This document shows, piece by piece, positions 1 to 64,000 of a stretch of DNA of 64,000 bases. The notes under the pieces are model-generated. The model saw only the letters and a list, made by a program, of their open reading frames with translations. It searched no databases and was not told the DNA's origin. This stretch comes from Eledone cirrhosa (lineage: Eukaryota), in NCBI GenBank assembly GCA_964016885.1, contig OZ024762.1:806001-870000 (forward strand). Direction: 5' to 3'. The position numbers were made by a program, and so were the translations under genes. Positions within the stretch are counted from its first letter, which is position 1, and each line of letters opens with the position of its first letter.

Positions 1-289
1 AAGACATCTTGTTAGTTCTAACGACTGAGAGAGCTAGACTTAATACCACAAGACATCTTGTTAGTTCTAACGACTGAGAGAGCCAGACTTAATACCACAA
101 GACATCTTGTTAGTTCTAACGACTGAGAGAGCCAGACTTAATACCACAAGACATCTTGTTAGTTCTAACGACTGAGAGAGCTAGACTTAATACCACAAGA
201 CATCTTGTTAGTTCTAACGACTGAGAGAGCTAGACTTAATACCACAAGACATCTTGTTAGTTCTAACGACTGAGAGAGCTAGACTTAAT
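1..289. repeat. 49-bp minisatellite, ~6 copies, runs off the window edge
   Basis: aagacatcttgttagttctaacgactgagagagctagacttaataccac. Confidence 0.95.
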
Positions 290-2953
290 TTAAACAGCGG
301 GATTTGAACTCAGAATGACAAGGGCCGTAGCTCTGCATCAAAGCATGGCGTCCGACCCTCTACCGATACTGCCAATCCACCGCCATGTAAATAATAATAA
401 AACTAAGAGAGATTTAGTAGTGACACACCTGAATACCATCTTGTATAATGTTAACCTTTTGTTTTGAAAAAAACAACTTAATTCTTATATATAAAGAGGT
501 ATTTGTAACTGATATAGGAAAATTGAAACTAATATAGCTGGTGGTGGTGGGGGGTAGTGTTGATGATGGCGGTGGTGGGGGTGGAAGTGTTGATGATGGT
601 GGTGGTGGTAGAGGTAATTGTAGTGGTGATGGTAGAGATAGTAATGATGATGATGATGGTGGTGGTGGGGTGGTAGTAGTGGTGATGATGGAGGTAATAG
701 CAGTGGTAGTAGTATTAGTAGCAATGTAGTATTGGTGGTAGTATTAGTAAGAGTAAAGGGCAAAAGTAAAGTTGTGCAATAGAAGAAATGAAAGTGGTGT
801 GGTGGTGTTTGGAATGGTGCCAAGAGATGCGAGTCTGTAGAACGGAGGGGAAAACAGACACAACAAGTATTTAGCTACAAGAGCAAGTAATTATCTTATA
901 TTTCTTATTCTGATTAGCTAGAGAGAGAGAATGTGAGAGTTGTCATCATTTAAGGTCCATTTTCTCAGCATGGGATAGAGAATATCTTTGGTAAAGAAGT
1001 TATTGTCTTTGTATGTGTGGAGAACTGGACATTGGTCATTGTTTCACATCCAGTTTCTCTACTGACCACTGTAGGCTAGCCATTGACCAAGTCAGTATTG
1101 GTCATATGCTGACCACTGTAGGATGGGTTGTTGTCATTGACCAGCTCAAAAAAACTGTTTGATGGGCATTTTTCTCTTTTTGAGGGTCAGTTGAAAATGT
1201 TTCCCAAATGTTTTAGTAAGGGATCCAATCCCATCTTGAAAAATGTGAAATGAAGTGTCTTGCCTAAGACCACATGATATCCAGTCGAGGTATTGAACCC
1301 ATGACCTAACGACTACGAAGCCAACACCCTAACCACTGGATCGCGCACCTTCATATAAATATAAAAAGGCAAAACTTCTACAATGGCAGTGCCCCCAACA
1401 TGGCCTCAGAACAGCAGTGCCCCAGCATGGCCACCACCCTGTCAGCTAGAACTATTTAAAAAAATATTAAAATAGAATTCCATAAATGTGTTCTCATGTT
1501 TGGAATGTGAAACAACAAGTGAATGACATTTGAATTGATGGCAGGTTTATATATTGTTTGAAATGAGCAGCAGCAGCTTACAATAGACTGCTTTAAGTTG
1601 TAGATGGTTCTAGATGGCTACAGTTTGGTTACTACTGCTGTCTTGGTGGTGGTGGGGGTGGCATATTTTGAAGATAGTAGCACCAACAAGATAAGCTGAG
1701 AAATACAAAGAACTAAAACTCTAGATATAATAGATAGAAGTACCATATGACAGCAAAAGTACCTGTTATTACTGGCTCTTACTGTCATGGAGGTAATGGC
1801 CGTGAAATATATGTATATACACTAGGTCCGAACACCCACTGTCACTGCCCCCATCTCTCATATACACCAGATCCAAACACAAAGGAACCAAACTCCCACT
1901 GTCTTTGTCTCCATCTCTCACTATATTAAGCAAATGTGGTCTCATGCGCTGGCTGGCCCCGGGCGAACAGAATAGAGAAGGTGTTCACCCAGCGGATGGT
2001 GAGGGAGATGTGTTAGAAGAGACATTCCAGCTCTCGAGGTTTACACCTGCGGGTAACCAACTCTGTGTTGGTGGTGGTGAGTAGGGAGGTGGTCCTAAGA
2101 CCAAGGATAGCAGAAGTCTCCACTGCTATGAGCTCGACTTCAAACCTGTGAGAGAGCGACTAATGTTTACTGTTCAACTTGTTTGTATTTCTAGTGATAT
2201 GCACCGGGTCGGTTGCCCAAGGCCTCGACAGCCGGCAACCTAACGTGTCCCCAGACCTCATACAGCTGACTTCCTAATGCTAGCAGCCTGTCTGAGGAAG
2301 GAGCTATGCGAGGTGTACTGTGGTGGCTGTTGCGGCAGATATCGCTGGCGTCCATGAGGTACAGCCAAAACACCAATCTAACTCAGGTGTAGAGTCTGTC
2401 ACGCTCTCCAATAATCCTTGCCTCTTTCCCTCCCATCTGTAGCATTTAACAAAGTCAGAGATGATTCTGCATGAATAAAACATCTGGCCTGGCCTGTCTC
2501 ACAGTGGGACAACTCATCTAACCCATGCTAGCATGGAAAACTGGACGTTAAACGCTGATGGTGACGATGAACGCCCTAACCACAAGGCCACATGACTTCA
2601 GCAGTACTATTAAACCAACCAGCAGGAGTAGACCTACAGCAAGATGGTTGGATAACATCCATGAGCTTGGCTGGCCTCATTTGGGAATCCAGCCAGGTCA
2701 GTTGGAGACACGCTGGAAGGAGTATTTGAGGACTCTACTCCCACAACCCTCTCAGGAATAAGTGGGCAAAGAAGAAGGTTAAACATAGGTAGTGTCTTTC
2801 ATTAGAAATATGGTAATGAAAGGGTTAATGACATAGACAGGGTCTTTCATTAGAAATATGGTAATGAAAGGGTTAAAGTTTGTCAAATAATAACTCTAAT
2901 TAAATGTGTATTTTTTTTCTTTTCAGTTCTTTGGTGAAGTTGGTCATACATTT

Positions 2954-3004
2954 ATGGAGTTTGTTACCAATAGTGGAGATTTCTGCCAGGCGCAGCACGT
3001 GTAA
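2954..3004 (+). promoter_or_regulatory. Upstream ORF (MEFVTNSGDFCQAQHV*) in the PRL/PTP4A 5'UTR
   Basis: ATG 2954, TAA 3002-3004, 27 nt downstream of a strong acceptor (ttttttttcttttcag|2927). The DFCQAQH motif resembles the vertebrate PTP4A1/2 uORF peptide as I recall it. Confidence 0.75.
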
Positions 3005-3449
3005 TAGTGGTGTTTGTACTGTGTATCAACCGAAGTGAACTTCCGAGAGGAGAAAAAAAAGAAAAAAAAGACGACTGGAGACAGTTTTTAGCCTGTTGCG
3101 TGATCACGTAAAGTTTGCTGTTGTAGTGTTTGTGGTTGAAGAGTTCTTGGATGGCGACAACTTGTGTTTTCAACATACTTGCTTCTCTTCTTTGTTTTAC
3201 CTGGATTACTGCAGTGGATGTACCGCTGGATAGCAGCTAGCTGGGGTGCGTACCCAACTGTAGGTCCTTAACCACTACTAGGTGCTGCTTAGATACCAAT
3301 TTAAGGTGCTCCTACAGACCCACCTGTTCTTGTATTTTCGGTGGAGCTCACCTCAGTAAACACACCTTATTTGGCAGGATTACAGAGCTCTCTGCTCTAA
3401 TATTTAATTTTTCTTATTGTCAATTTCATACATCGACCAAACTGTAACC

Positions 3450-3560
3450 ATGCGAGCCACTAGAGCCATTAAACCAGAACCTGCTGAAATTTCTCACAAA
3501 CATATGAAGTTTCTGATAATGGATCGGCCAACTGATGGCACCTTAGATAAATTCGTTGAA
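3450..3560 (+). CDS. PTP4A: PRL/PTP4A phosphatase coding exon 1 (exon probably starts at 2927 with a ~520-nt 5'UTR)
   Basis: accATG; MRATRAIKPEPAEISHKHMKFLIMDRPTDGTLDKFVE then GTAAGA donor, phase 0; typical PRL N-terminus. Confidence 0.95.
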
Positions 3561-4194
3561 GTAAGAACACATATATAGTTTTTATTATTATTTTCTTTCC
3601 TTTGTTTTTGTGTTATTGTCTTCTTTAAACTGTCAGTCCCTAATACCTTGTGTTGATTATGTCCCTTAGTAAGGTGACAAGATGACAGTCCCTAATACCT
3701 TGTATTGATTATGTCCCTTAGTAAGGTGACAAGATGACAGTTCTTAATACCTTGTGTTGATTATGTCCCTTTGTAAGGTAGCAAGATGACAGTCCCTATA
3801 GTGTAGGAACTGGGATTAGATACCTTGTGTTGTTTATCTCTTATAATTCCTGATATGTAGATGTTATATGTATCGTGTGTTGTGTAAATAATTGTTAACT
3901 GTTTCTGATTAACTTATTGTTTACATATGTATGGCCCATTGTCAGCACATTGTAACAGACGTAGAAATTAAAGAATGGATTATATATGTGTGTGTGTGTA
4001 TGTATGTATATATATATATACCCCTACACAAAGTTGTCTTCATTGATTAACGCATGTATACACACTCTGGTCAACTGGGTTCAAATTTTAATACAAACTT
4101 AATTGGTTGAATGAAGCCCTGTGCTTTATCCTGTTTACACTGTTGTTTATTAATTAGAGCATTGCAAACGCAACCTTGATTACCAGTTAATAAA

Positions 4195-4229
<35 letters not shown>

Positions 4230-4434
4230 CGTATATTTATATGCACAGACACAATAGGAGTTTGTATTGCTGAAGTTTTGTCTGTTTCTGTGTTTTTGTT
4301 GGAAAATTGTCAACATTTCTTCTGCCATTTCTATACTACATTCCATAGCAACATTCTCCTCCATGCTTCAAACCACATTTCTACACTCACAAAATACAGT
4401 GAAATATATACATAGAAGTTTAATTTGTTGTTGT

Positions 4435-4865
4435 TTAGCCTCAGGTCAGCTCTCGTTAGTCACAAGTCAGTTTTCATTAGCTTCAGGTCAGCTGTTATTT
4501 AAACCTATGGCTTTAGCCTCAGGTCAGCTGTCATTAGGTTGACCTAGGACTTTAGCCTCAGGTCAGTTGTCATTAGGTTGACCCTGTGACTTTAGCCTCA
4601 GGTCTGTTGTCATTAGGTTGACCCTGTGACTTTAGCCTCAGGTCAATTGTCATTAGGTTGACCCTGTGACTTTAGCCTCAGATCAGTTGTCATTAGGTTG
4701 ACCCTGTGACTTTAGCCTCAGATCAGTTGTCATTAGGTTACCCTGTGGCTTTAGCCTCAGGTCAATTGTCATTAGGTTGACCCTGTGACTTTAGCCTCAG
4801 ATCAGTTGTCATTAGGTTGACCCTGTGACTTTAGCCACAGGTCAGCTCTCATTCAGTAGACCTAT
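4435..4865. repeat. 40-bp minisatellite
   Basis: tgactttagcctcaggtcagttgtcattaggttgaccctg. Confidence 0.9.
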
Positions 4866-5288
4866 GGCCAAAAATTGTTTCGGCCATGATCATTGTTTTC
4901 ATATAAACATTGGAGAGTGGTTTGTGTTTAGAGAACACGGAATCATGTGGGTGCAAAGTAAATATTTTTCACCACATGACTGGCTTAATGCCTTTCATAC
5001 CAACCCAGTACACCATGTAATGGGTGCATTTTATCATGGCCTCAACACAACCTCTTTACAGAGTGCATGGTATCATATCTAATGTAGCTACATGGGTCTG
5101 TTTATCATGTCTAATGTAACTACATGGGTCTGTTTATCATGTCTAATGTAACTACATGGGTCTGTTTATCAACATCAATGTAACTACGTTTCTGTTTATC
5201 TACTATAGCTACATGGTTCTATATTTAATGTAGCTACATGTTTCTATTTATCAACATCAATCTACAATTTATTTTAACTCTGTTTCAG

Positions 5289-5381
5289 GAACTGAAATCT
5301 CGTGGTGCCAAAGACGTGGTTAGAGTCTGCGAACCTACCTATTCCACAGAGAAATTAAATTCAGAAGGTATCAAGGTGTAT
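5289..5381 (+). CDS. PTP4A: PRL/PTP4A coding exon 2
   Basis: tttcag|ELKSRGAKDVVRVCEPTYSTEKLNSEGIKVY|gtaagt; 93 nt; includes the regulatory Cys (VRVCE). Confidence 0.97.
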
Positions 5382-5674
5382 GTAAGTATGAACCCTAACT
5401 TATGTCGTTCATTATATTATGGGGAAGACAGGGTTACCACTTAGTCAGGAAGATAATGAATCGTGGCCTGGTACAGAGGGTATCTTAGGTATGTGGGAGG
5501 TAAAAATAGAGGCCATACAGGGTGTCCAAGATATGTGGTTAATGACATAGACTGTCTTTTATTAGAAATATGGTAATGAAAGGGTTAATGACACAGACAG
5601 TGTCTTTCATTAGAAATATGGTAATGAAAGGGTTAATGACATAGGCAGTGTCTTTCATTAGAAATATGGTAATT

Positions 5675-5935
5675 CTTCTTATCGTGTCCACAAGAGTATC
5701 GGCTACAAAGCTTGGCTAGATGTGGTTCCGCCACACCTGAACACATTGCTGTCCTTTCTCGTTAAACCCTGCCAAGTCCAATGCTGTGCAGGGGTGTTCC
5801 AGCAGGGGGCATATCAGAAGGTGCGGTGTAGTCTGTGGTTTGATGTCGCAGTCACACACAACCTCCCCATCCTTTAAATATCCCCATTTTGCAAGTGTGA
5901 CTTTTGCATGTCGAACACCAGAGAGTTCCACTATG
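5675..5935 (-). mobile_element. Non-LTR retrotransposon 3' fragment (CCHC end) in PRL intron
   Basis: LAKWGY..CDCDIKPQTTPHLLICP..W* followed by an aagaag tail. Confidence 0.65.
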
Positions 5936-6004
5936 AGAAGATGACTGTCTTATCTCCCTTGTTCTAATATGTCTGCTGTCTAACAATGTCTGTTTTATTG
6001 ACAG

Positions 6005-6135
6005 GACTGGAAATTTGATGATGGGAGCCACCCACCTACCCATGTCATTGATGATTGGTTAAATCTTTTAAAAGCACGTTTCAGAGAAGATCCTGGCTGC
6101 TGCGTTGCTGTACACTGTGTAGCTGGACTTGGAAG
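6005..6135 (+). CDS. PTP4A: PRL/PTP4A coding exon 3 (catalytic)
   Basis: acag|[43 protein letters not shown](R)|gtaggg; 131 nt; PRL P-loop HCVAGLGR. Confidence 0.97.
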
Positions 6136-6187
6136 GTAGGGCTCTTTCTCTCTCTCTTATTTATATATACACATACATACATGTGTT

Positions 6188-6238
<51 letters not shown>

Positions 6239-6268
6239 GTGTGTGTTTGTGTTTATTTCTCTCTCTCC

Positions 6269-6301
<33 letters not shown>

Positions 6302-6781
6302 CTTTTTACGCAAACTTGAAGTACTCAAATTTTCTTTAACACCTCTTGAAACAATGTTGAATGTTCACTTTACACAAATACCACGCTACAACTCATGTGG
6401 TTTTTTTTTTTTTTATTTGAAATATAAAATAATAGAATTAAAATTGAATTACATGAATTTGCTTTATGCAGTGTGGACAAACACATCTTCACGTAAGAAC
6501 ACAGCATTGACAAACGCATCTTCACGTAACTACACCTCATTGACAAACGCATCTTCATGTAACAACCGAACAGGCTGCAAATATATATTTGTCTGTCTCT
6601 CTTGTGAAAACTCTGCAGTAAACTAAAGTAAAGACTTTAATATTTAGTGTGGCACAGTTAAAGTGTTATACTAAATAACATCTTACTAATATGGTTTATT
6701 AATTCAAATGTACATTGTATCTTTACTAGTGGACAGATTGTTGTAAAGATTTTGCAGTATTAGAGTTAAAACTTTAATATT

Positions 6782-7135
6782 TAACCCTTTAGCATTTACA
6801 TTACTCTATATATACTATTGTATTTTCACAGTAAAGGCTTTACCTCACATAATATCTTACATAACATTTACATTACTCTATATATACTATTGTATTTTCA
6901 CAGTAAAGGCTTTACCTCACATAATATCTTACATAACATTTACATTACTCTATATATACTATTGTATTTTTGTGGTATGGGCTTTACCTTACCTTACCTA
7001 ATATCAAATCTACAAGATTTTGATATTATTTATTTTGAGAACAATACCTTAACATCAGTATACGTGGCTGGTTTGAACAGGAAGGAGTGAGATAATTCTA
7101 GCTGGATATGGCCAGTATAAACGCTAAAGGGTTAA
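6782..7135 (+). mobile_element. piggyBac-like MITE (TTAA-CCCTTT...AAAGGG-TTAA) with an internal tandem repeat
   Basis: TTAA flanks and TIR cccttt(a)gc(a/g)ttta; family copies at 10073-10239, 25735-25925, 34668-34892(-) and 35722-37787(-, interrupted). Confidence 0.75.
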
Positions 7136-7206
7136 TGTGATACAGTTGTTTTGTATTAATGTCTTAATGTATTTTCATGTCTCTTATATATTTGACTCTG
7201 TTGTAG

Positions 7207-7281
7207 GGCTCCTGTATTAGTAGCTCTGGCATTGACAGAATGTGGCATGAAATATGAAGATGCAGTGGAGTTGATCAGAAC
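7207..7281 (+). CDS. PTP4A: PRL/PTP4A coding exon 4
   Basis: tgtag|(R)APVLVALALTECGMKYEDAVELIR(T)|gtaagt; 75 nt; phases consistent. Confidence 0.97.
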
Positions 7282-8075
7282 GTAAGTAACTCTTTATATT
7301 TCTTGATTTTTGACTGTTTTCAGTATTGCTTTGAAGTTGTTAAACTGTTTATTTCACTAGTCCTTTATTGTCTGTATAATTCTTGACAGTAACTGTTCCA
7401 GTGCTGTTGCCAGTAGACTCTGTAAAGTGGTGGGTCTTTGGGAGGCCAGCTGTAGGGATCCTGCCAAAAATGGAATGTATAAGCTAGACGTTTATCTGAG
7501 GGTGTTAAATAAGGGAGGTGTGTGGGTTTAGATTGGTGTGAGAGGGGTTCAAATGTGTGGGTTTAGGTTTGTGTCAGGATGGTCATCTGAAAGAGGTTTT
7601 AGGAGGGGTCTCTCACTAGAATTCTCTTCCCAATCTTGTCTAACTTTAGAAAACAGGAAGATACAATATTAACCATATTTTTTAGTATTGTCAAGGGAGG
7701 TAATTCTAAATATTTGGACAGGAGAATGTCTGATTTTACACAGAACCTTCGGTGGAAGGTAATTGTTTTGGTGTGTGTATATACATACATATGTGTGTGT
7801 ATATACATGAATATATGTACAGAATCAATTAGAGACGGTTGCTTCTGACAGGACCCACTGGAAGGAGTGTTTGAGGACTCGGGAATAAGTGGGTGAAGAA
7901 GAAAAAGGAAATATAAGGCTATATCTTTCTATATATTTGTAGTAAGGTGTTATCAATGTTTAATATAAAGGCTATATGTTTAATGTAAAGGTGATATGTT
8001 TTCTGTGTGTTTAATATAAAGGCTATATATCTATATTTGTTTAATATAAAGGTGATATGTTTTGTCTATTTGTAG

Positions 8076-8184
8076 TAAGCGGAGAGGTGCTATCAATGCA
8101 AAACAGCTGCAATGGTTGGAGCATTACCGTCCAAAGTCTCGCTTAAAGATGAAGAATTCTCACAAACGGTGCTGCATCAACTGA
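8076..8184 (+). CDS. PTP4A: PRL/PTP4A last coding exon (polybasic region + CaaX CCIN); full protein 172 aa
   Basis: tttgtag|(T)KRRGAINAKQLQWLEHYRPKSRLKMKNSHKRCCIN*; exon lengths sum to 519 nt. Confidence 0.97.
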
Positions 8185-11100
8185 GCAACTTGCGGGGTCC
8201 TGTCAGCTTGGCCTATAGTCACTCTTGATTGGCATACAGTCCAAGATACCAAGGAAGCTAATAAGCTTGAAGTCAACACCACACTTCAAGCTCCATCAAT
8301 ATAGCTTCCTCTTCTTCTTCTCCTTCTTTCTTCTTTCCTCCTCTTCCTTTTTCTCCTTCCTTCCTCCTCACCCATTCACATCACACGGAGTTTCTCTCTC
8401 TCCATTACAGATATGTCTCCTAATCCAGTTCAACTCCAACGCCATCTCTTTCAGTAGTCATCAAGTTTGCTCTCATTTAATTTATTTTTTTAAAATAGTT
8501 TATACTTCATTATAACATCTGTAATAATAATAATGATAATAATGATGATGATGATAATAATAATGATAATGATGATGATGATTTTGAATTTTGTTGTCTA
8601 AGATTTATTCTTTAGAAGAGGACAAAAAAAAAATCCACAATAAATTTTTTAAAAAAACCTCCCTTTTTTTTTTTTTTTTTTTTTTTAGTCATTTCTATTT
8701 TATTTTATCTGCAGAAGTTTTTTGGGGGATTTTCAACGTTTCTTATTTATTTTTTTTTTTTTTTTTTTTTTTTTTTGTATTTGAGAGAAGGAAAAACACA
8801 AAAAAAAAAGAAAAGAAAAACCCCTCAACTCGTCTCGTCATTTTTTGATGCAATGAAAGTTAATTTTAGTGGTTTCAGTCAGTCATGAGACTGTGGCCAT
8901 GCTGAAGCACCACTTATCCTCTCCTCTCCTCTGGGTTTCAGTCATTAGATTGCAGGACTGCAGTCATTAGACTGGCCATCCTGGAGCATCCCTTTATCCT
9001 CCCCCTCAGGGTTTTGGTCATGTGACTGCAGGACTGTGGTCATTAGACTGTGACCATCCTGGGGCACCATCTTACCCCATCCTCCTCTCCTCAGGGTTTC
9101 GGTCATGTGACTATGGCCATACTGGGGCATCACCTTATTTTCCTTTCCAACTCTCCTCAAGGTTTCAGTAATGAGACTATGGCCATGCTGGGGCACAGCA
9201 TTCCCCTTCATCGTGTTGTTATTCAATAACCACTGCTGACTTTACAGAAAGTTTATCTGTTGTTGGTCTGCAGTCCCCCACCCCTCCTACTTCTCCCCCT
9301 CTCATACTTAGAATCATCTGTGATGAAACAATTTGTTATAAGTTTTAACAAGTTAATGAAATCCCCCACCCTGGGTCTCATCTATACTGTGGGTAACGTT
9401 TAGTTGACCAGGACTTTAGCCTCATCAATGCATCCATATTTTTAATGAAGTACTCTCTATTTCTATTAATTAGTGAATAATTATTTCATTACTAAGATAG
9501 TTTATTGTAATGTAACTAAGGTGTTTTATATAGAATTATGTCCAAAATTTTAATTTACACACAAAATCTTTAATCCTTAACGTGTTCTGGGTGCCTTATG
9601 TCACCAATAGAGTAATCTCTCCTGAATACATAATGCAAGTGTCAAGGGAAGTAATTCATAAAAATCTTCAGCGGGCTAAAGATTAAAATTGGTTTTGTTT
9701 CATAAAACCAGGGCCAGTTTAGCTAAGTTGGTATCAAAAGACTTAAACAATTTGAAATAAGTCAATTATTTGATATATTTTTAATGACACAGTATTTTAA
9801 TTAAGAATTTTGAGGGATTTACTAAAATGATTTCATTACGAAAATATAGTATTTATAAGATCATGTATCAAAAAGGTTTTTTTTTTGTGTGTAAAATTTA
9901 AAATTGTTTGAAGATATTAATTGAAATGGAAACCCTTAAAATAGGAAGTGTTGTATCATAAAAGGGGCCAGATGTGGCTGGGTTGGTATGAAAAGGGGTA
10001 AATAGGAACCCTTGAAACCAGAACCAGTTTCAGCTGGCCTGTCATGGTGTGGATTTAGAAAGTTAGCCTATTTAACCCATTACCATTTACATTACTCTAT
10101 ATATGCTATTGTATTTTCACAGTAAAGGTTTTACCTTACAATATCGAATCTGAGATTTTGATGATATTTATTTTGAGAATAATACCATAACGTCAGTATG
10201 AGTTGCCGGTTACAGCCAGTTTAAATGCTAAAGGGTTAAAGGAGGTATGTTCGATAGGTAAAAGATAATCTTTAGGAACAATAAACTGTTTATTAATTTA
10301 ATTAATTATAAGAAATATTGTAATATACATTATTTATTTTATAATAAATACCTCGCATTCTACTTCAGATTTTTTTTTTTTTTTTTTTTTTTATGAATGC
10401 ATTCTAAATCCCCCTCCCCCTCTGTGATTTATTATTTTGCTAATCATTATAATTACCTTTGAATAATTAGAAATGTTTTATGTATTTCATTAATTATATC
10501 ACATCAGAAATGAAAAAAATAGGTTATTTTCATAACATCCCCTTCTCATGGTGTACTTTGGCTGTCCACAGAGAAATGCTAATTTTCTTCTTCAACTGCG
10601 TCTCATTTGTTCTGTTTTAAAAAGTATTTTAAGTAAAACAAGCAAAAACTCTTCCTGATTAGTGCCTTTCTTTCAGTCTTTTTTTTATATTGTATAAATT
10701 ATAAATTAATTTAATAAGTTCCTATATTGTTTTCCATATTATAAACAATAAGTTCCAAATATCATTTTACATATTATTGCAAACTAAAAGATTACAGTAA
10801 GGTAGCAGATATCGATGCAAGCCCCTTTTTATAAAAAAAGAAGGGAGGTATTTTTATTTTGCCCTAATAAACTTGCTGTGACCATCTACAATCAACAGTC
10901 TTTTCTTTTTTTTTTTATGCAAAAAAGACTTTTCCAAAATGTCGCACAAAATAGCCAAAAACTTGCTTATTTAGTTTAGTAAATGTTCCTCCTTTAATTT
11001 ACCTATGTACCCCACCCCTGCCCCCAATTTATAATTATATATATTATTTTTTTTATTTGGTTAATTTTTAAAATTAAAACGGATATATACATTTAAGGTG

Positions 11101-11901
11101 TCTTTTTTATTATTTTGAGAAATTTAGACTTATTTTCGCCACCACAAACAACCTTCGGGTAAAGGTTAGAATATGTGTGTATATATATATGTATGTACAT
11201 ATATATGTATGTATGTGTGTGTGGATATGTATATATATATGTGTGTGTGTGTGTATATATATATATTACTAAATAGTTAATATACAATTACCTATTTTCC
11301 TTTTGTTTTTGTTTTTTCATTAAGTAAAAATTTTATTAAATTTATGGGGATAGTTTGAAAAGAGTCATCAAACACTCTTTCCAGCGGAACTTGATCCAGT
11401 TAAATTCCCCGAGACCAGCCAAGCTCATGGATGTTATTCAACCATCTTGCTTGGGAGGTCTATATATTCTTTTTTTTTTTTTTTTCCTTGTATCTTCTCC
11501 CACCCCATCCTTCTGCCACCCTAAATAATTCATATCTAACAGAATTATGGAATAGATGCACAAATATGTGTTCCCTTTATTGGTTGTGAGAAAAACAATT
11601 TTTTTTTTTTTAAGTAATTTCAAAACCTAAATTTCTGCTCGAACAAGACAATATTTCTAACTCACCACATATTTATAATATTTATATAAATGTTTGGTTT
11701 TTAATCTATAAAATATAAACATGTGACTTGTATATTAATTAATTAATTAATTAACAGTGAAAAATATTTGATTAGATTTAGACATTTTGGTTGTTCGTTT
11801 TTTTTTTTCATTTTAAACGGAAAAAGAAGTGAAAATATACCTGTATTTTATGTTGCTATATATATATATATGTATATATATAATGTATACACACATACAT
11901 A

Positions 11902-12086
11902 TACAAGGGTAGGCTGACTATGAAGGAGCGATGCTAGAACTGAAATCTTGCATGCATTAATTTCAACTCTTATTAGAAGTAACTGCATTGTTTCTTTCTA
12001 GGAACTATGTTGAAAAAATAAACCTCATTTGGTCATTCCATGAGATAATCTCGGTCAGCCTATGGAATTTTCAGCCAAATCTTGTA
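11902..12086. mobile_element. Mariner-like MITE
   Basis: TA-flanked ends tacaaggg..taggctgac / gtcagccta..cttgta; related fragment at 33389-33590. Confidence 0.55.
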
Positions 12087-12094
12087 CATGTATA

Positions 12095-12137
<43 letters not shown>

Positions 12138-12424
12138 ATATACACATATATATATATATCTGTGATGATGTTTTTAACTATTTTTTTTATTTTTTATTAT
12201 CATTGCCTCTAACATTAGGTGAAGGGCAGCAATTGGTGTTGGGGGGGAGTTTGTTATATTGGCCCCCATTGCGTAACTGGTAGTGGGATTTAAACTCACA
12301 CATGAAGAGCTCTAAGAAACCCATTGAATTATTTCTTCTGGCTTTTTCACCAAAGTCGATAAAATAACGTACCAGTAATACACTGGGGTAGATAAAATAA
12401 TGTACCAGTTATTATTGGTCAGTA

Positions 12425-15400
12425 GGGTGGTGGATTGGCAATAATTGGTAGAGCGTTGAACGTCATGCTTCGCGACGTAGAGTTGTGGCCCTTTACGTTC
12501 TGAGTTCAAATCCCACTAAGGTTAGCTTTACTTTTCATCCTTACAGGATTGATAACAAAGTATCTGTAATGAACTGGGGTCGATTTAATTGACTTTTCCC
12601 TCTCCCCAAAATTACAGTAACATACTGGGGTCCCTTCCCCCGAAAATTGCTGACCTTGTGCCTAAATCAGAAACCATTATTATTATTATCTAACCTTTGT
12701 TCATAATACATTGCTGCTGTTGTTTTTAACATTTTTCAAACAATTTTACTGATAAATTATGGCTGTTGGACACCATATGTCTCTTTCTCTCATGCTTATG
12801 TTCTATTTTAGTTATCTCCCCTAACACAAGACACACTCCCTCTCTCCTTCCACCCAGGCCTATGTTCCATTTTAGTTATCTCCCCTAACGCAAGTCAGAC
12901 GTCCGTTATACAAATTATAGTAGAAATAATTATTTAAGGGCGGTGGATTGACAGTAAATCGGTAGAGCGTCAGATAGCGTGCTTTGCAGCATTGGGTTCA
13001 AATCCTGCTTAGGTTAGCTTTACCTTTCATCCTTACAGGGTCGATAAAGTACCAGTATCATACTGGGGTCGATTTAATAAACTTTCCCCTCTCCACCAAA
13101 AAATTGTTGGTCTTTTCCCTAAATCAAACAATTATTATTATTTAAGGGCGGTGAATTGGCAGTATCGGTAGAGGTCAACTTTGCCTTTCATCCTTACGGG
13201 GTCGATAAAATAAAGGACCAGTAATGTACTGGGTAATTGCTGGCCTTGTGCCTAAAGTAGAATCAATTATTATCTAGCAGTAGGGATCAGAAGGAACATT
13301 TAATGTCATTAAATCTCGAAAGAACGTGTTGGCTTTTTTTTCCTGTTTTCTAATAAATTTTTAGTTCTTGAATGGGTGACTGATGAATGTATACATACAC
13401 ATAGGTATATATGTGTATGGATGTATATATATAGGTATATATGTGTGTATGTATATATACACATACATGTATATATATATATATACACACATACATACAA
13501 ATACATGTATGTATATATATATCTGTATATATGCGTATGTGTTAGGTCATGTTAATATAGCAGGGAATAATAATAATAATAAAAAAATATTTTTTTTTTA
13601 TATTGCTTTTTCTTTGTTTTGTTTGTCTGTTTTTTGTTAATTTTTTTTATATTGTAATAAATTTATAAATTTAATTTAATTTTTTGTGTTCTTACAATTT
13701 AGTGTAACATTAAGAAGCTAAGTATGATTTTAAAATTTTAGGGATTATTTTAGAAATATTTTTCTTAGTCTTCCAAATTCCTGGTTAAAAAAAAAAAAAA
13801 AAAAAAAGATGCAAGTGTCGCAGGTATGGCTGAGGTGTTAAGAAGTTTGCCTTATAACTGCATGGTTCGGAGTTGAATTCATCAGCATGGTATATGTGTG
13901 TGTGTTTGTGGATGTGTTGGCAAAGGATGTAATCACCAGCAGGAAAACCGGAAAAAAAATATCTTTGCTGTTTTTGTTTTTTTTTGTATTTTTTTTACAA
14001 AGTCTTTTGTGATGTTTGTTCTGCCCTGAGTTACAGGTACTCCCCTGTCAATTTTAATGTTAGATTAATTGCTGACCTTTCCTCTCTCCTCTCATATACA
14101 ATAATATAAGCAATTAAGAGCCTAACCATGCCCATCTCTCCTCTCTTTTGAATTACTCAGGTTAACTTGGGTTTTTTTGTTTTGTTTTTTGTAATCAGGA
14201 CAGTAGAGCATCATAGAAAATACTTTGTGTCAGTGTTTGTTCTGGCTTTTATTTAAACATCTCGAGTTCGAATCCTGCTGAGGCCAACTTTACCTTTCAC
14301 CCTTCCAAAGGTCAGCCACTGTAATAAAAGTACCAGTGAAATACTGGGGATTAATGAAATCAACAGTTTCTCTCTTCCGTTGGCCTTGTGCATAAATTAG
14401 AAAACATTATTATTATATATTATTACCAGTAATACACTGGGATCGATTTAATCAACTTTCTCCTCCCTCAAAATTGCTGGCCTTGTGCCTATGGTAGAAA
14501 TCATTATTATTATTATACCAGTAATACACTGGGATAATTCCTGGCCTTGTGCCAAAAGTAGAAACAATTATTATTATTTTTATTTCCAATGAGTAATTAT
14601 TAATTTTGAAGATTTATTTTTTATGGTTTGCGTGATTTGAAGAAACACCCGAACACCCGAGCCCTTCTCCAGCCACACTATTGTGGCCTCTCTCTCTCTC
14701 TAAGTTAATTTCTCCTCCCTCCCCTCCCCCCCCCCCCCCCCCAAACCCATCCCCCGGGCCTCCTCCATTAATGTGTGCCCATATTCATCATGTATATATT
14801 TTCATCTTCTCTCTGGTTTGGGGTGGGTGGCGATCTGGACATATTGAACAAATTTTAACAAAAGTGCAAATTTTTAAACCCCCATCCCACCCCTTCCATC
14901 TTGATTTTGTGGCTGGGAGTGGGGGGAAGGGTATAAATAAGGAAGCATATACCATTTATAATTTTAATTTAAACATAAAAAAACAAAAATGAACGAAAAT
15001 TTGATAAATTTAATTAATATTCGTAGGAAAATGAGAACACTTGGTGTAAGGAAGATGTTAAAACAGTAAAATATCGTCGAAACAAGGCTGGATAAGACAT
15101 TACCTGGAAGGATAGAAATTAGTGATTAGAAGAAAGGAATGAAATTGATGAGAGGGGATCACAAACAGTTAAACCATTGAAACCACAGGTGGTCTAAAAC
15201 CTGATGAGTGTATTTAAATGTTTGTGATTTCCACTCATCAGTTTTATTTCTGTCCTTCAAGGTATGTTTTACCCAACATCACTTCAACAGCATTTTATTG
15301 TTTTAACAGCTTCCTTATGCCAAGTTTTCCCATTTTTCTACGAATTCTGATACACTCGTGCTTCAAACTCGATGTCCGAGCTAATTTTGTTTATAATTAA

Positions 15401-16125
15401 TTAATAATTAGTTGCCATTTTTTTTTTTTTTTATTAATGAGCCGTGCTCTTGTAGGGTTTCCGTGTGAGCAGCCAGGGATTCAATATGAAACTAACAATG
15501 CAAATTCATTTTTATTTCTCACAAAAGTCTTATGTTATAATAATAATAATAATACACAACGTCGCCTGGAGTTGTCATTATTGGGGAGGGAGGAGGGATA
15601 GGGGGTGGGGGTGGCTTTCAAAGCAGTGTTTGTATAGTGCCTCAGATCAATATTTCTTTTGACAAAGGTGACCCAACCTGAAGACACTCTGCCGACATTT
15701 GACACAAAAAGAAAACGAAAATTTAAAAAAAAACTAATAAAAACCGAAGAAATTAAAAACCCCCCAAAAAATAACAAAAAACAAAAGAAAGCTAGAAAAG
15801 TTGTGTTATGAGAGACTTTGAGAAATAAAACTTGTCAAAATAGAAATTCAATTTAGTCCTGTTTTCTCTCCATTTGGAAACCATTATTTAATGTGCTGAG
15901 GGCGGTGGATTGGTAGAATCAGTAGAGTGTTGGACAAAATGCTTTGCAAGTATTTCATTACGGCCCTTTTATATGTTCTGAGTTTCAAATCCCGCCGAGG
16001 TTAGCTTTGCCTTTCATCCTTACGCGGTCGATAAAATAAAGTACCAGTAACACGCTGGGGTCGATTTAATTGACTTTCCCCTCTCTTCTGAAATCTGTTG
16101 GCCTTGTGCCTAAATCAGAAACCGT
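12425..16125 (+). mobile_element. Cluster of tRNA-derived SINEs (Meta-like core)
   Basis: ggcggtggattggcag..gagttcaaatccc..gcctttcatccttacggggtcgataaaataaagtaccag..gccttgtgcctaa..(att)n at about 12425, 12938, 13147, 14200, 14425, 14516 and 15900. Other copies at 293(-), 26205, 27105, 45395(-), 46865(-), 52095(-), 59650. Confidence 0.85.
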
Positions 16126-18169
16126 TTATTTAATCTCATTGTCCACCACAATAAAACGATGTTATGTAAACAGCCAACCATTTTGACCCTGGTTTCCATT
16201 GGTACCCATCTCTTCAGCGGACACAGCAAATTAATGTTTAGCTGTGTTAAATATAGCTAACATGTTTTTACCTTTACAGAAAAGCAGCTTATTTTCAATT
16301 TAACATTGTTTTATCATTATTATTATTATTATTATAATTTGTGTCCCTGTGGCAAATATTTTTTTTTTTATTATTATTATTTGACCCCCAGCCGCTTCTC
16401 CGCCCCAACATTTTGTGTCCTGGCAAACAATTTTGAAAAATTATTATTATTATTACATAGATATTTTTCGTTTTTTTTCTTTCTTTCACCCCCTCCCCAC
16501 TGGCTAATCCAATCAAATCAGACTAATTACCATATCGATTGTATTCTAAACATTCCCCCCACTCCCTCTCCCCTTCATTTCCACTCAGCCATCCACCACC
16601 ACTTCCTCCTCCTCCATCTCTTCCTCATTATCTTCCTCTCTTTAAATATTCTCCTGCAAAATAAAAATTTATATATAATAAAATTTAAAAAAAAACAACA
16701 AAACCAACTTTGTCTTGTGTTAAATCTTGACACGGACAAGTTATCGGACAATACTCGGACACAAACACACACCTAAAAATTACTCAGACACAAAAACACA
16801 AACACACAAAAAATTACTCGGACACTAATATACCAACACAAACACACCAAAAAATACTCGGACACTAATATACCAACACAAATACACACACAAAATTACT
16901 CGTACACTAATATACCAACACAAATACACACTCAAAATTACTCGGACACTAATATACCAACACAAATACACACACAAAATTACTCGGACACTAATATACC
17001 AACACCAAACAAAAGAAAAAAAAAAGAGGAAGAATCACAACTCCATCTTCAGAGATGCAGATTATTCACTAATTCTAGCTGAACTTTTTAAACACTTATG
17101 AAAACACGTGTGCAAAATAGAACGAACACTTTGATGTGTTGTGCAAATTTATTTTGATATCATGAGAAGAAAATTGAAAAAAAAAAATATTGAAAAGATT
17201 TCAGTGGTTGGTCTTGATGGCCACATATTTTTATTTATTTATTTTTTGGCCCCTTCCCCTCTTTGCCTCCTCCCTTTTCCATCCTTTCTTCCTTTCTTTC
17301 TCTCTTCCTTCCTTCTGCCAAATGACAGGAAGCCTTGATCTCTCAAGGAATATGGATGAATGCCTCATTGAGTGTTTTAAATAGAAATCTAGGTGTTCTC
17401 AACTTAAGGAACTGGTTTCACGATTCATTCAGTGTGTTATATATATATATATGTATATATATATATGCACCTGTCTGTGTCATATATATATGTGTGTACA
17501 TAGATGCATATATATACACACATGCTTATATACATTTTATAACACATGTGTCTGTGTTATATATATAAATAAATATATATATACATGTGTATCTGTGATC
17601 TATACACAGACTCAGGTGTGTGTTGTGTTATTTATATACACGTGTGTATATGTTGTGTATACACACCACATGTGGGTGTCTCATATACACACCACATGTG
17701 TGTCTCATACACACGTGTGTGTGTCTCAGACATTTGTTTTTCTCATGTACACAGACGTGTGTGTGTGTCACATCGACACAGACGTGTGTGTGTCACATCT
17801 ACACATGACATGGTGTAAATTCATTTTTTTTTTTTTTTTCCAATCAAATTATTTATGAGTTTTGACATTTCTTCCACGAAGATGTCGACAGAAATATTTG
17901 AAACATGTTCAGAATAATCGTAGAAAAAAGACTTTGAATAAAATATGTGAAAAAAAACAAACAAACTCTTATTAGACTTGTAAAATAATTATATATATAT
18001 ATATACCTATAATACATATATAATAATATATATATTTTATAATATGTATATATATTATGATATATATAATGTATATATATTATGTGCTGTAATTATGTAT
18101 AATAATATATATATTTTATAAAATATATATATATATATTATATGCTGTAACTAATTATATATATATATA

Positions 18170-18210
<41 letters not shown>

Positions 18211-18320
18211 GTCGAAGTATGACCTAGTTTTCATCAGTGATGGCCATATTGTTTTTATTGAATTTCATATATATAATATATATATATAATTTTTTTTAGT
18301 TTATTGTATATATATGTATG

Positions 18321-18357
<37 letters not shown>

Positions 18358-18459
18358 TCAAATGCTGACTGCTTTTGGTGTTTAAAAATAAAACTGAACC
18401 ACTCCACAAACAGAAACTGTGCCTGTAGCATGCAAAAAACTGCTTTGTCAAATTTATTA

Positions 18460-19010
18460 TTGGATGTATAAAACTGTTATGTTGGGTGTATAAAACTGTT
18501 ATGTTGGGTGTATAAAACTGTTATGTTGGGTGTATAAAACTGTTATGTTGGGTGTATAAAACTGTTATGTTGGGTGTATAAAACTGTTATGTAGTGTGTA
18601 TAAAACTTATGTTGGGTGTATAAAACTGTTATGTTGGGTGTATAAAACTGTTATGTTGGGTGTATAAAACTGTTATGTTGGGTGTATAAAACTGTTATGT
18701 AGTGTGTATAAAACTGTTATGTTGGGTGTATAAAACTGTTATGTAGTGTGTATAAAACTTATGTTGGGTGTATAAAACTGTTATGTTGGGTGTATAAAAC
18801 TGTTATGTAGTGTGTATAAAACTTATGTTGGGTGTATAAAACTGTTATGTAGTGTGTATAAAACTTATGTTGGGTGTATAAAACTGTTATGTAGTGTGTA
18901 TAAAACTTATGTTGGGTGTATAAAACTGTTATGTAGTGTGTATAAAACTTATGTTGGGTGTATAAAACTGTTATGTAGTGTGTATAAAACTTATGTTGGA
19001 TGTATAAAAT
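18460..19010. repeat. 19/22-bp minisatellite
   Basis: tgtataaaactgttatgttggg variants. Confidence 0.95.
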
Positions 19011-19219
19011 GTCAGCTGTTTCCCATCATTCCCCAACCAACTCAACTCCACACTACACTACACTTTACACACTACACACTACACTCTACACACTACACTC
19101 TACACACTACACTCTACACACTACTCAACACTCCACTCTCACTGTTGCATGTTTATTGTTGCAGCTTTGATATTTCTTCTTAGAACCAGATAAAAAATTA
19201 ATTGGGGCTGGGCTGCTGT

Positions 19220-23490
<4,271 letters not shown>

Positions 23491-23680
23491 TTATGTATAT
23501 TATGGTTTTGAGAATTATAAAAATTATGATTTTATAAAATAAACCTAAATCCTTGTGGTCACCTCCGGGTCAACCATTTCATGCCATTGTAGAAATAATA
23601 TATTTTGGCAGACTTTCAATAAACTTATCAACTGGAATAATGTTTGTTGTTAGTCATTACAGCATTTCTTCTTCACTTTG

Positions 23681-25540
23681 TTCCTGTGGTGAGGTCTTCT
23701 TTGGTACATCCCTCCCTCTCTCTCCATTCCTGTGAAGGGGTGTGGTCTTCTTTGGTACATCCCTCCCTCCATTCCTGTGAAGGGGTGTGGTCTTCTTTGG
23801 TACATCCCTCCCTCTCTCCATTCCTGTGAAGGGGTGTGGTCTTCTTTGGTACATCCCTCCCTCTCTCTCCATTCCTGTGAAGGGGTGTGGTCTTCTTTGG
23901 TACATCCCTCCCTCTCTCTCCATTCCTGTGAAGGGGTGTGGTCTTCTTTGGTACATCCCTCCCTCTCTCTCCATTTCTGTGAAGGGGTGTGGTCTTCTTT
24001 GGTACATCACTCCCTCTCTCCATTCCTGTGAAGGGGTGTGGTCTTCTTTGGTACATCCCTCCCTCTCTCCATTCCTGTGAAGGGGTGTGGTCTTCTTTGG
24101 TACATACCTCCCTTTCTCTCCATTCCTGTGAAGGGGTGTGGTCTTCTTTGGTACATCCCTCCCTCTCTCTCCATTCCTGTGAAGGGGTGTGGTCTTCTTT
24201 GGTACATCCCTCCTTTTCTCTCCATTCCTGTGAAGGGGTGTGGTCTTCTTTGGTACATCCCTCCCTCTCTCTCCATTCCTGTGAAGGGGTGTGGTCTTCT
24301 TTGGTACATCCCTCTCTCTCCATTCCTGTGAAGCGGTGTGGTCTTCTTTGGTACATCCCTCCCTCTCTCTCCATTCCTGTGAAGGGGTGTGGTCTTCTTT
24401 GGTACATCCCTCCCTCTCTCTCCATTCCTGTGAAGCGGTGTGGTCTTCTTTGGTACATCCCTCCCTCTCTCTCCATTCCTGTGAAGGGGTGTGGTCTTCT
24501 TTGGTACATCCCTCCCTCTCTCTCCATTCCTGTGAAGCGGTGTGGTCTTCTTTGGTACATCCTCCCTCTCTCTCCATTCCTGTGAAGGGGTGTGGTCTTC
24601 TTTGGTACATCCCTCCCTCTCTCTCCATTCCTGTGAAGCGGTGTGGTCTTCTTTGGTACATCCCTCCCTCTCTCTCCATTCCTGTGAAGGGGTGTGGTCT
24701 TCTTTGGTACATCCCTCCCTCTCTCTCCATTCCTGTGAAGCGGTGTGGTCTTCTTTGGTACATCCCTCCCTCTCTCTCCATTCCTGTGAAGGGGTGTGGT
24801 CTTCTTTGGTACATCCCTCCCTCTCTCTCCATTCCTGTGAAGCGGTGTGGTCTTCTTTGGTACATCCTCCCTCTCTCTCCATTCCTGTGAAGGGGTGTGG
24901 TCTTCTTTGGTACATCCCTCCCTCTCTCTCCATTCCTGTGAAGCGGTGTGGTCTTCTTTGGTACATCCCTCCCTCTCTCTCCATTCCTGTGAAGGGGTGT
25001 GGTCTTCTTTGGTACATCCCTCCCTCTCTCCATTCCTGTGAAGAGGTGTGGTCTTCTTTGGTACATCCCTCCTTCTCTCTCTCATTGCACTCCTGTGCAG
25101 GGGTGTGGCCTAGTCCTTACATCACTTCTTGGAATTGTTCCTGTGAAGAGGTGTGGCCTTGTTTGTACCTCTCACCACCTCTTTCTATCTCTCCACTTCT
25201 GTGAAGGGGTGTGACTGAGTTGGTACATCCCAGCTCTGCCCTCCTGTGAAGGGGTGTGACTTAGTTGGTACATCCCAGCTCTGCCCTCCTGTGAAGGGGT
25301 GTGACTTAGTTGGTACATCCCAGCTCTGCCCTCCTGTGGAGAGGTGTGGCCTAGTTGGTACATCCCAGCTCCTCCCTCCCCTCCGTGAAGAGGTGTGGCC
25401 TAGTTGGTACATCCCAGCTCCTCCCTCTCCACTACTGTGAATTGAATCAAAGCCATGTGTCCTAGTCCTTACATCCCTCCCTCTTGTGACTGGGCATGGC
25501 CTATTTGGTACATCCCTTCTCTCTCCACTCCTGTAAAGAG
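23681..25540. repeat. 51-bp minisatellite with a diverged 3' edge
   Basis: cattcctgtgaaggggtgtggtcttctttggtacatccctccctctctctc. Confidence 0.97.
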
Positions 25541-28119
25541 GCATGGCCCAGTGAGTGGGTAGGGGGAGGAATTGTGTGTACCAGCAACAGCAGCAGCTGA
25601 AGGGTTAAAGTTGTGATGATGGACTAGGGTCCTATCCAGGGAGGGAGCCATGTGGCTTAATTCTTCATGAAACCAGTGGAGTAAGATGATAAGCTCTTGC
25701 CTGGTGAGCCTTTTAATGGCTAGAATAAGGGCTTTAACCCTTTACCATTTACATTACTCTATATTTACTATTGTATCTTCACAGTAAAGGCTTTATTTCA
25801 CATATCAAATTTATGAGATTTTGATATTGTTTATTTTGAGAACAATACCTTAACACCAGTATGAGCAGCCGGTTTGAATACAAAGAGGTGAGAGAATTCT
25901 GGCCAGCTTAAATGCTAAAGAGTTAACTTAACATCAGAATATCCCGACCCTCACCCTAACCTACACCTCACCCTAACCTACACCTCACCCCACAGGAAAT
26001 TTAGTTGCAGGTTCTGTTGTTGTTTTTTTCAAGTTTATTGAAAGTCAACTAAAAATTAAATTTGTGAAGAAGAAGAGTTTTCCTGAAGAACTTCATTTGT
26101 TCCTGTCTCGAAGACTGACAACTTGGAAGGAATATTTTACAGTCAGAACATCTAATGGCTGATACTTAGCAAACTCTGTTTTATATCAGTTATTATAGTT
26201 TCCATGAAGCTGGAGAATTATCAGAGTTGTTAGAACGTCAGAATGTTTCTTGGTATTTCTTCAGGCTCTCTCTTCTATCTGAGTTCAAATTCTGTCGAGG
26301 TTAACTTTGCCCTTCATCCTTTTGAGGTTGATAAAAAAAAGTACCAGTCTAGTACGGTCGATTCTTCCCCTCTCTCTCTCTCATCATCATCGTTTAACGT
26401 CCATCTTCCACGCTTGCATGGATATATATATATATATATATATTTAATAGAAAAAACAAGGAAGTTTAGTTTATATAGGAAACATTTATTGCGTATCGAC
26501 CTGTTATGCGTGTTTCACAGAGGATTGGCTGAAGGTGACATAGGTTTATGGACCTGACTCCAGTATTGATCTGCTCCTCAATCATAACAGGTCGATACAC
26601 AATAAATATTTTTTATATGTAAATGAAACTTGCTTGTTTTTTTTCTATTATATACACTCTGCCTGTGTATATATTTGGTACCAACACCAGTATTTCACAG
26701 TACTACCTACACTAAATATATATATATATATATATATATATAAAGGTAAAAAAAACCAAAAAACCCCAGTCCACACTGTAATGTGGTTGGTGTTAGGAAG
26801 GGCATCCAGCCGTAGAAAACCTGCCAGACAGTCCTATATGATTGAGACACAGTCACCCAACCAATCTTGCCTCAAATGGGACAATTCCTGTCTAACCCAT
26901 GCTAGCATGGAAGATAAATGTTAAACTGTCTCTCTCCTCTGGAAGAAATCTACTGTACTCAGACCTGGAGAGAGGAGCTGGGCTCCACCAGACTTGAAAT
27001 GCCCAAGAAACACTGTATGTCAATACAGGGTCTCTATGATCCCCTCAGAAGATACAGGAAGAAAATAAATAAAAATTATTTCCATCATTAACAGAAATGT
27101 TAGGGTACCAGTAAAATACTGGGGTCAACTTAAAAATTGTTGGTTTTCTGCCGAGATCAGAAACCATTCTTCGCAAATTCGCTAGAGTACCAGTAATTCA
27201 CTGAGGTCGATTTAATCGACTTTCCCCTCCCCCAAAATTGCTGGCCTTGTGCCTAAAATAGAAATCATTATTTTTATATAATTTTTTTGTCCAATTTAAC
27301 TGTTTTAGATAATTAAGAGAATTAATTCAAGTGATTTAACGAACTCAACAGTCTTGATTTTGTATTTCTTTTCTTTGAAATAAATATAAAAAATATGAAA
27401 AAACAAACAACAAAGAATCTGGCTTTATTTTGGTTTCATTATTATTATTATAGTTTAGATTATTAGTATTAAGGGTAATCAGTGGGACGTCGGACACCCA
27501 GTACACTCTGTAAAGTGGTAGTGTTGGTGTCATGATAAAATACACCCAGTACACTCTGTAATGTGGTTGTGTTGGTGTCATGATATAATACACCCAGTAC
27601 ACTCAGTAAAGTTGTTAGGAAGGGCATCCAGTCATTTAAACAATGTCAACATGGAATTTAGTATGAAATAAACTCCTGAAACCAGCCAAGTCGTATTGTT
27701 CTATATATTTATCACTACGATGTGTATTTGGCTGCTGTTTCTAGCAGTCCACGCAATGACATAGAGGTGTCCTCGTTCTCAATCGAAAGTCCGCAAATAG
27801 TTTTTTTCGTTAACTATTTACAATTCATTATATATTTTTCTGTTTTATTAAACAATATTTTAATTTCATTTTTTTAAAAATCAATAATTTATATATTCTT
27901 ATGAAATACCGTCAGTTGACCATTTCTTAAGTTATCGTTGAGCGTTAAATTATTATAATAAACGATTAAAAACTATATTTTATAATAAATATTTCTCTTT
28001 TATTAAAATATTAAAGTATATTTTAATTCAATTTAAAAAAAGAAACAATATTTTCTACATTCTTCTAAAATATCGTCAGTCAACCGTTTCTGAAGTTATC
28101 GTCTGCCATTAACTCAGTA

Positions 28120-28189
28120 ATGGACGACATGAAGACAAATCTTCCGACCAAACTTAGCAAAGATTCTCTCTCCATTACTACACAATGTG
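28120..28189 (+). CDS. CCDC73: CCDC73-like coiled-coil protein, probable exon 1
   Basis: ATG MDDMKTNLPTKLSKDSLSITTQC(G)|gtcagt; phase 1 matches the next exon. Confidence 0.6.
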
Positions 28190-28270
28190 GTCAGTGAATT
28201 TCATTGAATTTCGTTTTTATTGTCGTGTACCTTCGATAAACATTTATTAAATTTGTTACACACACACACA

Positions 28271-28315
<45 letters not shown>

Positions 28316-28428
28316 GTCCAGCCAAAATGTCTACACACTTTGATTACTTATACAGACAATATTTATTAGAATACTGTTGAAATATGTATATATTTTGGGG
28401 GGACACACCGTATATATATCTCTCTCTC

Positions 28429-28461
<33 letters not shown>

Positions 28462-28553
28462 GTGTATGTATTATATATATATTAACATAAAGGTATTTCG
28501 TAATTATTTTTACTATCTGAGGGATGTCACACCAACACAGGTTGTTGTGTATG

Positions 28554-28593
<40 letters not shown>

Positions 28594-28723
28594 TGTAATG
28601 GTATATATATACATACATGTGTGTATGTATATATATATATACATACATGTGTGTGTATATATATATACATATACATGTGTGTGTATATATATATATACAT
28701 GTGTGTATATATATACACACATG

Positions 28724-28776
<53 letters not shown>

Positions 28777-29125
28777 CATACACAACAACCTGTGTTGGTG
28801 TGACATCCCTCAGATAGTAAAAATAATTACGAAATACCTTTATGTTAATATAATATATACATACGTGTGTGTATATATATATATATATATACACATACAT
28901 GTGTGTGTGTGTATATATATATATACGTACATGTGTGTGTGTATATATATATACATACATGTGTGTGTATATATATATATACATGTGTGTGTATATATAT
29001 ATATATACATACATGTGTATGTATATATATATACATACATGTGTGTGTATATAAATACATACATGTGTGTGTATATATATATATACATACATGTGTGTAT
29101 ATATATATATACATACATACATACA

Positions 29126-29162
<37 letters not shown>

Positions 29163-29168
<6 letters not shown>

Positions 29169-30123
29169 TGACGATCTGGTTCTTATAATAGAATCAGTAG
29201 AGGAGCTAGAGAACTGTTGCTATGGAAACAGCAGTTGGACTCAAGAGAACTGAGAGTGAACCTAGCTAAGACAAAAGTGTTGATGAGTAGAAAAGAGGAC
29301 AAAACCCTGATTCCGTCAGGGAAATGGCCATGTTCGATATGTGGGAAAGGAACTGGCATAAATTCTATAAAATGTACACAATGCAGATCTTGGGTACACA
29401 AGAGATGTAGCGGGATAGCAGGCAAACTAACAGGGAGAAATATGTATGCATTAGATGTATGTACAGGGAAATTAGACAGTAGAAGTCGCACTGATAGACA
29501 CATTTTTCAAACGCGAGAGGGCGCTATAGAAGTGGTGGATAGCTTCCGGTACCTAGGTGATCAGATTAGCAGGGGGGGGGGGGGTTCTGAGGCCATAGTA
29601 TCTAGAATAAGGACGGGTTGGAAGAAGTTGAGGGAGCTGCTTCCTCTGCTGATGAAGAAGGGTTTCTCCCTGCGTACGATATGATGCCTGTGTGAGGAGC
29701 GCGATGCTGCATGGTAGTGAGACATGGGCAGCAACTGCAGAGGATATGCATGGCTGGAGAGAAATGAGGCAAACATGGTCCGTTGGATGTGCAATGTCAA
29801 TGTGCATGAAAGATCAAGTATGGACAAGTTGAGGGTAAAACTGTATAAGAGGGATAAATTGTAGTGTGCGGGAGAGGAGACTGCGATGGTATGGACATGT
29901 GATGTACATGGAGGATGACTGCTGGGTGAGGAGGTAACAAAAAATCCCAGTAGAAGGAAGACCACGAAAAACATGGACGGAGGTGGTGAGAGCTGACCTC
30001 AGATCACTGAAGCTCACAGAGGAGATGACAAGGGACAATGGCAAATGGAGAGATGCTGTACTGAAGAGAACCTGTCCCACCCTTGCAAGCAGGGAAAAGT
30101 GGACGTAAAATGACGATGATGAT
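29163..30123 (+). mobile_element. 5'-truncated, frameshifted RTE-clade LINE
   Basis: YADD; WPCSICGKG..C..WVHKRCSG; FRYLGD; RIRTGWKK; GRPRKTW; (GAT)n tail. 3'-end copies at 43497-43632 and 47362-47610. Confidence 0.88.
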
Positions 30124-30310
30124 GTTAAGTATTTCCGTAGAAAAGGTAAAGGAAATAAGAGTGCTCTATGTATAGTACAGAGCTATTTAATTATATAATA
30201 AACAACACAGTATAATTATTCTATTACCAAAGGTTTCAGGAAACTTGATGATTCTTGCAGAAACATCTAGTTCATTCAACAGACAAAACAATTGTTTTGT
30301 CTTGGAAAGT

Positions 30311-30720
30311 ACAAAACAACACTATCACTCCATCATACAAAACAACACTATTACTCCATCATACAAAACAACACTATTACTCCATCATACAAAACAACAC
30401 TATCACTCCATCATCCAAAACAACACTATCACTCCATCATACAAAACAACACTATCACTCCATCATATAAAACAACACTATCACTCCATCATACAAAACA
30501 ACACTATCACTCCATCATACAAAACAACACTATCACTCCATCATACAAAACAACACTATCACTCCATCATACAAAACAACACTATCACTCCATCATACAA
30601 AACAACACTATCACTCCATCATACAAAACAACACTATCACTCCATCATACAAAACAACACTATCACTCCATCATACAAAACAACACTATCACTCCATCAT
30701 CCAAAACACTATTACTCCAT
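30311..30720. repeat. 26-bp minisatellite
   Basis: acaaaacaacactatcactccatcat. Confidence 0.95.
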
Positions 30721-30830
30721 CCAATTAAAGATTTGAATTAATTTACCTGTTTCCAGATATTTTCTGACAAATCATTGTTGGATATTAAGAGTGAATAAAC
30801 TACACAGGTGAAAATAAATTTGTGTTTCAG

Positions 30831-30964
30831 GTGAGAGATTAATGAATGAGGAACGGCAAATGTTATGTCTCTCAGAAGACAAGACAGGTGTATTTAATAC
30901 CAGTAATTATATGAGCATGCAACACACGTTACTGGAGATTGTGGAAGAATTGAAAGTTAGAAGG
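30831..30964 (+). CDS. CCDC73: CCDC73-like exon 2
   Basis: tttcag|..ERLMNEERQ..QHTLLEIVEELKVRR|gtaagt; resembles recalled human CCDC73 LLEALEELRMRR. Confidence 0.85.
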
Positions 30965-31341
30965 GTAAGTTGGAGGAACAAAATATATTTATTTAATCAT
31001 CATCATCGACATCATTGTCATCATCAACACCATCATCACTATCACCATGACTTTACAGAGTGTACTGGGTGTATAGCATGATAACACCACTACTACCACT
31101 TTACAGAGTGTACTGGGTGTATTTTATCATGATACCAGCACTAGAGAGGTTGTCATATACATGGTAAGACAGAACAGTCCTCTCTCTGTCCCATTAATCC
31201 TCTCTTACTAGAGAGGTTGTCATATACATGGTAAGACAGAACAGTCCTCTCTCTGTCCCATTAATCCTCTCTATCCTTTAAATATTTCTGTTTTCCTATT
31301 TTTAGTTGATGAAAAAAAAATCTTTAGATTTTCCTTTTCAG

Positions 31342-31413
31342 AAAAATGACTTTGAAAATGAAGAAAGGATTCAAGATTTGAGAAAAACCAATCTAGAACT
31401 GACCAAGAACTAT
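31342..31413 (+). CDS. CCDC73: CCDC73-like exon 3
   Basis: ttttcag|KNDFENEERIQDLRKTNLELTKNY|gtatgt; 72 nt. Confidence 0.85.
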
Positions 31414-31469
31414 GTATGTACTTATTGTCTGTACCTATTGTCTCCTATAAGTTATTTAGTTTAGGTATT

Positions 31470-31730
31470 TGGTAGGTGCTGGATCTTGTGGTGTTGGACC
31501 TGCGATCATAATGTTGCGGGTTCCATTCCTGGACTAGGTTGAGTGTTGAGTTGAGTTGTCTTCTTGAACAAAACACTTCATTTCATGTTGCTCCAGTATA
31601 CTCAGCTGAAAATATGTACCAGTAATAGCTGGGGGTTTAACCCTGCAATGGACTGGTGTCCTGTCCAGGGGGGGGGGGGGGGGGGGAGTCTTGAACTGTG
31701 TCACTTAATGCCATGGAAACTTGGATAAAC
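31470..31730 (+). mobile_element. CORE-type tRNA SINE
   Basis: gggttccattcc B-box-like sequence and cttgaacaaaacacttcatttc..gctccagt..ctcagctg core; reverse copies at 42850-42980 and 1245-1350. Confidence 0.65.
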
Positions 31731-31829
31731 TCTGTTAACCACACCTGCCATACCTTCATCACCTCGTTAATTATGTTGCCTCGTTAACAACATCACCTGG
31801 TATAACTAATTATTTTGACTATATTTCAG

Positions 31830-31937
31830 AACACAGAACAAAGAAATAATGCTAAGATTATTGAGCAATGCCAGAAACATGTTCAGGAGACGTACATTGA
31901 ATGTGAGCAGAAGATTTTGTTGAAAGGAGAAAATATG
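31830..31937 (+). CDS. CCDC73: CCDC73-like exon 4
   Basis: tttcag|NTEQRNNAKIIEQCQKHVQETYIECEQKILLKGENM|gtaaat; 108 nt. Confidence 0.85.
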
Positions 31938-31978
31938 GTAAATATATATTTATAGAATGAAATACAAAGTAGTTGAGA

Positions 31979-32427
31979 TGGTAAAGTTCATTTATAAGGT
32001 TGTTTTATATAACGACATTTCAATAAAGGAACTTTAACATTTAGCAGCATAGTGTATAAATGTTATTGAGACACGAGTAACATAATAATGATGTCAACAG
32101 CAGAAATTAGAGATGAAATGTATGTTTATTTTTGTTGTAGCACAAATAATATTTGTTAACTTGTATGGTTGAAGTTACACATAAAATGAGGTTACAAAAG
32201 GGAATGTGCCATTGTGCCGGAAAGCCGGCAGGTCAAAGTGCAAAATCTCACCGTCACATGTACGTGTTGCTGGTTCGAAGTTCCGGGTGCGAGAAAGAGA
32301 TTCTTCAAATCTTCGCGGGGAATCTCTCGCTCAGGGCACGTAGGGATATATCCTCTTCTACTGGCGTTGATTGGCTGAGCTGAGCCAAACCACGCACAGA
32401 GAAGCCCGCGGAATGTAGGTCACTACA
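31979..32427 (-). mobile_element. Possible solo LTR
   Basis: Minus strand reads TGTAGTG...CCA with CCAAT, a TATA-like box and AATAAA in order; CpG-rich; no clear TSD. Confidence 0.35.
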
Positions 32428-32502
32428 AACATCTCAACTACTTTGTATTTCATTCTAAATATTCAGTTCTTGAATGGAATTGCATCAATGTTTTATTGTA
32501 TG

Positions 32503-32560
<58 letters not shown>

Positions 32561-33181
32561 GTATATATTGAGTTAGAAACTCAAAATAGTCTCTTACAAT
32601 TAAATAGCTCAAGGAAAGAGATTTTTCCAAGCCGTAAATTATAATTGAATGTAAAAGAGAAATAAACACAGATATGCTAAACGATGATGATGATATAGAC
32701 TTATGTGTTCAAATCGTAAGGGACCAAGACCGCTAGGGTGAAAAAGATACTATCACCAATATTGGTCCTTTACGATTTGAACACATACGTCTATATATCT
32801 GTTTATTTCTCTTTTATATACAATTATAATTTATATATATATATACAGGGTGACCACAAAAACACTCCAACACAGTCCACCTACGTTGTTGCGGAGTGAA
32901 CGCCATCTTGAATTACACTGCCATCTAGTGGATCAAGTCAATTCTAACTCCATCATTTATAGTGAGTCCTGGGCTATCTGTTTCCTCTCTCTCCCCACAG
33001 ATCCTACAGAGCAGGCTAGACCCCTTCTTATCAATATAGTGTTTCATCCACTTCATTATAAGGGCTCGATTCTGTGCAGCCAGTTGTATTCCATCTGTAA
33101 CTTTGTTAAGGTCCCCTTTAACCAGTCCCATGTAAATTGTAGACCATGTATCTTGATTTCATGTTTCTTTTACCCCCTTAG

Positions 33182-33256
33182 GAAAAATATCGACTTTTTT
33201 ATCTCAACAAAGAAGAAGAAATTGCAGCTTTAAAAGAGGAAATAAAGAATTTACAG
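33182..33256 (+). CDS. CCDC73: CCDC73-like exon 5
   Basis: ccccttag|EKYRLFYLNKEEEIAALKEEIKNLQ|gtgttg; compare recalled human [25 protein letters not shown]. Confidence 0.85.
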
Positions 33257-34300
33257 GTGTTGTGTTATTAATTTATATTTATATATACAGGTGTTGTGTT
33301 ATTAATTTATATTTATATATACAGGTGTTGTGTTATTAATTTATATTTATATATACAGGTGTTGTGTTATTAATTTATATTTTTATATATGAAGTTGACC
33401 TGAAAAGTTCATAGGCTGAGCAAGAAGCTGTCATGAAAGGTGACCAAATGAGGTTTCTATTTCACCATAGTTCCCCTTGCGGTCCACAAACTTCTCCCAG
33501 CGGTGTTACAGTACTTGGACCCATTAGTAAAGAAGCTTTCACCGTTGAAGCCAAGGAAAACAATGCTCAATCTATTGCAAGATAGTTTATTTCATCATCA
33601 TCATCATTGTTTAACATCCATTTTCCAGGCTTGCATGGGTCAGACAGGTCCTCTGTGTTGAGAGACAAGTCTGACCAGAAATGGCCACACCCTACCTTGC
33701 TCCACGGGAACTGTCAATTTGGCCGGAGTTTTTACAGCTGGATACCCTCCCTAACACCAACCATATTTACTATATTAAAATTTCATACATTTAATATGTA
33801 TGCTTCACCTTTGGTTTCGGGTTCCAGTTATGGCCACCACTGAATAGTTGAGGAGCAGTTCCAATACTGGCCTCTTTCGTCAGGTGCTAGAACAGAATTT
33901 TGCCTTAGCACCTGATGAGACAGACCAGTCTTAGAACAGCTCCTGATCTAGACAATGGTGGCCATATCTGGACCCTGAACCCTAAGGTCTCACATACATG
34001 TTAATATATACTAATATATATATACTAATACGGCGAAGAATTTGTTTTGCAAGATTTTTGACGTGAAATCATGTGTTGAAACAAATATTGTTATATTTAG
34101 GGAGGGTCATATTGTTATAATATTACCAGAAATATAGTAAAACACACTCTCTCTTTGGTTTGGATTACATATAAATGTATGTATATGCACACACATACAC
34201 GTCAGCATATGGAAAAAATATGCTAGTGTATATAAACTTGTAGACCACACGAAGGAAAGGGGACTTGTAAGATATTTTATGTTTGTATATTATTTTCCAG

Positions 34301-34475
34301 CTTGAAAACTTTGGCTACCAAAAGCAACTTAAAGACCAGGAACAGAAAATTGAGTTACAAAAGATGATGGCGGAGCACCATGTGAAGCAAATATCTGAGG
34401 TGGAATCTAAATTTATCTCTGTTAATACACATGTTCAACAGTTGGGTCTGTCACAGAAGTCTTTGAAGGAAAATG
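34301..34475 (+). CDS. CCDC73: CCDC73-like exon 6
   Basis: ttccag|LENFGYQKQLKDQEQKIELQKMMAEHHVKQISEVESKF..SLKEN(V)|gtaagt; phase 1. Confidence 0.88.
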
Positions 34476-34940
34476 GTAAGTGGCTAACGGTGGTTATAGA
34501 GATGTTGGATCCATGCTAGGGTGAAAGATCGTCATTAAACAATGATTGGTTACAGGTATATATATATTGGTTGGAAAACTAGAGAGAGACATTGGATATA
34601 TTGGTTGGTTTGAGAACTAGAGAACTTTGCTACTTTATCCCTAAAAACTCTCTCAGCCCTAAACATCTTTAACCCTTTAGCATTTAAAGCAGCTGTATCT
34701 ACCATGAAAATACAATAGTATATATAGAGTAATGTAAATGTTATGTGAGATATTATGTGAGGTAAAGCCTTTACTGTGAAAATACAATAGTATATATAGA
34801 GTAATGTAAATGTTATGTGAGATATGTGAGGTAAAGCCTTTACTGTGAAAATACAATAGTATATATAGAGTAATGTAAATAGTAAAGGGTTAAATGATAA
34901 AATAAAAGTAGTTTTTTATGCCACGAAATGCAATAATTAT

Positions 34941-35657
34941 TTATTCCTGTAAATCCTTTAAACGGTTAATAACATGGGATTTTTTACTTTGTTGGGTAGC
35001 ATCCATTCTAAACCAACTCTCCGATTTATTTGGAAATTTTAATGACTGTTTTTCTTGTTTATGTCCCAGTTTTACATTTTCATTCACACAGTTTTGTTGT
35101 GGCTTTCGGTATTTTGTGTTTAGATTTGGCAACGTTAGTCTTTCTTTGTCACAAAATATGTCTTTGTTTACTTTAAAACATTTTAATTTTTCAGTCCCAT
35201 GCTCTGATCCCTGGTTTATATCTTGCCAAGGTCCTAAATTATTATCCTTCATTAGTTTTAAGTTTAAATCTCTCAACTCTTTTATCAATTCAAGTAAATG
35301 GTTTAATAGTTGTCTCGTAGTGAGTTCTTCGCTGCTAAAAGTCATACTTTCTTGTCGGGATGAATATATATTTAGTAGAATTTCTAAAACAGAATCTTTG
35401 ATTTTTTTACACTTTTTATGTTCCTTATCGAGTTGTTTTAAAACTGCCTTCAGTTTAGCTTGCCAATTATTTCTTTCAATTTGAAGACACAAACAGAACC
35501 TCTTCTCTAGTTCTTCATAAGGACTGCTCACAAGAACAGACTGGGTTCTCTTTAAAATATCAGGGTCGATGTGCCGTATTGGGGGCATCAGTTTACAACA
35601 TTCTGTCTTCTTTGTTCCTTTGTTTTTCAGTTTTGTTCCTTCAGAAATTCTTTTCAT
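34941..35657 (-). CDS. Nested antisense gene A, 238-aa uncharacterised coiled-coil protein (single coding exon)
   Basis: Non-repetitive ORF from caccATG (MKRISEG..); polypyrimidine/AG acceptor about 21 nt upstream (exon starts 35678); homologous to 40475-41653. Confidence 0.75.
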   Translation of the reverse strand: MKRISEGTKLKNKGTKKTECCKLMPPIRHIDPDILKRTQSVLVSSPYEELEKRFCLCLQIERNNWQAKLKAVLKQLDKEHKKCKKIKDSVLEILLNIYSSRQESMTFSSEELTTRQLLNHLLELIKELRDLNLKLMKDNNLGPWQDINQGSEHGTEKLKCFKVNKDIFCDKERLTLPNLNTKYRKPQQNCVNENVKLGHKQEKQSLKFPNKSESWFRMDATQQSKKSHVINRLKDLQE

Positions 35658-35829
35658 GGTGAGATTTAGAGAAATTATCTTTATTAAAAAATAGAGAGAG
35701 AGAAATAGAGAAAGGTTAATAGGTATTGTTCTCAAAATAAATAATATCAAAATCTCATAGATTCGATATTATGTGAGGTAAAGCCTTTACTGTGAAAATA
35801 CAATAGTATATATAGAGTAATGTAAATGT

Positions 35830-37093
35830 TATAATAATAATAATAATAATGAAATTATTGTGTAAAGTGCTCAGGTGCACTACAACTCATCAAAGGTGTA
35901 TGTATAGTACATAGAATAATACACAAATGTCAGGGAAGTGAATAGTGTATGAATCATGGTATACATGTGTGTATGTGTATGGAGGGGGAGAACATTAGCT
36001 GTAGTGTTGGCGGATCTCAGGAAGCATGGAGGCCTTAAAGGATGCAGTGTCTCGACAGCTAACAACTGATGCAGGTAGTTTGTTCCATGGAGGTTTTAAA
36101 GGATGCAGTGTCTCGACAGCTAACAACTGATGCAGGCAGTTTGTTCCATGGAGGTTTTAAAGGATGCAGTGTCTCGACAGCTAACAACTGATGCAGGCAG
36201 TTTGTTCCATGGAGGTTTTAAAGGATGCAGTGTCTCGACAGCTAACAACTGATGCAGGCAGTTTGTTCCATGCTTCAGCAACTCTGAGCGTGAAAAAATG
36301 TTTCCGAAAGTCATGGGAACTGTGCTGTTTTCTGACTTTGTGGGCATGCCCACGTGTGTTAGACACATGGAAATCAAAAAGGTACTCAGGGTTGTTGTTG
36401 GCAAGATGGTTAACAATTTTGTGAGTGTTTACCAAGTCAGTTGCCAGGCGTCGGAGCTTCAATGTATCCATGCCCAGGGAAGCAAGGCACTCAGAGTATG
36501 GTAGATGCCTGATGGAGGGTATTCGCTTGGTTGCACGTCTCTGAACAGTTTCCAGGCGGTCAATGTTCTGAGCAAGATAGGGGTTCCAGACTGGTGATGC
36601 AAATTCTAAGTGTGGCCGCACCATAGCCATGTACAGCCTTAAATAGATATCTGGAGAACGGCTGACAAAGGTCTTGCTGAGTGATGCTAAGATACCCTCG
36701 GCCCTCTTGACAATTTTAGAGACGTGCTTCGTCCAACGCAAATCACTGCTGACCGTAATGCCCAGGTCACGTTCACAAGAAGACTTCTTGATATTAGTGC
36801 TGTGGAGGGAGTATGTGGACGCTGGGTTTTTACTCCCAAAATGCATGGTGGTGCACTTGTCCACAGCTAGCTTGAGTTACCAGTCTGAGATCCATTGTTG
36901 CATTGTGTCCAGGTCAGACTGCAAGCAAGATCTATAGTGCTCAGGATCTGTCCTTTTTATCTCAAGGTACAGCTTGATGTCATCTGCGTACTTTAGTACC
37001 GTGGCATTCTTTAAGTTGGCATCTATGTCATTAATATATGCCACAAACAAAAGGGGGCCAAGAACAGATCCCTGTGGTACACCAGATGACATC
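35830..37093 (-). mobile_element. 5'-truncated CR1-clade LINE
   Basis: SGVPQGSVLGPLLF, YADD, RPHLEFASPVWNP, VQRRATK, TRGH, FFTLRV..WNKLP; frameshift near 36870; (TTA)n tail. 3' ends also at 39815-39910 (-) and 49745-49815 (+). Confidence 0.92.
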
Positions 37094-37104
37094 TCATATG
37101 GTGA

Positions 37105-37775
37105 GGAGTGAGATATTATGTGAGGTAAAGCCTTTACTGTGAAAATACAATAGTATATATAGAGTAATGTAAATGTTATGTGAGATATTATGTGAGGTAA
37201 AGCCTTTACTGTGAAAATACAATAGTATATAGAGAGTAATGTAAATGTTATGTGAGGTAAAGCCTTTACTGTGAAAATACAATAGTATATATAGAGTAAT
37301 GTAAATGTTATGTGAGATATTATGTGAGGTAAAGCCTTTACTGTGAAAATACAATAGTATATAGAGAGTAATGTAAATGTTATGTGAGGTAAAGCCTTTA
37401 CTGTGAAAATACAATAGTATATAGAGAGTAATGTAAATGTTATGTGAGGTAAAGCCTTTACTGTGAAAATACAATAGTATATATAGAGTAATGTAAATGT
37501 TATGTGAGATATTATGTGAGGTAAAGCCTTTACTGTGAAAATACAATAGTATATATAGAGTAATGTAAATGTTATGTGAGATATTATGTGAGGTAAAGCC
37601 TTTACTGTGAAAATACAATAGTATATATAGAGTAATGTAAATGTTATGTGAGATATTATGTGAGGTAAAGCCTTTACTGTGAAAATACAATAGTATATAG
37701 AGAGTAATGTAAATGTTATGTGAGGTAAAGCCTTTACTGTGAAAATACAATAGTATATAGAGAGTAATGTAAACG
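37105..37775. repeat. 60/71-bp tandem array inside a piggyBac-like MITE
   Basis: tatgtgaggtaaagcctttactgtgaaaatacaatagtatatatagagtaatgtaaatgt. Confidence 0.95.
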
Positions 37776-40019
37776 GTAAAGGGTTAAGGTAGAGAAATAA
37801 ACTTACCTAAATGACGGAAGTCTGTCGTCACCTGGTTACTGAGAATTGGACACAGGTAACTCAGGTGTTGCATCATTAATTAGCTGAGGTATTATATCAC
37901 TAATTACCTCACCTGTTGCAACGGATTTTTTTTTTTTTTAATTTGCAGGTGGAAACTTCATTTATTCCTGAGAGACCAATACTGCACCTAGTGTTTAGTA
38001 TTGTGTTAGTATTATTGGGGGGGGGGGGGGTAGTGAGGCTGTCGTGGGGGGTACAGGTTGTCTTAGTATTATTGGTGGTGCTGGGGGTTGTGTTGGTGGT
38101 AGAGGTGGGTGTGAGGTGATGCTGGGATGGAGGTTGTGATGGGGTGTTGGTGTTGTTGGTGGTGGTGGTGTTGTTGTTGTTGGTGGTGTTGTTGTTGTTG
38201 TTGTTGGTGGTGTTGTTGGTGGTGGTGGTGGTGGTGGTGGTGTTGGTGTTGTTGTTGTTGTTGTTGGTGGTGTTGTTGGTGTTGGTGGTGGTGGTGTTGT
38301 TGTTGTTGGTGGTGGTGTTGGTGGTGGTGGTGTTGTGGGATTAGATCCCATGTTGACAGGTAGGGAAACATTTCTCTTTGAAGATTGTTATAGATTTTAT
38401 TATCAGTGGTGGTGGTGGTGGTGGTGGTGGTGGTGGTGGTGGTGGTGGTGGTGGTGGTAGTAGTATTCCATTAAAACCTAATCAGTTGATGTCATGTAAC
38501 AATGGGATTTATTATTTATAAGTCATTAGATATATTGATTCCTTCTGGGGGGTGGGGGCTGGGTGGGCGTTCGTTCTGATCTCCTTTTTACATTATATTG
38601 TCAAGTAGTTATCTTGATAATTATAGGAAAGAAAATAATTTACCCCCCCCCCCCACTATCTCCTCTTTCTTTAGGTATTCCCTAATCAGTTTGTTTTATT
38701 TAAACATCATCATCATCATCATAATCACTGTGTAATGTCTATTTTCCATGGGTTTGATAGGTTGATGTAAACTAAATGACTAATTCTAGTTTTTAAAAAA
38801 AAACATCAACGGAGACAACCTAGAAATGATATTGATTTCCCCCTCCTGATTCCACCCCCCTGGTTATTCCAAGCCTATTCCAAGTGGTTCTACCTGGAGT
38901 GACTCTGACCTACCTCCGAGCTACACACTCTATTAAGTAACGTTACTCCAAAGACCCTTCGGAGGAACCCCATTTTGACCACTTGTATTCGCAATCATAT
39001 ACAAAAGGGCCAACTGGCTATTTAGAAATAGCCAGTTTTATCCCTGTCCATGGTCTTGGACCTTGGTAAGAAATTCATATTTCTATTCAGAGGACCCCAC
39101 TTTCAATGGGTACAGGATGAAGCTGAAGCATATATACAGTATGCCCCCCTCACACTGTAAAGTGGTCGTGTAGGTGTCACAACAAAAATCACCCAGTCCT
39201 CATTACATGAGGTTGGCATTAGGAAGGACATCCAGCCATAGGAACCAAGCCAGAATCAGTTCTGTATGAGAAACACATGGTCACCTGACCTACCCACAAC
39301 AGGACAACTTGTCTAACCCATGCTAGAGTGGGAAAATGGACATAAAAAGGTAATGGTGATGATGATGATTCAGAATAAAACTTCAAGCTGCTCAAATCAA
39401 GAAAACAACAACAAAAAAAAAACAGAAAAATAAACCCCTCCAAAAGTATCCCAAAACATACAAAATATACAATAAAAAGCTTTTAACATGTTTGTTAGAA
39501 GAGCGAGAGGTGGAGAGCTATTGTCCTGTTGTAAAACCTAATGTATCATATAATGGGGACTTCTGTTGACAGCATACATAGTGGGGTAACAACAACAACT
39601 GATTGATGAGAAATCAATAAATTTATTTGACAGTCTATTGTAATTTGATGACTGGATGTAGAGACAGTTTTGTTATTGATGAGGCGATTGGTTGGGTCTT
39701 AAGTTGATAAAGTAGGCTGGCTTTCATATATAGACTTAGACAGACAGACAGAGAGACATATTAATGGGGAGATGTGTTAGGTCTTAAGTTGATAAAGTAG
39801 GCTGGCTTTCATAAACAATAATAATAATGAAATTATTGTGTACAGTGCTCAGGTGCACTACAACTCATCAAAGGTACATGTATAGTACATAGAATAATGT
39901 ACAAATGTTTATAGGCTTAGACACACACACAGACAGACATAGAGAGACACAGACACTCACACAAACATAGACATAAACACTCACACACATATATATATAT
40001 TTATACACAACTTTCTTGA

Positions 40020-40245
40020 GACCGTGCCAGGTGATGTTGGCTGTCATCAGGTCCTTCCGGGACGTCGCCAGGTGATCCTTGGGCAACCCCGCCTCCGTTT
40101 ACTGCCAGGCAGAGTCCAGTTCATCGCTGTTTTCGAATGCCGTTTATTTGGCAGACGCAGAATATGGCGGCCAGCCAGACAGCACCGACGCTCCATGACC
40201 CCTCTCTGTAGCGTCCACGACTCGGCTGAGCTCCGCCATTTCAAC
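40020..40245 (-). mobile_element. RTE LINE 3' fragment
   Basis: GHILRLP..KTAMNWT..KRRRGCPRITWRR-like; similar decayed fragments at 60000-60300, 2590-2780 and 49500-49740. Confidence 0.7.
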
Positions 40246-40474
40246 AGCTAGATCCGAATTGTTGAAACAGCCGACTGGGTCCTGAATCTTTTCCTATTAC
40301 CCACTCTACTACCCCAAATATTGAGTACTCTGGTGGGTTATGGTCTACCTTGTTTTTACCACACGCTATCTGATATATGAGAGGCTGCTGTTTATAAATT
40401 AAATTTACCTTTAAACAAATTCTTTCTGCTCCCTGTTTCATGTGTAATTTGTTTGTTGTTTGTCTTCCCAAATT

Positions 40475-41653
40475 TCATGTTGATAATCTTCTGGCCCTTA
40501 TTAGTTTAATAGGGGGAAGATTATATTGAGCTTTGATTGTATTAACTAGGGGCTCATCTGTAGGGACACTACACTCCCTAATTGCTGTATATTCACTGTT
40601 AGGGGTCATTTTGGTAAACCTCATCATAGTTTCATTCAGGTTTACTTGGTTACTTACAAGAAACATTTTACCATTTTTATCAGTTTGTGTATTATTATGG
40701 CAGCCCAGTGATTCTTGTGACTCTGCTTCTTTTAAACCCTCACAAGAAGTGACATTTTTAAGGGAGCTGTTACATTCCGATCCTGTTTGGAATCTACTTG
40801 TTTGATGCCTGTTTCTAACTCTCCCATTGTTGTTGTTGTTGCTGTTAGCTAACATTGAATTTATTGCGGCTGTTGTTGAATCGATGGAATATTTGTTGTA
40901 TTTTTTAATAAAAGCACTTTTAGGATTAGAATTTGGGTTTGGATTAGATTCTTTCTGGATTTTATTGGTTGTAATCGAACTGGAATAAAGAAACATCCTT
41001 TGGAAATTCTCTTTATCTTTTTTAAGTTCCGATATAATCGAACGTAATTCTTGTTCCTGTTTCATCGCTTCTGACTGAACTTGTTTGGCTGATTGTAGTT
41101 CCCTCTCTAGGAACTGGTGTATACATTCAACAAGGTTGACCTTCATGTCAGGTTTTCTCTCCACCAAACAAAGACACTGCAAACGTTCTTGGATCAAAAA
41201 CTGCAATAATTCAGTCAAGAGATCGACATATTCTATAAAAACATTTTTCTTCTTATTTACCGAGAATGCTTGTTTTGAATAATTAATGGAACACGTCTCA
41301 AGACAGTTCAGTAAAGCTTCTAGGCTGTCTGTGAGGATTTTATCTGCAATTAATGCCTCCTTTCGATAGATCTCTATCTCCTTCAGTGCTGTTTGGAGTT
41401 TAGACTGCCAGCCTTGACGTTCATATTGTATTTGGGCGGTAAGCCACTTGGAAAGTTCAAATGCACTGCGGCGCCAATACTGCCCTTGTAGACCTCGTCC
41501 TGTGGTCTGCATAAACTGGTTAACTCGAGCTTGTATGTCACTGTCAGGTTTTGTGGTGCTAGCTGGTTGTAATATTGGTTGTTCCTGTAGAGCGGAGTAA
41601 CCATCTTTCTTCACACCATTGTTCCCATACTGTGATGGTATCTTCTCAGTCAT
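40475..41653 (-). CDS. Nested antisense gene B, 392-aa uncharacterised coiled-coil protein (single coding exon)
   Basis: 1179-nt non-repetitive ORF; acceptor tatttccag with exon starting 41712; shares the QxERxxWQxKL motif with gene A. Confidence 0.85.
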   Translation of the reverse strand: MTEKIPSQYGNNGVKKDGYSALQEQPILQPASTTKPDSDIQARVNQFMQTTGRGLQGQYWRRSAFELSKWLTAQIQYERQGWQSKLQTALKEIEIYRKEALIADKILTDSLEALLNCLETCSINYSKQAFSVNKKKNVFIEYVDLLTELLQFLIQERLQCLCLVERKPDMKVNLVECIHQFLERELQSAKQVQSEAMKQEQELRSIISELKKDKENFQRMFLYSSSITTNKIQKESNPNPNSNPKSAFIKKYNKYSIDSTTAAINSMLANSNNNNNGRVRNRHQTSRFQTGSECNSSLKNVTSCEGLKEAESQESLGCHNNTQTDKNGKMFLVSNQVNLNETMMRFTKMTPNSEYTAIRECSVPTDEPLVNTIKAQYNLPPIKLIRARRLST

Positions 41654-41882
41654 GCCTCACTGATCTCTTCTCCTTAATATTGGGGCTTCTTCTTCTTCTA
41701 CAATCATATCTTCTGGAAATAGACAAATAACTACGTTAGATTGTAAACAGGGAACTCACACACACACACACAAACATACGCCCACAAACATACATTCAGT
41801 TTTTTCCCTTCAAACTACTGGAGTTTATACACATTTATGAAGCTAGTTGAAGATATGTATATATATATATATATATATACAT

Positions 41883-41917
<35 letters not shown>

Positions 41918-42269
41918 GTATATCAAATTGTTTGTGATTCTTTTATTGAATGGTTTAGATGAAAACTGTGCAATATATGACACATGTTGCAACACGCCAC
42001 CATTAAATGATAGGAGGTGGAGGGGGGGGGGGGTCTTCCTGCCTTTCTTTTGTTAATGACACTTCAACTTCACTGTTCTGATTGACATTAAATTAACGAG
42101 CAACAACATGTGGTGGCGGTGGTGGTGGAGATGGGTAGTGGTGGTGGGTGTGGTAGTAGTGGGGGTGGTAGTAGTGGGGGGGAGAAGGTCAGGAACATAT
42201 TTAAAAGGATTATGCACTGAACAGACATTAATATATATACTCTATACAGTATACATATCTATCTATCTA

Positions 42270-42349
<80 letters not shown>

Positions 42350-42699
42350 ATGTGAGTTTTATTGTAGTACAATAAAGCAATGCAGATATCGGATAAGAAG
42401 CACTCTACAGTTTGTGGGACTGGAGTATACATAATATATAAGAACAAAAGATGGTTAAAGGAGTTCCATGTATTTTATTATGCGCATTTCAAAAACAAAT
42501 ATCATCATGCAATAATATTTGTGTTTTCACAAATTATTTTCCTCCTGTTTTATCTGATGAAAACACAAATATTATTGCATGATGATATTTGTTTTTGAAA
42601 TGCGCATAATAAAATACATGGAACTCCTTTAACCATCTTTTGTTCTTATATATTATATATATATATATACTATATATATATATACTATATATATATATA

Positions 42700-42743
<44 letters not shown>

Positions 42744-43084
42744 TCATCATTTTACGTCTGCCTTTCCCTGCTTGCAAGGGTGTATACATATATATGTGTG
42801 TGTGTGTATGTATATACACAGTATACATACATACACACAGCTCATTGTTCCCAGCTGAGTAGACACTGGAGCAACTGTGAAATAAAGTGTCTTGCTCAAG
42901 GACAGAATGCACCACCAGGAACTGAAGTCACGACCTGACGATTATGAGCTGAATACCCTAACCATAAAGTCTCGCACCTTCAGACCTGCATATTACACCT
43001 GTCTCTATATTACACCTGCCTCTACATCTTAATTAATTGGTTGACATAAGCATACACCTTTGTTTTGATAACCACCTCAGTCTG

Positions 43085-43145
<61 letters not shown>

Positions 43146-43280
43146 GTATATATGTATATATATATATACATATATGTATATATATATATACATATATACA
43201 TATATGTATATATGTATATATATATATACATATATGTATATATGTATATATATATATATATATACATATATGTATATACA

Positions 43281-43357
<77 letters not shown>

Positions 43358-43361
43358 GTAT

Positions 43362-43463
<102 letters not shown>

Positions 43464-43823
43464 TGTATATACATATATGTATATATATGTATATACAGAC
43501 CTCAGATTGCTGAAACTCACGGTGGAGATGACGAAGGACCGTGACAAGTGGAGAGATGCTGTGCTGAATAAGACCCGTCCCACCCTTGCAAGCAGGGAAA
43601 AGCGGACGGAAAATGTTGATGATGATGATGATAATATATACAACGAGAGATAGAGCGAGTTATAGTGTACTTGACCACTGTACACAATAATTTTCATTAT
43701 TATGTATATATGTGTGTGTGTGTATGTATATAAATATATATATACATATATATATATTTTGCCTCCTGTCATTTCACTTCATAATATATATATATACACA
43801 CACACACACACATATATATATAT

Positions 43824-43862
<39 letters not shown>

Positions 43863-45777
43863 GTAGAACACTGGAAGGTAATATCTGTAGTGGTAAAGCA
43901 CTCAGTCCATGGGACAAGTTAGTGCACCATATCGAGAACATTTGTTTCAGGAGCTGAGGGTCTGCTAAGGTGAAACAATTGTTCTCGGTATGGTGAACTA
44001 ACTGTTGTGTTACCACTTCTATATATATATATATAAAACTATTTCAGTCATATTACACCATAAATAGCTCAAAATTTATTTCAAAAGTTATATTTAGGTG
44101 TAGATATTTACAGTGCATTGCAAGCAAAAATATATTTTAGAATATAATTTCATCTTCAAATTTGTACTTATATCGTGTGTGTGTGTGTGAATATGTATAT
44201 GTGTGTATATCTATATCTATCTGTCTATCCCTATATATATATATATACACGTGTGGATATCTATATGTATGTCTGTCTCTTCCTACATATATATATATAT
44301 ATATAAATATATATCATGATGATATATATATATATGTGTGTGTGTGTGTACATATGTTTTTTTATATGTATGTGTGAGTGTAGATATTTAAATCTCTCTC
44401 TCTCTATCCCTATATACATACATCTCTCTCTCTATATATATATATATGTGTGTGTGTGTATAGATGTAAGTGTGTGTGTGTGTATACACTTCCTGTTATA
44501 GATGAAGAAATAAAGACTAACCTTGCTGTGAGATGTTATCTTCTGACAGTTACTCTTATTTCTCCAATACTTTCTAGATTGTTCTTATAGCTTCCTAGAA
44601 GGACTGACTACTGAGACAGTCACACCTGTCTGGGTTCTTTCCTGTGTAGGGCACACGTCTCATTTCAACATGTCCCCAGAAGGACTGACCTTGAAAATAA
44701 TTATACCTGTCTAGACTTGCTTCTTTTGTAGGGCACACTACATTATCTTAATAAAGGACTACATATATGTGTGTGTGTTGGTAGAGTGGTTGGATCACCA
44801 TTCTGCCTGTCTATACTTCTGGGTAGGTAGCTGGGTAGATAGGGAGGTAGTGTAAAGTAGTTGATGTTAGGAAGGCCATCCAGCCATAGAAATGAAGCCA
44901 AAATATTATCACTAATGGATTATATATGTATGGTCCCGTAAATACGGTGTTTCTTGGGCATTTGTAAACCTCGCAGAGCCCATCCCTCTCCAGGATAGAA
45001 AGTGAGCGAGAAAGGAAATGAGAAAGAGTTATAGAGGTCCCCAGTACTGGTGTATATATATATATCACCATCTTCATCATCGTTTAACGTCCGTCTTCCA
45101 TGTTAGCATGGGTTAGACGGGTTTGTCTCACTTGAGGCAAGATTGGACGGGTGACTGTGTCTCGCTCATATATATATATAAAGAATTTGAAGTTTTAAAA
45201 CCACGACAACGCAGGTTTGGACGGACAATAATTAAATTGTTTTTTTTACCTTAATTTATTCAGATGTCCTGATATTTCGAGATTAATATCTCTTCTTCCG
45301 AGGAAAATAAAGGAACTACTCCAGTGTCCGATGTGGCTTGCTATACCATATATATATATATGGAGAGAGGAAATAAGAAAGAGATATAGAGGAAGAATCA
45401 ACCCCAGTATTAGACTGGTACTTGTTTCTTATCAACCTCGAGTGGATGAAAGGCAAAGTTGACCTGAGAGAGCGGAGAACCAGAATAAATCCTTTTGATA
45501 TTCTAATGACCACCTTCCTCGCTTAAATATAGTCTCTCATAAACAGTAAATAATTTATTGAAACATTTTCGGTCTTTAACAATTATAAGATCTAACAAGA
45601 CCCATGTATGTTTAGTATAGATAAACATATTGTATATATGGTATTGTTATATATAAATATATAGTATATGGCAGCATGGACAATATAGATATATATACAT
45701 ATAACATATTGTATATGAGAGTATATATAATATAGTTATATATAAACATATAGTATATGACAGCATGTACAATATGG

Positions 45778-45852
<75 letters not shown>

Positions 45853-45853
<1 letters not shown>

Positions 45854-46015
45854 CGTATTTCCCGGCACTGAAGACACCACTTCGTCCTCGAAGACACACC
45901 CTAATTTTGACAACCAAAATTTTGAAAAAGAAATAACCAACCCTCAGCCTCCAGGACACACTGTAGATTTGAGACTTATTTTAGGGAATAAGTAGCATCT
46001 TCGACGGGAATACGG
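45853..46015. mobile_element. Tc1/pogo-like MITE
   Basis: TIRs ccgtatttcccg / cgggaatacgg within (TA)n. Confidence 0.7.
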
Positions 46016-46163
46016 TACATATATATATTATTAGTACAGATTAAAGTTTAAGCAAAGAACTTCTGCTTTCCCCCAGGATCTTCTGGAGATCCCTTAACAG
46101 GGTGAAAGCAGAAATTCTTTGCTTGGACTTTAATCTGTACTAAATAAATAAATATTTGCTCTA

Positions 46164-46239
<76 letters not shown>

Positions 46240-47013
46240 ATCCTTATCGAGCCCTCGTTGGATTTTGGTCTTCATAATTCTTCTTCTTGGTTGTCCATCG
46301 TAAACGATGATGACATCTTATATATATATACCCATATATGACCATATATATATATATATATATATACACGCATACATAAGCATATACATGTATGGGTGTG
46401 AGCATATATATATATGTAAGTATATCTATGTAAATATATGTGAGCATATATATATATGTGTGTGTATATATGTATATATATGTGTATGCGTATATATAAT
46501 ATGGTTATTTTACACAGACATACAGTATATATAATATACATATATAATATATTATACATATATTGTATATACTTTTATATATACATGTGTATATTAATGT
46601 AGAAAGTGTTACCTACCTGAGTGGTCAGCTTTCATCTATTGACAACTCCTTTGTCACACAGGTACTATAGTTTATTACTACTACTACTACCACTACTGCT
46701 ACTACTACTACTACTACTACAGCTACTACCACTACTACTACTACAACAACTACCACTACTACTACTACCACCACTACAACAACTACCACTACTACTACTA
46801 CCACCACTACAACCACCACCACTACTACTATTAGCTGCAGTTTATTACAGCAACAACAACAATAATAATTGTTTCTACATTTTGGCACAAGGTCAGCAAT
46901 TTGAAGGGAAGAGGGGGAAAATCGGTCAAATTGACCCCAGTACATTACTGGTACTTTAATTTATTGCCCATGTAAGGTTGAATTTGTGCATGTTTGTATA
47001 TATATATGTTGGC

Positions 47014-47122
<109 letters not shown>

Positions 47123-47134
47123 CATATATATACA

Positions 47135-47191
<57 letters not shown>

Positions 47192-47661
47192 GAGCAGTTC
47201 CTGTATGAGCAAGGCATGGTCAGCCGACCAGACACTGCCCACAACAGGACAACCCGTCTAACCCATGCTAGCGTGGAAGAACGGACGTAAAACGGTGATG
47301 ATGATGATGATGATATACATACATATATATATACATATATACATACATATATATATATACACGTGGTATGGACATGTGATGTACATGGAGGGGTACCGCT
47401 GGGTAAAGAAATGCCAAGAAATCTCAGTGGAAGGAAGACGTAGTAGAGGAAGACCACGAAAAAGATGGGCGGAGGTGGTGAGAGGTGACCTCAGACTGGT
47501 GAAACTCATGGAGGAGATGACGAAGGACCTTGACAAGTGGAGAGATGCTGCGCTGAAGAGGACCCGTCCCACCCTTGCAGGGAAAAGTGGACGTATGATG
47601 ATGATGATGATACACACCTACATATCATCATCATCATCATCATCATCAATATATATATACA

Positions 47662-47763
47662 TACAGGGTGTCCCCCAAAAATGTATACACACTTCAACAG
47701 CATGATAATAAATATTGCCTGTACAGGTAATCGTGTGTATACATTTTTGAGGGACACTCTGTA
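47662..47763. mobile_element. Tc1/mariner-like 100-bp MITE
   Basis: ta-cagggtgtcccccaaaaatgtatacac...gtgtatacatttttgagggacactctg-ta; related copy at 28311-28412. Confidence 0.75.
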
Positions 47764-47804
47764 TATATGTGAAAGTGCATGGCTTAGTGGTTAGAGTGAT
47801 ATTT

Positions 47805-47836
<32 letters not shown>

Positions 47837-48262
47837 GGTGGTGGTGGTAGTAGTAGTGGTGGTGGTTGTAGTAGTAGTAGTGGTGGTGGTGGTGGTTGTA
47901 GTAGTAGTGGTGGTGGTTGTAGTAGTAGTAGTGGTGGTGATGGTAGTAGTAGTAGTAGCAGTAGTAGTAGCAGTAACAGTAGTAGTAGTAGTGGTAGTAG
48001 TAGTAGCAGAGGTAGTAGTAACAGTAGTAGTAGTAACAGTAGCAGTAGTAGTAGTAGCAGTAACAGTAACAGTAGTAGTGGTAGTAGTAGTAACAGTAGC
48101 AGTAGCAGTAGCAGTAGCAGTAGTAACAGTAGTAGTAGTAGCAGTAGCAGTAGTAACAGTAGCAGTAGTAGTAGTAGCAGTAACAGTAGTAGTAGTAACA
48201 GTAACAGTAGTAGTGGTAGTAGTAGTAACAGTAGCAGTAGTAGTAACAGTAGTAGTAGTAGC
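47805..48262. repeat. (GTA/GTG)n trinucleotide tract; similar tracts at 540-800, 38140-38465, 46675-46860
   Basis: Simple repeats. Confidence 0.95.
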
Positions 48263-48474
48263 CATGTTATTGTTTTCATTGTATAATTGTTATTGTATCT
48301 TACTCAATTATTGGATTAACAGCTTTCATTTATCTACACAGCTGTGTGAGTGTATAGGGGTTTGTGTATATACACACACATACATATATATATATAAATA
48401 CACACACACATATATATATATATATACACACACTTCACATATATATATATATACACACACACACGTATATATAT

Positions 48475-49082
48475 ATATATATACATACATGCACACATAT
48501 ATATATGCACGTATCGGTTTACCGAACATTTATTATAATGCTCGGTTTGTTTGTTTGTAAACAAACAAACAGCCCGAATTACACCGTACAGTGTTTAGGC
48601 AACCACGTCACCTTTTTGTTCAACACTGACACAGGAACGCTGTACTAGTTTCAAGCTTATTAGCTATCGTCAGCATCGTATACCTTCCTGCCAGATGGTT
48701 GAACGTCTGAAAGTATATACTTTCCTTATGCATATTAACGGCTGAGCAGCCTTATTTGCATATCGAGTGAGTTCAGTCGGCCGGGCACACCGAAAACGAT
48801 AAATTTCTATTCCATTTATTGTTATGCATAAGGAAAGTATATACTTTCAGACGTTCAACCATCTGGCAGGAAGGTATACAATGCTGACGATAGCTAATAA
48901 GCTTGAAACTAGTACAGCGTTCCTGTGTCAGTGTTGAACAAAAAGGTGACGTGGTTGCCTAAACACTGTACGGCGTAAGTTGGGCTGTTTGTTTGTTTAC
49001 AAACAAACAAACCGAGCATTATAATAAATGTTCGGTAAACCGATACGTGCATATATATATGTGTGCATGTATGTATATATAT
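48475..49082. repeat. Long inverted repeat, ~260-bp arms, 88-nt spacer
   Basis: 48475-48734 is the reverse complement of 48823-49082 with about 4 mismatches. Confidence 0.95.
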
Positions 49083-49383
49083 ACATACTACTGTACGTCT
49101 GTATACATATATGTATGTACGTATACATACATACATACTTACATTTAAGTAAGTGCCGTACTAAGAGTGAGAAATGAAATTTCGTTTCATTCTATTCTAT
49201 ATATATATATATATATATATAACAAATTTAATATAGAAATGGCTTCTTCAGAACTAGAACTGTTTCATTCGAAGGAAACAGTTCTAGTCCTGTAGAAGCC
49301 ATTTCTATATTAAATTTGTTGTATACACTCTACTATGTATTGAGTACCTTACTTACTGTGGTTACCCCCGATGGAACCCAGAA

Positions 49384-49432
<49 letters not shown>

Positions 49433-51141
49433 GTGTGTGTGTCTTGTGTAATTATATACACTGGAACCTCAGTTGACAAACTTAATTCATTCCTGCCAGC
49501 ATTGAGATCAGAAACAAGACACAAAAGATTGCGAGACGCTGTGCAAATAACTTCTGGTTACAATTATGTGAAGGTATGCAAGTGTCATTTGACACAGATA
49601 ACATCCGTGGAATGTATGAGGGCATCAAACAAGCCATTGGCCCAACCCAGAGCAAGATAGCTCCACTTAAAACCAGAAGAGGTGAGGTCATCAAAGGTAA
49701 AAGAGAGTAGTTGGAGAGATGGGTGGAAGATTATTCTGTACTATACATGCACCTTTGATGAGTTGTAGTAACCCTGAGCATTGTACACAATAATTTCATT
49801 ATTATTATTATTATTACTGCGAACTCTACGCCAAGGAAAACAGCATCTCAGAGACACCTTCCTTGTCCAGACTCTCCTGCATTCTGTCATATTTTTATTC
49901 TGATGTCACTAATAACTAACCTCTGTTTGGTGGTGCATTCTTCTCAGGGAGAGTCAATACTTCTGCCTGGGAGATCAGTGGTTCTGCTTCAGTAGTGACT
50001 TGGTCTACATGGACCCTGTCCAAGCCTTGCTAGCAGGGAAAACAGACATTAATATGACAATGATGATGATACAAAACTGATTATTCACACCATTGCTACT
50101 CTGGGTTTCCCACAGACAACAAGTTAGACATTGCTACTTGTCAGTGCTGGGAGGAGAGAACAATCCTGCAAGACATGAGGGTTCACAACATTGAGATACA
50201 ATCTTGTAGGAGACCAGCTAAACCTACATAGGTGTGACCTGTAACAACACCCTAGAAACCTGTAGGTATGTATTTGTGTGTATATATATATATATGTGTG
50301 TGTATTTGTGTATATATATATATATATGTGTATGTATATATATATATATATGTGTGGAAGTATATATTTGTGATCAAATTAAATCTATGTATGTATATAT
50401 GTATATATATGTATGTGATTGAATTAAATCTAAGTATGTATGTATATTGAAGTAAATCTGCTACTGACTACCAAGTAATTACTTTACCTGTTCACAGAAG
50501 GAAGCACTTCTTTCACCTGACTTGTCTACACATGTCTAAATATATATTGTCATTTATTGCCCTCAAATACCTGCATACTTCAATGTTATTGACAAAACCA
50601 CATTTTATCTGAGTTACTTTTGTTGATAAACCCTAGAACCTCAGTTCACAAACTTGATTCATTCCTGAAGGGCGTTTGTCACCTGAAATGTTTGTAATAT
50701 ATATATATACATATATAATATATGTATATATATAGTCCAGAAATAGCCGTCGAAACGGCTTGAGCTCTGCCGTCGGGGTCATACTTTTTCCTATTTCCCA
50801 CTCTACTACCCTAAGTATTGAGTACTCTGGTGCGTTATGATCCATCTGGTTCCTTACCACAATTCCTTTGTTATATATGTATATATGTAAATATATATCC
50901 ATCTGATACCTTATGACGTAGAGTGATTACATTTGATTACACCATTATTGGTCGATTGCTTGGATCAACCAACACTGATTACTGAAACAAATATACATGT
51001 CTTCATCAACACAGCACCATCTCTTGTGGCCCTTTGTTATCTCTGTTGGCAATGTTAGTTTCTTAGGGTCAGTCTTCACTACGTCCCAAGTCTTCCTGGG
51101 TCAGCCTGGTTCATTGATTGTAGCTCTACGGCTGTTAATGG

Positions 51142-51585
51142 TAACTATACTAACCCTAACTATACTAACTCTAACTATACTAACCCTAACTATACTAACT
51201 CTAACTATACTAACCCTAACTATACTAACTCTAACTCTAACTATACTAACCCTAACTATACTAACTCTAACTATACTAACCCTAACTATACTAACCCTAA
51301 CTCTAACTCTAACTATACTAACCCTAACTATACTAACTCTAACTATACTAACTCTAACTATACTAACCCTAACTATACTAACCCTAACTATACTAACTCT
51401 AACTATACTAACCCTAACTATACTAACCCTAACTATACTAACTCTAACTCTAACTATACTAACCCTAACTATACTAACCCTAACTATACTAACCCTAACT
51501 ATACTAACTCTAACTATACTAACCCTAACTATACTAACCCTAACTATACTAACCCTAACTATACTAACTATACTAACCTTAACCC
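51142..51585. repeat. 15-bp telomere-like minisatellite
   Basis: taactatactaaccc / taactatactaactc. Confidence 0.95.
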
Positions 51586-51793
51586 ATATTTCAACATCTC
51601 TTCCCAGCCCAGAAACAATAAAACAAGACATGAATCGTTCTTTAAACAAGTTTTATCTCGTTCATTGTATTTTATTATATTCTAACTTCTCCTCTATAAC
51701 TTACATTTCTTGCCCTCAGACAAAAGCTACACAACCCACTCTATATATATATATATACACACACACATATATATGTATATACATATATATATA

Positions 51794-51824
<31 letters not shown>

Positions 51825-52035
51825 ATGTATGTATGGGTTCTATCGAACATTAATAACAATGTACAATTTGTTTGTAAACAAACGACCCATTTGTATATGT
51901 GTGTATATATATATATGTGTGTGTGTGTATATATATATATATATGTGTGTATATATATATATGTGTGTGTGTATACTGACATTTATGTATCAGCTGTGCT
52001 AGGGCGAGAAATAAAATTCTTTTTTATATATATAT

Positions 52036-52076
<41 letters not shown>

Positions 52077-52094
52077 CACCCTTATATATAGTAA

Positions 52095-52281
52095 TTGTTT
52101 CTACTTTTGGCACAAGGCCAGCAATTACCCAGTACATTACTGGTACTTTATTTTATCGACCCCGTAAGGATGAAAGGCAAAGTTAACCTCGGCGGGATTT
52201 GAACTCAGAATGGCAAGGGCCGTAACTCTATGCGTCAAAGCATGGCGTCCGACCCTCTACCGATACTGCCAATCCACCGCC
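52095..52281 (-). mobile_element. tRNA-derived SINE, same family
   Basis: Reverse complement of the consensus; head nearly identical to 293-386. Confidence 0.85.
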
Positions 52282-53259
52282 ATGGATATATATATAGTAA
52301 TAATAATAAATTAGAAGACTAAAATCCAAAGAGTGCTCGATAAGGGTGAAAGCAGCGATTCTTTGCTTAAACTTTAATCTGTTATTTTAATAAATATATA
52401 TATATACACACACTCACACACATATATATATCAGTTCTGTATGGGCAAGGCAGGGTCATTATATCTGACCACCACGATGCTAACGTGGGAAAAATGGACA
52501 TTATACAGTGATGACGATGATGATGATGATGATATGTCTGTATTTTTGTTCAGCACATTTCTATGTGTTGTTTATATTTGAATGGCATCCAAGGTGATAG
52601 GAGAAATCTATTGTTTGGGTTTTAGCCAGAGTTGTTTATCTTCTCTGAAGGTTAAATATCTCTCAAATCTCTTCACAATTGCCAGAATATTCCCTTCAAA
52701 TGAAAGACAATCTTTGCAAAGATTGGCTAAAAATATCGCAGCTACATTCCTGCACACAAACACACATGTATATGTATATGTGTGTGTGTGTATGTGTATA
52801 TATATATGTATGTGCCAATGCACACACGTGTGTATATATAGATATGTGTATCTGTATCCGTATGTATGTGCGTGTGTCTATATATATATATATATGTATA
52901 TATATACGTGCGTGTGTATATATATATATATGTACATGTGTGTGTGCATGTATTTATATATATGTGTGTGTGCATGTATATCATCATCATCATCATTTTA
53001 CGGATACACATGTGTGTGCATGTATATATATATATATATGTGTGCATGTATATATATATATGTGTGTGTGCATGTATATATATATATATGTGTGTGTACA
53101 ACAAAATACGTAGTTACCAATGGAGATATCAATGTAGATATGTGCATTGTAGTGATAAGATGTGCAACAGCCCCTGCACAAGTGGTGCAGCAGAGTATAG
53201 CTATGTAGAGATTACAGTAAACATGTGCTGCTTATTGACACAGTTATTGGTGTGTGGGG

Positions 53260-54820
53260 TGTATGTGGGAGTATAACACCCCTCTCTCTCAGTTATTACT
53301 GTGTATGTGAGAGTATAACACCCCTCTCTCTCAGTTATTACTGTGTATGTGAGAGTATAACACCCCTCTCTCTCAGTTATTACTGTGTATGTGAGAGTAT
53401 AACACCCCTCTCTCTCAGTTATTACTGTGTATGTGAGAGTATAACACCCCTCTCTCTCTCAGTTATTACTGTGTATGTGAGAGTATAACACCCCTCTCTC
53501 TCAGTTATTACTGTGTATGTGGGAGTATAACACCCCTCTCTCTCACTTATTACTGTGTATGTGAGAGTATAACACCCCTCTCTCTCTCAGTTATTACTGT
53601 GTATGTGAGAGTATAACACCCCTCTCTCTCAGTTATTACTGTGTATGTGGGAGTATAACACCCCTCTCTCTCAGTTATTACTGTGTATGTGAGAGTATAA
53701 CACCCCTCTCTCTCAGTTATTACTGTGTATGTGAGAGTATAACACCCCCTCTCTCAGTTATTACTGTGTATGTGAGAGTATAACACCCCTCTCTCTCAGT
53801 TATTACTGTGTATGTGAGAGTATAACACCCCTCTCTCTCTCAGTTATTACTGTGTATGTGAGAGTATAACACCCCACTCTCTCTCAGTTATTACTGTGTA
53901 TGTGAGAGTATAACACCCCTCTCTCTCAGTTATTACTGTGTATGTGAGAGTATAACACCCCTCTCTCTCAGTTATTACTGTGTATGTGAGAGTATAACAC
54001 CCCTCTCTCTCTCAGTTATTACTGTGTATGTGAGAGTATAACACCCCTCTCTCTCAGTTATTACTGTGTATGTGGGAGTATAACACCCCTCTCTCTCACT
54101 TATTACTGTGTATGTGAGAGTATAACACCCCTCTCTCTCTCAGTTATTACTGTGTATGTGAGAGTATAACACCCCTCTCTCTCAGTTATTACTGTGTATG
54201 TGGGAGTATAACACCCCTCTCTCTCAGTTATTACTGTGTATGTGAGAGTATAACACCCCTCTCTCTCAGTTATTACTGTGTATGTGAGAGTATAACACCC
54301 CCTCTCTCAGTTATTACTGTGTATGTGAGAGTATAACACCCCTCTCTCTCAGTTATTACTGTGTATGTGAGAGTATAACACCCCTCTCTCTCTCAGTTAT
54401 TACTGTGTATGTGAGAGTATAACACCCCACTCTCTCTCAGTTATTACTGTGTATGTGAGAGTATAACACCCCTCTCTCTCAGTTATTACTGTGTATGTGA
54501 GAGTATAACACCCCTCTCTCTCAGTTATTACTGTGTATGTGAGAGTATAACACCCCTCTCTCTCTCAGTTATTACTGTGTATGTGAGAGTATAACACCCC
54601 TCTCTCTCAGTTATTACTGTGTATGTGAGAGTATAACACCCCCCTCTCTCAGTTATTACTGTGTATGTGAGAGTATAACACCCCTCTCTCTCAGTTATTA
54701 CTGTGTATGTGAGAGTATAACACCCCCCTCTCTCAGTTATTACTGTGTATGTGAGAGTATAACACCCCTCTCTCTCAGTTATTACTGTGTATGTGGGAGT
54801 ATAACACCCCCCTCTCTCTT
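53260..54820. repeat. 42-bp minisatellite
   Basis: gtgtatgtgagagtataacacccctctctctcagttattact. Confidence 0.97.
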
Positions 54821-55087
54821 TATCTCTGTCTCAGAAATGTCTAATTACATGCTTTTTCTCTAAAATGTTTTTCCCTTTCCTTCCTCTTCTTGCTGTCTCT
54901 CTGTTTCATCTTTTATTTCTCATTCTATCTTTTGATGAAGGACTAGTGTCTGAAACGTTATGACTCTTTCCCTACTATATCAAGCGTTAAACTAATTTAT
55001 TTCTTCATTGTACTGTGTTGTTTCTGTTTACTTTTCGCACACAGTCATTATATATATATACACTCACACAAACACATATATATATAT

Positions 55088-55130
<43 letters not shown>

Positions 55131-55344
55131 TATATATATATATACACACATATATATACACACACACACACGTATATATACACACATATATATATACACA
55201 CACACACACATATATATATATATACACTCACACAAATACATATATATCACACACACACACGCATAAATATATATATACACACACACACATGTGGTGATGG
55301 TGATGATATTTATATATTTACTTGTTCTCTGTTTGAAACCCCAG

Positions 55345-55550
55345 TAGAGAAATGTTGTCAGCTACAACAGAAGCTAGAGAATGTCAACCAACACATGAGC
55401 TGCCAACTGAAGCAATCAAATACAGATTTAGCTGCAGCACAGCAGGAGATTCTGCAGATCAAGATAGATGCACAATTGACACCAAAAGTCATGGTCGATG
55501 CACGACAACTGCAGGAGGATATCACAAGATATAAACAACATATTGATAAA
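55345..55550 (+). CDS. CCDC73: CCDC73-like exon 7 (after a 20.9-kb intron)
   Basis: ccccag|(V)EKCCQLQQKLENVNQ..RYKQHIDK|gtagga; phase 1 joins exon 6 in frame; coiled-coil heptads. Confidence 0.8.
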
Positions 55551-55649
55551 GTAGGATGTTGTTGTTGTTAGCTTCTCTTAAGTCTTCTACCCTTTGTCTA
55601 GGGCACAGATGAGGAACCTTTTCATGTTGAAAGGCTGCATAAACCCGTA

Positions 55650-56110
55650 AAATTTACATCACTCTATATTAACCCCTTAATATTTACATCACTCTATATT
55701 AACCCCTTAACATTTACATCACTATATTAACCCCTTATTATTTATATCATGATATTAACCCCTTAATGTTTACATCACTATATTAACCCCTTATTATTTA
55801 TATCATGATATTAACCCCTTAATGTTTACATCACTCTATATTAACCCCTTATCATTTACATTACTCTATATTAACCCCTTAACATTTACATCTCTCTATA
55901 TTAACCACTTAACATTTACATCTCTCTATATTAACCCCTTAACATTTACATCTCTCTATATTAACCCCTTAATATTTACATCTCTCTATATTAACCCCTT
56001 AACATTTACATCTCTCTATATTAACCCCTTAATATTTACATTACTCTATATTAACCCCTTAATATTTACATCTCTCTATATTAACCCCTTAATATTTACA
56101 TTACTCTATA
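55650..56110. repeat. 30-bp minisatellite derived from the MITE end
   Basis: ttaaccccttaacatttacatctctctata. Confidence 0.9.
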
Positions 56111-56553
56111 TCAGTTGTTCCCAAAGGGGGTTCCATGAAAACTGAGGGTTCTCTACAGAATGACAGGAGGCCACAGGTTCCTCATCTCTGGTTTAGGGGT
56201 TCTATATAGCTGTACAGATGGCATAAAAGGTCACAGGTTACCCATCTCTGGTCTAGGGGCTTCCCTACAAAATCCTTTCAGAATTGAATTAATAGTTGCC
56301 CTTCTGTGACAATGAATCTCTTTGTTTATCATTGATGAAGCCATTTCATGTATATCAACTTGTGTTGCTGTTGACGGGCAACAATAGTGAAGCCAGGCCA
56401 GAAACTGTTCTGTATGACATGGTCATCTGAATAGGACAACACGTCTAACCCATACTAGCTTGGAAAATAGATGTGTGATGGTGAGGGGAGATGATGGGGA
56501 TGAGAAGTTGGAGGAGTAAGGGAGAGGATGATGATGTCTTTCTGTAATTTCAG

Positions 56554-56613
56554 CTCAACAATGAAAAGAAAGAAAGAGAGAAACAACTGCAGAATTCTAA
56601 CCAGAGAAACCAG
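56554..56613 (+). CDS. CCDC73: CCDC73-like exon 8
   Basis: tttcag|LNNEKKEREKQLQNSNQRNQ|gtaaat. Confidence 0.75.
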
Positions 56614-56779
56614 GTAAATTAACTTTATTTCTCCTGTTACACTGAGGGTCACATATGTGTTGTCAGAGGGCCACACATGACAACTAATTTTAACAAACAT
56701 AAAACATTCCCGCACTGTAAAAACCTGTTTGACATGCCTGTCATATAGTGTAAAATATCAAATTTCTCTGTATATACAT

Positions 56780-58550
56780 AAGAAATAATAATAAAGCAAC
56801 AACTCTAGATTACTGTATATATATATATATAGAAGAAATAATAATAAAGCAACAACTCTAGATTACTGTGTATATATATATATAGAAGAAATAATAATAA
56901 AGTAACACCTCTAGATTACTGTATATATATATATAGAAGAAATAATAATAAAGTAACACCTCTAGATTACTGTATATATATATATAGAAGAAATAATAAT
57001 AAAGTAACACCTCTAGATTACTGTATATATATATATATATAGAGAGAGAAGAAATAATAATAAAGTAACACCTCTAGATTACTGTATATATATATATATA
57101 TATAGAAGAAATAATAATAAAGTAACACCTCTAGATTACTGTATATATATATATATATATAGAAGAAATAATAGTAAAGTAACACCTCTAGATTACTGTA
57201 TATATATATAGAAGAAATAATAATAAAGTAACACCTCTAGATTACTGTATATATATATATAGAAGAAATAATAATAAAGTAACACCTCTAGATTACTGTA
57301 TATATATAGAAGAAATAATAATAAAGTAACACCTCTAGATTACTGTATATATATATATATATAGAAGAAATAATAATAAAGTAACAACTCTAGATTACTG
57401 TATATATATATAGAAGAAATAATAATAAAGTAACACCTCTAGATTACTGTATATATATATATAGAAGATATAATAATAAAGTAACACCTCTAGATTACTG
57501 TATATATATATATAGAAGAAATAATAATAAAGTAACACCTCTAGATTACTGTATATATATATATATATATAGAAGAAATAATAGTAAAGTAACACCTCTA
57601 GATTACTGTATATATATATAGAAGAAATAATAATAAAGTAACACCTCTAGATTACTGTATATATATATATAGAAGAAATAATAATAAAGTAACACCTCTA
57701 GATTACTGTATATATATAGAAGAAATAATAATAAAGTAACACCTCTAGATTACTGTATATATATATATATATAGAAGAAATAATAATAAAGTAACAACTC
57801 TAGATTACTGTATATATATATAGAAGAAATAATAATAAAGTAACACCTCTAGATTACTGTATATATATATATATAAGAAATAATAATAAAGTAACACCTC
57901 GAGATTACTGTATATATATATAGAAGAAATAATAATAAAGTAACACCTCTAGATTACTGTATATATATATATATATAGAAGAAATAATAGTAAAGTAACA
58001 CCTCTAGATTACTGTATATATATATAGAAGAAATAATAATAAAGTAACAACTCTAGATTACTGTATATATATATATAGAAGAAATAATAATAAAGTAACA
58101 ACTCTAGATTACTGTATATATATATATAGAAGAAATAATAGTAAAGTAACACCTCTAGATTACTGTATATATATATAGAAGAAATAATAATAAAGTAACA
58201 ACTCTAGATTACTGTATATATATATATAGAAGAAATAATAATAAAGTAACAACTCTAGATTACTGTATATATATATAGAAGAAATAATAATAAAGTAACA
58301 ACTCTAGATTACTGTATATATATATATAGAAGAAATAATAATAAAGTAACAACTCTAGATTACTGTATATATATATAGAAGAAATAATAATAAAGTAACA
58401 ACTCTAGATTACTGTATATATATATAGAAGAAATAATAATAAAGTAACAACTCTAGATTACTGTATATATATATATAGAAGAAATAATAATAAAGTAACA
58501 ACTCTAGATTACTGTATATATATATATAGAAGAAATAATAATAAAGCAAC
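56780..58550. repeat. ~50-bp minisatellite with a variable (TA)n in each unit
   Basis: agaagaaataataataaagtaacacctctagattactg(ta)n. Confidence 0.97.
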
Positions 58551-59028
58551 AACAACGAAAAAGTTTGGTTTATTCTTTTATTTGGCAATTATTTACCTGT
58601 CTTCCGGGATGGAGGTAGCAGCTTGTTGGGAATAGGAGACAGGTGGGGTTTATATGTGGGGAAGAGTGTTTACTTACAAGAGGTGTAAAGTATATATTGT
58701 CAGGAGGAGGTGTATATAGAAGAGGTGTAAAGTACATATTGTCAGGAGAGGGTGTATATACAGAAGTAAACTCCAGCTAATTTCTTAGGAAGTATGTAGA
58801 GTGTCTGGTAAACTTTATGTGTATAACTAAGTATGTGAAACTGAGGGTCACATATGTGTTGTCAGAAGGCCACACATGACAACTAATTTTACAAACAAAA
58901 CATTCCCGCTCTGTAAAAACCTGTGTGTGGGCCATAGGTGTGCTTGCAAAGGGCTGCATGTTTGACATGCCTGTCATATAGTGTAAAATGTCAAATTTCT
59001 CTGTCAGTCACTTTCTCCTCAACCTCTA

Positions 59029-59243
59029 CCACCCCAGGTTCTACAGCCCCTCTCTCTCTCTCTCTCCCACCCCAGGTTCTACAGTCCCTCTCTCTCTCCC
59101 ACCCCAGGTTCTACAGCCCCCCTCTCTCTCTCTCACCCCAGGTTCTACAGCCCCTCTCTCTCTCTCCCACCCCAGGTTCTACAGCCCCTCTCTCTCTCCC
59201 ACCCCAGGTTCTACAGCCCCCCTCTCTCTCTCTCCCACCCCAG
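59029..59243 (+). repeat. 32-38-bp tandem repeat made of splice-acceptor-like units
   Basis: (gttctacagccc(ct)n cccaccccag) x6 ending at the exon 9 acceptor. Confidence 0.9.
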
Positions 59244-59492
59244 GTGCTGTTGTCCAGTCTGACCAATCTTCAGAAGTTACTCACATCTCAGACAGAAAAT
59301 GCCTCAAGATTTAAGATGAGTTTCGAGAAACTGGAGAAGGAGTTTATAGAATTGTCGGACAGGAAGATAGCAACACCACACCAACAACAGGAGGAAGAGC
59401 TACTGACACCACCAATACAACAGCTACCATCACCACCACACCAACTACCAGTAACACCACAAAAGCTACCAGTAACAACATCAACAATTTAA
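59244..59492 (+). CDS. CCDC73: CCDC73-like last coding exon; full protein ~382 aa
   Basis: ccccag|VLLSSLTNLQKLLTSQTENASRFKMSFEKLEKEF..TTSTI*; resembles recalled human DIIISFQHMQQLLRQQ. Confidence 0.78.
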   Translation: MLLSSLTNLQKLLTSQTENASRFKMSFEKLEKEFIELSDRKIATPHQQQEEELLTPPIQQLPSPPHQLPVTPQKLPVTTSTI

Positions 59493-60589
59493 CCATGATA
59501 ATTGAAGCCAAATTATTGGTTAGTATAAAACATGTAGAGAAGATATCTTCAACATATAGCTGTAACTATGTATATGTCTAGTTCCTTATAAGATGTATAT
59601 ATAAATGTAGCTTTAGTTTTATTAGACAATGTATGTATATATAAATGATAGAATGCCTTCATTTCAGCTCTCTGAATTCAAATCCTGCCAGGGCCAACTT
59701 TGCCTTTCACCTATTCGAGGTCGATAAAAAAGTACCAGGGTCGATCTTCCTCTATGCTTCTCTGGAAGAAACCTGCTGTATTCTGACCTGGGTTCTGTCA
59801 GGTTTTAAAAAGTGTTAATCCTGCGATAAATCAGCGTTCTGTCCAGTACTTTCAGAAACTTAACGCCAAGTAAACCAGTGATAACCTTAGAACAGACTTA
59901 ACTTTATATTTCCTTATACAGATCTGTCTAAGGTTATGTTACCATCTTGAAGTAAGTATATTTACCTACATGTTAATTGTTCTGAATAGAGGAATCAGTC
60001 TTCTCCATTCTCCTCTATGGAGCAGAAACGTGGCCCCTCACAAAGATGATTGCCAGTAGAGCCCTAATGACCATGAAATACATCAGATGTGACCACTACG
60101 TTTCCAACAAAGTGGACATGTCCTCTTTTCACCAAATCACCCTATCAAGCCCTTAGTCTCGTTCAATGCAGTGATTCCGCACCAGAGGCTAGACATCACC
60201 TTGGAGGATGCACGAGACCGCTGGTGGACCTGGTTGGCTCTACCCACGGTGATACTTTGAGATCGCTGGCTTAGGATGACCCCAGCCTCGTCAAGCAAGA
60301 ATAATAGATGTACAAAATTGTAGGAGTTGCTCAGAGAAACCTTATTTACATAGAATTTGAAGTTGCTGAAAATATTGATAAGTCGACCCCCTTTTATTCG
60401 TGTGTATCCTGTTATATATGTACAAAATACTAGTAGATACCACGTTATATTTATATATATAGAAACGGAAAGAAAGCGAGATAACACTCGGAATATGTCC
60501 TGTTATCTCGCTTTCTTTCCGTTTCTTTTTTTTTTAAAAAGAAAGAAAATGTTAGCTATAAGTATGACTATTTGACTCTGTAGAATTGC

Positions 60590-60751
60590 GGCTTGTGCGT
60601 GGCGCTGCACGTAGCGTTTCTGGCTTCGCTGTCGTACTTCGGTATGGCTGACCACTCGATCGTGTCTGAAGTTGGAATCGTTGCGGGGTCGGCCGGGACC
60701 GTTGCAGGCTGGCTTTATGCTGGCCTGCTCTCCCGCCTCGCATGAGTTTTT
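60590..60751 (+). ncRNA. Candidate structured Pol III small RNA, family unassigned
   Basis: GC-rich island; 5' and 3' ends pair (13 bp + 1 mismatch); cUUCGg hairpin; 10-bp GU-containing hairpin; TATAAG at about -30; T5 terminator directly after the closing stem. Confidence 0.55.
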
Positions 60752-60764
60752 GCCAAAAAATTCG

Positions 60765-60850
60765 ATGAGTTATCTCCCCTGAATTGAATTATTTGCCCTT
60801 TGTTGACATTGAGCTACTTCCGGTTTGTGGAAATCTACTTCCGTTGTTGT
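60765..60850. promoter_or_regulatory. Probable promoter with two ETS-like ACTTCCG sites
   Basis: tacttccggt (~60816) and tacttccgtt (~60836) next to a CpG-rich stretch; GAGTTATCTCCCCT motif at 60767. Confidence 0.4.
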
Positions 60851-60947
60851 CATTTCTCTTCAATGTATTGAAGAAGTAACATCGTTTTATTTACTCTGGG
60901 ACTATTACTGACATTGGTTTGGATCTTACTTTCGTGTTGAGAGGTTT

Positions 60948-61505
60948 GTAGAGTTCTATTTTAATACATTGCTACCATATACACACCTAACCTTCTCCAT
61001 TATATACACTCACTCCTGTAAACAGTGTAGAGTTCTATTTTAATACATTGCTACCATATACACACCTAACCTTCTCCATTATATACACTCACTCCTGTAA
61101 ACAGTGTAGAGTTCTATTTTAATACATTGCTACCATATACACATCTAACCTTCTCCATTATATACACTCTCTCCTGTAAACAGTGTAGAGTTCTATTTTA
61201 ATACATTGCTACCATATACACACCTAACCTTCTCCATTATATACACTCTCTCCTGTAAACAGTGTAGAGTTCTATTTTAATACATTGCTACCATATACAC
61301 ACCTAACCTTCTCCATTATATACACTCACTCCTGTAAACAGTGTAGAGTTCTATTTTAATACGTTGCTACCATATACACACCTAACCTTCTCCATTATAT
61401 ACACTCACTCCTGTAAACAATGTAGAGTTCTATTTTAATACGTTGCTACCATATACACACCTAACCTTCTCCATTATATACACTCACTCCTGTAAACAAT
61501 GTAGA
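60948..61505. repeat. 79-bp minisatellite, 7 copies; a ~32-bp array follows at 61695-61890
   Basis: gtagagttctattttaatacattgctaccatatacacacctaaccttctccattatatacactcactcctgtaaacagt. Confidence 0.95.
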
Positions 61506-62289
61506 TATTAAGACATAAAACCCAGTAATGTCTCCTATGTACACAAGTCTCTCTAGGATATACAGACATGTTTTAACTCCATTTCTGATATTCAGACACT
61601 ACACTATACACTCTCTCTCTATAAAGTAGACATTGTAATGTTTTAACCTTTCTTCTCAGATATTTGAGACATAAAACTGAACTTATCTATATTTACCTAC
61701 AATATAACCCACCTCTATATATATCTACCTACAGTATAACCCACCTCTATATATATCTACCTACAGTATAACCCACCTCTGTATATATCTACCTACAATA
61801 TAACCCACCTCTGTATATATCTACCTACAATATAACCCACCTCTATATATATATCTACCTACAATATAACCCACCTCTATATATATATCTAATTACCTTT
61901 TCTATTGTGTTTATGTTGAGTTTGATACCCATCTCTAGAGGTGTATAAGAAACTATATAATAGAGACACATAAATATTGCTAGGTACTGTAAATACCTGT
62001 TCCTTACACCAGGAGACTGTATTGTATACACACAAACAGTATATATCAATATAAGTGTATATATACATACAGACCTACATTTAATAATATAAATATAGCT
62101 GTAAGTTAAGAGACAGTATATATATATCAATATAACTTTATATATAGTGTTGTCTTAATGGAATAAAAGGAAGCAGGTGTTTCTATATATATATATAGCT
62201 GTATGTCTGTCATTGTTTTTATATTCATTAACATCTCGTTTGTTTCTTTCCAGGTATGTTGAAGATCTACGTCAGGCCACCACAGTGTG

Positions 62290-62328
<39 letters not shown>

Positions 62329-62333
<5 letters not shown>

Positions 62334-63290
62334 TTAGCAAGACATACCCGTTCCAAAGACCCTCATGTATAGATAAGAAATGTATAACCTGTAAAATAAG
62401 CCCCCATATTAACTGTAAAACTAGAAATGTAGTATATAGCATAAGATGTACTGAAGGACAATGTAGAAACAAAAATATAGTGTACATAGGTGAGACAGCT
62501 CGTAGTGTAGGGGAACGAATAAATGAACACTGGCGAGACCTCCAAGATAGTAAAGAATCATCTGTGCTCTACCAACATGCTAAGATAGAACACAGGGGAA
62601 AATTAGAGAGCATAGAAATAAAAATAGAATCCACACACAAGAAAGACGCAATGTTTAGGCAAATTACAGAGGCAGTAAGCATAAAAGAATTAAAACCAAA
62701 ATTAAATAGAAAATATGAGTGGAACAGCAACATCACAACTTACAATTAAGGACAAAATGAAAACACACACACACATAGAACAAACAACTTACAATTGAAA
62801 ACACACACAAGACAAAATGAAAACACACACACACATAGAACAAACAACTTACAATTGAAAACACACACAAGACAAAATGAAAACACACACACACATAGAA
62901 CAAACAACCAACCAACAATAAATAAATAAATAAATAAACAAACAAATAGAAAAATATAAATAGAAAAATGAACACAAACACACACAGACACCCGGATGTG
63001 GCGCATGCGCAAACTGAGCACGCAACCCATACACAAACAAAATGGCGTAGGATAGAAGAAAGGAAAGGCACAGAAACGAAGAAAGAAATCCCCAGTCACT
63101 GAAGAGGTCACAGAGTGTGTGACGAAAGAACTATGACTATATATATATATAAACAACTATCTGGTTGTGGAACCAACCAACCAACCAGAAATTTATAAAT
63201 TTGTAAATTTATAAATATTTAATAAATTAAATTGAAGTGAAAGCAACTGGTGCGTGTGTTTCTTATTGGCAACATGACCCTCCCAAAGTA
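62329..63290 (+). mobile_element. 5'-truncated Penelope-like retroelement (GIY-YIG endonuclease + terminal region)
   Basis: CxxxxCxxC..INCKTRNVVYSIRC..VYIGET..ERINEH..LYQH..EAVSI..PKLN* (stop 62749); hammerhead motif at 63094; flanked by (TA)n. Confidence 0.88.
63094..63138 (+). ncRNA. Minimal type I hammerhead ribozyme motif in the Penelope-like element
   Basis: agtca-CTGAAGA-g-gtcaca(gagtg)tgtgac-GAAA-gaac-TA-tgact. Confidence 0.65.
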
Positions 63291-63902
63291 TAACAATATA
63301 TATATATATAAATGAAGTAATTCCGTCGGAAAAGTCCAGGAAAAAAGAGTGCTCTATGTAAGCAACAGAGCTTTTTAAGATCCAAATTCAATAAACAAAC
63401 CAGGATTTTTTCATTCTGAGGATTGAAAGCAAAACCTTTTGCTTTTAAGAAACCACTGGTAAATGGAATAATTGCCTTATGTTGTTTATTACATAATAAT
63501 AAATATATATATATATGGAGAGAGAGAGAGAGAGAGAAAGATAGTGAACGAGAGTAAGAGAGAGTGTGAGTGTGTTACAGAGAGAGTGTGCGTCAGTGAG
63601 AGAAAGAGTGCGTGCACGAGAGAGTGAGAGCGTGTGTCAGTGAACGGCCGCTAGGTGTCGGGTGAGTGCCAAGTTTCCAAGAAAGTAACATTGTTGTTGT
63701 TGCTTTAGAGAGGATTGTAGCACATTACTACAGTCTCACAGATATATACACATTATACACACATATATACATACATGTGTATATACAGATATGCCGAAAA
63801 GAAAACAAGGTTTGCCAACACATTTATGTATATTTATTTATTTGTCTATATAATCATTCATTAGTTTGTATGTATCGGTTGTATATAAACATGTACGAGA
63901 TA

Positions 63903-63937
<35 letters not shown>

Positions 63938-64000
63938 TAGAGTGTATATAAACATGAATAGTATATATATATATATATGTCTAGAGTGTATATAAACATG

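Follow-up and report, generated by a model that had tools for sequence, protein, structure and literature searches.

The closest described system is the conserved-peptide upstream open reading frame (uORF) of human PTP4A1, a PRL gene (Crowe 2006, Hardy 2019). Papers marked "in excerpt" are represented here by part of their text. In human cells, reporter output increased when the PTP4A1 uORF was frameshifted (PMC7530721, in excerpt), and a review states that rearrangement of its sequence abolished Mg2+ sensitivity (PMC11855589, in excerpt). According to the same review, the human Mg2+ response needs AMPK/mTORC2 and is abolished by AMPK inhibition; this requirement suggests that the peptide may be a brake and not the sensor. 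The leader of PRL-2 was found to report Mg2+ specifically among the cations tested (PMC10083557, in excerpt), and the binding of PRL to CNNM is said to be conserved in evolution (PMC10040874, in excerpt). In human leaders, a release of the repression at low Mg2+ has been demonstrated (PMC11855589 and PMC10083557, in excerpt). The PTP4A uORF has been followed from human to fish by uPEPperoni (PMC3914846, in excerpt), and the excerpted ESUCA study, whose Fig. 2a shows how widely the PTP4A1 uORF occurs among taxa, included Lophotrochozoa, Cnidaria and other groups in its scoring. No report of an invertebrate PRL uORF was found in the literature searched, and the ESUCA range data may already record it. 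The string 'CQAQH' retrieved no paper on PRL by title. Term searches gave no match in the available text of a Drosophila uORF paper (PMC2276209) or of a Tribolium small-ORF paper with its six supplements, and no discussion of this uORF, reference list aside, in the excerpts of PMC10040874 and PMC8728433. The vertebrate element is already known; its multi-exon anatomy and minimal core are what is corrected and added here. To our knowledge, few peptide-conserved uORFs appear to be common to vertebrates and protostomes.

In the present study, we analysed a stretch of 64,000 nucleotides from Eledone cirrhosa (assembly GCA_964016885.1, contig OZ024762.1, forward strand, 806,001 to 870,000), referred to below as the window. 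The following features were recognized in it:

2905..2926, + strand: pyrimidine tract and AG splice acceptor (AG at 2925-2926), phase 0
2927..3004, + strand: exon-2 part of the uORF, 25 codons FFGEVGHTFMEFVTNSGDFCQAQHV and then TAA
2954..3004, + strand: 16-aa ORF with the invariant internal AUG and the C-terminal core
3005..3449, + strand: spacer to the PRL start, 445 nt, with two more small ORFs
3450..3560, + strand: PRL (PTP4A) coding exon 1, start context ACC-ATG-C
5289..5381, + strand: PRL coding exon 2, with AG and GT ends
6005..6135, + strand: PRL coding exon 3, with the WKFDDG loop and the start of the HCVAGLGR P-loop
7207..7281, + strand: PRL coding exon 4
8076..8184, + strand: PRL coding exon 5, closing with TGA after a CaaX-type box (CCIN)

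The five GT-AG exons encode a PRL of 172 aa, of which 167-168 residues are identical to the PRLs of Octopus sinensis, O. bimaculoides and Argonauta. The encoded protein has an HCxxGxxR P-loop, a WxFDDG loop and a C-terminal CaaX box, which we take to be features of PRL phosphatases. The best solved-structure matches of its close relative P0001 were PTP4A2/1/3, and a CNNM-family gene is present in the E. cirrhosa genome. A sequence-only reading of the window had placed a uORF about 450 nt upstream of PRL; the distance is 445 nt from its stop to the PRL ATG at 3450 and 496 nt from ATG to ATG. The acceptor ending at 2926 and the ATG at 2954, 27 nt downstream, were both named in that reading and can be read directly in the sequence. 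The uORF exon was single-copy in the 3.0-Gb genome searched. The two spacer ORFs start at ATG 3151 (29 aa) and ATG 3218 (17 aa). Against 37 loci (36 from the metagenome scan described below, plus L059), no spacer ORF conservation was found below E 0.56 (blastn) or below E 0.1 (tblastx). The spacer also contains a 10-nt palindrome, CGTGATCACG, at 3096-3109, and a 14-nt exact match of this region in L058 (E 0.56) is likely due to chance. Tandem arrays with units of ~30-80 nt, estimated by eye, occur in the PRL introns at 1-290, 4440-4860, 5080-5250 and 6790-6970 and are likely ordinary satellites.

Comparison with the human peptide indicated that the octopod element is almost certainly the orthologue of the conserved-peptide uORF of PTP4A1/2. 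The human sequence was taken from two sources, P0157 and row NM_003463_1 of the Crowe 2006 supplement, which give the same 44 residues. Over the exon-2 part, the window and the human PTP4A1 uORF were identical at 17/24 residues without a gap. The 15-residue human core was matched here at 11/15 positions, and nowhere else in the region (264 kb, six frames) did a 15-mer reach more than 7. This alignment had been proposed beforehand, and it revealed homology in register. A phmmer search of 1.84 billion proteins, with the stop-to-stop frame 2900-3001 as the query, returned 34 hits at E<=1e-3, and the motif was present in all 34 (33 by pattern and one as CLAQH). As the sequence-only reading had proposed, vertebrate peptides contain D(F/Y)CQAQH; in human PTP4A1 and in fish PTP4A2-type peptides, the motif keeps its register relative to the shared Met. 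The mollusc peptide is indeed shorter at its C-terminus, with one residue after the His versus six in vertebrates.

The ORF at 2954-3004 comprises 16 codons and translates as MEFVTNSGDFCQAQHV followed by a stop. The sequence-only reading took ATG 2954 as its start. The 16-aa ORF is real and orthologous to the human PTP4A1 uORF, but it is the C-terminal core of a longer predicted uORF: the nine codons at 2927-2953 are also conserved, and the frame runs on upstream through the phase-0 acceptor. This acceptor coincides with the 5' edge of peptide conservation (2927), and its position relative to the peptide is shared with other animals, the AG adjoining the first codon in 29/33 loci examined. The four exceptions were three spliced mRNA-like contigs and L054, which reads GG. 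The uORF is predicted to consist of two exons, optionally three, and of 31 or 58 codons. Its additional parts lie upstream of the window:

G000:C23:782565-782582 (L004:6565-6582): first AUG and five further codons, at the end of the likely first exon
G000:C23:800016-800096 (L002:4016-4096): 81-nt stop-free exon, phase 0-0, likely an alternative cassette

The first AUG is located 26.3 kb upstream of the uORF exon in a weak context (TCA-ATG-T), and the first-exon donor is GTAAGT in phase 0. The hexapeptide encoded at C23:782565 matched the start of Sepia P0002 at 6/6 residues, while the next best among 7 candidates in 203 kb matched at 2. The same hexapeptide opens scallop P0124, and Pomacea P0074 agrees with it at 5/6. 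The residues of the cassette exon were identical to Sepia P0002 at 21/27 and to Argonauta P0126 at 20/27 (74-78%). Spliced to 2927, the first exon would yield 31 codons, and inclusion of the cassette would yield 58. We infer this joining from the splice signals, from gene models of three other molluscs and from the spliced contigs L022 and L024, intronless sequences of other animals in which the equivalent junction is present. Splicing within the PRL uORF may be a recurrent control.

Several side observations concern the upstream region. A promoter-like cluster precedes the first exon at L004:5900-5990 (G000:C23:781900-781990) and comprises TCACGTGA, GTGACGTCAT and GGCGGCCATGTT, which are presumably E-box, CRE and YY1-like, respectively. 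Downstream of this cluster, four short ATG ORFs precede the conserved first AUG. Inserts separating the first AUG from the core were seen in L034 (43 nt, frame-shifting; L034:49-110) and in scallop model P0124 (about 35 codons); ahead of the core, L025 has differing upstream sequence with an in-frame stop (L025:150-201).

Among the 120 PRL models listed, three (Sepia P0002, Pomacea P0074 and Leuciscus P0016) fuse the peptide to PRL, as do a few further vertebrate models, and the segment might on this basis be regarded as an alternative N-terminal coding exon of PRL. However, the junction differs in each of the three fused models: it precedes PRL coding exon 1 in one, falls within this exon in another and follows it in the third. 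The uORF is out of frame with PRL and terminates 445 nt short of it, a stop just past the core is retained in 31/32 sequences, and in the intronless mRNA-like contigs L022, L024, L025, L028 and L034 the stop is present and PRL forms an ORF of its own. A coding exon is thus scarcely credible, and the PRL-fused database models are likely mis-joined prediction errors. In the databases, the peptide appears either fused to PRL or as a separate hypothetical protein in P0002, P0074, P0016, P0124, P0126, P0129, P0183, P0211 and P0216.

Selection on the uORF was evaluated in 20 distinct DNA sequences over 24 codons. Identity at codon positions 1, 2 and 3 was 0.87, 0.84 and 0.54, respectively (column-shuffle p 1e-5), the uORF frame was free of stops in 20/20 sequences, and identity in the flanks fell to ~0.3. 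The pN/pS, an uncorrected pooled count on related sequences and not a tree-based estimate, was 0.18 in the uORF frame versus 1.5-3.3 in four other frames and 0.34 antisense (15/20 with stops). Pairwise values with the window ranged from 0.06 to 0.31 in 19/19 comparisons. ESUCA uses Ka/Ks < 0.5 as its criterion for amino-acid selection. The dN/dS check that had been suggested thus pointed to selection on the peptide at the amino-acid level. The set omits 14 of 37 loci (L045, three with core indels and ten of the short type), and four duplicates were merged; eight distinct short-type loci were analysed apart. Synonymous sites were also fixed: the Cys codon was TGC in 32/32 sequences (background 24/40), the His codon was CAC in 31/32 (background 13/23), and 21/22 Glu codons were GAG. 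These fixed sites suggest that part of the constraint acts on nucleotides, and the CAC fixation may avoid an out-of-frame ATG before G.

The fixed codons, together with a splice acceptor that is the exact start of the conserved block, could also be accommodated by a conserved RNA element, such as a fold that binds Mg2+ or a site recognized by a protein or splicing factor, in which the reading frame would be incidental. The strong three-base periodicity and the uninterrupted frame argue against it, and the CAC bias has the explanation given above. RNAalifold found 4 pairs only (-1.8 kcal/mol) with 0 compensatory changes, the single-sequence fold gave z = -0.76, and no Rfam match was obtained at E<=1. 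We regard an RNA element as very improbable. A structured cis-regulatory RNA or riboswitch was likewise rejected, as neither a covarying fold nor an Rfam family was found.

The internal AUG (TTT-ATG-G in the window) had U at -3 together with G at +4 in 32/32 distinct sequences, including those in which the codon preceding it was Phe, Tyr, Cys or TGA. The first AUG was preceded by TCA in 5/5 sequences (window, L022, L024, L034 and human). AUG 2954 is likely a second, leaky start. In 8/32 sequences an in-frame TGA directly precedes the internal AUG, which is the sole start in this TGA-ATG lineage. Upstream of the TGA-type starts, eight codons gained 9 extra amino-acid states, compared with 2 in the 15 core codons. 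This drift of the upstream codons while the core holds suggests that 16 residues are the natural minimal form. The stop was located 1-6 residues past the His in 31/32 sequences and 14 residues past it in one. Loci L047-L050, L052 and L054-L058 represent one animal lineage with the TGA-ATG stop-start; in the seven examined, a further ATG in frame with PRL occurs ~160-190 nt past the uORF stop.

Products of the MIEF1 and MKKS uORFs have been reported to work in trans (PMC7530721, in excerpt), and the PRL peptide might similarly be conserved as a trans-acting microprotein, with repression of PRL as a side effect. Selection at the amino-acid level would suit such a role, as would the cephalopod cassette exon, which keeps its frame and 74-78% identity, and the human peptide has its own entries (RefSeq LOC128125822, UniProt A0A3F2YNX1). 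On the other hand, the N-terminus appears disposable, the TGA before the internal AUG leaving 16 residues in a quarter of the sequences (8/32). The fixed feature is the distance from core to stop, as in arrest peptides, and no Pfam family matched the peptide. We consider a microprotein quite improbable, and a cis-acting peptide remains the preferred reading.

To describe the distribution of the uORF, protein databases and metagenomes were examined. Named mollusc orthologues came from Sepia, Argonauta, Pomacea, Elysia and Mizuhopecten (cephalopods, gastropods and a bivalve), and named vertebrate orthologues came from mammals, birds, alligator, amphibians, teleosts and a shark. Of 112 pattern hits in the metagenome scan, 37 passed; 36 of these were short ORFs of the PRL-uORF type and one was a chance hit. 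A PRL coding sequence was found downstream in 26/37 loci. Ten non-chance loci had none, nine of them with 296-1195 nt past the stop, which is likely too little; the tenth, L032, matches L031 over only 318 nt. By peptide likeness, L031-L033 are of the vertebrate PTP4A1 type and L051/L053 of the fish PTP4A2 type. The PRL of L028 falls in a 90% cluster with that of the annelid Dimorphilus. The PRL exon of L040 scored best against fly PRL-1 (30.6 against 24.4 bits), and the PRL of L024 did so only narrowly (227 against 225), which suggests arthropod contigs, weakly so for L024. A scan of prokaryote genomes, used as a negative control, gave 52 pattern hits, of which 2 passed (one chance hit and one eukaryotic DNA). 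L045 and L060 were dropped as chance hits, since both lie inside a long ORF resembling that of P0223, whose Pfam accessions we take to be gyrase-type and intein-type. With orthologues in molluscs, an annelid and vertebrates, the proposed origin before the protostome-deuterostome split held up, and on sequence evidence the element predates the divergence of vertebrates and molluscs. The Drosophila PRL-1 leader has a conserved 42-codon ORF that lacks the motif (Mackowiak 2015, supplement file 13, row 277), and the motif was absent from the available parts of supplements 10, 11, 12 and 13 of that study. Judging from this fly leader, some lineages may be able to do without the element.

Two divergent loci, L044 and L059, carry a variant of the peptide (one extra residue and a CGDWC core) ahead of intron-split PRLs. 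These PRLs were 42-57% identical to all others and 67% identical to each other, and they formed a 100/100 clade in an unrooted tree built with neither an outgroup nor a non-bilaterian reference. L059 is eukaryotic DNA filed in a bacterial MAG, on an animal-type contig of 2.8 Mb whose part G001:C19:1-200000 was examined. This part contains PRL and cathepsin B, both intron-split, along with TRIM-NHL, kelch, subtilase and ILEI-repeat genes; we presume the mix of the latter four to be demosponge-like. Nitrospirales are common sponge symbionts. Silicatein was not found on the L059 contig, where cathepsin B was the sole papain-family gene found, and COX1 was not found in a search for phylum markers of L059 and L044. 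Separately, PRL exons 3-4 are partly duplicated on the L059 contig (C19:71193-71598). The two loci hint at a pre-bilaterian origin of the uORF, and a fast-evolving bilaterian may instead be their source. A broader proposal, which we put forward tentatively and consider rather doubtful, is that the PRL uORF predates Bilateria and serves across animals as a nascent-peptide Mg2+ switch, with a minimal unit of 16 residues from the internal AUG and with two weak AUGs and lineage-specific cassette exons tuning the strength of the brake.

The alignments show common descent of the peptide, the intron position and the place in front of PRL. By analogy with the human uORF, our main reading is that the octopod uORF restrains PRL translation in a sequence-dependent way, a brake likely released at low Mg2+ or low energy, with a probability of roughly 0.7. 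Taken separately, sequence-dependent repression of PRL is highly probable, and a Mg2+ response in molluscs is somewhat favoured. Some scanning ribosomes would initiate at the exon-1 AUG (31 codons, or 58 with the cassette) or at AUG 2954 (16 codons), and others would leak past. The translating ribosome would then pause at or near the stop while the core occupies the exit tunnel, and the paused ribosome would block, queue or dislodge leaked scanning subunits, so that little PRL is made. Low Mg2+, directly or via ATP loss and AMPK/mTORC2, would cut initiation at the uORF or shorten the pause; PRL would then rise, bind CNNM and help to restore Mg2+. All four steps are transferred from human reporter work and general models. 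Two weak AUGs and a conserved core adjacent to the stop fit leaky initiation with C-terminal pausing. In the modelled mechanism, queues or collisions form behind a paused ribosome; the data of the study concerned favour 40S dissociation over queuing (PMC9648851, in excerpt). The best Mg2+ reporter data are those for PRL-2, whose uORF type, seen here in fish only, is less like the octopod one in its N-terminal half.

The main rival to a Mg2+-released brake is control by stress or energy state, in which the uORF would still repress through its conserved peptide but would originally have answered to general stress or energy state, the Mg2+ response being indirect or a vertebrate addition. PTP4A1 mRNA resists eIF2 repression, and its leader confers this resistance on a reporter (PMC4383229, in excerpt). 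The loss of the Mg2+ response on AMPK inhibition (PMC11855589, in excerpt) points the same way, and two weak AUGs would be in keeping with control through the level of ternary complex or the stringency of start-codon selection. Set against this are the Mg2+ specificity of the PRL-2 leader reporter (PMC10083557, in excerpt), the conservation of PRL-CNNM binding (PMC10040874, in excerpt) and the presence of CNNM in this genome. We judge this alternative to be unlikely, and the brake released at low Mg2+ or energy is retained as the main reading.

The occurrence in molluscs, an annelid and likely arthropods would date a uORF on the PRL mRNA to at least the bilaterian ancestor, and control of the PRL-CNNM Mg2+ axis by this uORF is likely of the same age, at least. 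The comparison also reduces the 44-aa human peptide to a short list for testing: the invariant M, S/C-G, C, A, Q and H with a stop 1-6 residues later, the natural minimal form of 16 residues, a U at position -3 of each AUG, and the fixed TGC and CAC codons. The response of the ribosome to Mg2+ on PRL mRNA thereby becomes directly testable by mutagenesis and cryo-EM.

Compared with the human PTP4A1 uORF, the Eledone element occupies the leader of the orthologous gene, and the register from the internal Met is exact. The register from the TCA-ATG start (human Met8) agrees within one codon, as does the intron point, which was deduced from genomic versus spliced vertebrate translations. Vertebrate spacers measured 350-540 nt at three loci, versus 445 nt in Eledone. 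The human uORF differs in having an extra upstream AUG (44 aa) and six residues after the His versus one here, and in lacking the cephalopod 81-nt in-frame cassette exon; its function has been demonstrated in human cells only. The fish PTP4A2-type uORF (P0016, most of P0212-P0221, L051 and L053) shares the internal Met and the core G(D/E)FCQAQH, whose F is also that of the window, but its N-terminal half has diverged and six residues follow the His. AZIN1, AMD1 and the fungal arginine attenuator are metabolite-sensing arrest-peptide uORFs, and they combine a weak start context with a conserved motif adjacent to the stop, as the PRL uORF does. We know of no sequence relation between the PRL uORF and these arrest-peptide uORFs or CMV UL4. 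The CMV UL4 uORF2 likewise has a weak start context and a conserved C-terminal motif by the stop (PMC9648851, in excerpt). TRPM7, with its Mg2+-sensitive uORFs, is also a uORF-controlled gene of Mg2+ homeostasis, but a different gene (PMC11855589, in excerpt).

Follow-up and report, generated by a model that had tools for sequence, protein, structure and literature searches.

The window analysed here (64,000 nucleotides of Eledone cirrhosa contig OZ024762.1) contains two intron-free reading frames, A and B, both lying antisense to a host gene and within its sixth coding intron (Table 1). Both proteins, and the motifs first quoted for them, are encoded where expected. The original prediction had placed the pair in 'CCDC73 intron 6', and this holds for the antisense nesting and for the numbering by coding exons. 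The CCDC73 name is less secure, as it derives from one sub-threshold Pfam match to host exon 6 alone (PF15818, E=0.0013; it scores 17 bits, where the cut-off is 27). PF15818 is the best family for that exon, though under its cut-off, and no CCDC73 match was returned for host exons 2, 3, 4, 5, 7 or 8 when each was scanned alone by Pfam.

Table 1. Coordinates of the host gene, reading frames A and B, and neighbouring features in the window.
Feature	Position	Strand	Basis or remark
Host coding exons 1-6 (CCDC73-like)	28120-34475	+	28120-28189, 30831-30964, 31342-31413, 31830-31937, 33182-33256, 34301-34475 (exon 6); open (stop-free) when spliced
Host intron 6, containing A and B	34476-55344	+	Exon phase
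Complete TTAA-bounded MITE-like copy	34670-34892	-	50 nt past the stop codon of A
ORF A	34941-35657	-	238 aa; short subfamily; family domain at residues ~28-135; C-terminal finger absent
Leader of A, predicted acceptor to ATG	35658-35678	-	21 nt; sequence
Predicted 5' UTR intron of A	35679-37806	-	Would be ~60 nt without the inserted repeat block
Inserted block in predicted 5' UTR intron of A	35722-37787	-	TTAA-bounded MITE-like repeat with 60-72 nt tandem expansion
Candidate upstream non-coding exon of A, last base	37807	-	tag|gtaagt; prediction only
ORF B	40475-41653	-	392 aa; long-subfamily member; lacks C-terminal finger
Leader of B, 3' of predicted acceptor	41654-41712	-	59 nt; sequence
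In-frame upstream ORF in leader of B	41707-41657	-	16 codons; sequence
Candidate upstream donor for B	46617	-	cag|gtaggt; sequence present, use predicted
Host coding exon 7, continuing the phase of exon 6	55345-55550	+	Splice phase

As had been claimed, an AG acceptor precedes each start codon, 21 nt upstream of the ATG in A (exon start 35678) and 59 nt upstream in B (41712), and this arrangement recurs in a distant short-subfamily gene, L001, at the same distance as in A. The proposed upstream donors exist as motifs (GTAAGT after 37807, GTAGGT after 46617); their use, and the UTR exons of both genes, are sequence-based predictions. Repeat insertions flank A on both sides, and the block within its predicted intron is itself interrupted by a 5'-truncated LINE with a reverse transcriptase fragment at about 36000-37100 (RVT_1 E=1e-11). 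A retrocopy origin is not favoured for A, which lacks a poly(A) tail and keeps its predicted 5' intron; intron loss and intron gain are both possible. L001 carries two coding introns that A lacks. Profile and six-frame motif scans found no second copy of A or B in the window.

The original proposal of a shared domain was borne out, as A and B have in common an N-terminal helical domain (D-x-D-I ... Q-x-E-R-x-x-W-x-x-K-L). BLASTP aligned the two with 27 identities over 86 residues (~31%, E=1e-6), hhalign returned a probability of 62 (E=7.5e-5), and the 13.9 bits scored by A on the B-family profile were reached by none of 15,000 shuffles (5000 full, 5000 local and 5000 heptad-keeping). Against short, long and third-group profiles, A scored 34.4, 7.3 and 6.2 bits, and B 40.3, 138.0 and 56.4 bits, respectively. 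In the tree, A groups with eight short rows (support 100/99), although a very long end branch (2.83; best identity 23%) makes this placement less certain than these values imply, and the short group was picked by eye after its likeness to A had been seen. B groups with 14 long rows (96/84), and a clade uniting A with B is rejected (p-AU 0.00027). Short members span 326-374 aa and long mollusc members 490-720 aa, and each subfamily holds non-cephalopod molluscs. Judged by sequence, A and B are paralogues from two different subfamilies, the branches of which would trace to a tandem duplication before the cephalopod, gastropod and bivalve lineages split, and would have stayed linked ever since. 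The old duplication first proposed thus stands as regards paralogy, and falls as a cephalopod-specific event.

A profile search recovered 66 family members at E<=0.001. Named members come from bivalves, gastropods, cephalopods and one brachiopod (Octopus, Saccostrea, Pecten, Littorina, Haliotis, Bulinus, Pomacea and Lingula), and the tree follows named animal groups. The genes are therefore not lineage-specific, as they were initially described, and the accompanying label 'fast-evolving' suits A, with its long branch, but not the shared domain of B, residues 25-120 of which are 92-94% identical to three octopus-like orthologues. The orthologues of B include the RefSeq 'uncharacterized' genes LOC106882262 (O. 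bimaculoides) and LOC118767712 (O. sinensis), which match it by BLASTP at 73% identity over the whole length and at 94% over residues 25-120, likewise lack the finger described below, and carry no assigned function or family. The B cluster has one member per Octopus species; in O. sinensis one protein is common to at least four RefSeq accessions, which would fit alternative UTR exons. Two word-index searches and the 66 profile matches yielded no orthologue of A, and public protein sets seem to lack it; the word-index blanks are weak, as the short-alignment query returned only P0074 though seven further known members were in that query. The longest contig is 345,947 for both long P0021 and short P0049, and 835,868 for both long P0082 and short P0113, suggesting that in two further animals a long and a short gene sit on one contig; the equal figures show neither adjacency nor nesting. 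At L001, the one outside locus examined (short subfamily), neither a long gene nor a CCDC73-like exon appears in the 1.9 kb upstream and the 1.6 kb downstream.

Searches of Pfam, of known structures and of the literature gave no name for this family, in keeping with the original view that the frames match no known one. Pfam gave no match above cut-off for A and B, and coiled-coil noise only for sets of seven and 63 relatives; NCBIfam gave a single match among six proteins, which scored 15.7 bits where the cut-off is 300. The ESM Atlas yielded no usable match with whole P0003, a PDB sequence search with the A3 alignment yielded one, judged to be chance, and the A8 alignment found no related locus in metagenome and viral contigs. 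Literature searches returned no paper naming three Octopus ids or six other member ids, nothing for CCDC73 with cephalopod or with nested gene, and 'CHORD-like' in none among the matches listed. The O. sinensis id is absent from the one supplementary file of PMC11202624 and from the readable files of PMC9712504.

The relatives typically carry a C-terminal finger with eight Cys/His ligands (C-x2-C-x13-C-x2-H..W-x-C-C-x8-C-x4-H), present in 61 of 67 proteins, a count inflated because the search profile contained the finger. It is absent from A and B, none of the window's six frames holds a trace of it, and in a nine-row alignment A also lacks part of the coiled coil. By this comparison A and B are truncated family members. 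The sisters P0003 and P0005 of B bear the finger, and P0001, P0002, P0008 and B itself do not; as the closest outside relatives of B keep it, its loss from B would fall on the octopod side. The finger would have been lost twice, once per gene.

Structural modelling of a full-length member gave confident long helices (residues 25-231) and a small beta domain (455-517, pLDDT 72.5); an AlphaFold model from seven sequences (pLDDT 39) was not used. With the whole-protein model, Foldseek found no PDB match at E<=0.001 and the best hits of a VIA wide search were generic coiled coils (Z 7.0); such whole-protein searches are filled by coiled coils and do not probe the finger. A full-length member would be an adaptor, oligomerising through its helical domain and coiled coil and binding a partner through the two-zinc finger; the octopod proteins would retain the oligomerising half only. 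A predicted A-B heterodimer scored an ipSAE of 0.54 against 0.02 for the best control, with contact agreement of at least 69% and partner pLDDT of at least 69. Scores of 0.60 or below were, however, obtained by only five of 78 solved complexes but by all four passing mismatches. These models lend weak support to the heterodimer, and the pass may stem from homodimerisation within the family, both proteins being paralogous coiled coils.

We take A and B to be genuine genes, truncated members of an undescribed lophotrochozoan family of putative coiled-coil adaptors. With confidence that is about evenly balanced, we read them as octopod short and long copies of this old family that have lost the finger and likely form a coiled-coil scaffold, with the shared helical domain weakly predicted to join A to B. 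A role in sperm or motile cilia would be a guess from the host gene alone. The bolder version, in which the family consists of obligate short-long heterodimers with a new CHORD-like two-zinc finger, linked since the Cambrian and stripped of fingers in octopods so that only a scaffold is left, which might act with CCDC73 in sperm or cilia, seems rather improbable to us. It is possible, if somewhat doubtful, that A and B share ancestry and act separately, as homo-oligomers or with other partners, their linkage being a leftover of the old duplication. Tandem duplicates commonly remain linked without interacting, the identity between A and B has fallen low, and the heterodimer signal could mirror family likeness; set against this, the same domain is missing from both genes in one lineage, which a shared complex would explain, and no heterodimer control exceeded 0.02.

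An unlikely alternative holds that only B is a working gene, A being a decaying relic of the short gene. The long end branch of A, its partly missing coiled coil and wholly missing finger, the failure to find an orthologue, and the repeats on either side are all consistent with decay. Nevertheless, the frame of A has 238 open codons where the other two frames carry 23 and 29 stops, a length that 2000 composition-matched simulations of 2 kb never attained, their longest being 177 codons. Further, the family core residues D31, D33, Q59, E61, R62, N63, W65 and D77 are invariant across the nine aligned rows, and the acceptor spacing matches that of L001. We consider it very unlikely that the pair arose within the intron by tandem duplication of an orphan gene confined to cephalopods: A and B are indeed neighbours on one strand that both lack coding introns and the finger, yet named homologues occur in bivalves, gastropods and a brachiopod, a clade of A with B is rejected, and only a long-branch artefact could rescue this reading.

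The finger raises the question of kinship with CHORD proteins (PF04968; RAR1, CHORDC1/Morgana, melusin), with which it has in common the ligand order C,C,C,H,C,C,C,H, reported for RAR1 (PMC2935968), the C-x13-C-x2-H and C-x4-H spacings, and the W-x-C-C motif. Other spacings differ (x2, x24 and x8, against x4, x14 and x15 in CHORD), and the relatives have a single, C-terminal finger where CHORD proteins have tandem CHORDs with a CS domain, for which Pfam gave no match in family members. All CHORD matches of the finger fall under threshold: CHORDC1 (2yrt) is its top match, with ligands in register (E=0.39), RAR1 (2xcm) gave E=0.096-0.39, and Pfam reached E=0.32 and at best 12.1 bits in one of 13 proteins, against a PF04968 gathering score of 24.6, with no match in 63 relatives at E<=0.01. 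In one weak pairwise alignment with 2yrt, W194 is kept, the CHORD-invariant His becomes Tyr, the RAR1 HSP90-contact residues F187, H188, F204, F207 and M208 (PMC2935968) are not kept, and the helix carrying Phe204/Phe207/Met208 is shortened (eight against 15 residues between ligands). It is thus highly improbable, despite the ligand order and W-x-C-C motif, that the family serves lophotrochozoans as an HSP90 co-chaperone in the manner of CHORDC1/RAR1, with A and B as its finger-less regulators; A and B have no finger at all. The chance that the ORFs derive from a transposon (LINE ORF1 or gag) is next to negligible: LINE and MITE-like repeats adjoin A and LINE ORF1 proteins have coiled coils, but neither A, B nor 63 relatives has a transposon Pfam match, as originally judged, the B cluster has one member per Octopus species, the window shows no second copy, the tree follows animal groups, and L001 has spliceosomal introns.

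The work defines a protein family without a name in Pfam, NCBIfam or the PDB, bearing a divergent CHORD-like finger and found in molluscs and a brachiopod, and unites under one identity 'uncharacterized' RefSeq genes from oyster, scallop, abalone and octopus. Known here from sequence and models, the family offers a testable lead rather than a new mechanism.

Beyond CHORD, the nearest ESM Atlas cluster to the finger is BTK (0.90, as for CHORD), with PF00779 in 13% of its 52 members. The BTK motif shares the H..W-x-C-C..G-C half of the finger, whereas the family lacks a PH domain and has a second set of four ligands, and Pfam found no BTK match in 63 proteins (E<=0.01) or in 13 (E<=10). The spiralian-specific genes lophotrochin and trochin (Wu et al., 2020; PMC7441323) are likewise old, apparently clade-restricted and without a named domain; by eye, the family motifs were seen in no oyster sequence among the 37 that Supplementary Data 1 of that study lists, within the portions available, some of which extend to 400 characters only. 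An apparent cephalopod orphan is here an old gene minus its most conserved domain, which bears on counts of novel cephalopod genes. Antisense genes without coding introns in large host introns are a common arrangement in animals, and A and B resemble these in lacking coding introns, in their opposite strand and in the size of the host intron, but differ in that a single intron holds two anciently diverged paralogues.

The window holds an old short-long pair of genes, A and B, from a so far undescribed family of lophotrochozoan coiled-coil proteins that carries a CHORD-like finger, a C-terminal eight-ligand Cys/His domain; A and B have both kept the helical domain of that family and both lack the finger. 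The original prediction described the sequence correctly and was partly wrong in interpreting it: its two minus-strand open reading frames, uninterrupted by introns, were recovered in place, and its claim of a shared domain is borne out by BLASTP between A and B (E=1e-6) and by a profile built from 11 B-like proteins, on which A (13.9 bits) lies above every one of 15,000 shuffles of three kinds (best, 12.3 bits). The likeness between A and B, judged by sequence comparison, exceeds chance, and the length of A, reached in none of 2000 simulations, is no by-product of composition.

Coordinates of features in the window
Feature	Position	Strand	Remarks
ORF A	34941-35657	-	238 aa; no coding introns
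ORF B	40475-41653	-	392 aa; no coding introns
TTAA-bounded short repeats with terminal inverted ends	6780-7135, 10071-10239, 25735-25926, 34670-34892, 35722-37787, 55669-56111
LINE, 5'-truncated	36000-37100	-	RT fragment; one in-frame stop; 61-nt tandem repeat at 3' end
ORF with GIY-YIG match	62159-62749	+	E=1e-4, at Pfam cut-off

The predicted acceptors are present, 21 nt upstream of the ATG in A and 59 nt upstream in B. From the candidate donor for A at 37807 to its acceptor is a gap of 2.1 kb, nearly all of it TTAA-bounded repeat with an internal LINE; since an upstream intron of ~60 nt would remain once that block is left out, this donor gains indirect support. The candidate donor for B, at 46617, is put forward as a sequence match only. 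Right behind the acceptor of B, an in-frame upstream ATG opens 16 codons (41707-41657, minus strand), which stop at a TGA two codons ahead of the ATG of B, and may be either an upstream ORF or the remains of an N-terminal extension since lost. An AATAAA (34940-34945, minus strand) overlaps the stop codon of A, past which only 50 nt of unique sequence precede repeat. A is probably a working gene. The TTAA-bounded repeats, which we take to be piggyBac-like, have a 5' part grown into tandem arrays of 30-72 nt, and a LINE interrupts one of the copies; a related 95-nt LINE tail recurs at 39814-39908. The GIY-YIG ORF is likely a Penelope-type element.

Orthologues of B are already annotated, without a name: those of Octopus bimaculoides and O. 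sinensis are 'uncharacterized' in RefSeq (73% identity, BLASTP), and others share 45-71% identity. This closeness suggests an octopod source for the window. A profile from seven sequences of the Cys/His-tailed type matched 66 proteins among 1.84 billion representatives. The family range seen, molluscs and brachiopods (Octopus, Saccostrea, Pecten, Littorina, Haliotis, Bulinus, Pomacea and Lingula), rests on the nine species-named clusters among 26 whose source or name was seen. As predicted, no known family accounts for them: sequence and profile comparisons did not place the family in Pfam, NCBIfam or the PDB, none of 63 relatives scanned reached a Pfam cut-off, and the family is not, compared by eye, among the 37 spiralian-specific genes in Supplementary Data 1 of PMC7441323. 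Nor was it found by gene id or keyword in the openly accessible literature. Two Lingula records (P0030, P0119) are 99% identical copies on contigs of the same size, one mislabelled 'mediator subunit 26', and an abalone record (P0023) bears the name 'flagellar attachment zone protein 1-like'; Pfam supports neither label.

The family falls into three groups: short (326-374 aa), long, and a third that includes Lingula. A scores 34.4 bits on the short profile against 7.3 and 6.2 on the others, and B 138.0 bits on the long profile against 40.3 and 56.4, both lying outside the profiles they were scored on. In a tree of 43 rows (44 picked from ~70 representatives, one dropped for want of the motif; most fragments and five split-domain proteins left out), A groups with short rows (100/99), with the caveat of its very long branch, and B with long rows (96/84). 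Those five (P0037, P0038, P0040, P0054, P0069) are long-subfamily proteins of 791-1311 aa, in which 180-300 inserted residues split the helical domain. The lineage-specific duplication originally proposed is not supported, given relatives in bivalves, gastropods and Lingula, and the rejection (p-AU 0.00027) of a tree constrained to unite A with B and the four proteins nearest to B. Because named gastropods occur in each of the short and long groups, bivalves also in the long, and Haliotis in both, we infer that the short-long duplication took place before cephalopods and the remaining molluscs diverged. The ancestry of A and B as read here is very probable.

Two long and short record pairs lie on contigs of exactly the same six-digit size (345,947 and 835,868); each pair is read as one contig, from which neither order nor distance follows. 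Conserved nesting is argued against by an outside 5.1-kb contig (L001), which carries a complete short gene and neither a long gene nor a host-like exon. This finger-bearing gene (1883-3562) comes from a 'marine metagenome' assembly, and is animal DNA inside an environmental set; it has two phase-0 coding introns that A lacks, and shares with A an acceptor 21 nt ahead of the ATG.

Of the proposed host, CCDC73 intron 6, the exon chain stands, six upstream coding exons joining stop-free with phase kept into 55345; the name derives from a Pfam match of exon 6 below threshold. Antisense nested genes are an ordinary arrangement, in which host and guest may well differ in role. CCDC73 is reported in cilia of mouse and human (PMC12403265), in a paper that names CFAP73 in the structure and may confuse the two.

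B and three octopus-like orthologues are 92-94% identical over residues 25-120 and 59-63% in the tail; this strongly conserved domain is therefore what selection keeps. The favoured reading is that A and B work as an oligomerising scaffold: a short and a long subunit would join through their helical domains, and the fingers found in other molluscs would bring in a partner. Modelled together in ESMFold2, A(22-140) and B(28-222) reached a median ipSAE of 0.54 over three runs, whereas none of three controls exceeded 0.02. The score is graded weak on a calibration without paralogue pairs, such passes being oftener wrong than right unless likely beforehand; taken alone, the modelled heterodimer would stand at well under even chances.

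Members typically begin with the helical domain, which holds the motif originally noted; a coiled coil follows, then a disordered stretch, and the finger stands at the C-terminus. In P0016, a full-length member, AlphaFold (40 rows) gave confident helices at 25-231 and a small beta domain at 455-517; fold searches with this model returned generic coiled coils only. The finger pattern occurs in 61 of 67 proteins, a count inflated by a search profile that contained it, the other six being one full-length octopus-like protein and five apparent fragments. A Cys/His-rich tail closes the more distant orthologues of B (P0003, P0005) and is missing from B and the Octopus proteins, and no finger remnant is detectable in the window. 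As A and B fall in separate groups, in each of which the other members bear the finger, two losses are likely, one in each line. In the P0005 cluster all eight ligands are kept and the hairpin loop is short by nine residues, possibly a partial decay in a cephalopod-like lineage. The eight Cys/His residues come in the order that PMC2935968 gives for the CHORD of RAR1, and four weak searches, all below threshold, also point to CHORD. Since those matches are sub-threshold, and the His and helix by which CHORD contacts HSP90 are not retained, the finger is termed CHORD-like here and not CHORD.

Follow-up and report, generated by a model that had tools for sequence, protein, structure and literature searches.

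The lineage-specific, repeat-derived Pol III RNAs of which we have read, namely 4.5SH, 4.5SI, snaR and BC1/BC200, are all mammalian, and some of them are functional. In the accessible part of PMC7279448, a layout that combines a TATA-like box with an A box and a B box is described for the 4.5SH, 4.5SI, 7SL and EBER genes, and the TATA-like box of the 4.5SH and 4.5SI genes is placed at −31/−24. Excerpts of two further papers ascribe the long life of 4.5SI to its paired ends (PMC3440375) and report that snaR is bound by the double-stranded-RNA-binding motifs of NF90 (PMC2094060). Here we describe a candidate of this kind from Eledone cirrhosa, located in a stretch of 64,000 nucleotides (hereafter the window, whose numbering is used throughout). 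Judging from its letters, the feature at 60588..60751 can be taken as a real structured element with Pol III-type signals, and it likely represents a family of lineage-specific Pol III RNA genes, of the same kind as 4.5SI and snaR. The reading that we favour, with a probability of roughly 0.6, is that of a multicopy Pol III family whose RNA, of about 164 nt, would be a closed, G.U-rich rod with a head derived from tRNA-Arg/Trp or from a SINE, and in which the youngest subfamily, type I, is kept by selection on RNA structure.

Anatomy, promoter and predicted fold of the window copy

The transcript is predicted to lie on the + strand and to span about 164 nt (60588..60751), with +1 deduced from the spacing to the TATA-like box and G60590 as an alternative start. 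The TATAAG to which the first-pass annotation had drawn attention is indeed present at 60557-60562, within a TATA-like box at 60557..60564, and so is the T5 terminator, at 60747-60751. Taking G60588 as +1 places the TATA-like box at −31/−24, the A box (60600..60610) at +13 and the B box (60671..60679) at +84, all on the + strand. The A box agrees at 8/11 positions with the consensus TRGYnnARBGG, as given in the available sections of PMC7279448, whereas the B box reads GTTGGAATC in this copy and GTTCGAATC in the family. The gene is embedded in a cassette of about 570 bp with fuzzy ends (60391..60961, + strand), which travels with each copy examined.

The predicted RNA is poor in A (17 in 164 nt), and 14/62 of its pairs are G.U. 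Its ends are closed by a stem whose 5′ strand (60590..60603) faces 60735-60748, with 60590-599 paired to 60739-748 and 60601-603 to 60735-737; inside this stem there are a long G.U-rich rod (60610..60685), bearing a UUCG hairpin at 60631-648, and a 3′ hairpin of 10 bp (60704..60728), the stems of which are identical in the type I copy L023 and in the majority sequence of the older type III subfamily. Except for the rod, these elements had all been proposed by eye, and they are recovered in the predicted fold. Two further hairpins proposed with them, CGAU..AUCG (60657-680) and GGUC/GACC (60687-700), are absent from it; the bases concerned go instead into a single rod, in which 60610-628 pairs with 60667-685. 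The + strand of the window copy folds at −77.4 kcal/mol, with a z of −4.39 equalled by 0/200 shuffles, versus a z of −2.80 equalled by 1/200 shuffles for the − strand; in these models the strand preference of the fold appears real, but not absolute. The earlier view that the pairing works only on the + strand holds to the extent that this strand does better, but the − strand folds too.

Upstream of the gene, and 30 bp before the TATA box, lies a perfect 26-bp inverted repeat with a 14-nt loop (60461..60526, no strand assigned), followed by a T run. It is imperfect in the older type III copies and lost in type II; having given only sub-threshold generic hairpin matches, and changing faster than the gene, it was rejected as a microRNA precursor. 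On the other side of the gene, the window (60810-60955) and the corresponding region of other copies contain CTACTTCCGG motifs, presumably ETS-like, and many other copies show, about 180-200 bp after the terminator, GAG/GTATGT, which we take to be splice-donor-like. These downstream motifs may correspond to a Pol II promoter and a first exon carried in the cassette. A 79-bp minisatellite in about 7 copies (60947-61505) starts inside the right end of the cassette and is restricted to the window's clade of copies. Elsewhere in the window, two long open frames of 275 and 393 aa are found on the − strand (34941-35768 and 40475-41656, respectively); they share, by eye, a similar coiled-coil-like stretch, and are possibly paralogous exons or retrocopies.

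The B box of the window copy departs from that of the family at one base. In each of two alignments GTTCGAATC is found in 29/29 other copies, and G60674, at the position equivalent to C56, is private to the window copy, the other 29/29 having C; moreover, the contigs from 4/4 sequencing runs have only C at 60674, bearing in mind that contigs drop rare variants. G60674 thus reflects either an allele private to this copy or an error in the assembly. The weak B-box-like motif that had been noticed at 60671 does exist, but the family has a canonical B box and the weakness is private to this copy. The combination of an A box near +12 with a B box of the form GTTCRANNC is consequently lacking in the window copy, owing to G60674, and is found in type I copies, in which the A box fits at 8/11 positions and the B box is intact, at +84/85, in 67/69 copies, a count that is inflated as the copies were picked on the motif. 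TATAA is intact in 67/69 type I and 28/28 type II copies, and the A-box TGGC in 69/69 type I copies; the terminator is T4 or more in 69/69 of the latter, and T5 or more in 64/69. Variability within the gene is lowest in the first 33 nt and in the B-box region. On these motifs, a type 2 Pol III promoter (A box and B box) with a TATA-like box is predicted for the family.

According to the accessible parts of two papers, the C56G change abolishes the TFIIIC-dependent targeting of TRE5-A in Dictyostelium (PMC5391098), and changing the TTC of box B brings the transcription of 4.5SI down to 20% (PMC10137851). By analogy with these effects, the window copy is likely weak or silent and, being mutated at an invariant C of the B box, it is a poor representative of its family. 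As regards the sequencing runs, none of those listed is an RNA run, which is evidence in neither direction; four of the five listed were compared, and the contigs of X1, X3 and X4, of unspecified type, cover the gene and its flanks. Run X5 (organism B) gave a single contig of 151 nt, which lies over 60592-60734 and leaves the flanks uncovered; at 60655-60703 it carries the substitutions of a paralogue (L183) of the window's own genome. This contig, also of unspecified type, shows neither a foreign orthologue nor a transcript, and on its own it amounts to less than a hint. A metagenome scan with a 24-nt core gave 0 matches.

Copies, subfamilies and origin of the family

In the genome, of 3.0 Gb, a 19-nt core of the gene has 160 exact matches, 80 per strand, versus 0 for the reversed control, which is a lower bound on the number of copies; a stricter 25-mer has 111 exact matches. 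In each of the DNA searches 40 copies were scored, out of 92 to 315 candidates. The family sits on the smaller chromosomes, with no exact core match on C1-C7 (the sorted list begins at C8), and often in inverted pairs. Many copies form convergent inverted pairs, mostly 5-11 kb apart, which enclose unrelated micro- or minisatellites and lie within larger inverted duplications, the identity of which reaches 99.9%. The approximately 570 bp common to the copies include the TATA box, the 26-bp inverted repeat and 200 bp downstream, and the same cassette is found in unrelated flanks. Neither a terminal inverted repeat nor a target duplication was found at 14 arm ends and in 20 copies, the ends of which vary. 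Since the copies carry the TATA box and flanks, they spread as DNA and not as SINE-type retrocopies. Of the high-copy, SINE-like distribution that the first-pass annotation had named as an argument against its own proposal, the multicopy state is thus observed, but the retained upstream DNA is not SINE-like. A SINE was in fact rejected on the structure of the copies, given the TATA region and downstream flank that they have in common and a number of exact core matches that does not reach thousands. A non-autonomous DNA transposon of the MITE, foldback or Helitron type was also rejected for the lack of fixed termini, terminal inverted repeat and target duplication, degenerate termini being possible.

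The 112 distinct sequences collected were sorted into 76 type I, 28 type II and 8 old ones. Type I, of 164 nt, is the subfamily of the window. Type II, of 149 nt, is identical to type I at 129/148 aligned bases and is often located 1.4-1.9 kb upstream of a type I copy, while type III is older and dispersed, with a majority sequence of 194 nt that is identical to type I at 124/160 positions. Seven of the 76 type I sequences were dropped, being chimeric or unrelated in one flank; among the 69 kept, 9 carry deletions of at least 10 nt within the gene. In one of the old copies (L139, C23:2218040 region) the 3′ tail of the genome's abundant SINE stands in place of the 5′ end; this tail resembles the family's own −5..+12 stretch.

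Comparison with Rfam, which had been suggested as a check, left the element without a match to a known family. At the gathering score no match was obtained in the whole window; at E<=10, neither the window copy nor a copy with an intact B box matched U11, vault, tRNA (RF00005), 7SK, SRP or Y, and at E<=1 an old copy matched no known small RNA family. The likeness to U11 noted on first inspection was abandoned on this result, and, to our knowledge, the 5′ splice-site-binding end and the Sm site of U11 are absent. Vault RNA was rejected as well: with 49 candidates scored, RF00006 reached its cut-off only at a separate cluster on C3 and at none of the loci of the family, so that the term "vault-like" does not stand as a statement of membership. 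Four copies compared between this cluster and the family gave z of 2.7, −0.2, 0.1 and 0.2, that is, little likeness. The cluster itself (C3:221183987-221251257, L171-L178) is a tandem one, with 14 RF00006 matches of 34-43 bits, above the Rfam cut-off; it comprises at least two sequence types, and T-tracts were seen in the four copies inspected. A literature search on octopus and vault RNA returned no description of it, and it is possibly an unannotated mollusc vault RNA cluster. Finally, a tRNA was rejected, as ARAGORN called 0 tRNA genes for the window element, RF00005 did not match and the acceptor-equivalent strands do not pair; as far as its sequence tells, the element is no longer a tRNA.

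A resemblance to tRNAs and SINEs is nevertheless perceptible in the rod 60610..60685, which constitutes a tRNA/SINE-like head whose anticodon region is enlarged by about 30 bases. A gapped pattern combining three pieces of this head (the D-arm, the T-loop and the 3′ acceptor-like part), selected after the fact with a Trp likeness already in mind, matched 45 tRNA-Trp(CCA)-type loci or close variants, with 0 matches for the controls, and ARAGORN called Trp at the anchor gene in 4/4 loci scanned. When the head profile was compared with 49 targets, tRNA-Arg(ACG) and tRNA-Trp(CCA) ranked top, few isotypes being represented among the targets; the tRNA head scores were 4-5 bits (best 5.2), versus a 99th percentile of 3.4 and a maximum of 7.9 for the null. 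The abundant SINE of the genome has the same layout, with about 10 nt ahead of the A box and a spacer that is lengthened in the anticodon region; its head gives a nearly gap-free alignment with that of the family (z up to 3.5 versus shuffles). One SINE variant that lacks the insert matches the tRNA-Arg pattern, and the RNA shares a 9-nt word with the tail of the SINE. These likenesses suggest that the family likely arose from a tRNA-Arg/Trp-type head or from a SINE built on it, an origin that is statistically weak. Among the tRNA-related loci of this genome, we also observed a tandem array (C4:353394859-353486313) with 34 tRNA-Trp(CCA)-type matches about 2 kb apart, and dispersed tRNA-like sequences on C1-C5 and C28 (L145, L147-L155) having one shared body and differing anticodons, for which ARAGORN calls Val, Ala, Thr and Asp; the latter are likely a tRNA-derived repeat that inflates tRNA counts.

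Constraint on the type I RNA and rival explanations

Changes in the gene were counted by parsimony and compared with those expected from the rates of the flanks, matched for CpG, other G/C and A/T sites. The type I gene (69 copies) has 110 changes versus 221 expected, a ratio of 0.50 that must be read with caution, since gene conversion between almost identical paralogues may imitate a reduced rate and leaves the trees approximate; for +1..+33 the ratio is 0.19. The type II gene (28 copies) has 66 changes versus 62 expected, with a ratio of 1.07. Leaving out the window's clade and two old loci, the type I ratio is 0.60 (59 copies), and for the 32 type I copies found without a gene-body query it is 0.79 (p 0.024) or 0.88 (p 0.14), with +1..+33 alone clearly low in these same copies (0.41-0.46).

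The distribution of the changes over the fold is more informative on what is kept. In type I, 37 changes fall on 110 paired sites (0.34 per site) versus 32 on 30 unpaired ones (1.07), a contrast exceeded by 0/139 circular shifts of the pairing mask, the fold having been predicted from the consensus of the same copies used for these pairing tests. Pairs are kept by 18 changes and broken by 10 (neutral share 0.36, p 0.002). In G-C pairs we counted 9 C>T changes, which lead to U.G, versus 0 G>A changes, which would lead to A.C; the flanks lean to C>T too, and the corrected p for this bias is 0.015. The rare variants show 5 C>T versus 0 G>A, with a p of 0.098 for the paired/unpaired contrast when taken alone. 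Neither type II nor type III displays these effects. In type II the corresponding figures are 44/107 for paired (0.41) and 22/38 for unpaired sites (0.58), a contrast exceeded by 25/144 circular shifts, with 9 C>T versus 8 G>A at G-C pairs, and 12 pairs kept versus 27 broken. In type III there are 1.01 versus 0.81 alternative bases per paired and unpaired site, respectively; its majority sequence nevertheless folds well (z −3.5), and 9/62 type I pairs are broken in it. RNAalifold detected two-sided change in 0/41 pairs among 15 copies; between type I and the type III majority there are two two-sided U-A/C-G changes, one of them in the closing stem.

On balance, the pattern of substitutions suggests that type I is under constraint at the level of its + strand RNA, and that the family evolves by birth and death, with type III decayed, type II drifting and type I maintained. 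We dropped the idea that type II is dead through an A in its B box, since the older subfamily carries the same A, and functional Pol III genes with an A in this position exist; the drift of type II rests on rates, not on this base. What had been proposed from one copy, a new structured Pol III RNA that is specific to its lineage and selected at the RNA level, gains support from the motifs kept in the family and from the strand-specific, pair-preserving change in type I.

The main rival to a structure-selected RNA is that the gene is a selfish or neutral passenger, namely a Pol III cassette in a non-autonomous DNA element or in a duplication-prone segment, in which the apparent constraint would come from gene conversion or from selection acting on a few source copies, without any function for the host. 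A passenger would agree with subfamilies that succeed each other, the old ones decaying regardless of pairing (as type III) or being neutral (as type II), and also with a cassette found in unrelated flanks and in recurring inverted pairs, with the upstream hairpin and with 48-bp subrepeats. We consider it unlikely, since the cassette is without fixed ends, terminal inverted repeat or target duplication, no transposase-like long frame was noticed, by eye, between the arms, where unrelated micro- or minisatellites are enclosed, and conversion predicts no strand-specific G.U preference, such as that seen also in the rare variants. The low variability of the first 33 nt and of the B-box region, together with the ETS-like CTACTTCCGG and the donor-like GTATGT after the terminator in many copies, could be explained by an element working at the DNA level, with boxes bound by TFIIIC, or a GC-rich module of the Pol II promoter type, as insulator or promoter and the fold incidental. 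It is improbable, as change is pair-preserving and strand-specific, the ends are closed and a T-tract comes right after the 3′ strand.

The near gap-free alignment with the head of the abundant SINE, and the word in common with its tail, could also indicate a SINE source (master) gene or an aborted SINE, whose RNA would be made for retrotransposition. This is even more improbable: the examined copies carry the upstream TATA region and the downstream flank, three old copies with different upstream DNA have a TATA-like run at about the same place, the element is without an A-rich or simple-repeat tail, and its copies are hundreds, not many thousands. The shared ancestry with the SINE head, plausible as it is, brings to mind the mouse 4.5SH RNA, which, in the portion of PMC10137851 available, has hundreds of genes and pairs with antisense SINE copies in pre-mRNA, blocking exonization. 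That the family works in the same way is very improbable, as the duplex with an antisense SINE copy reaches a z of −2.2, with a longest shared word of 9 nt (one SINE copy), and the RNA is locked in its own fold. The least credible explanation is that these copies are a diverged branch of a family already known (vault, U11, 7SK, Y, SRP or a tRNA with an intron): vault RNAs, too, have a type 2 promoter with upstream elements (PMC7279448, accessible part), but none of these families matched in Rfam at E<=10, the vault model recognises a separate cluster and no tRNA is called by ARAGORN.

Proposed function and comparison with known systems

For the maintained type I genes we propose that TFIIIC would bind boxes A and B, that the −31/−24 box would position TFIIIB, and that Pol III would start near G60588 and stop in the T-tract. 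The paired ends would then give a long-lived RNA, as in 4.5SI, and, as the acceptor strands are unpaired, the tRNA shape would no longer be used, but only its promoter. By analogy with snaR and NF90, we tentatively suggest that the RNA might be an abundant, stable, A-poor imperfect duplex that binds or buffers double-stranded-RNA-binding proteins. A more specific version, in which a cephalopod-specific, VA-RNA-like buffer of about 75 to 100 genes would occupy ADAR or other dsRNA sensors and tune the very high RNA editing, its dose being raised by repeated inverted duplication, seems to us doubtful.

No description of the family was found in the literature searched, which lay outside subscription journals, Repbase, Dfam, SINEBase and supplements; an anonymous entry for it may exist in a repeat library, and as an RNA gene family it is probably undescribed. 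An RNA of such size without poly(A) would be missed by poly(A) and microRNA libraries, which could explain the lack of annotation. If our reading is true, a structure-selected family of about 75 or more maintained copies would extend this class of RNAs to a mollusc, and would come with built-in controls, namely a drifting sister subfamily and a natural B-box mutant.

In size and shape the family recalls the VA and EBER RNAs, which are about 160-170 nt long, have closed ends and bind dsRNA-binding proteins. The adenovirus VA and EBV EBER genes have, as predicted here, type 2 Pol III promoters (PMC7279448, in the part available), but they are viral, whereas the family has no Rfam match and no viral gene was noticed around its copies. 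With vault RNA (RF00006) it has in common internal A and B boxes, paired ends and a multicopy cluster, but not a match to the model. Among cephalopods, Ohshima and Okada reportedly described in 1994 the octopus tRNA-derived SINEs OK, OR1 and OR2, with a tRNA-type head; the family likely has a head of this type, but, unlike these SINEs, its copies keep upstream promoter DNA and the terminator. The abundant SINE of the window's genome, not tied to a named SINE family, has a head with a long A-B spacer and the same layout as the family.

Among the mammalian RNAs, the available sections of PMC7279448 describe for rodent 4.5SH hundreds of genes in multi-kb repeats, with a TATA-like box and A and B boxes, as in our family. 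On the other hand, 4.5SH has a clear similarity to SINE B1, is without paired ends and is arranged in tandem, while the copies described here are inverted and their SINE likeness is too low for convincing antisense pairing. Rodent 4.5SI is similar in its type 2 promoter with a TATA-like box at −31/−24 and complementary ends, and probably also in its tRNA/SINE-related head and narrow lineage (PMC7279448, PMC3440375 and PMC10137851, accessible parts). It differs in being 98 nt long and having three genes, compared with about 164 nt predicted here and some 75 type I copies or more, and in an A-B spacer of 32 bp versus about 59 bp here, so that the likeness is by layout, not by sequence. Finally, the great-ape snaR, as described in the available parts of PMC3045588 and PMC2094060, resembles the family, as predicted here, in being a set of highly structured, SINE-derived Pol III RNAs that multiplied through segmental duplications into inverted arrays of many copies and whose subfamilies turn over fast; snaR, however, is Alu/7SL-derived, about 117 nt long and short-lived, with NF90 shown as its partner, whereas the head found here is likely of the tRNA type.
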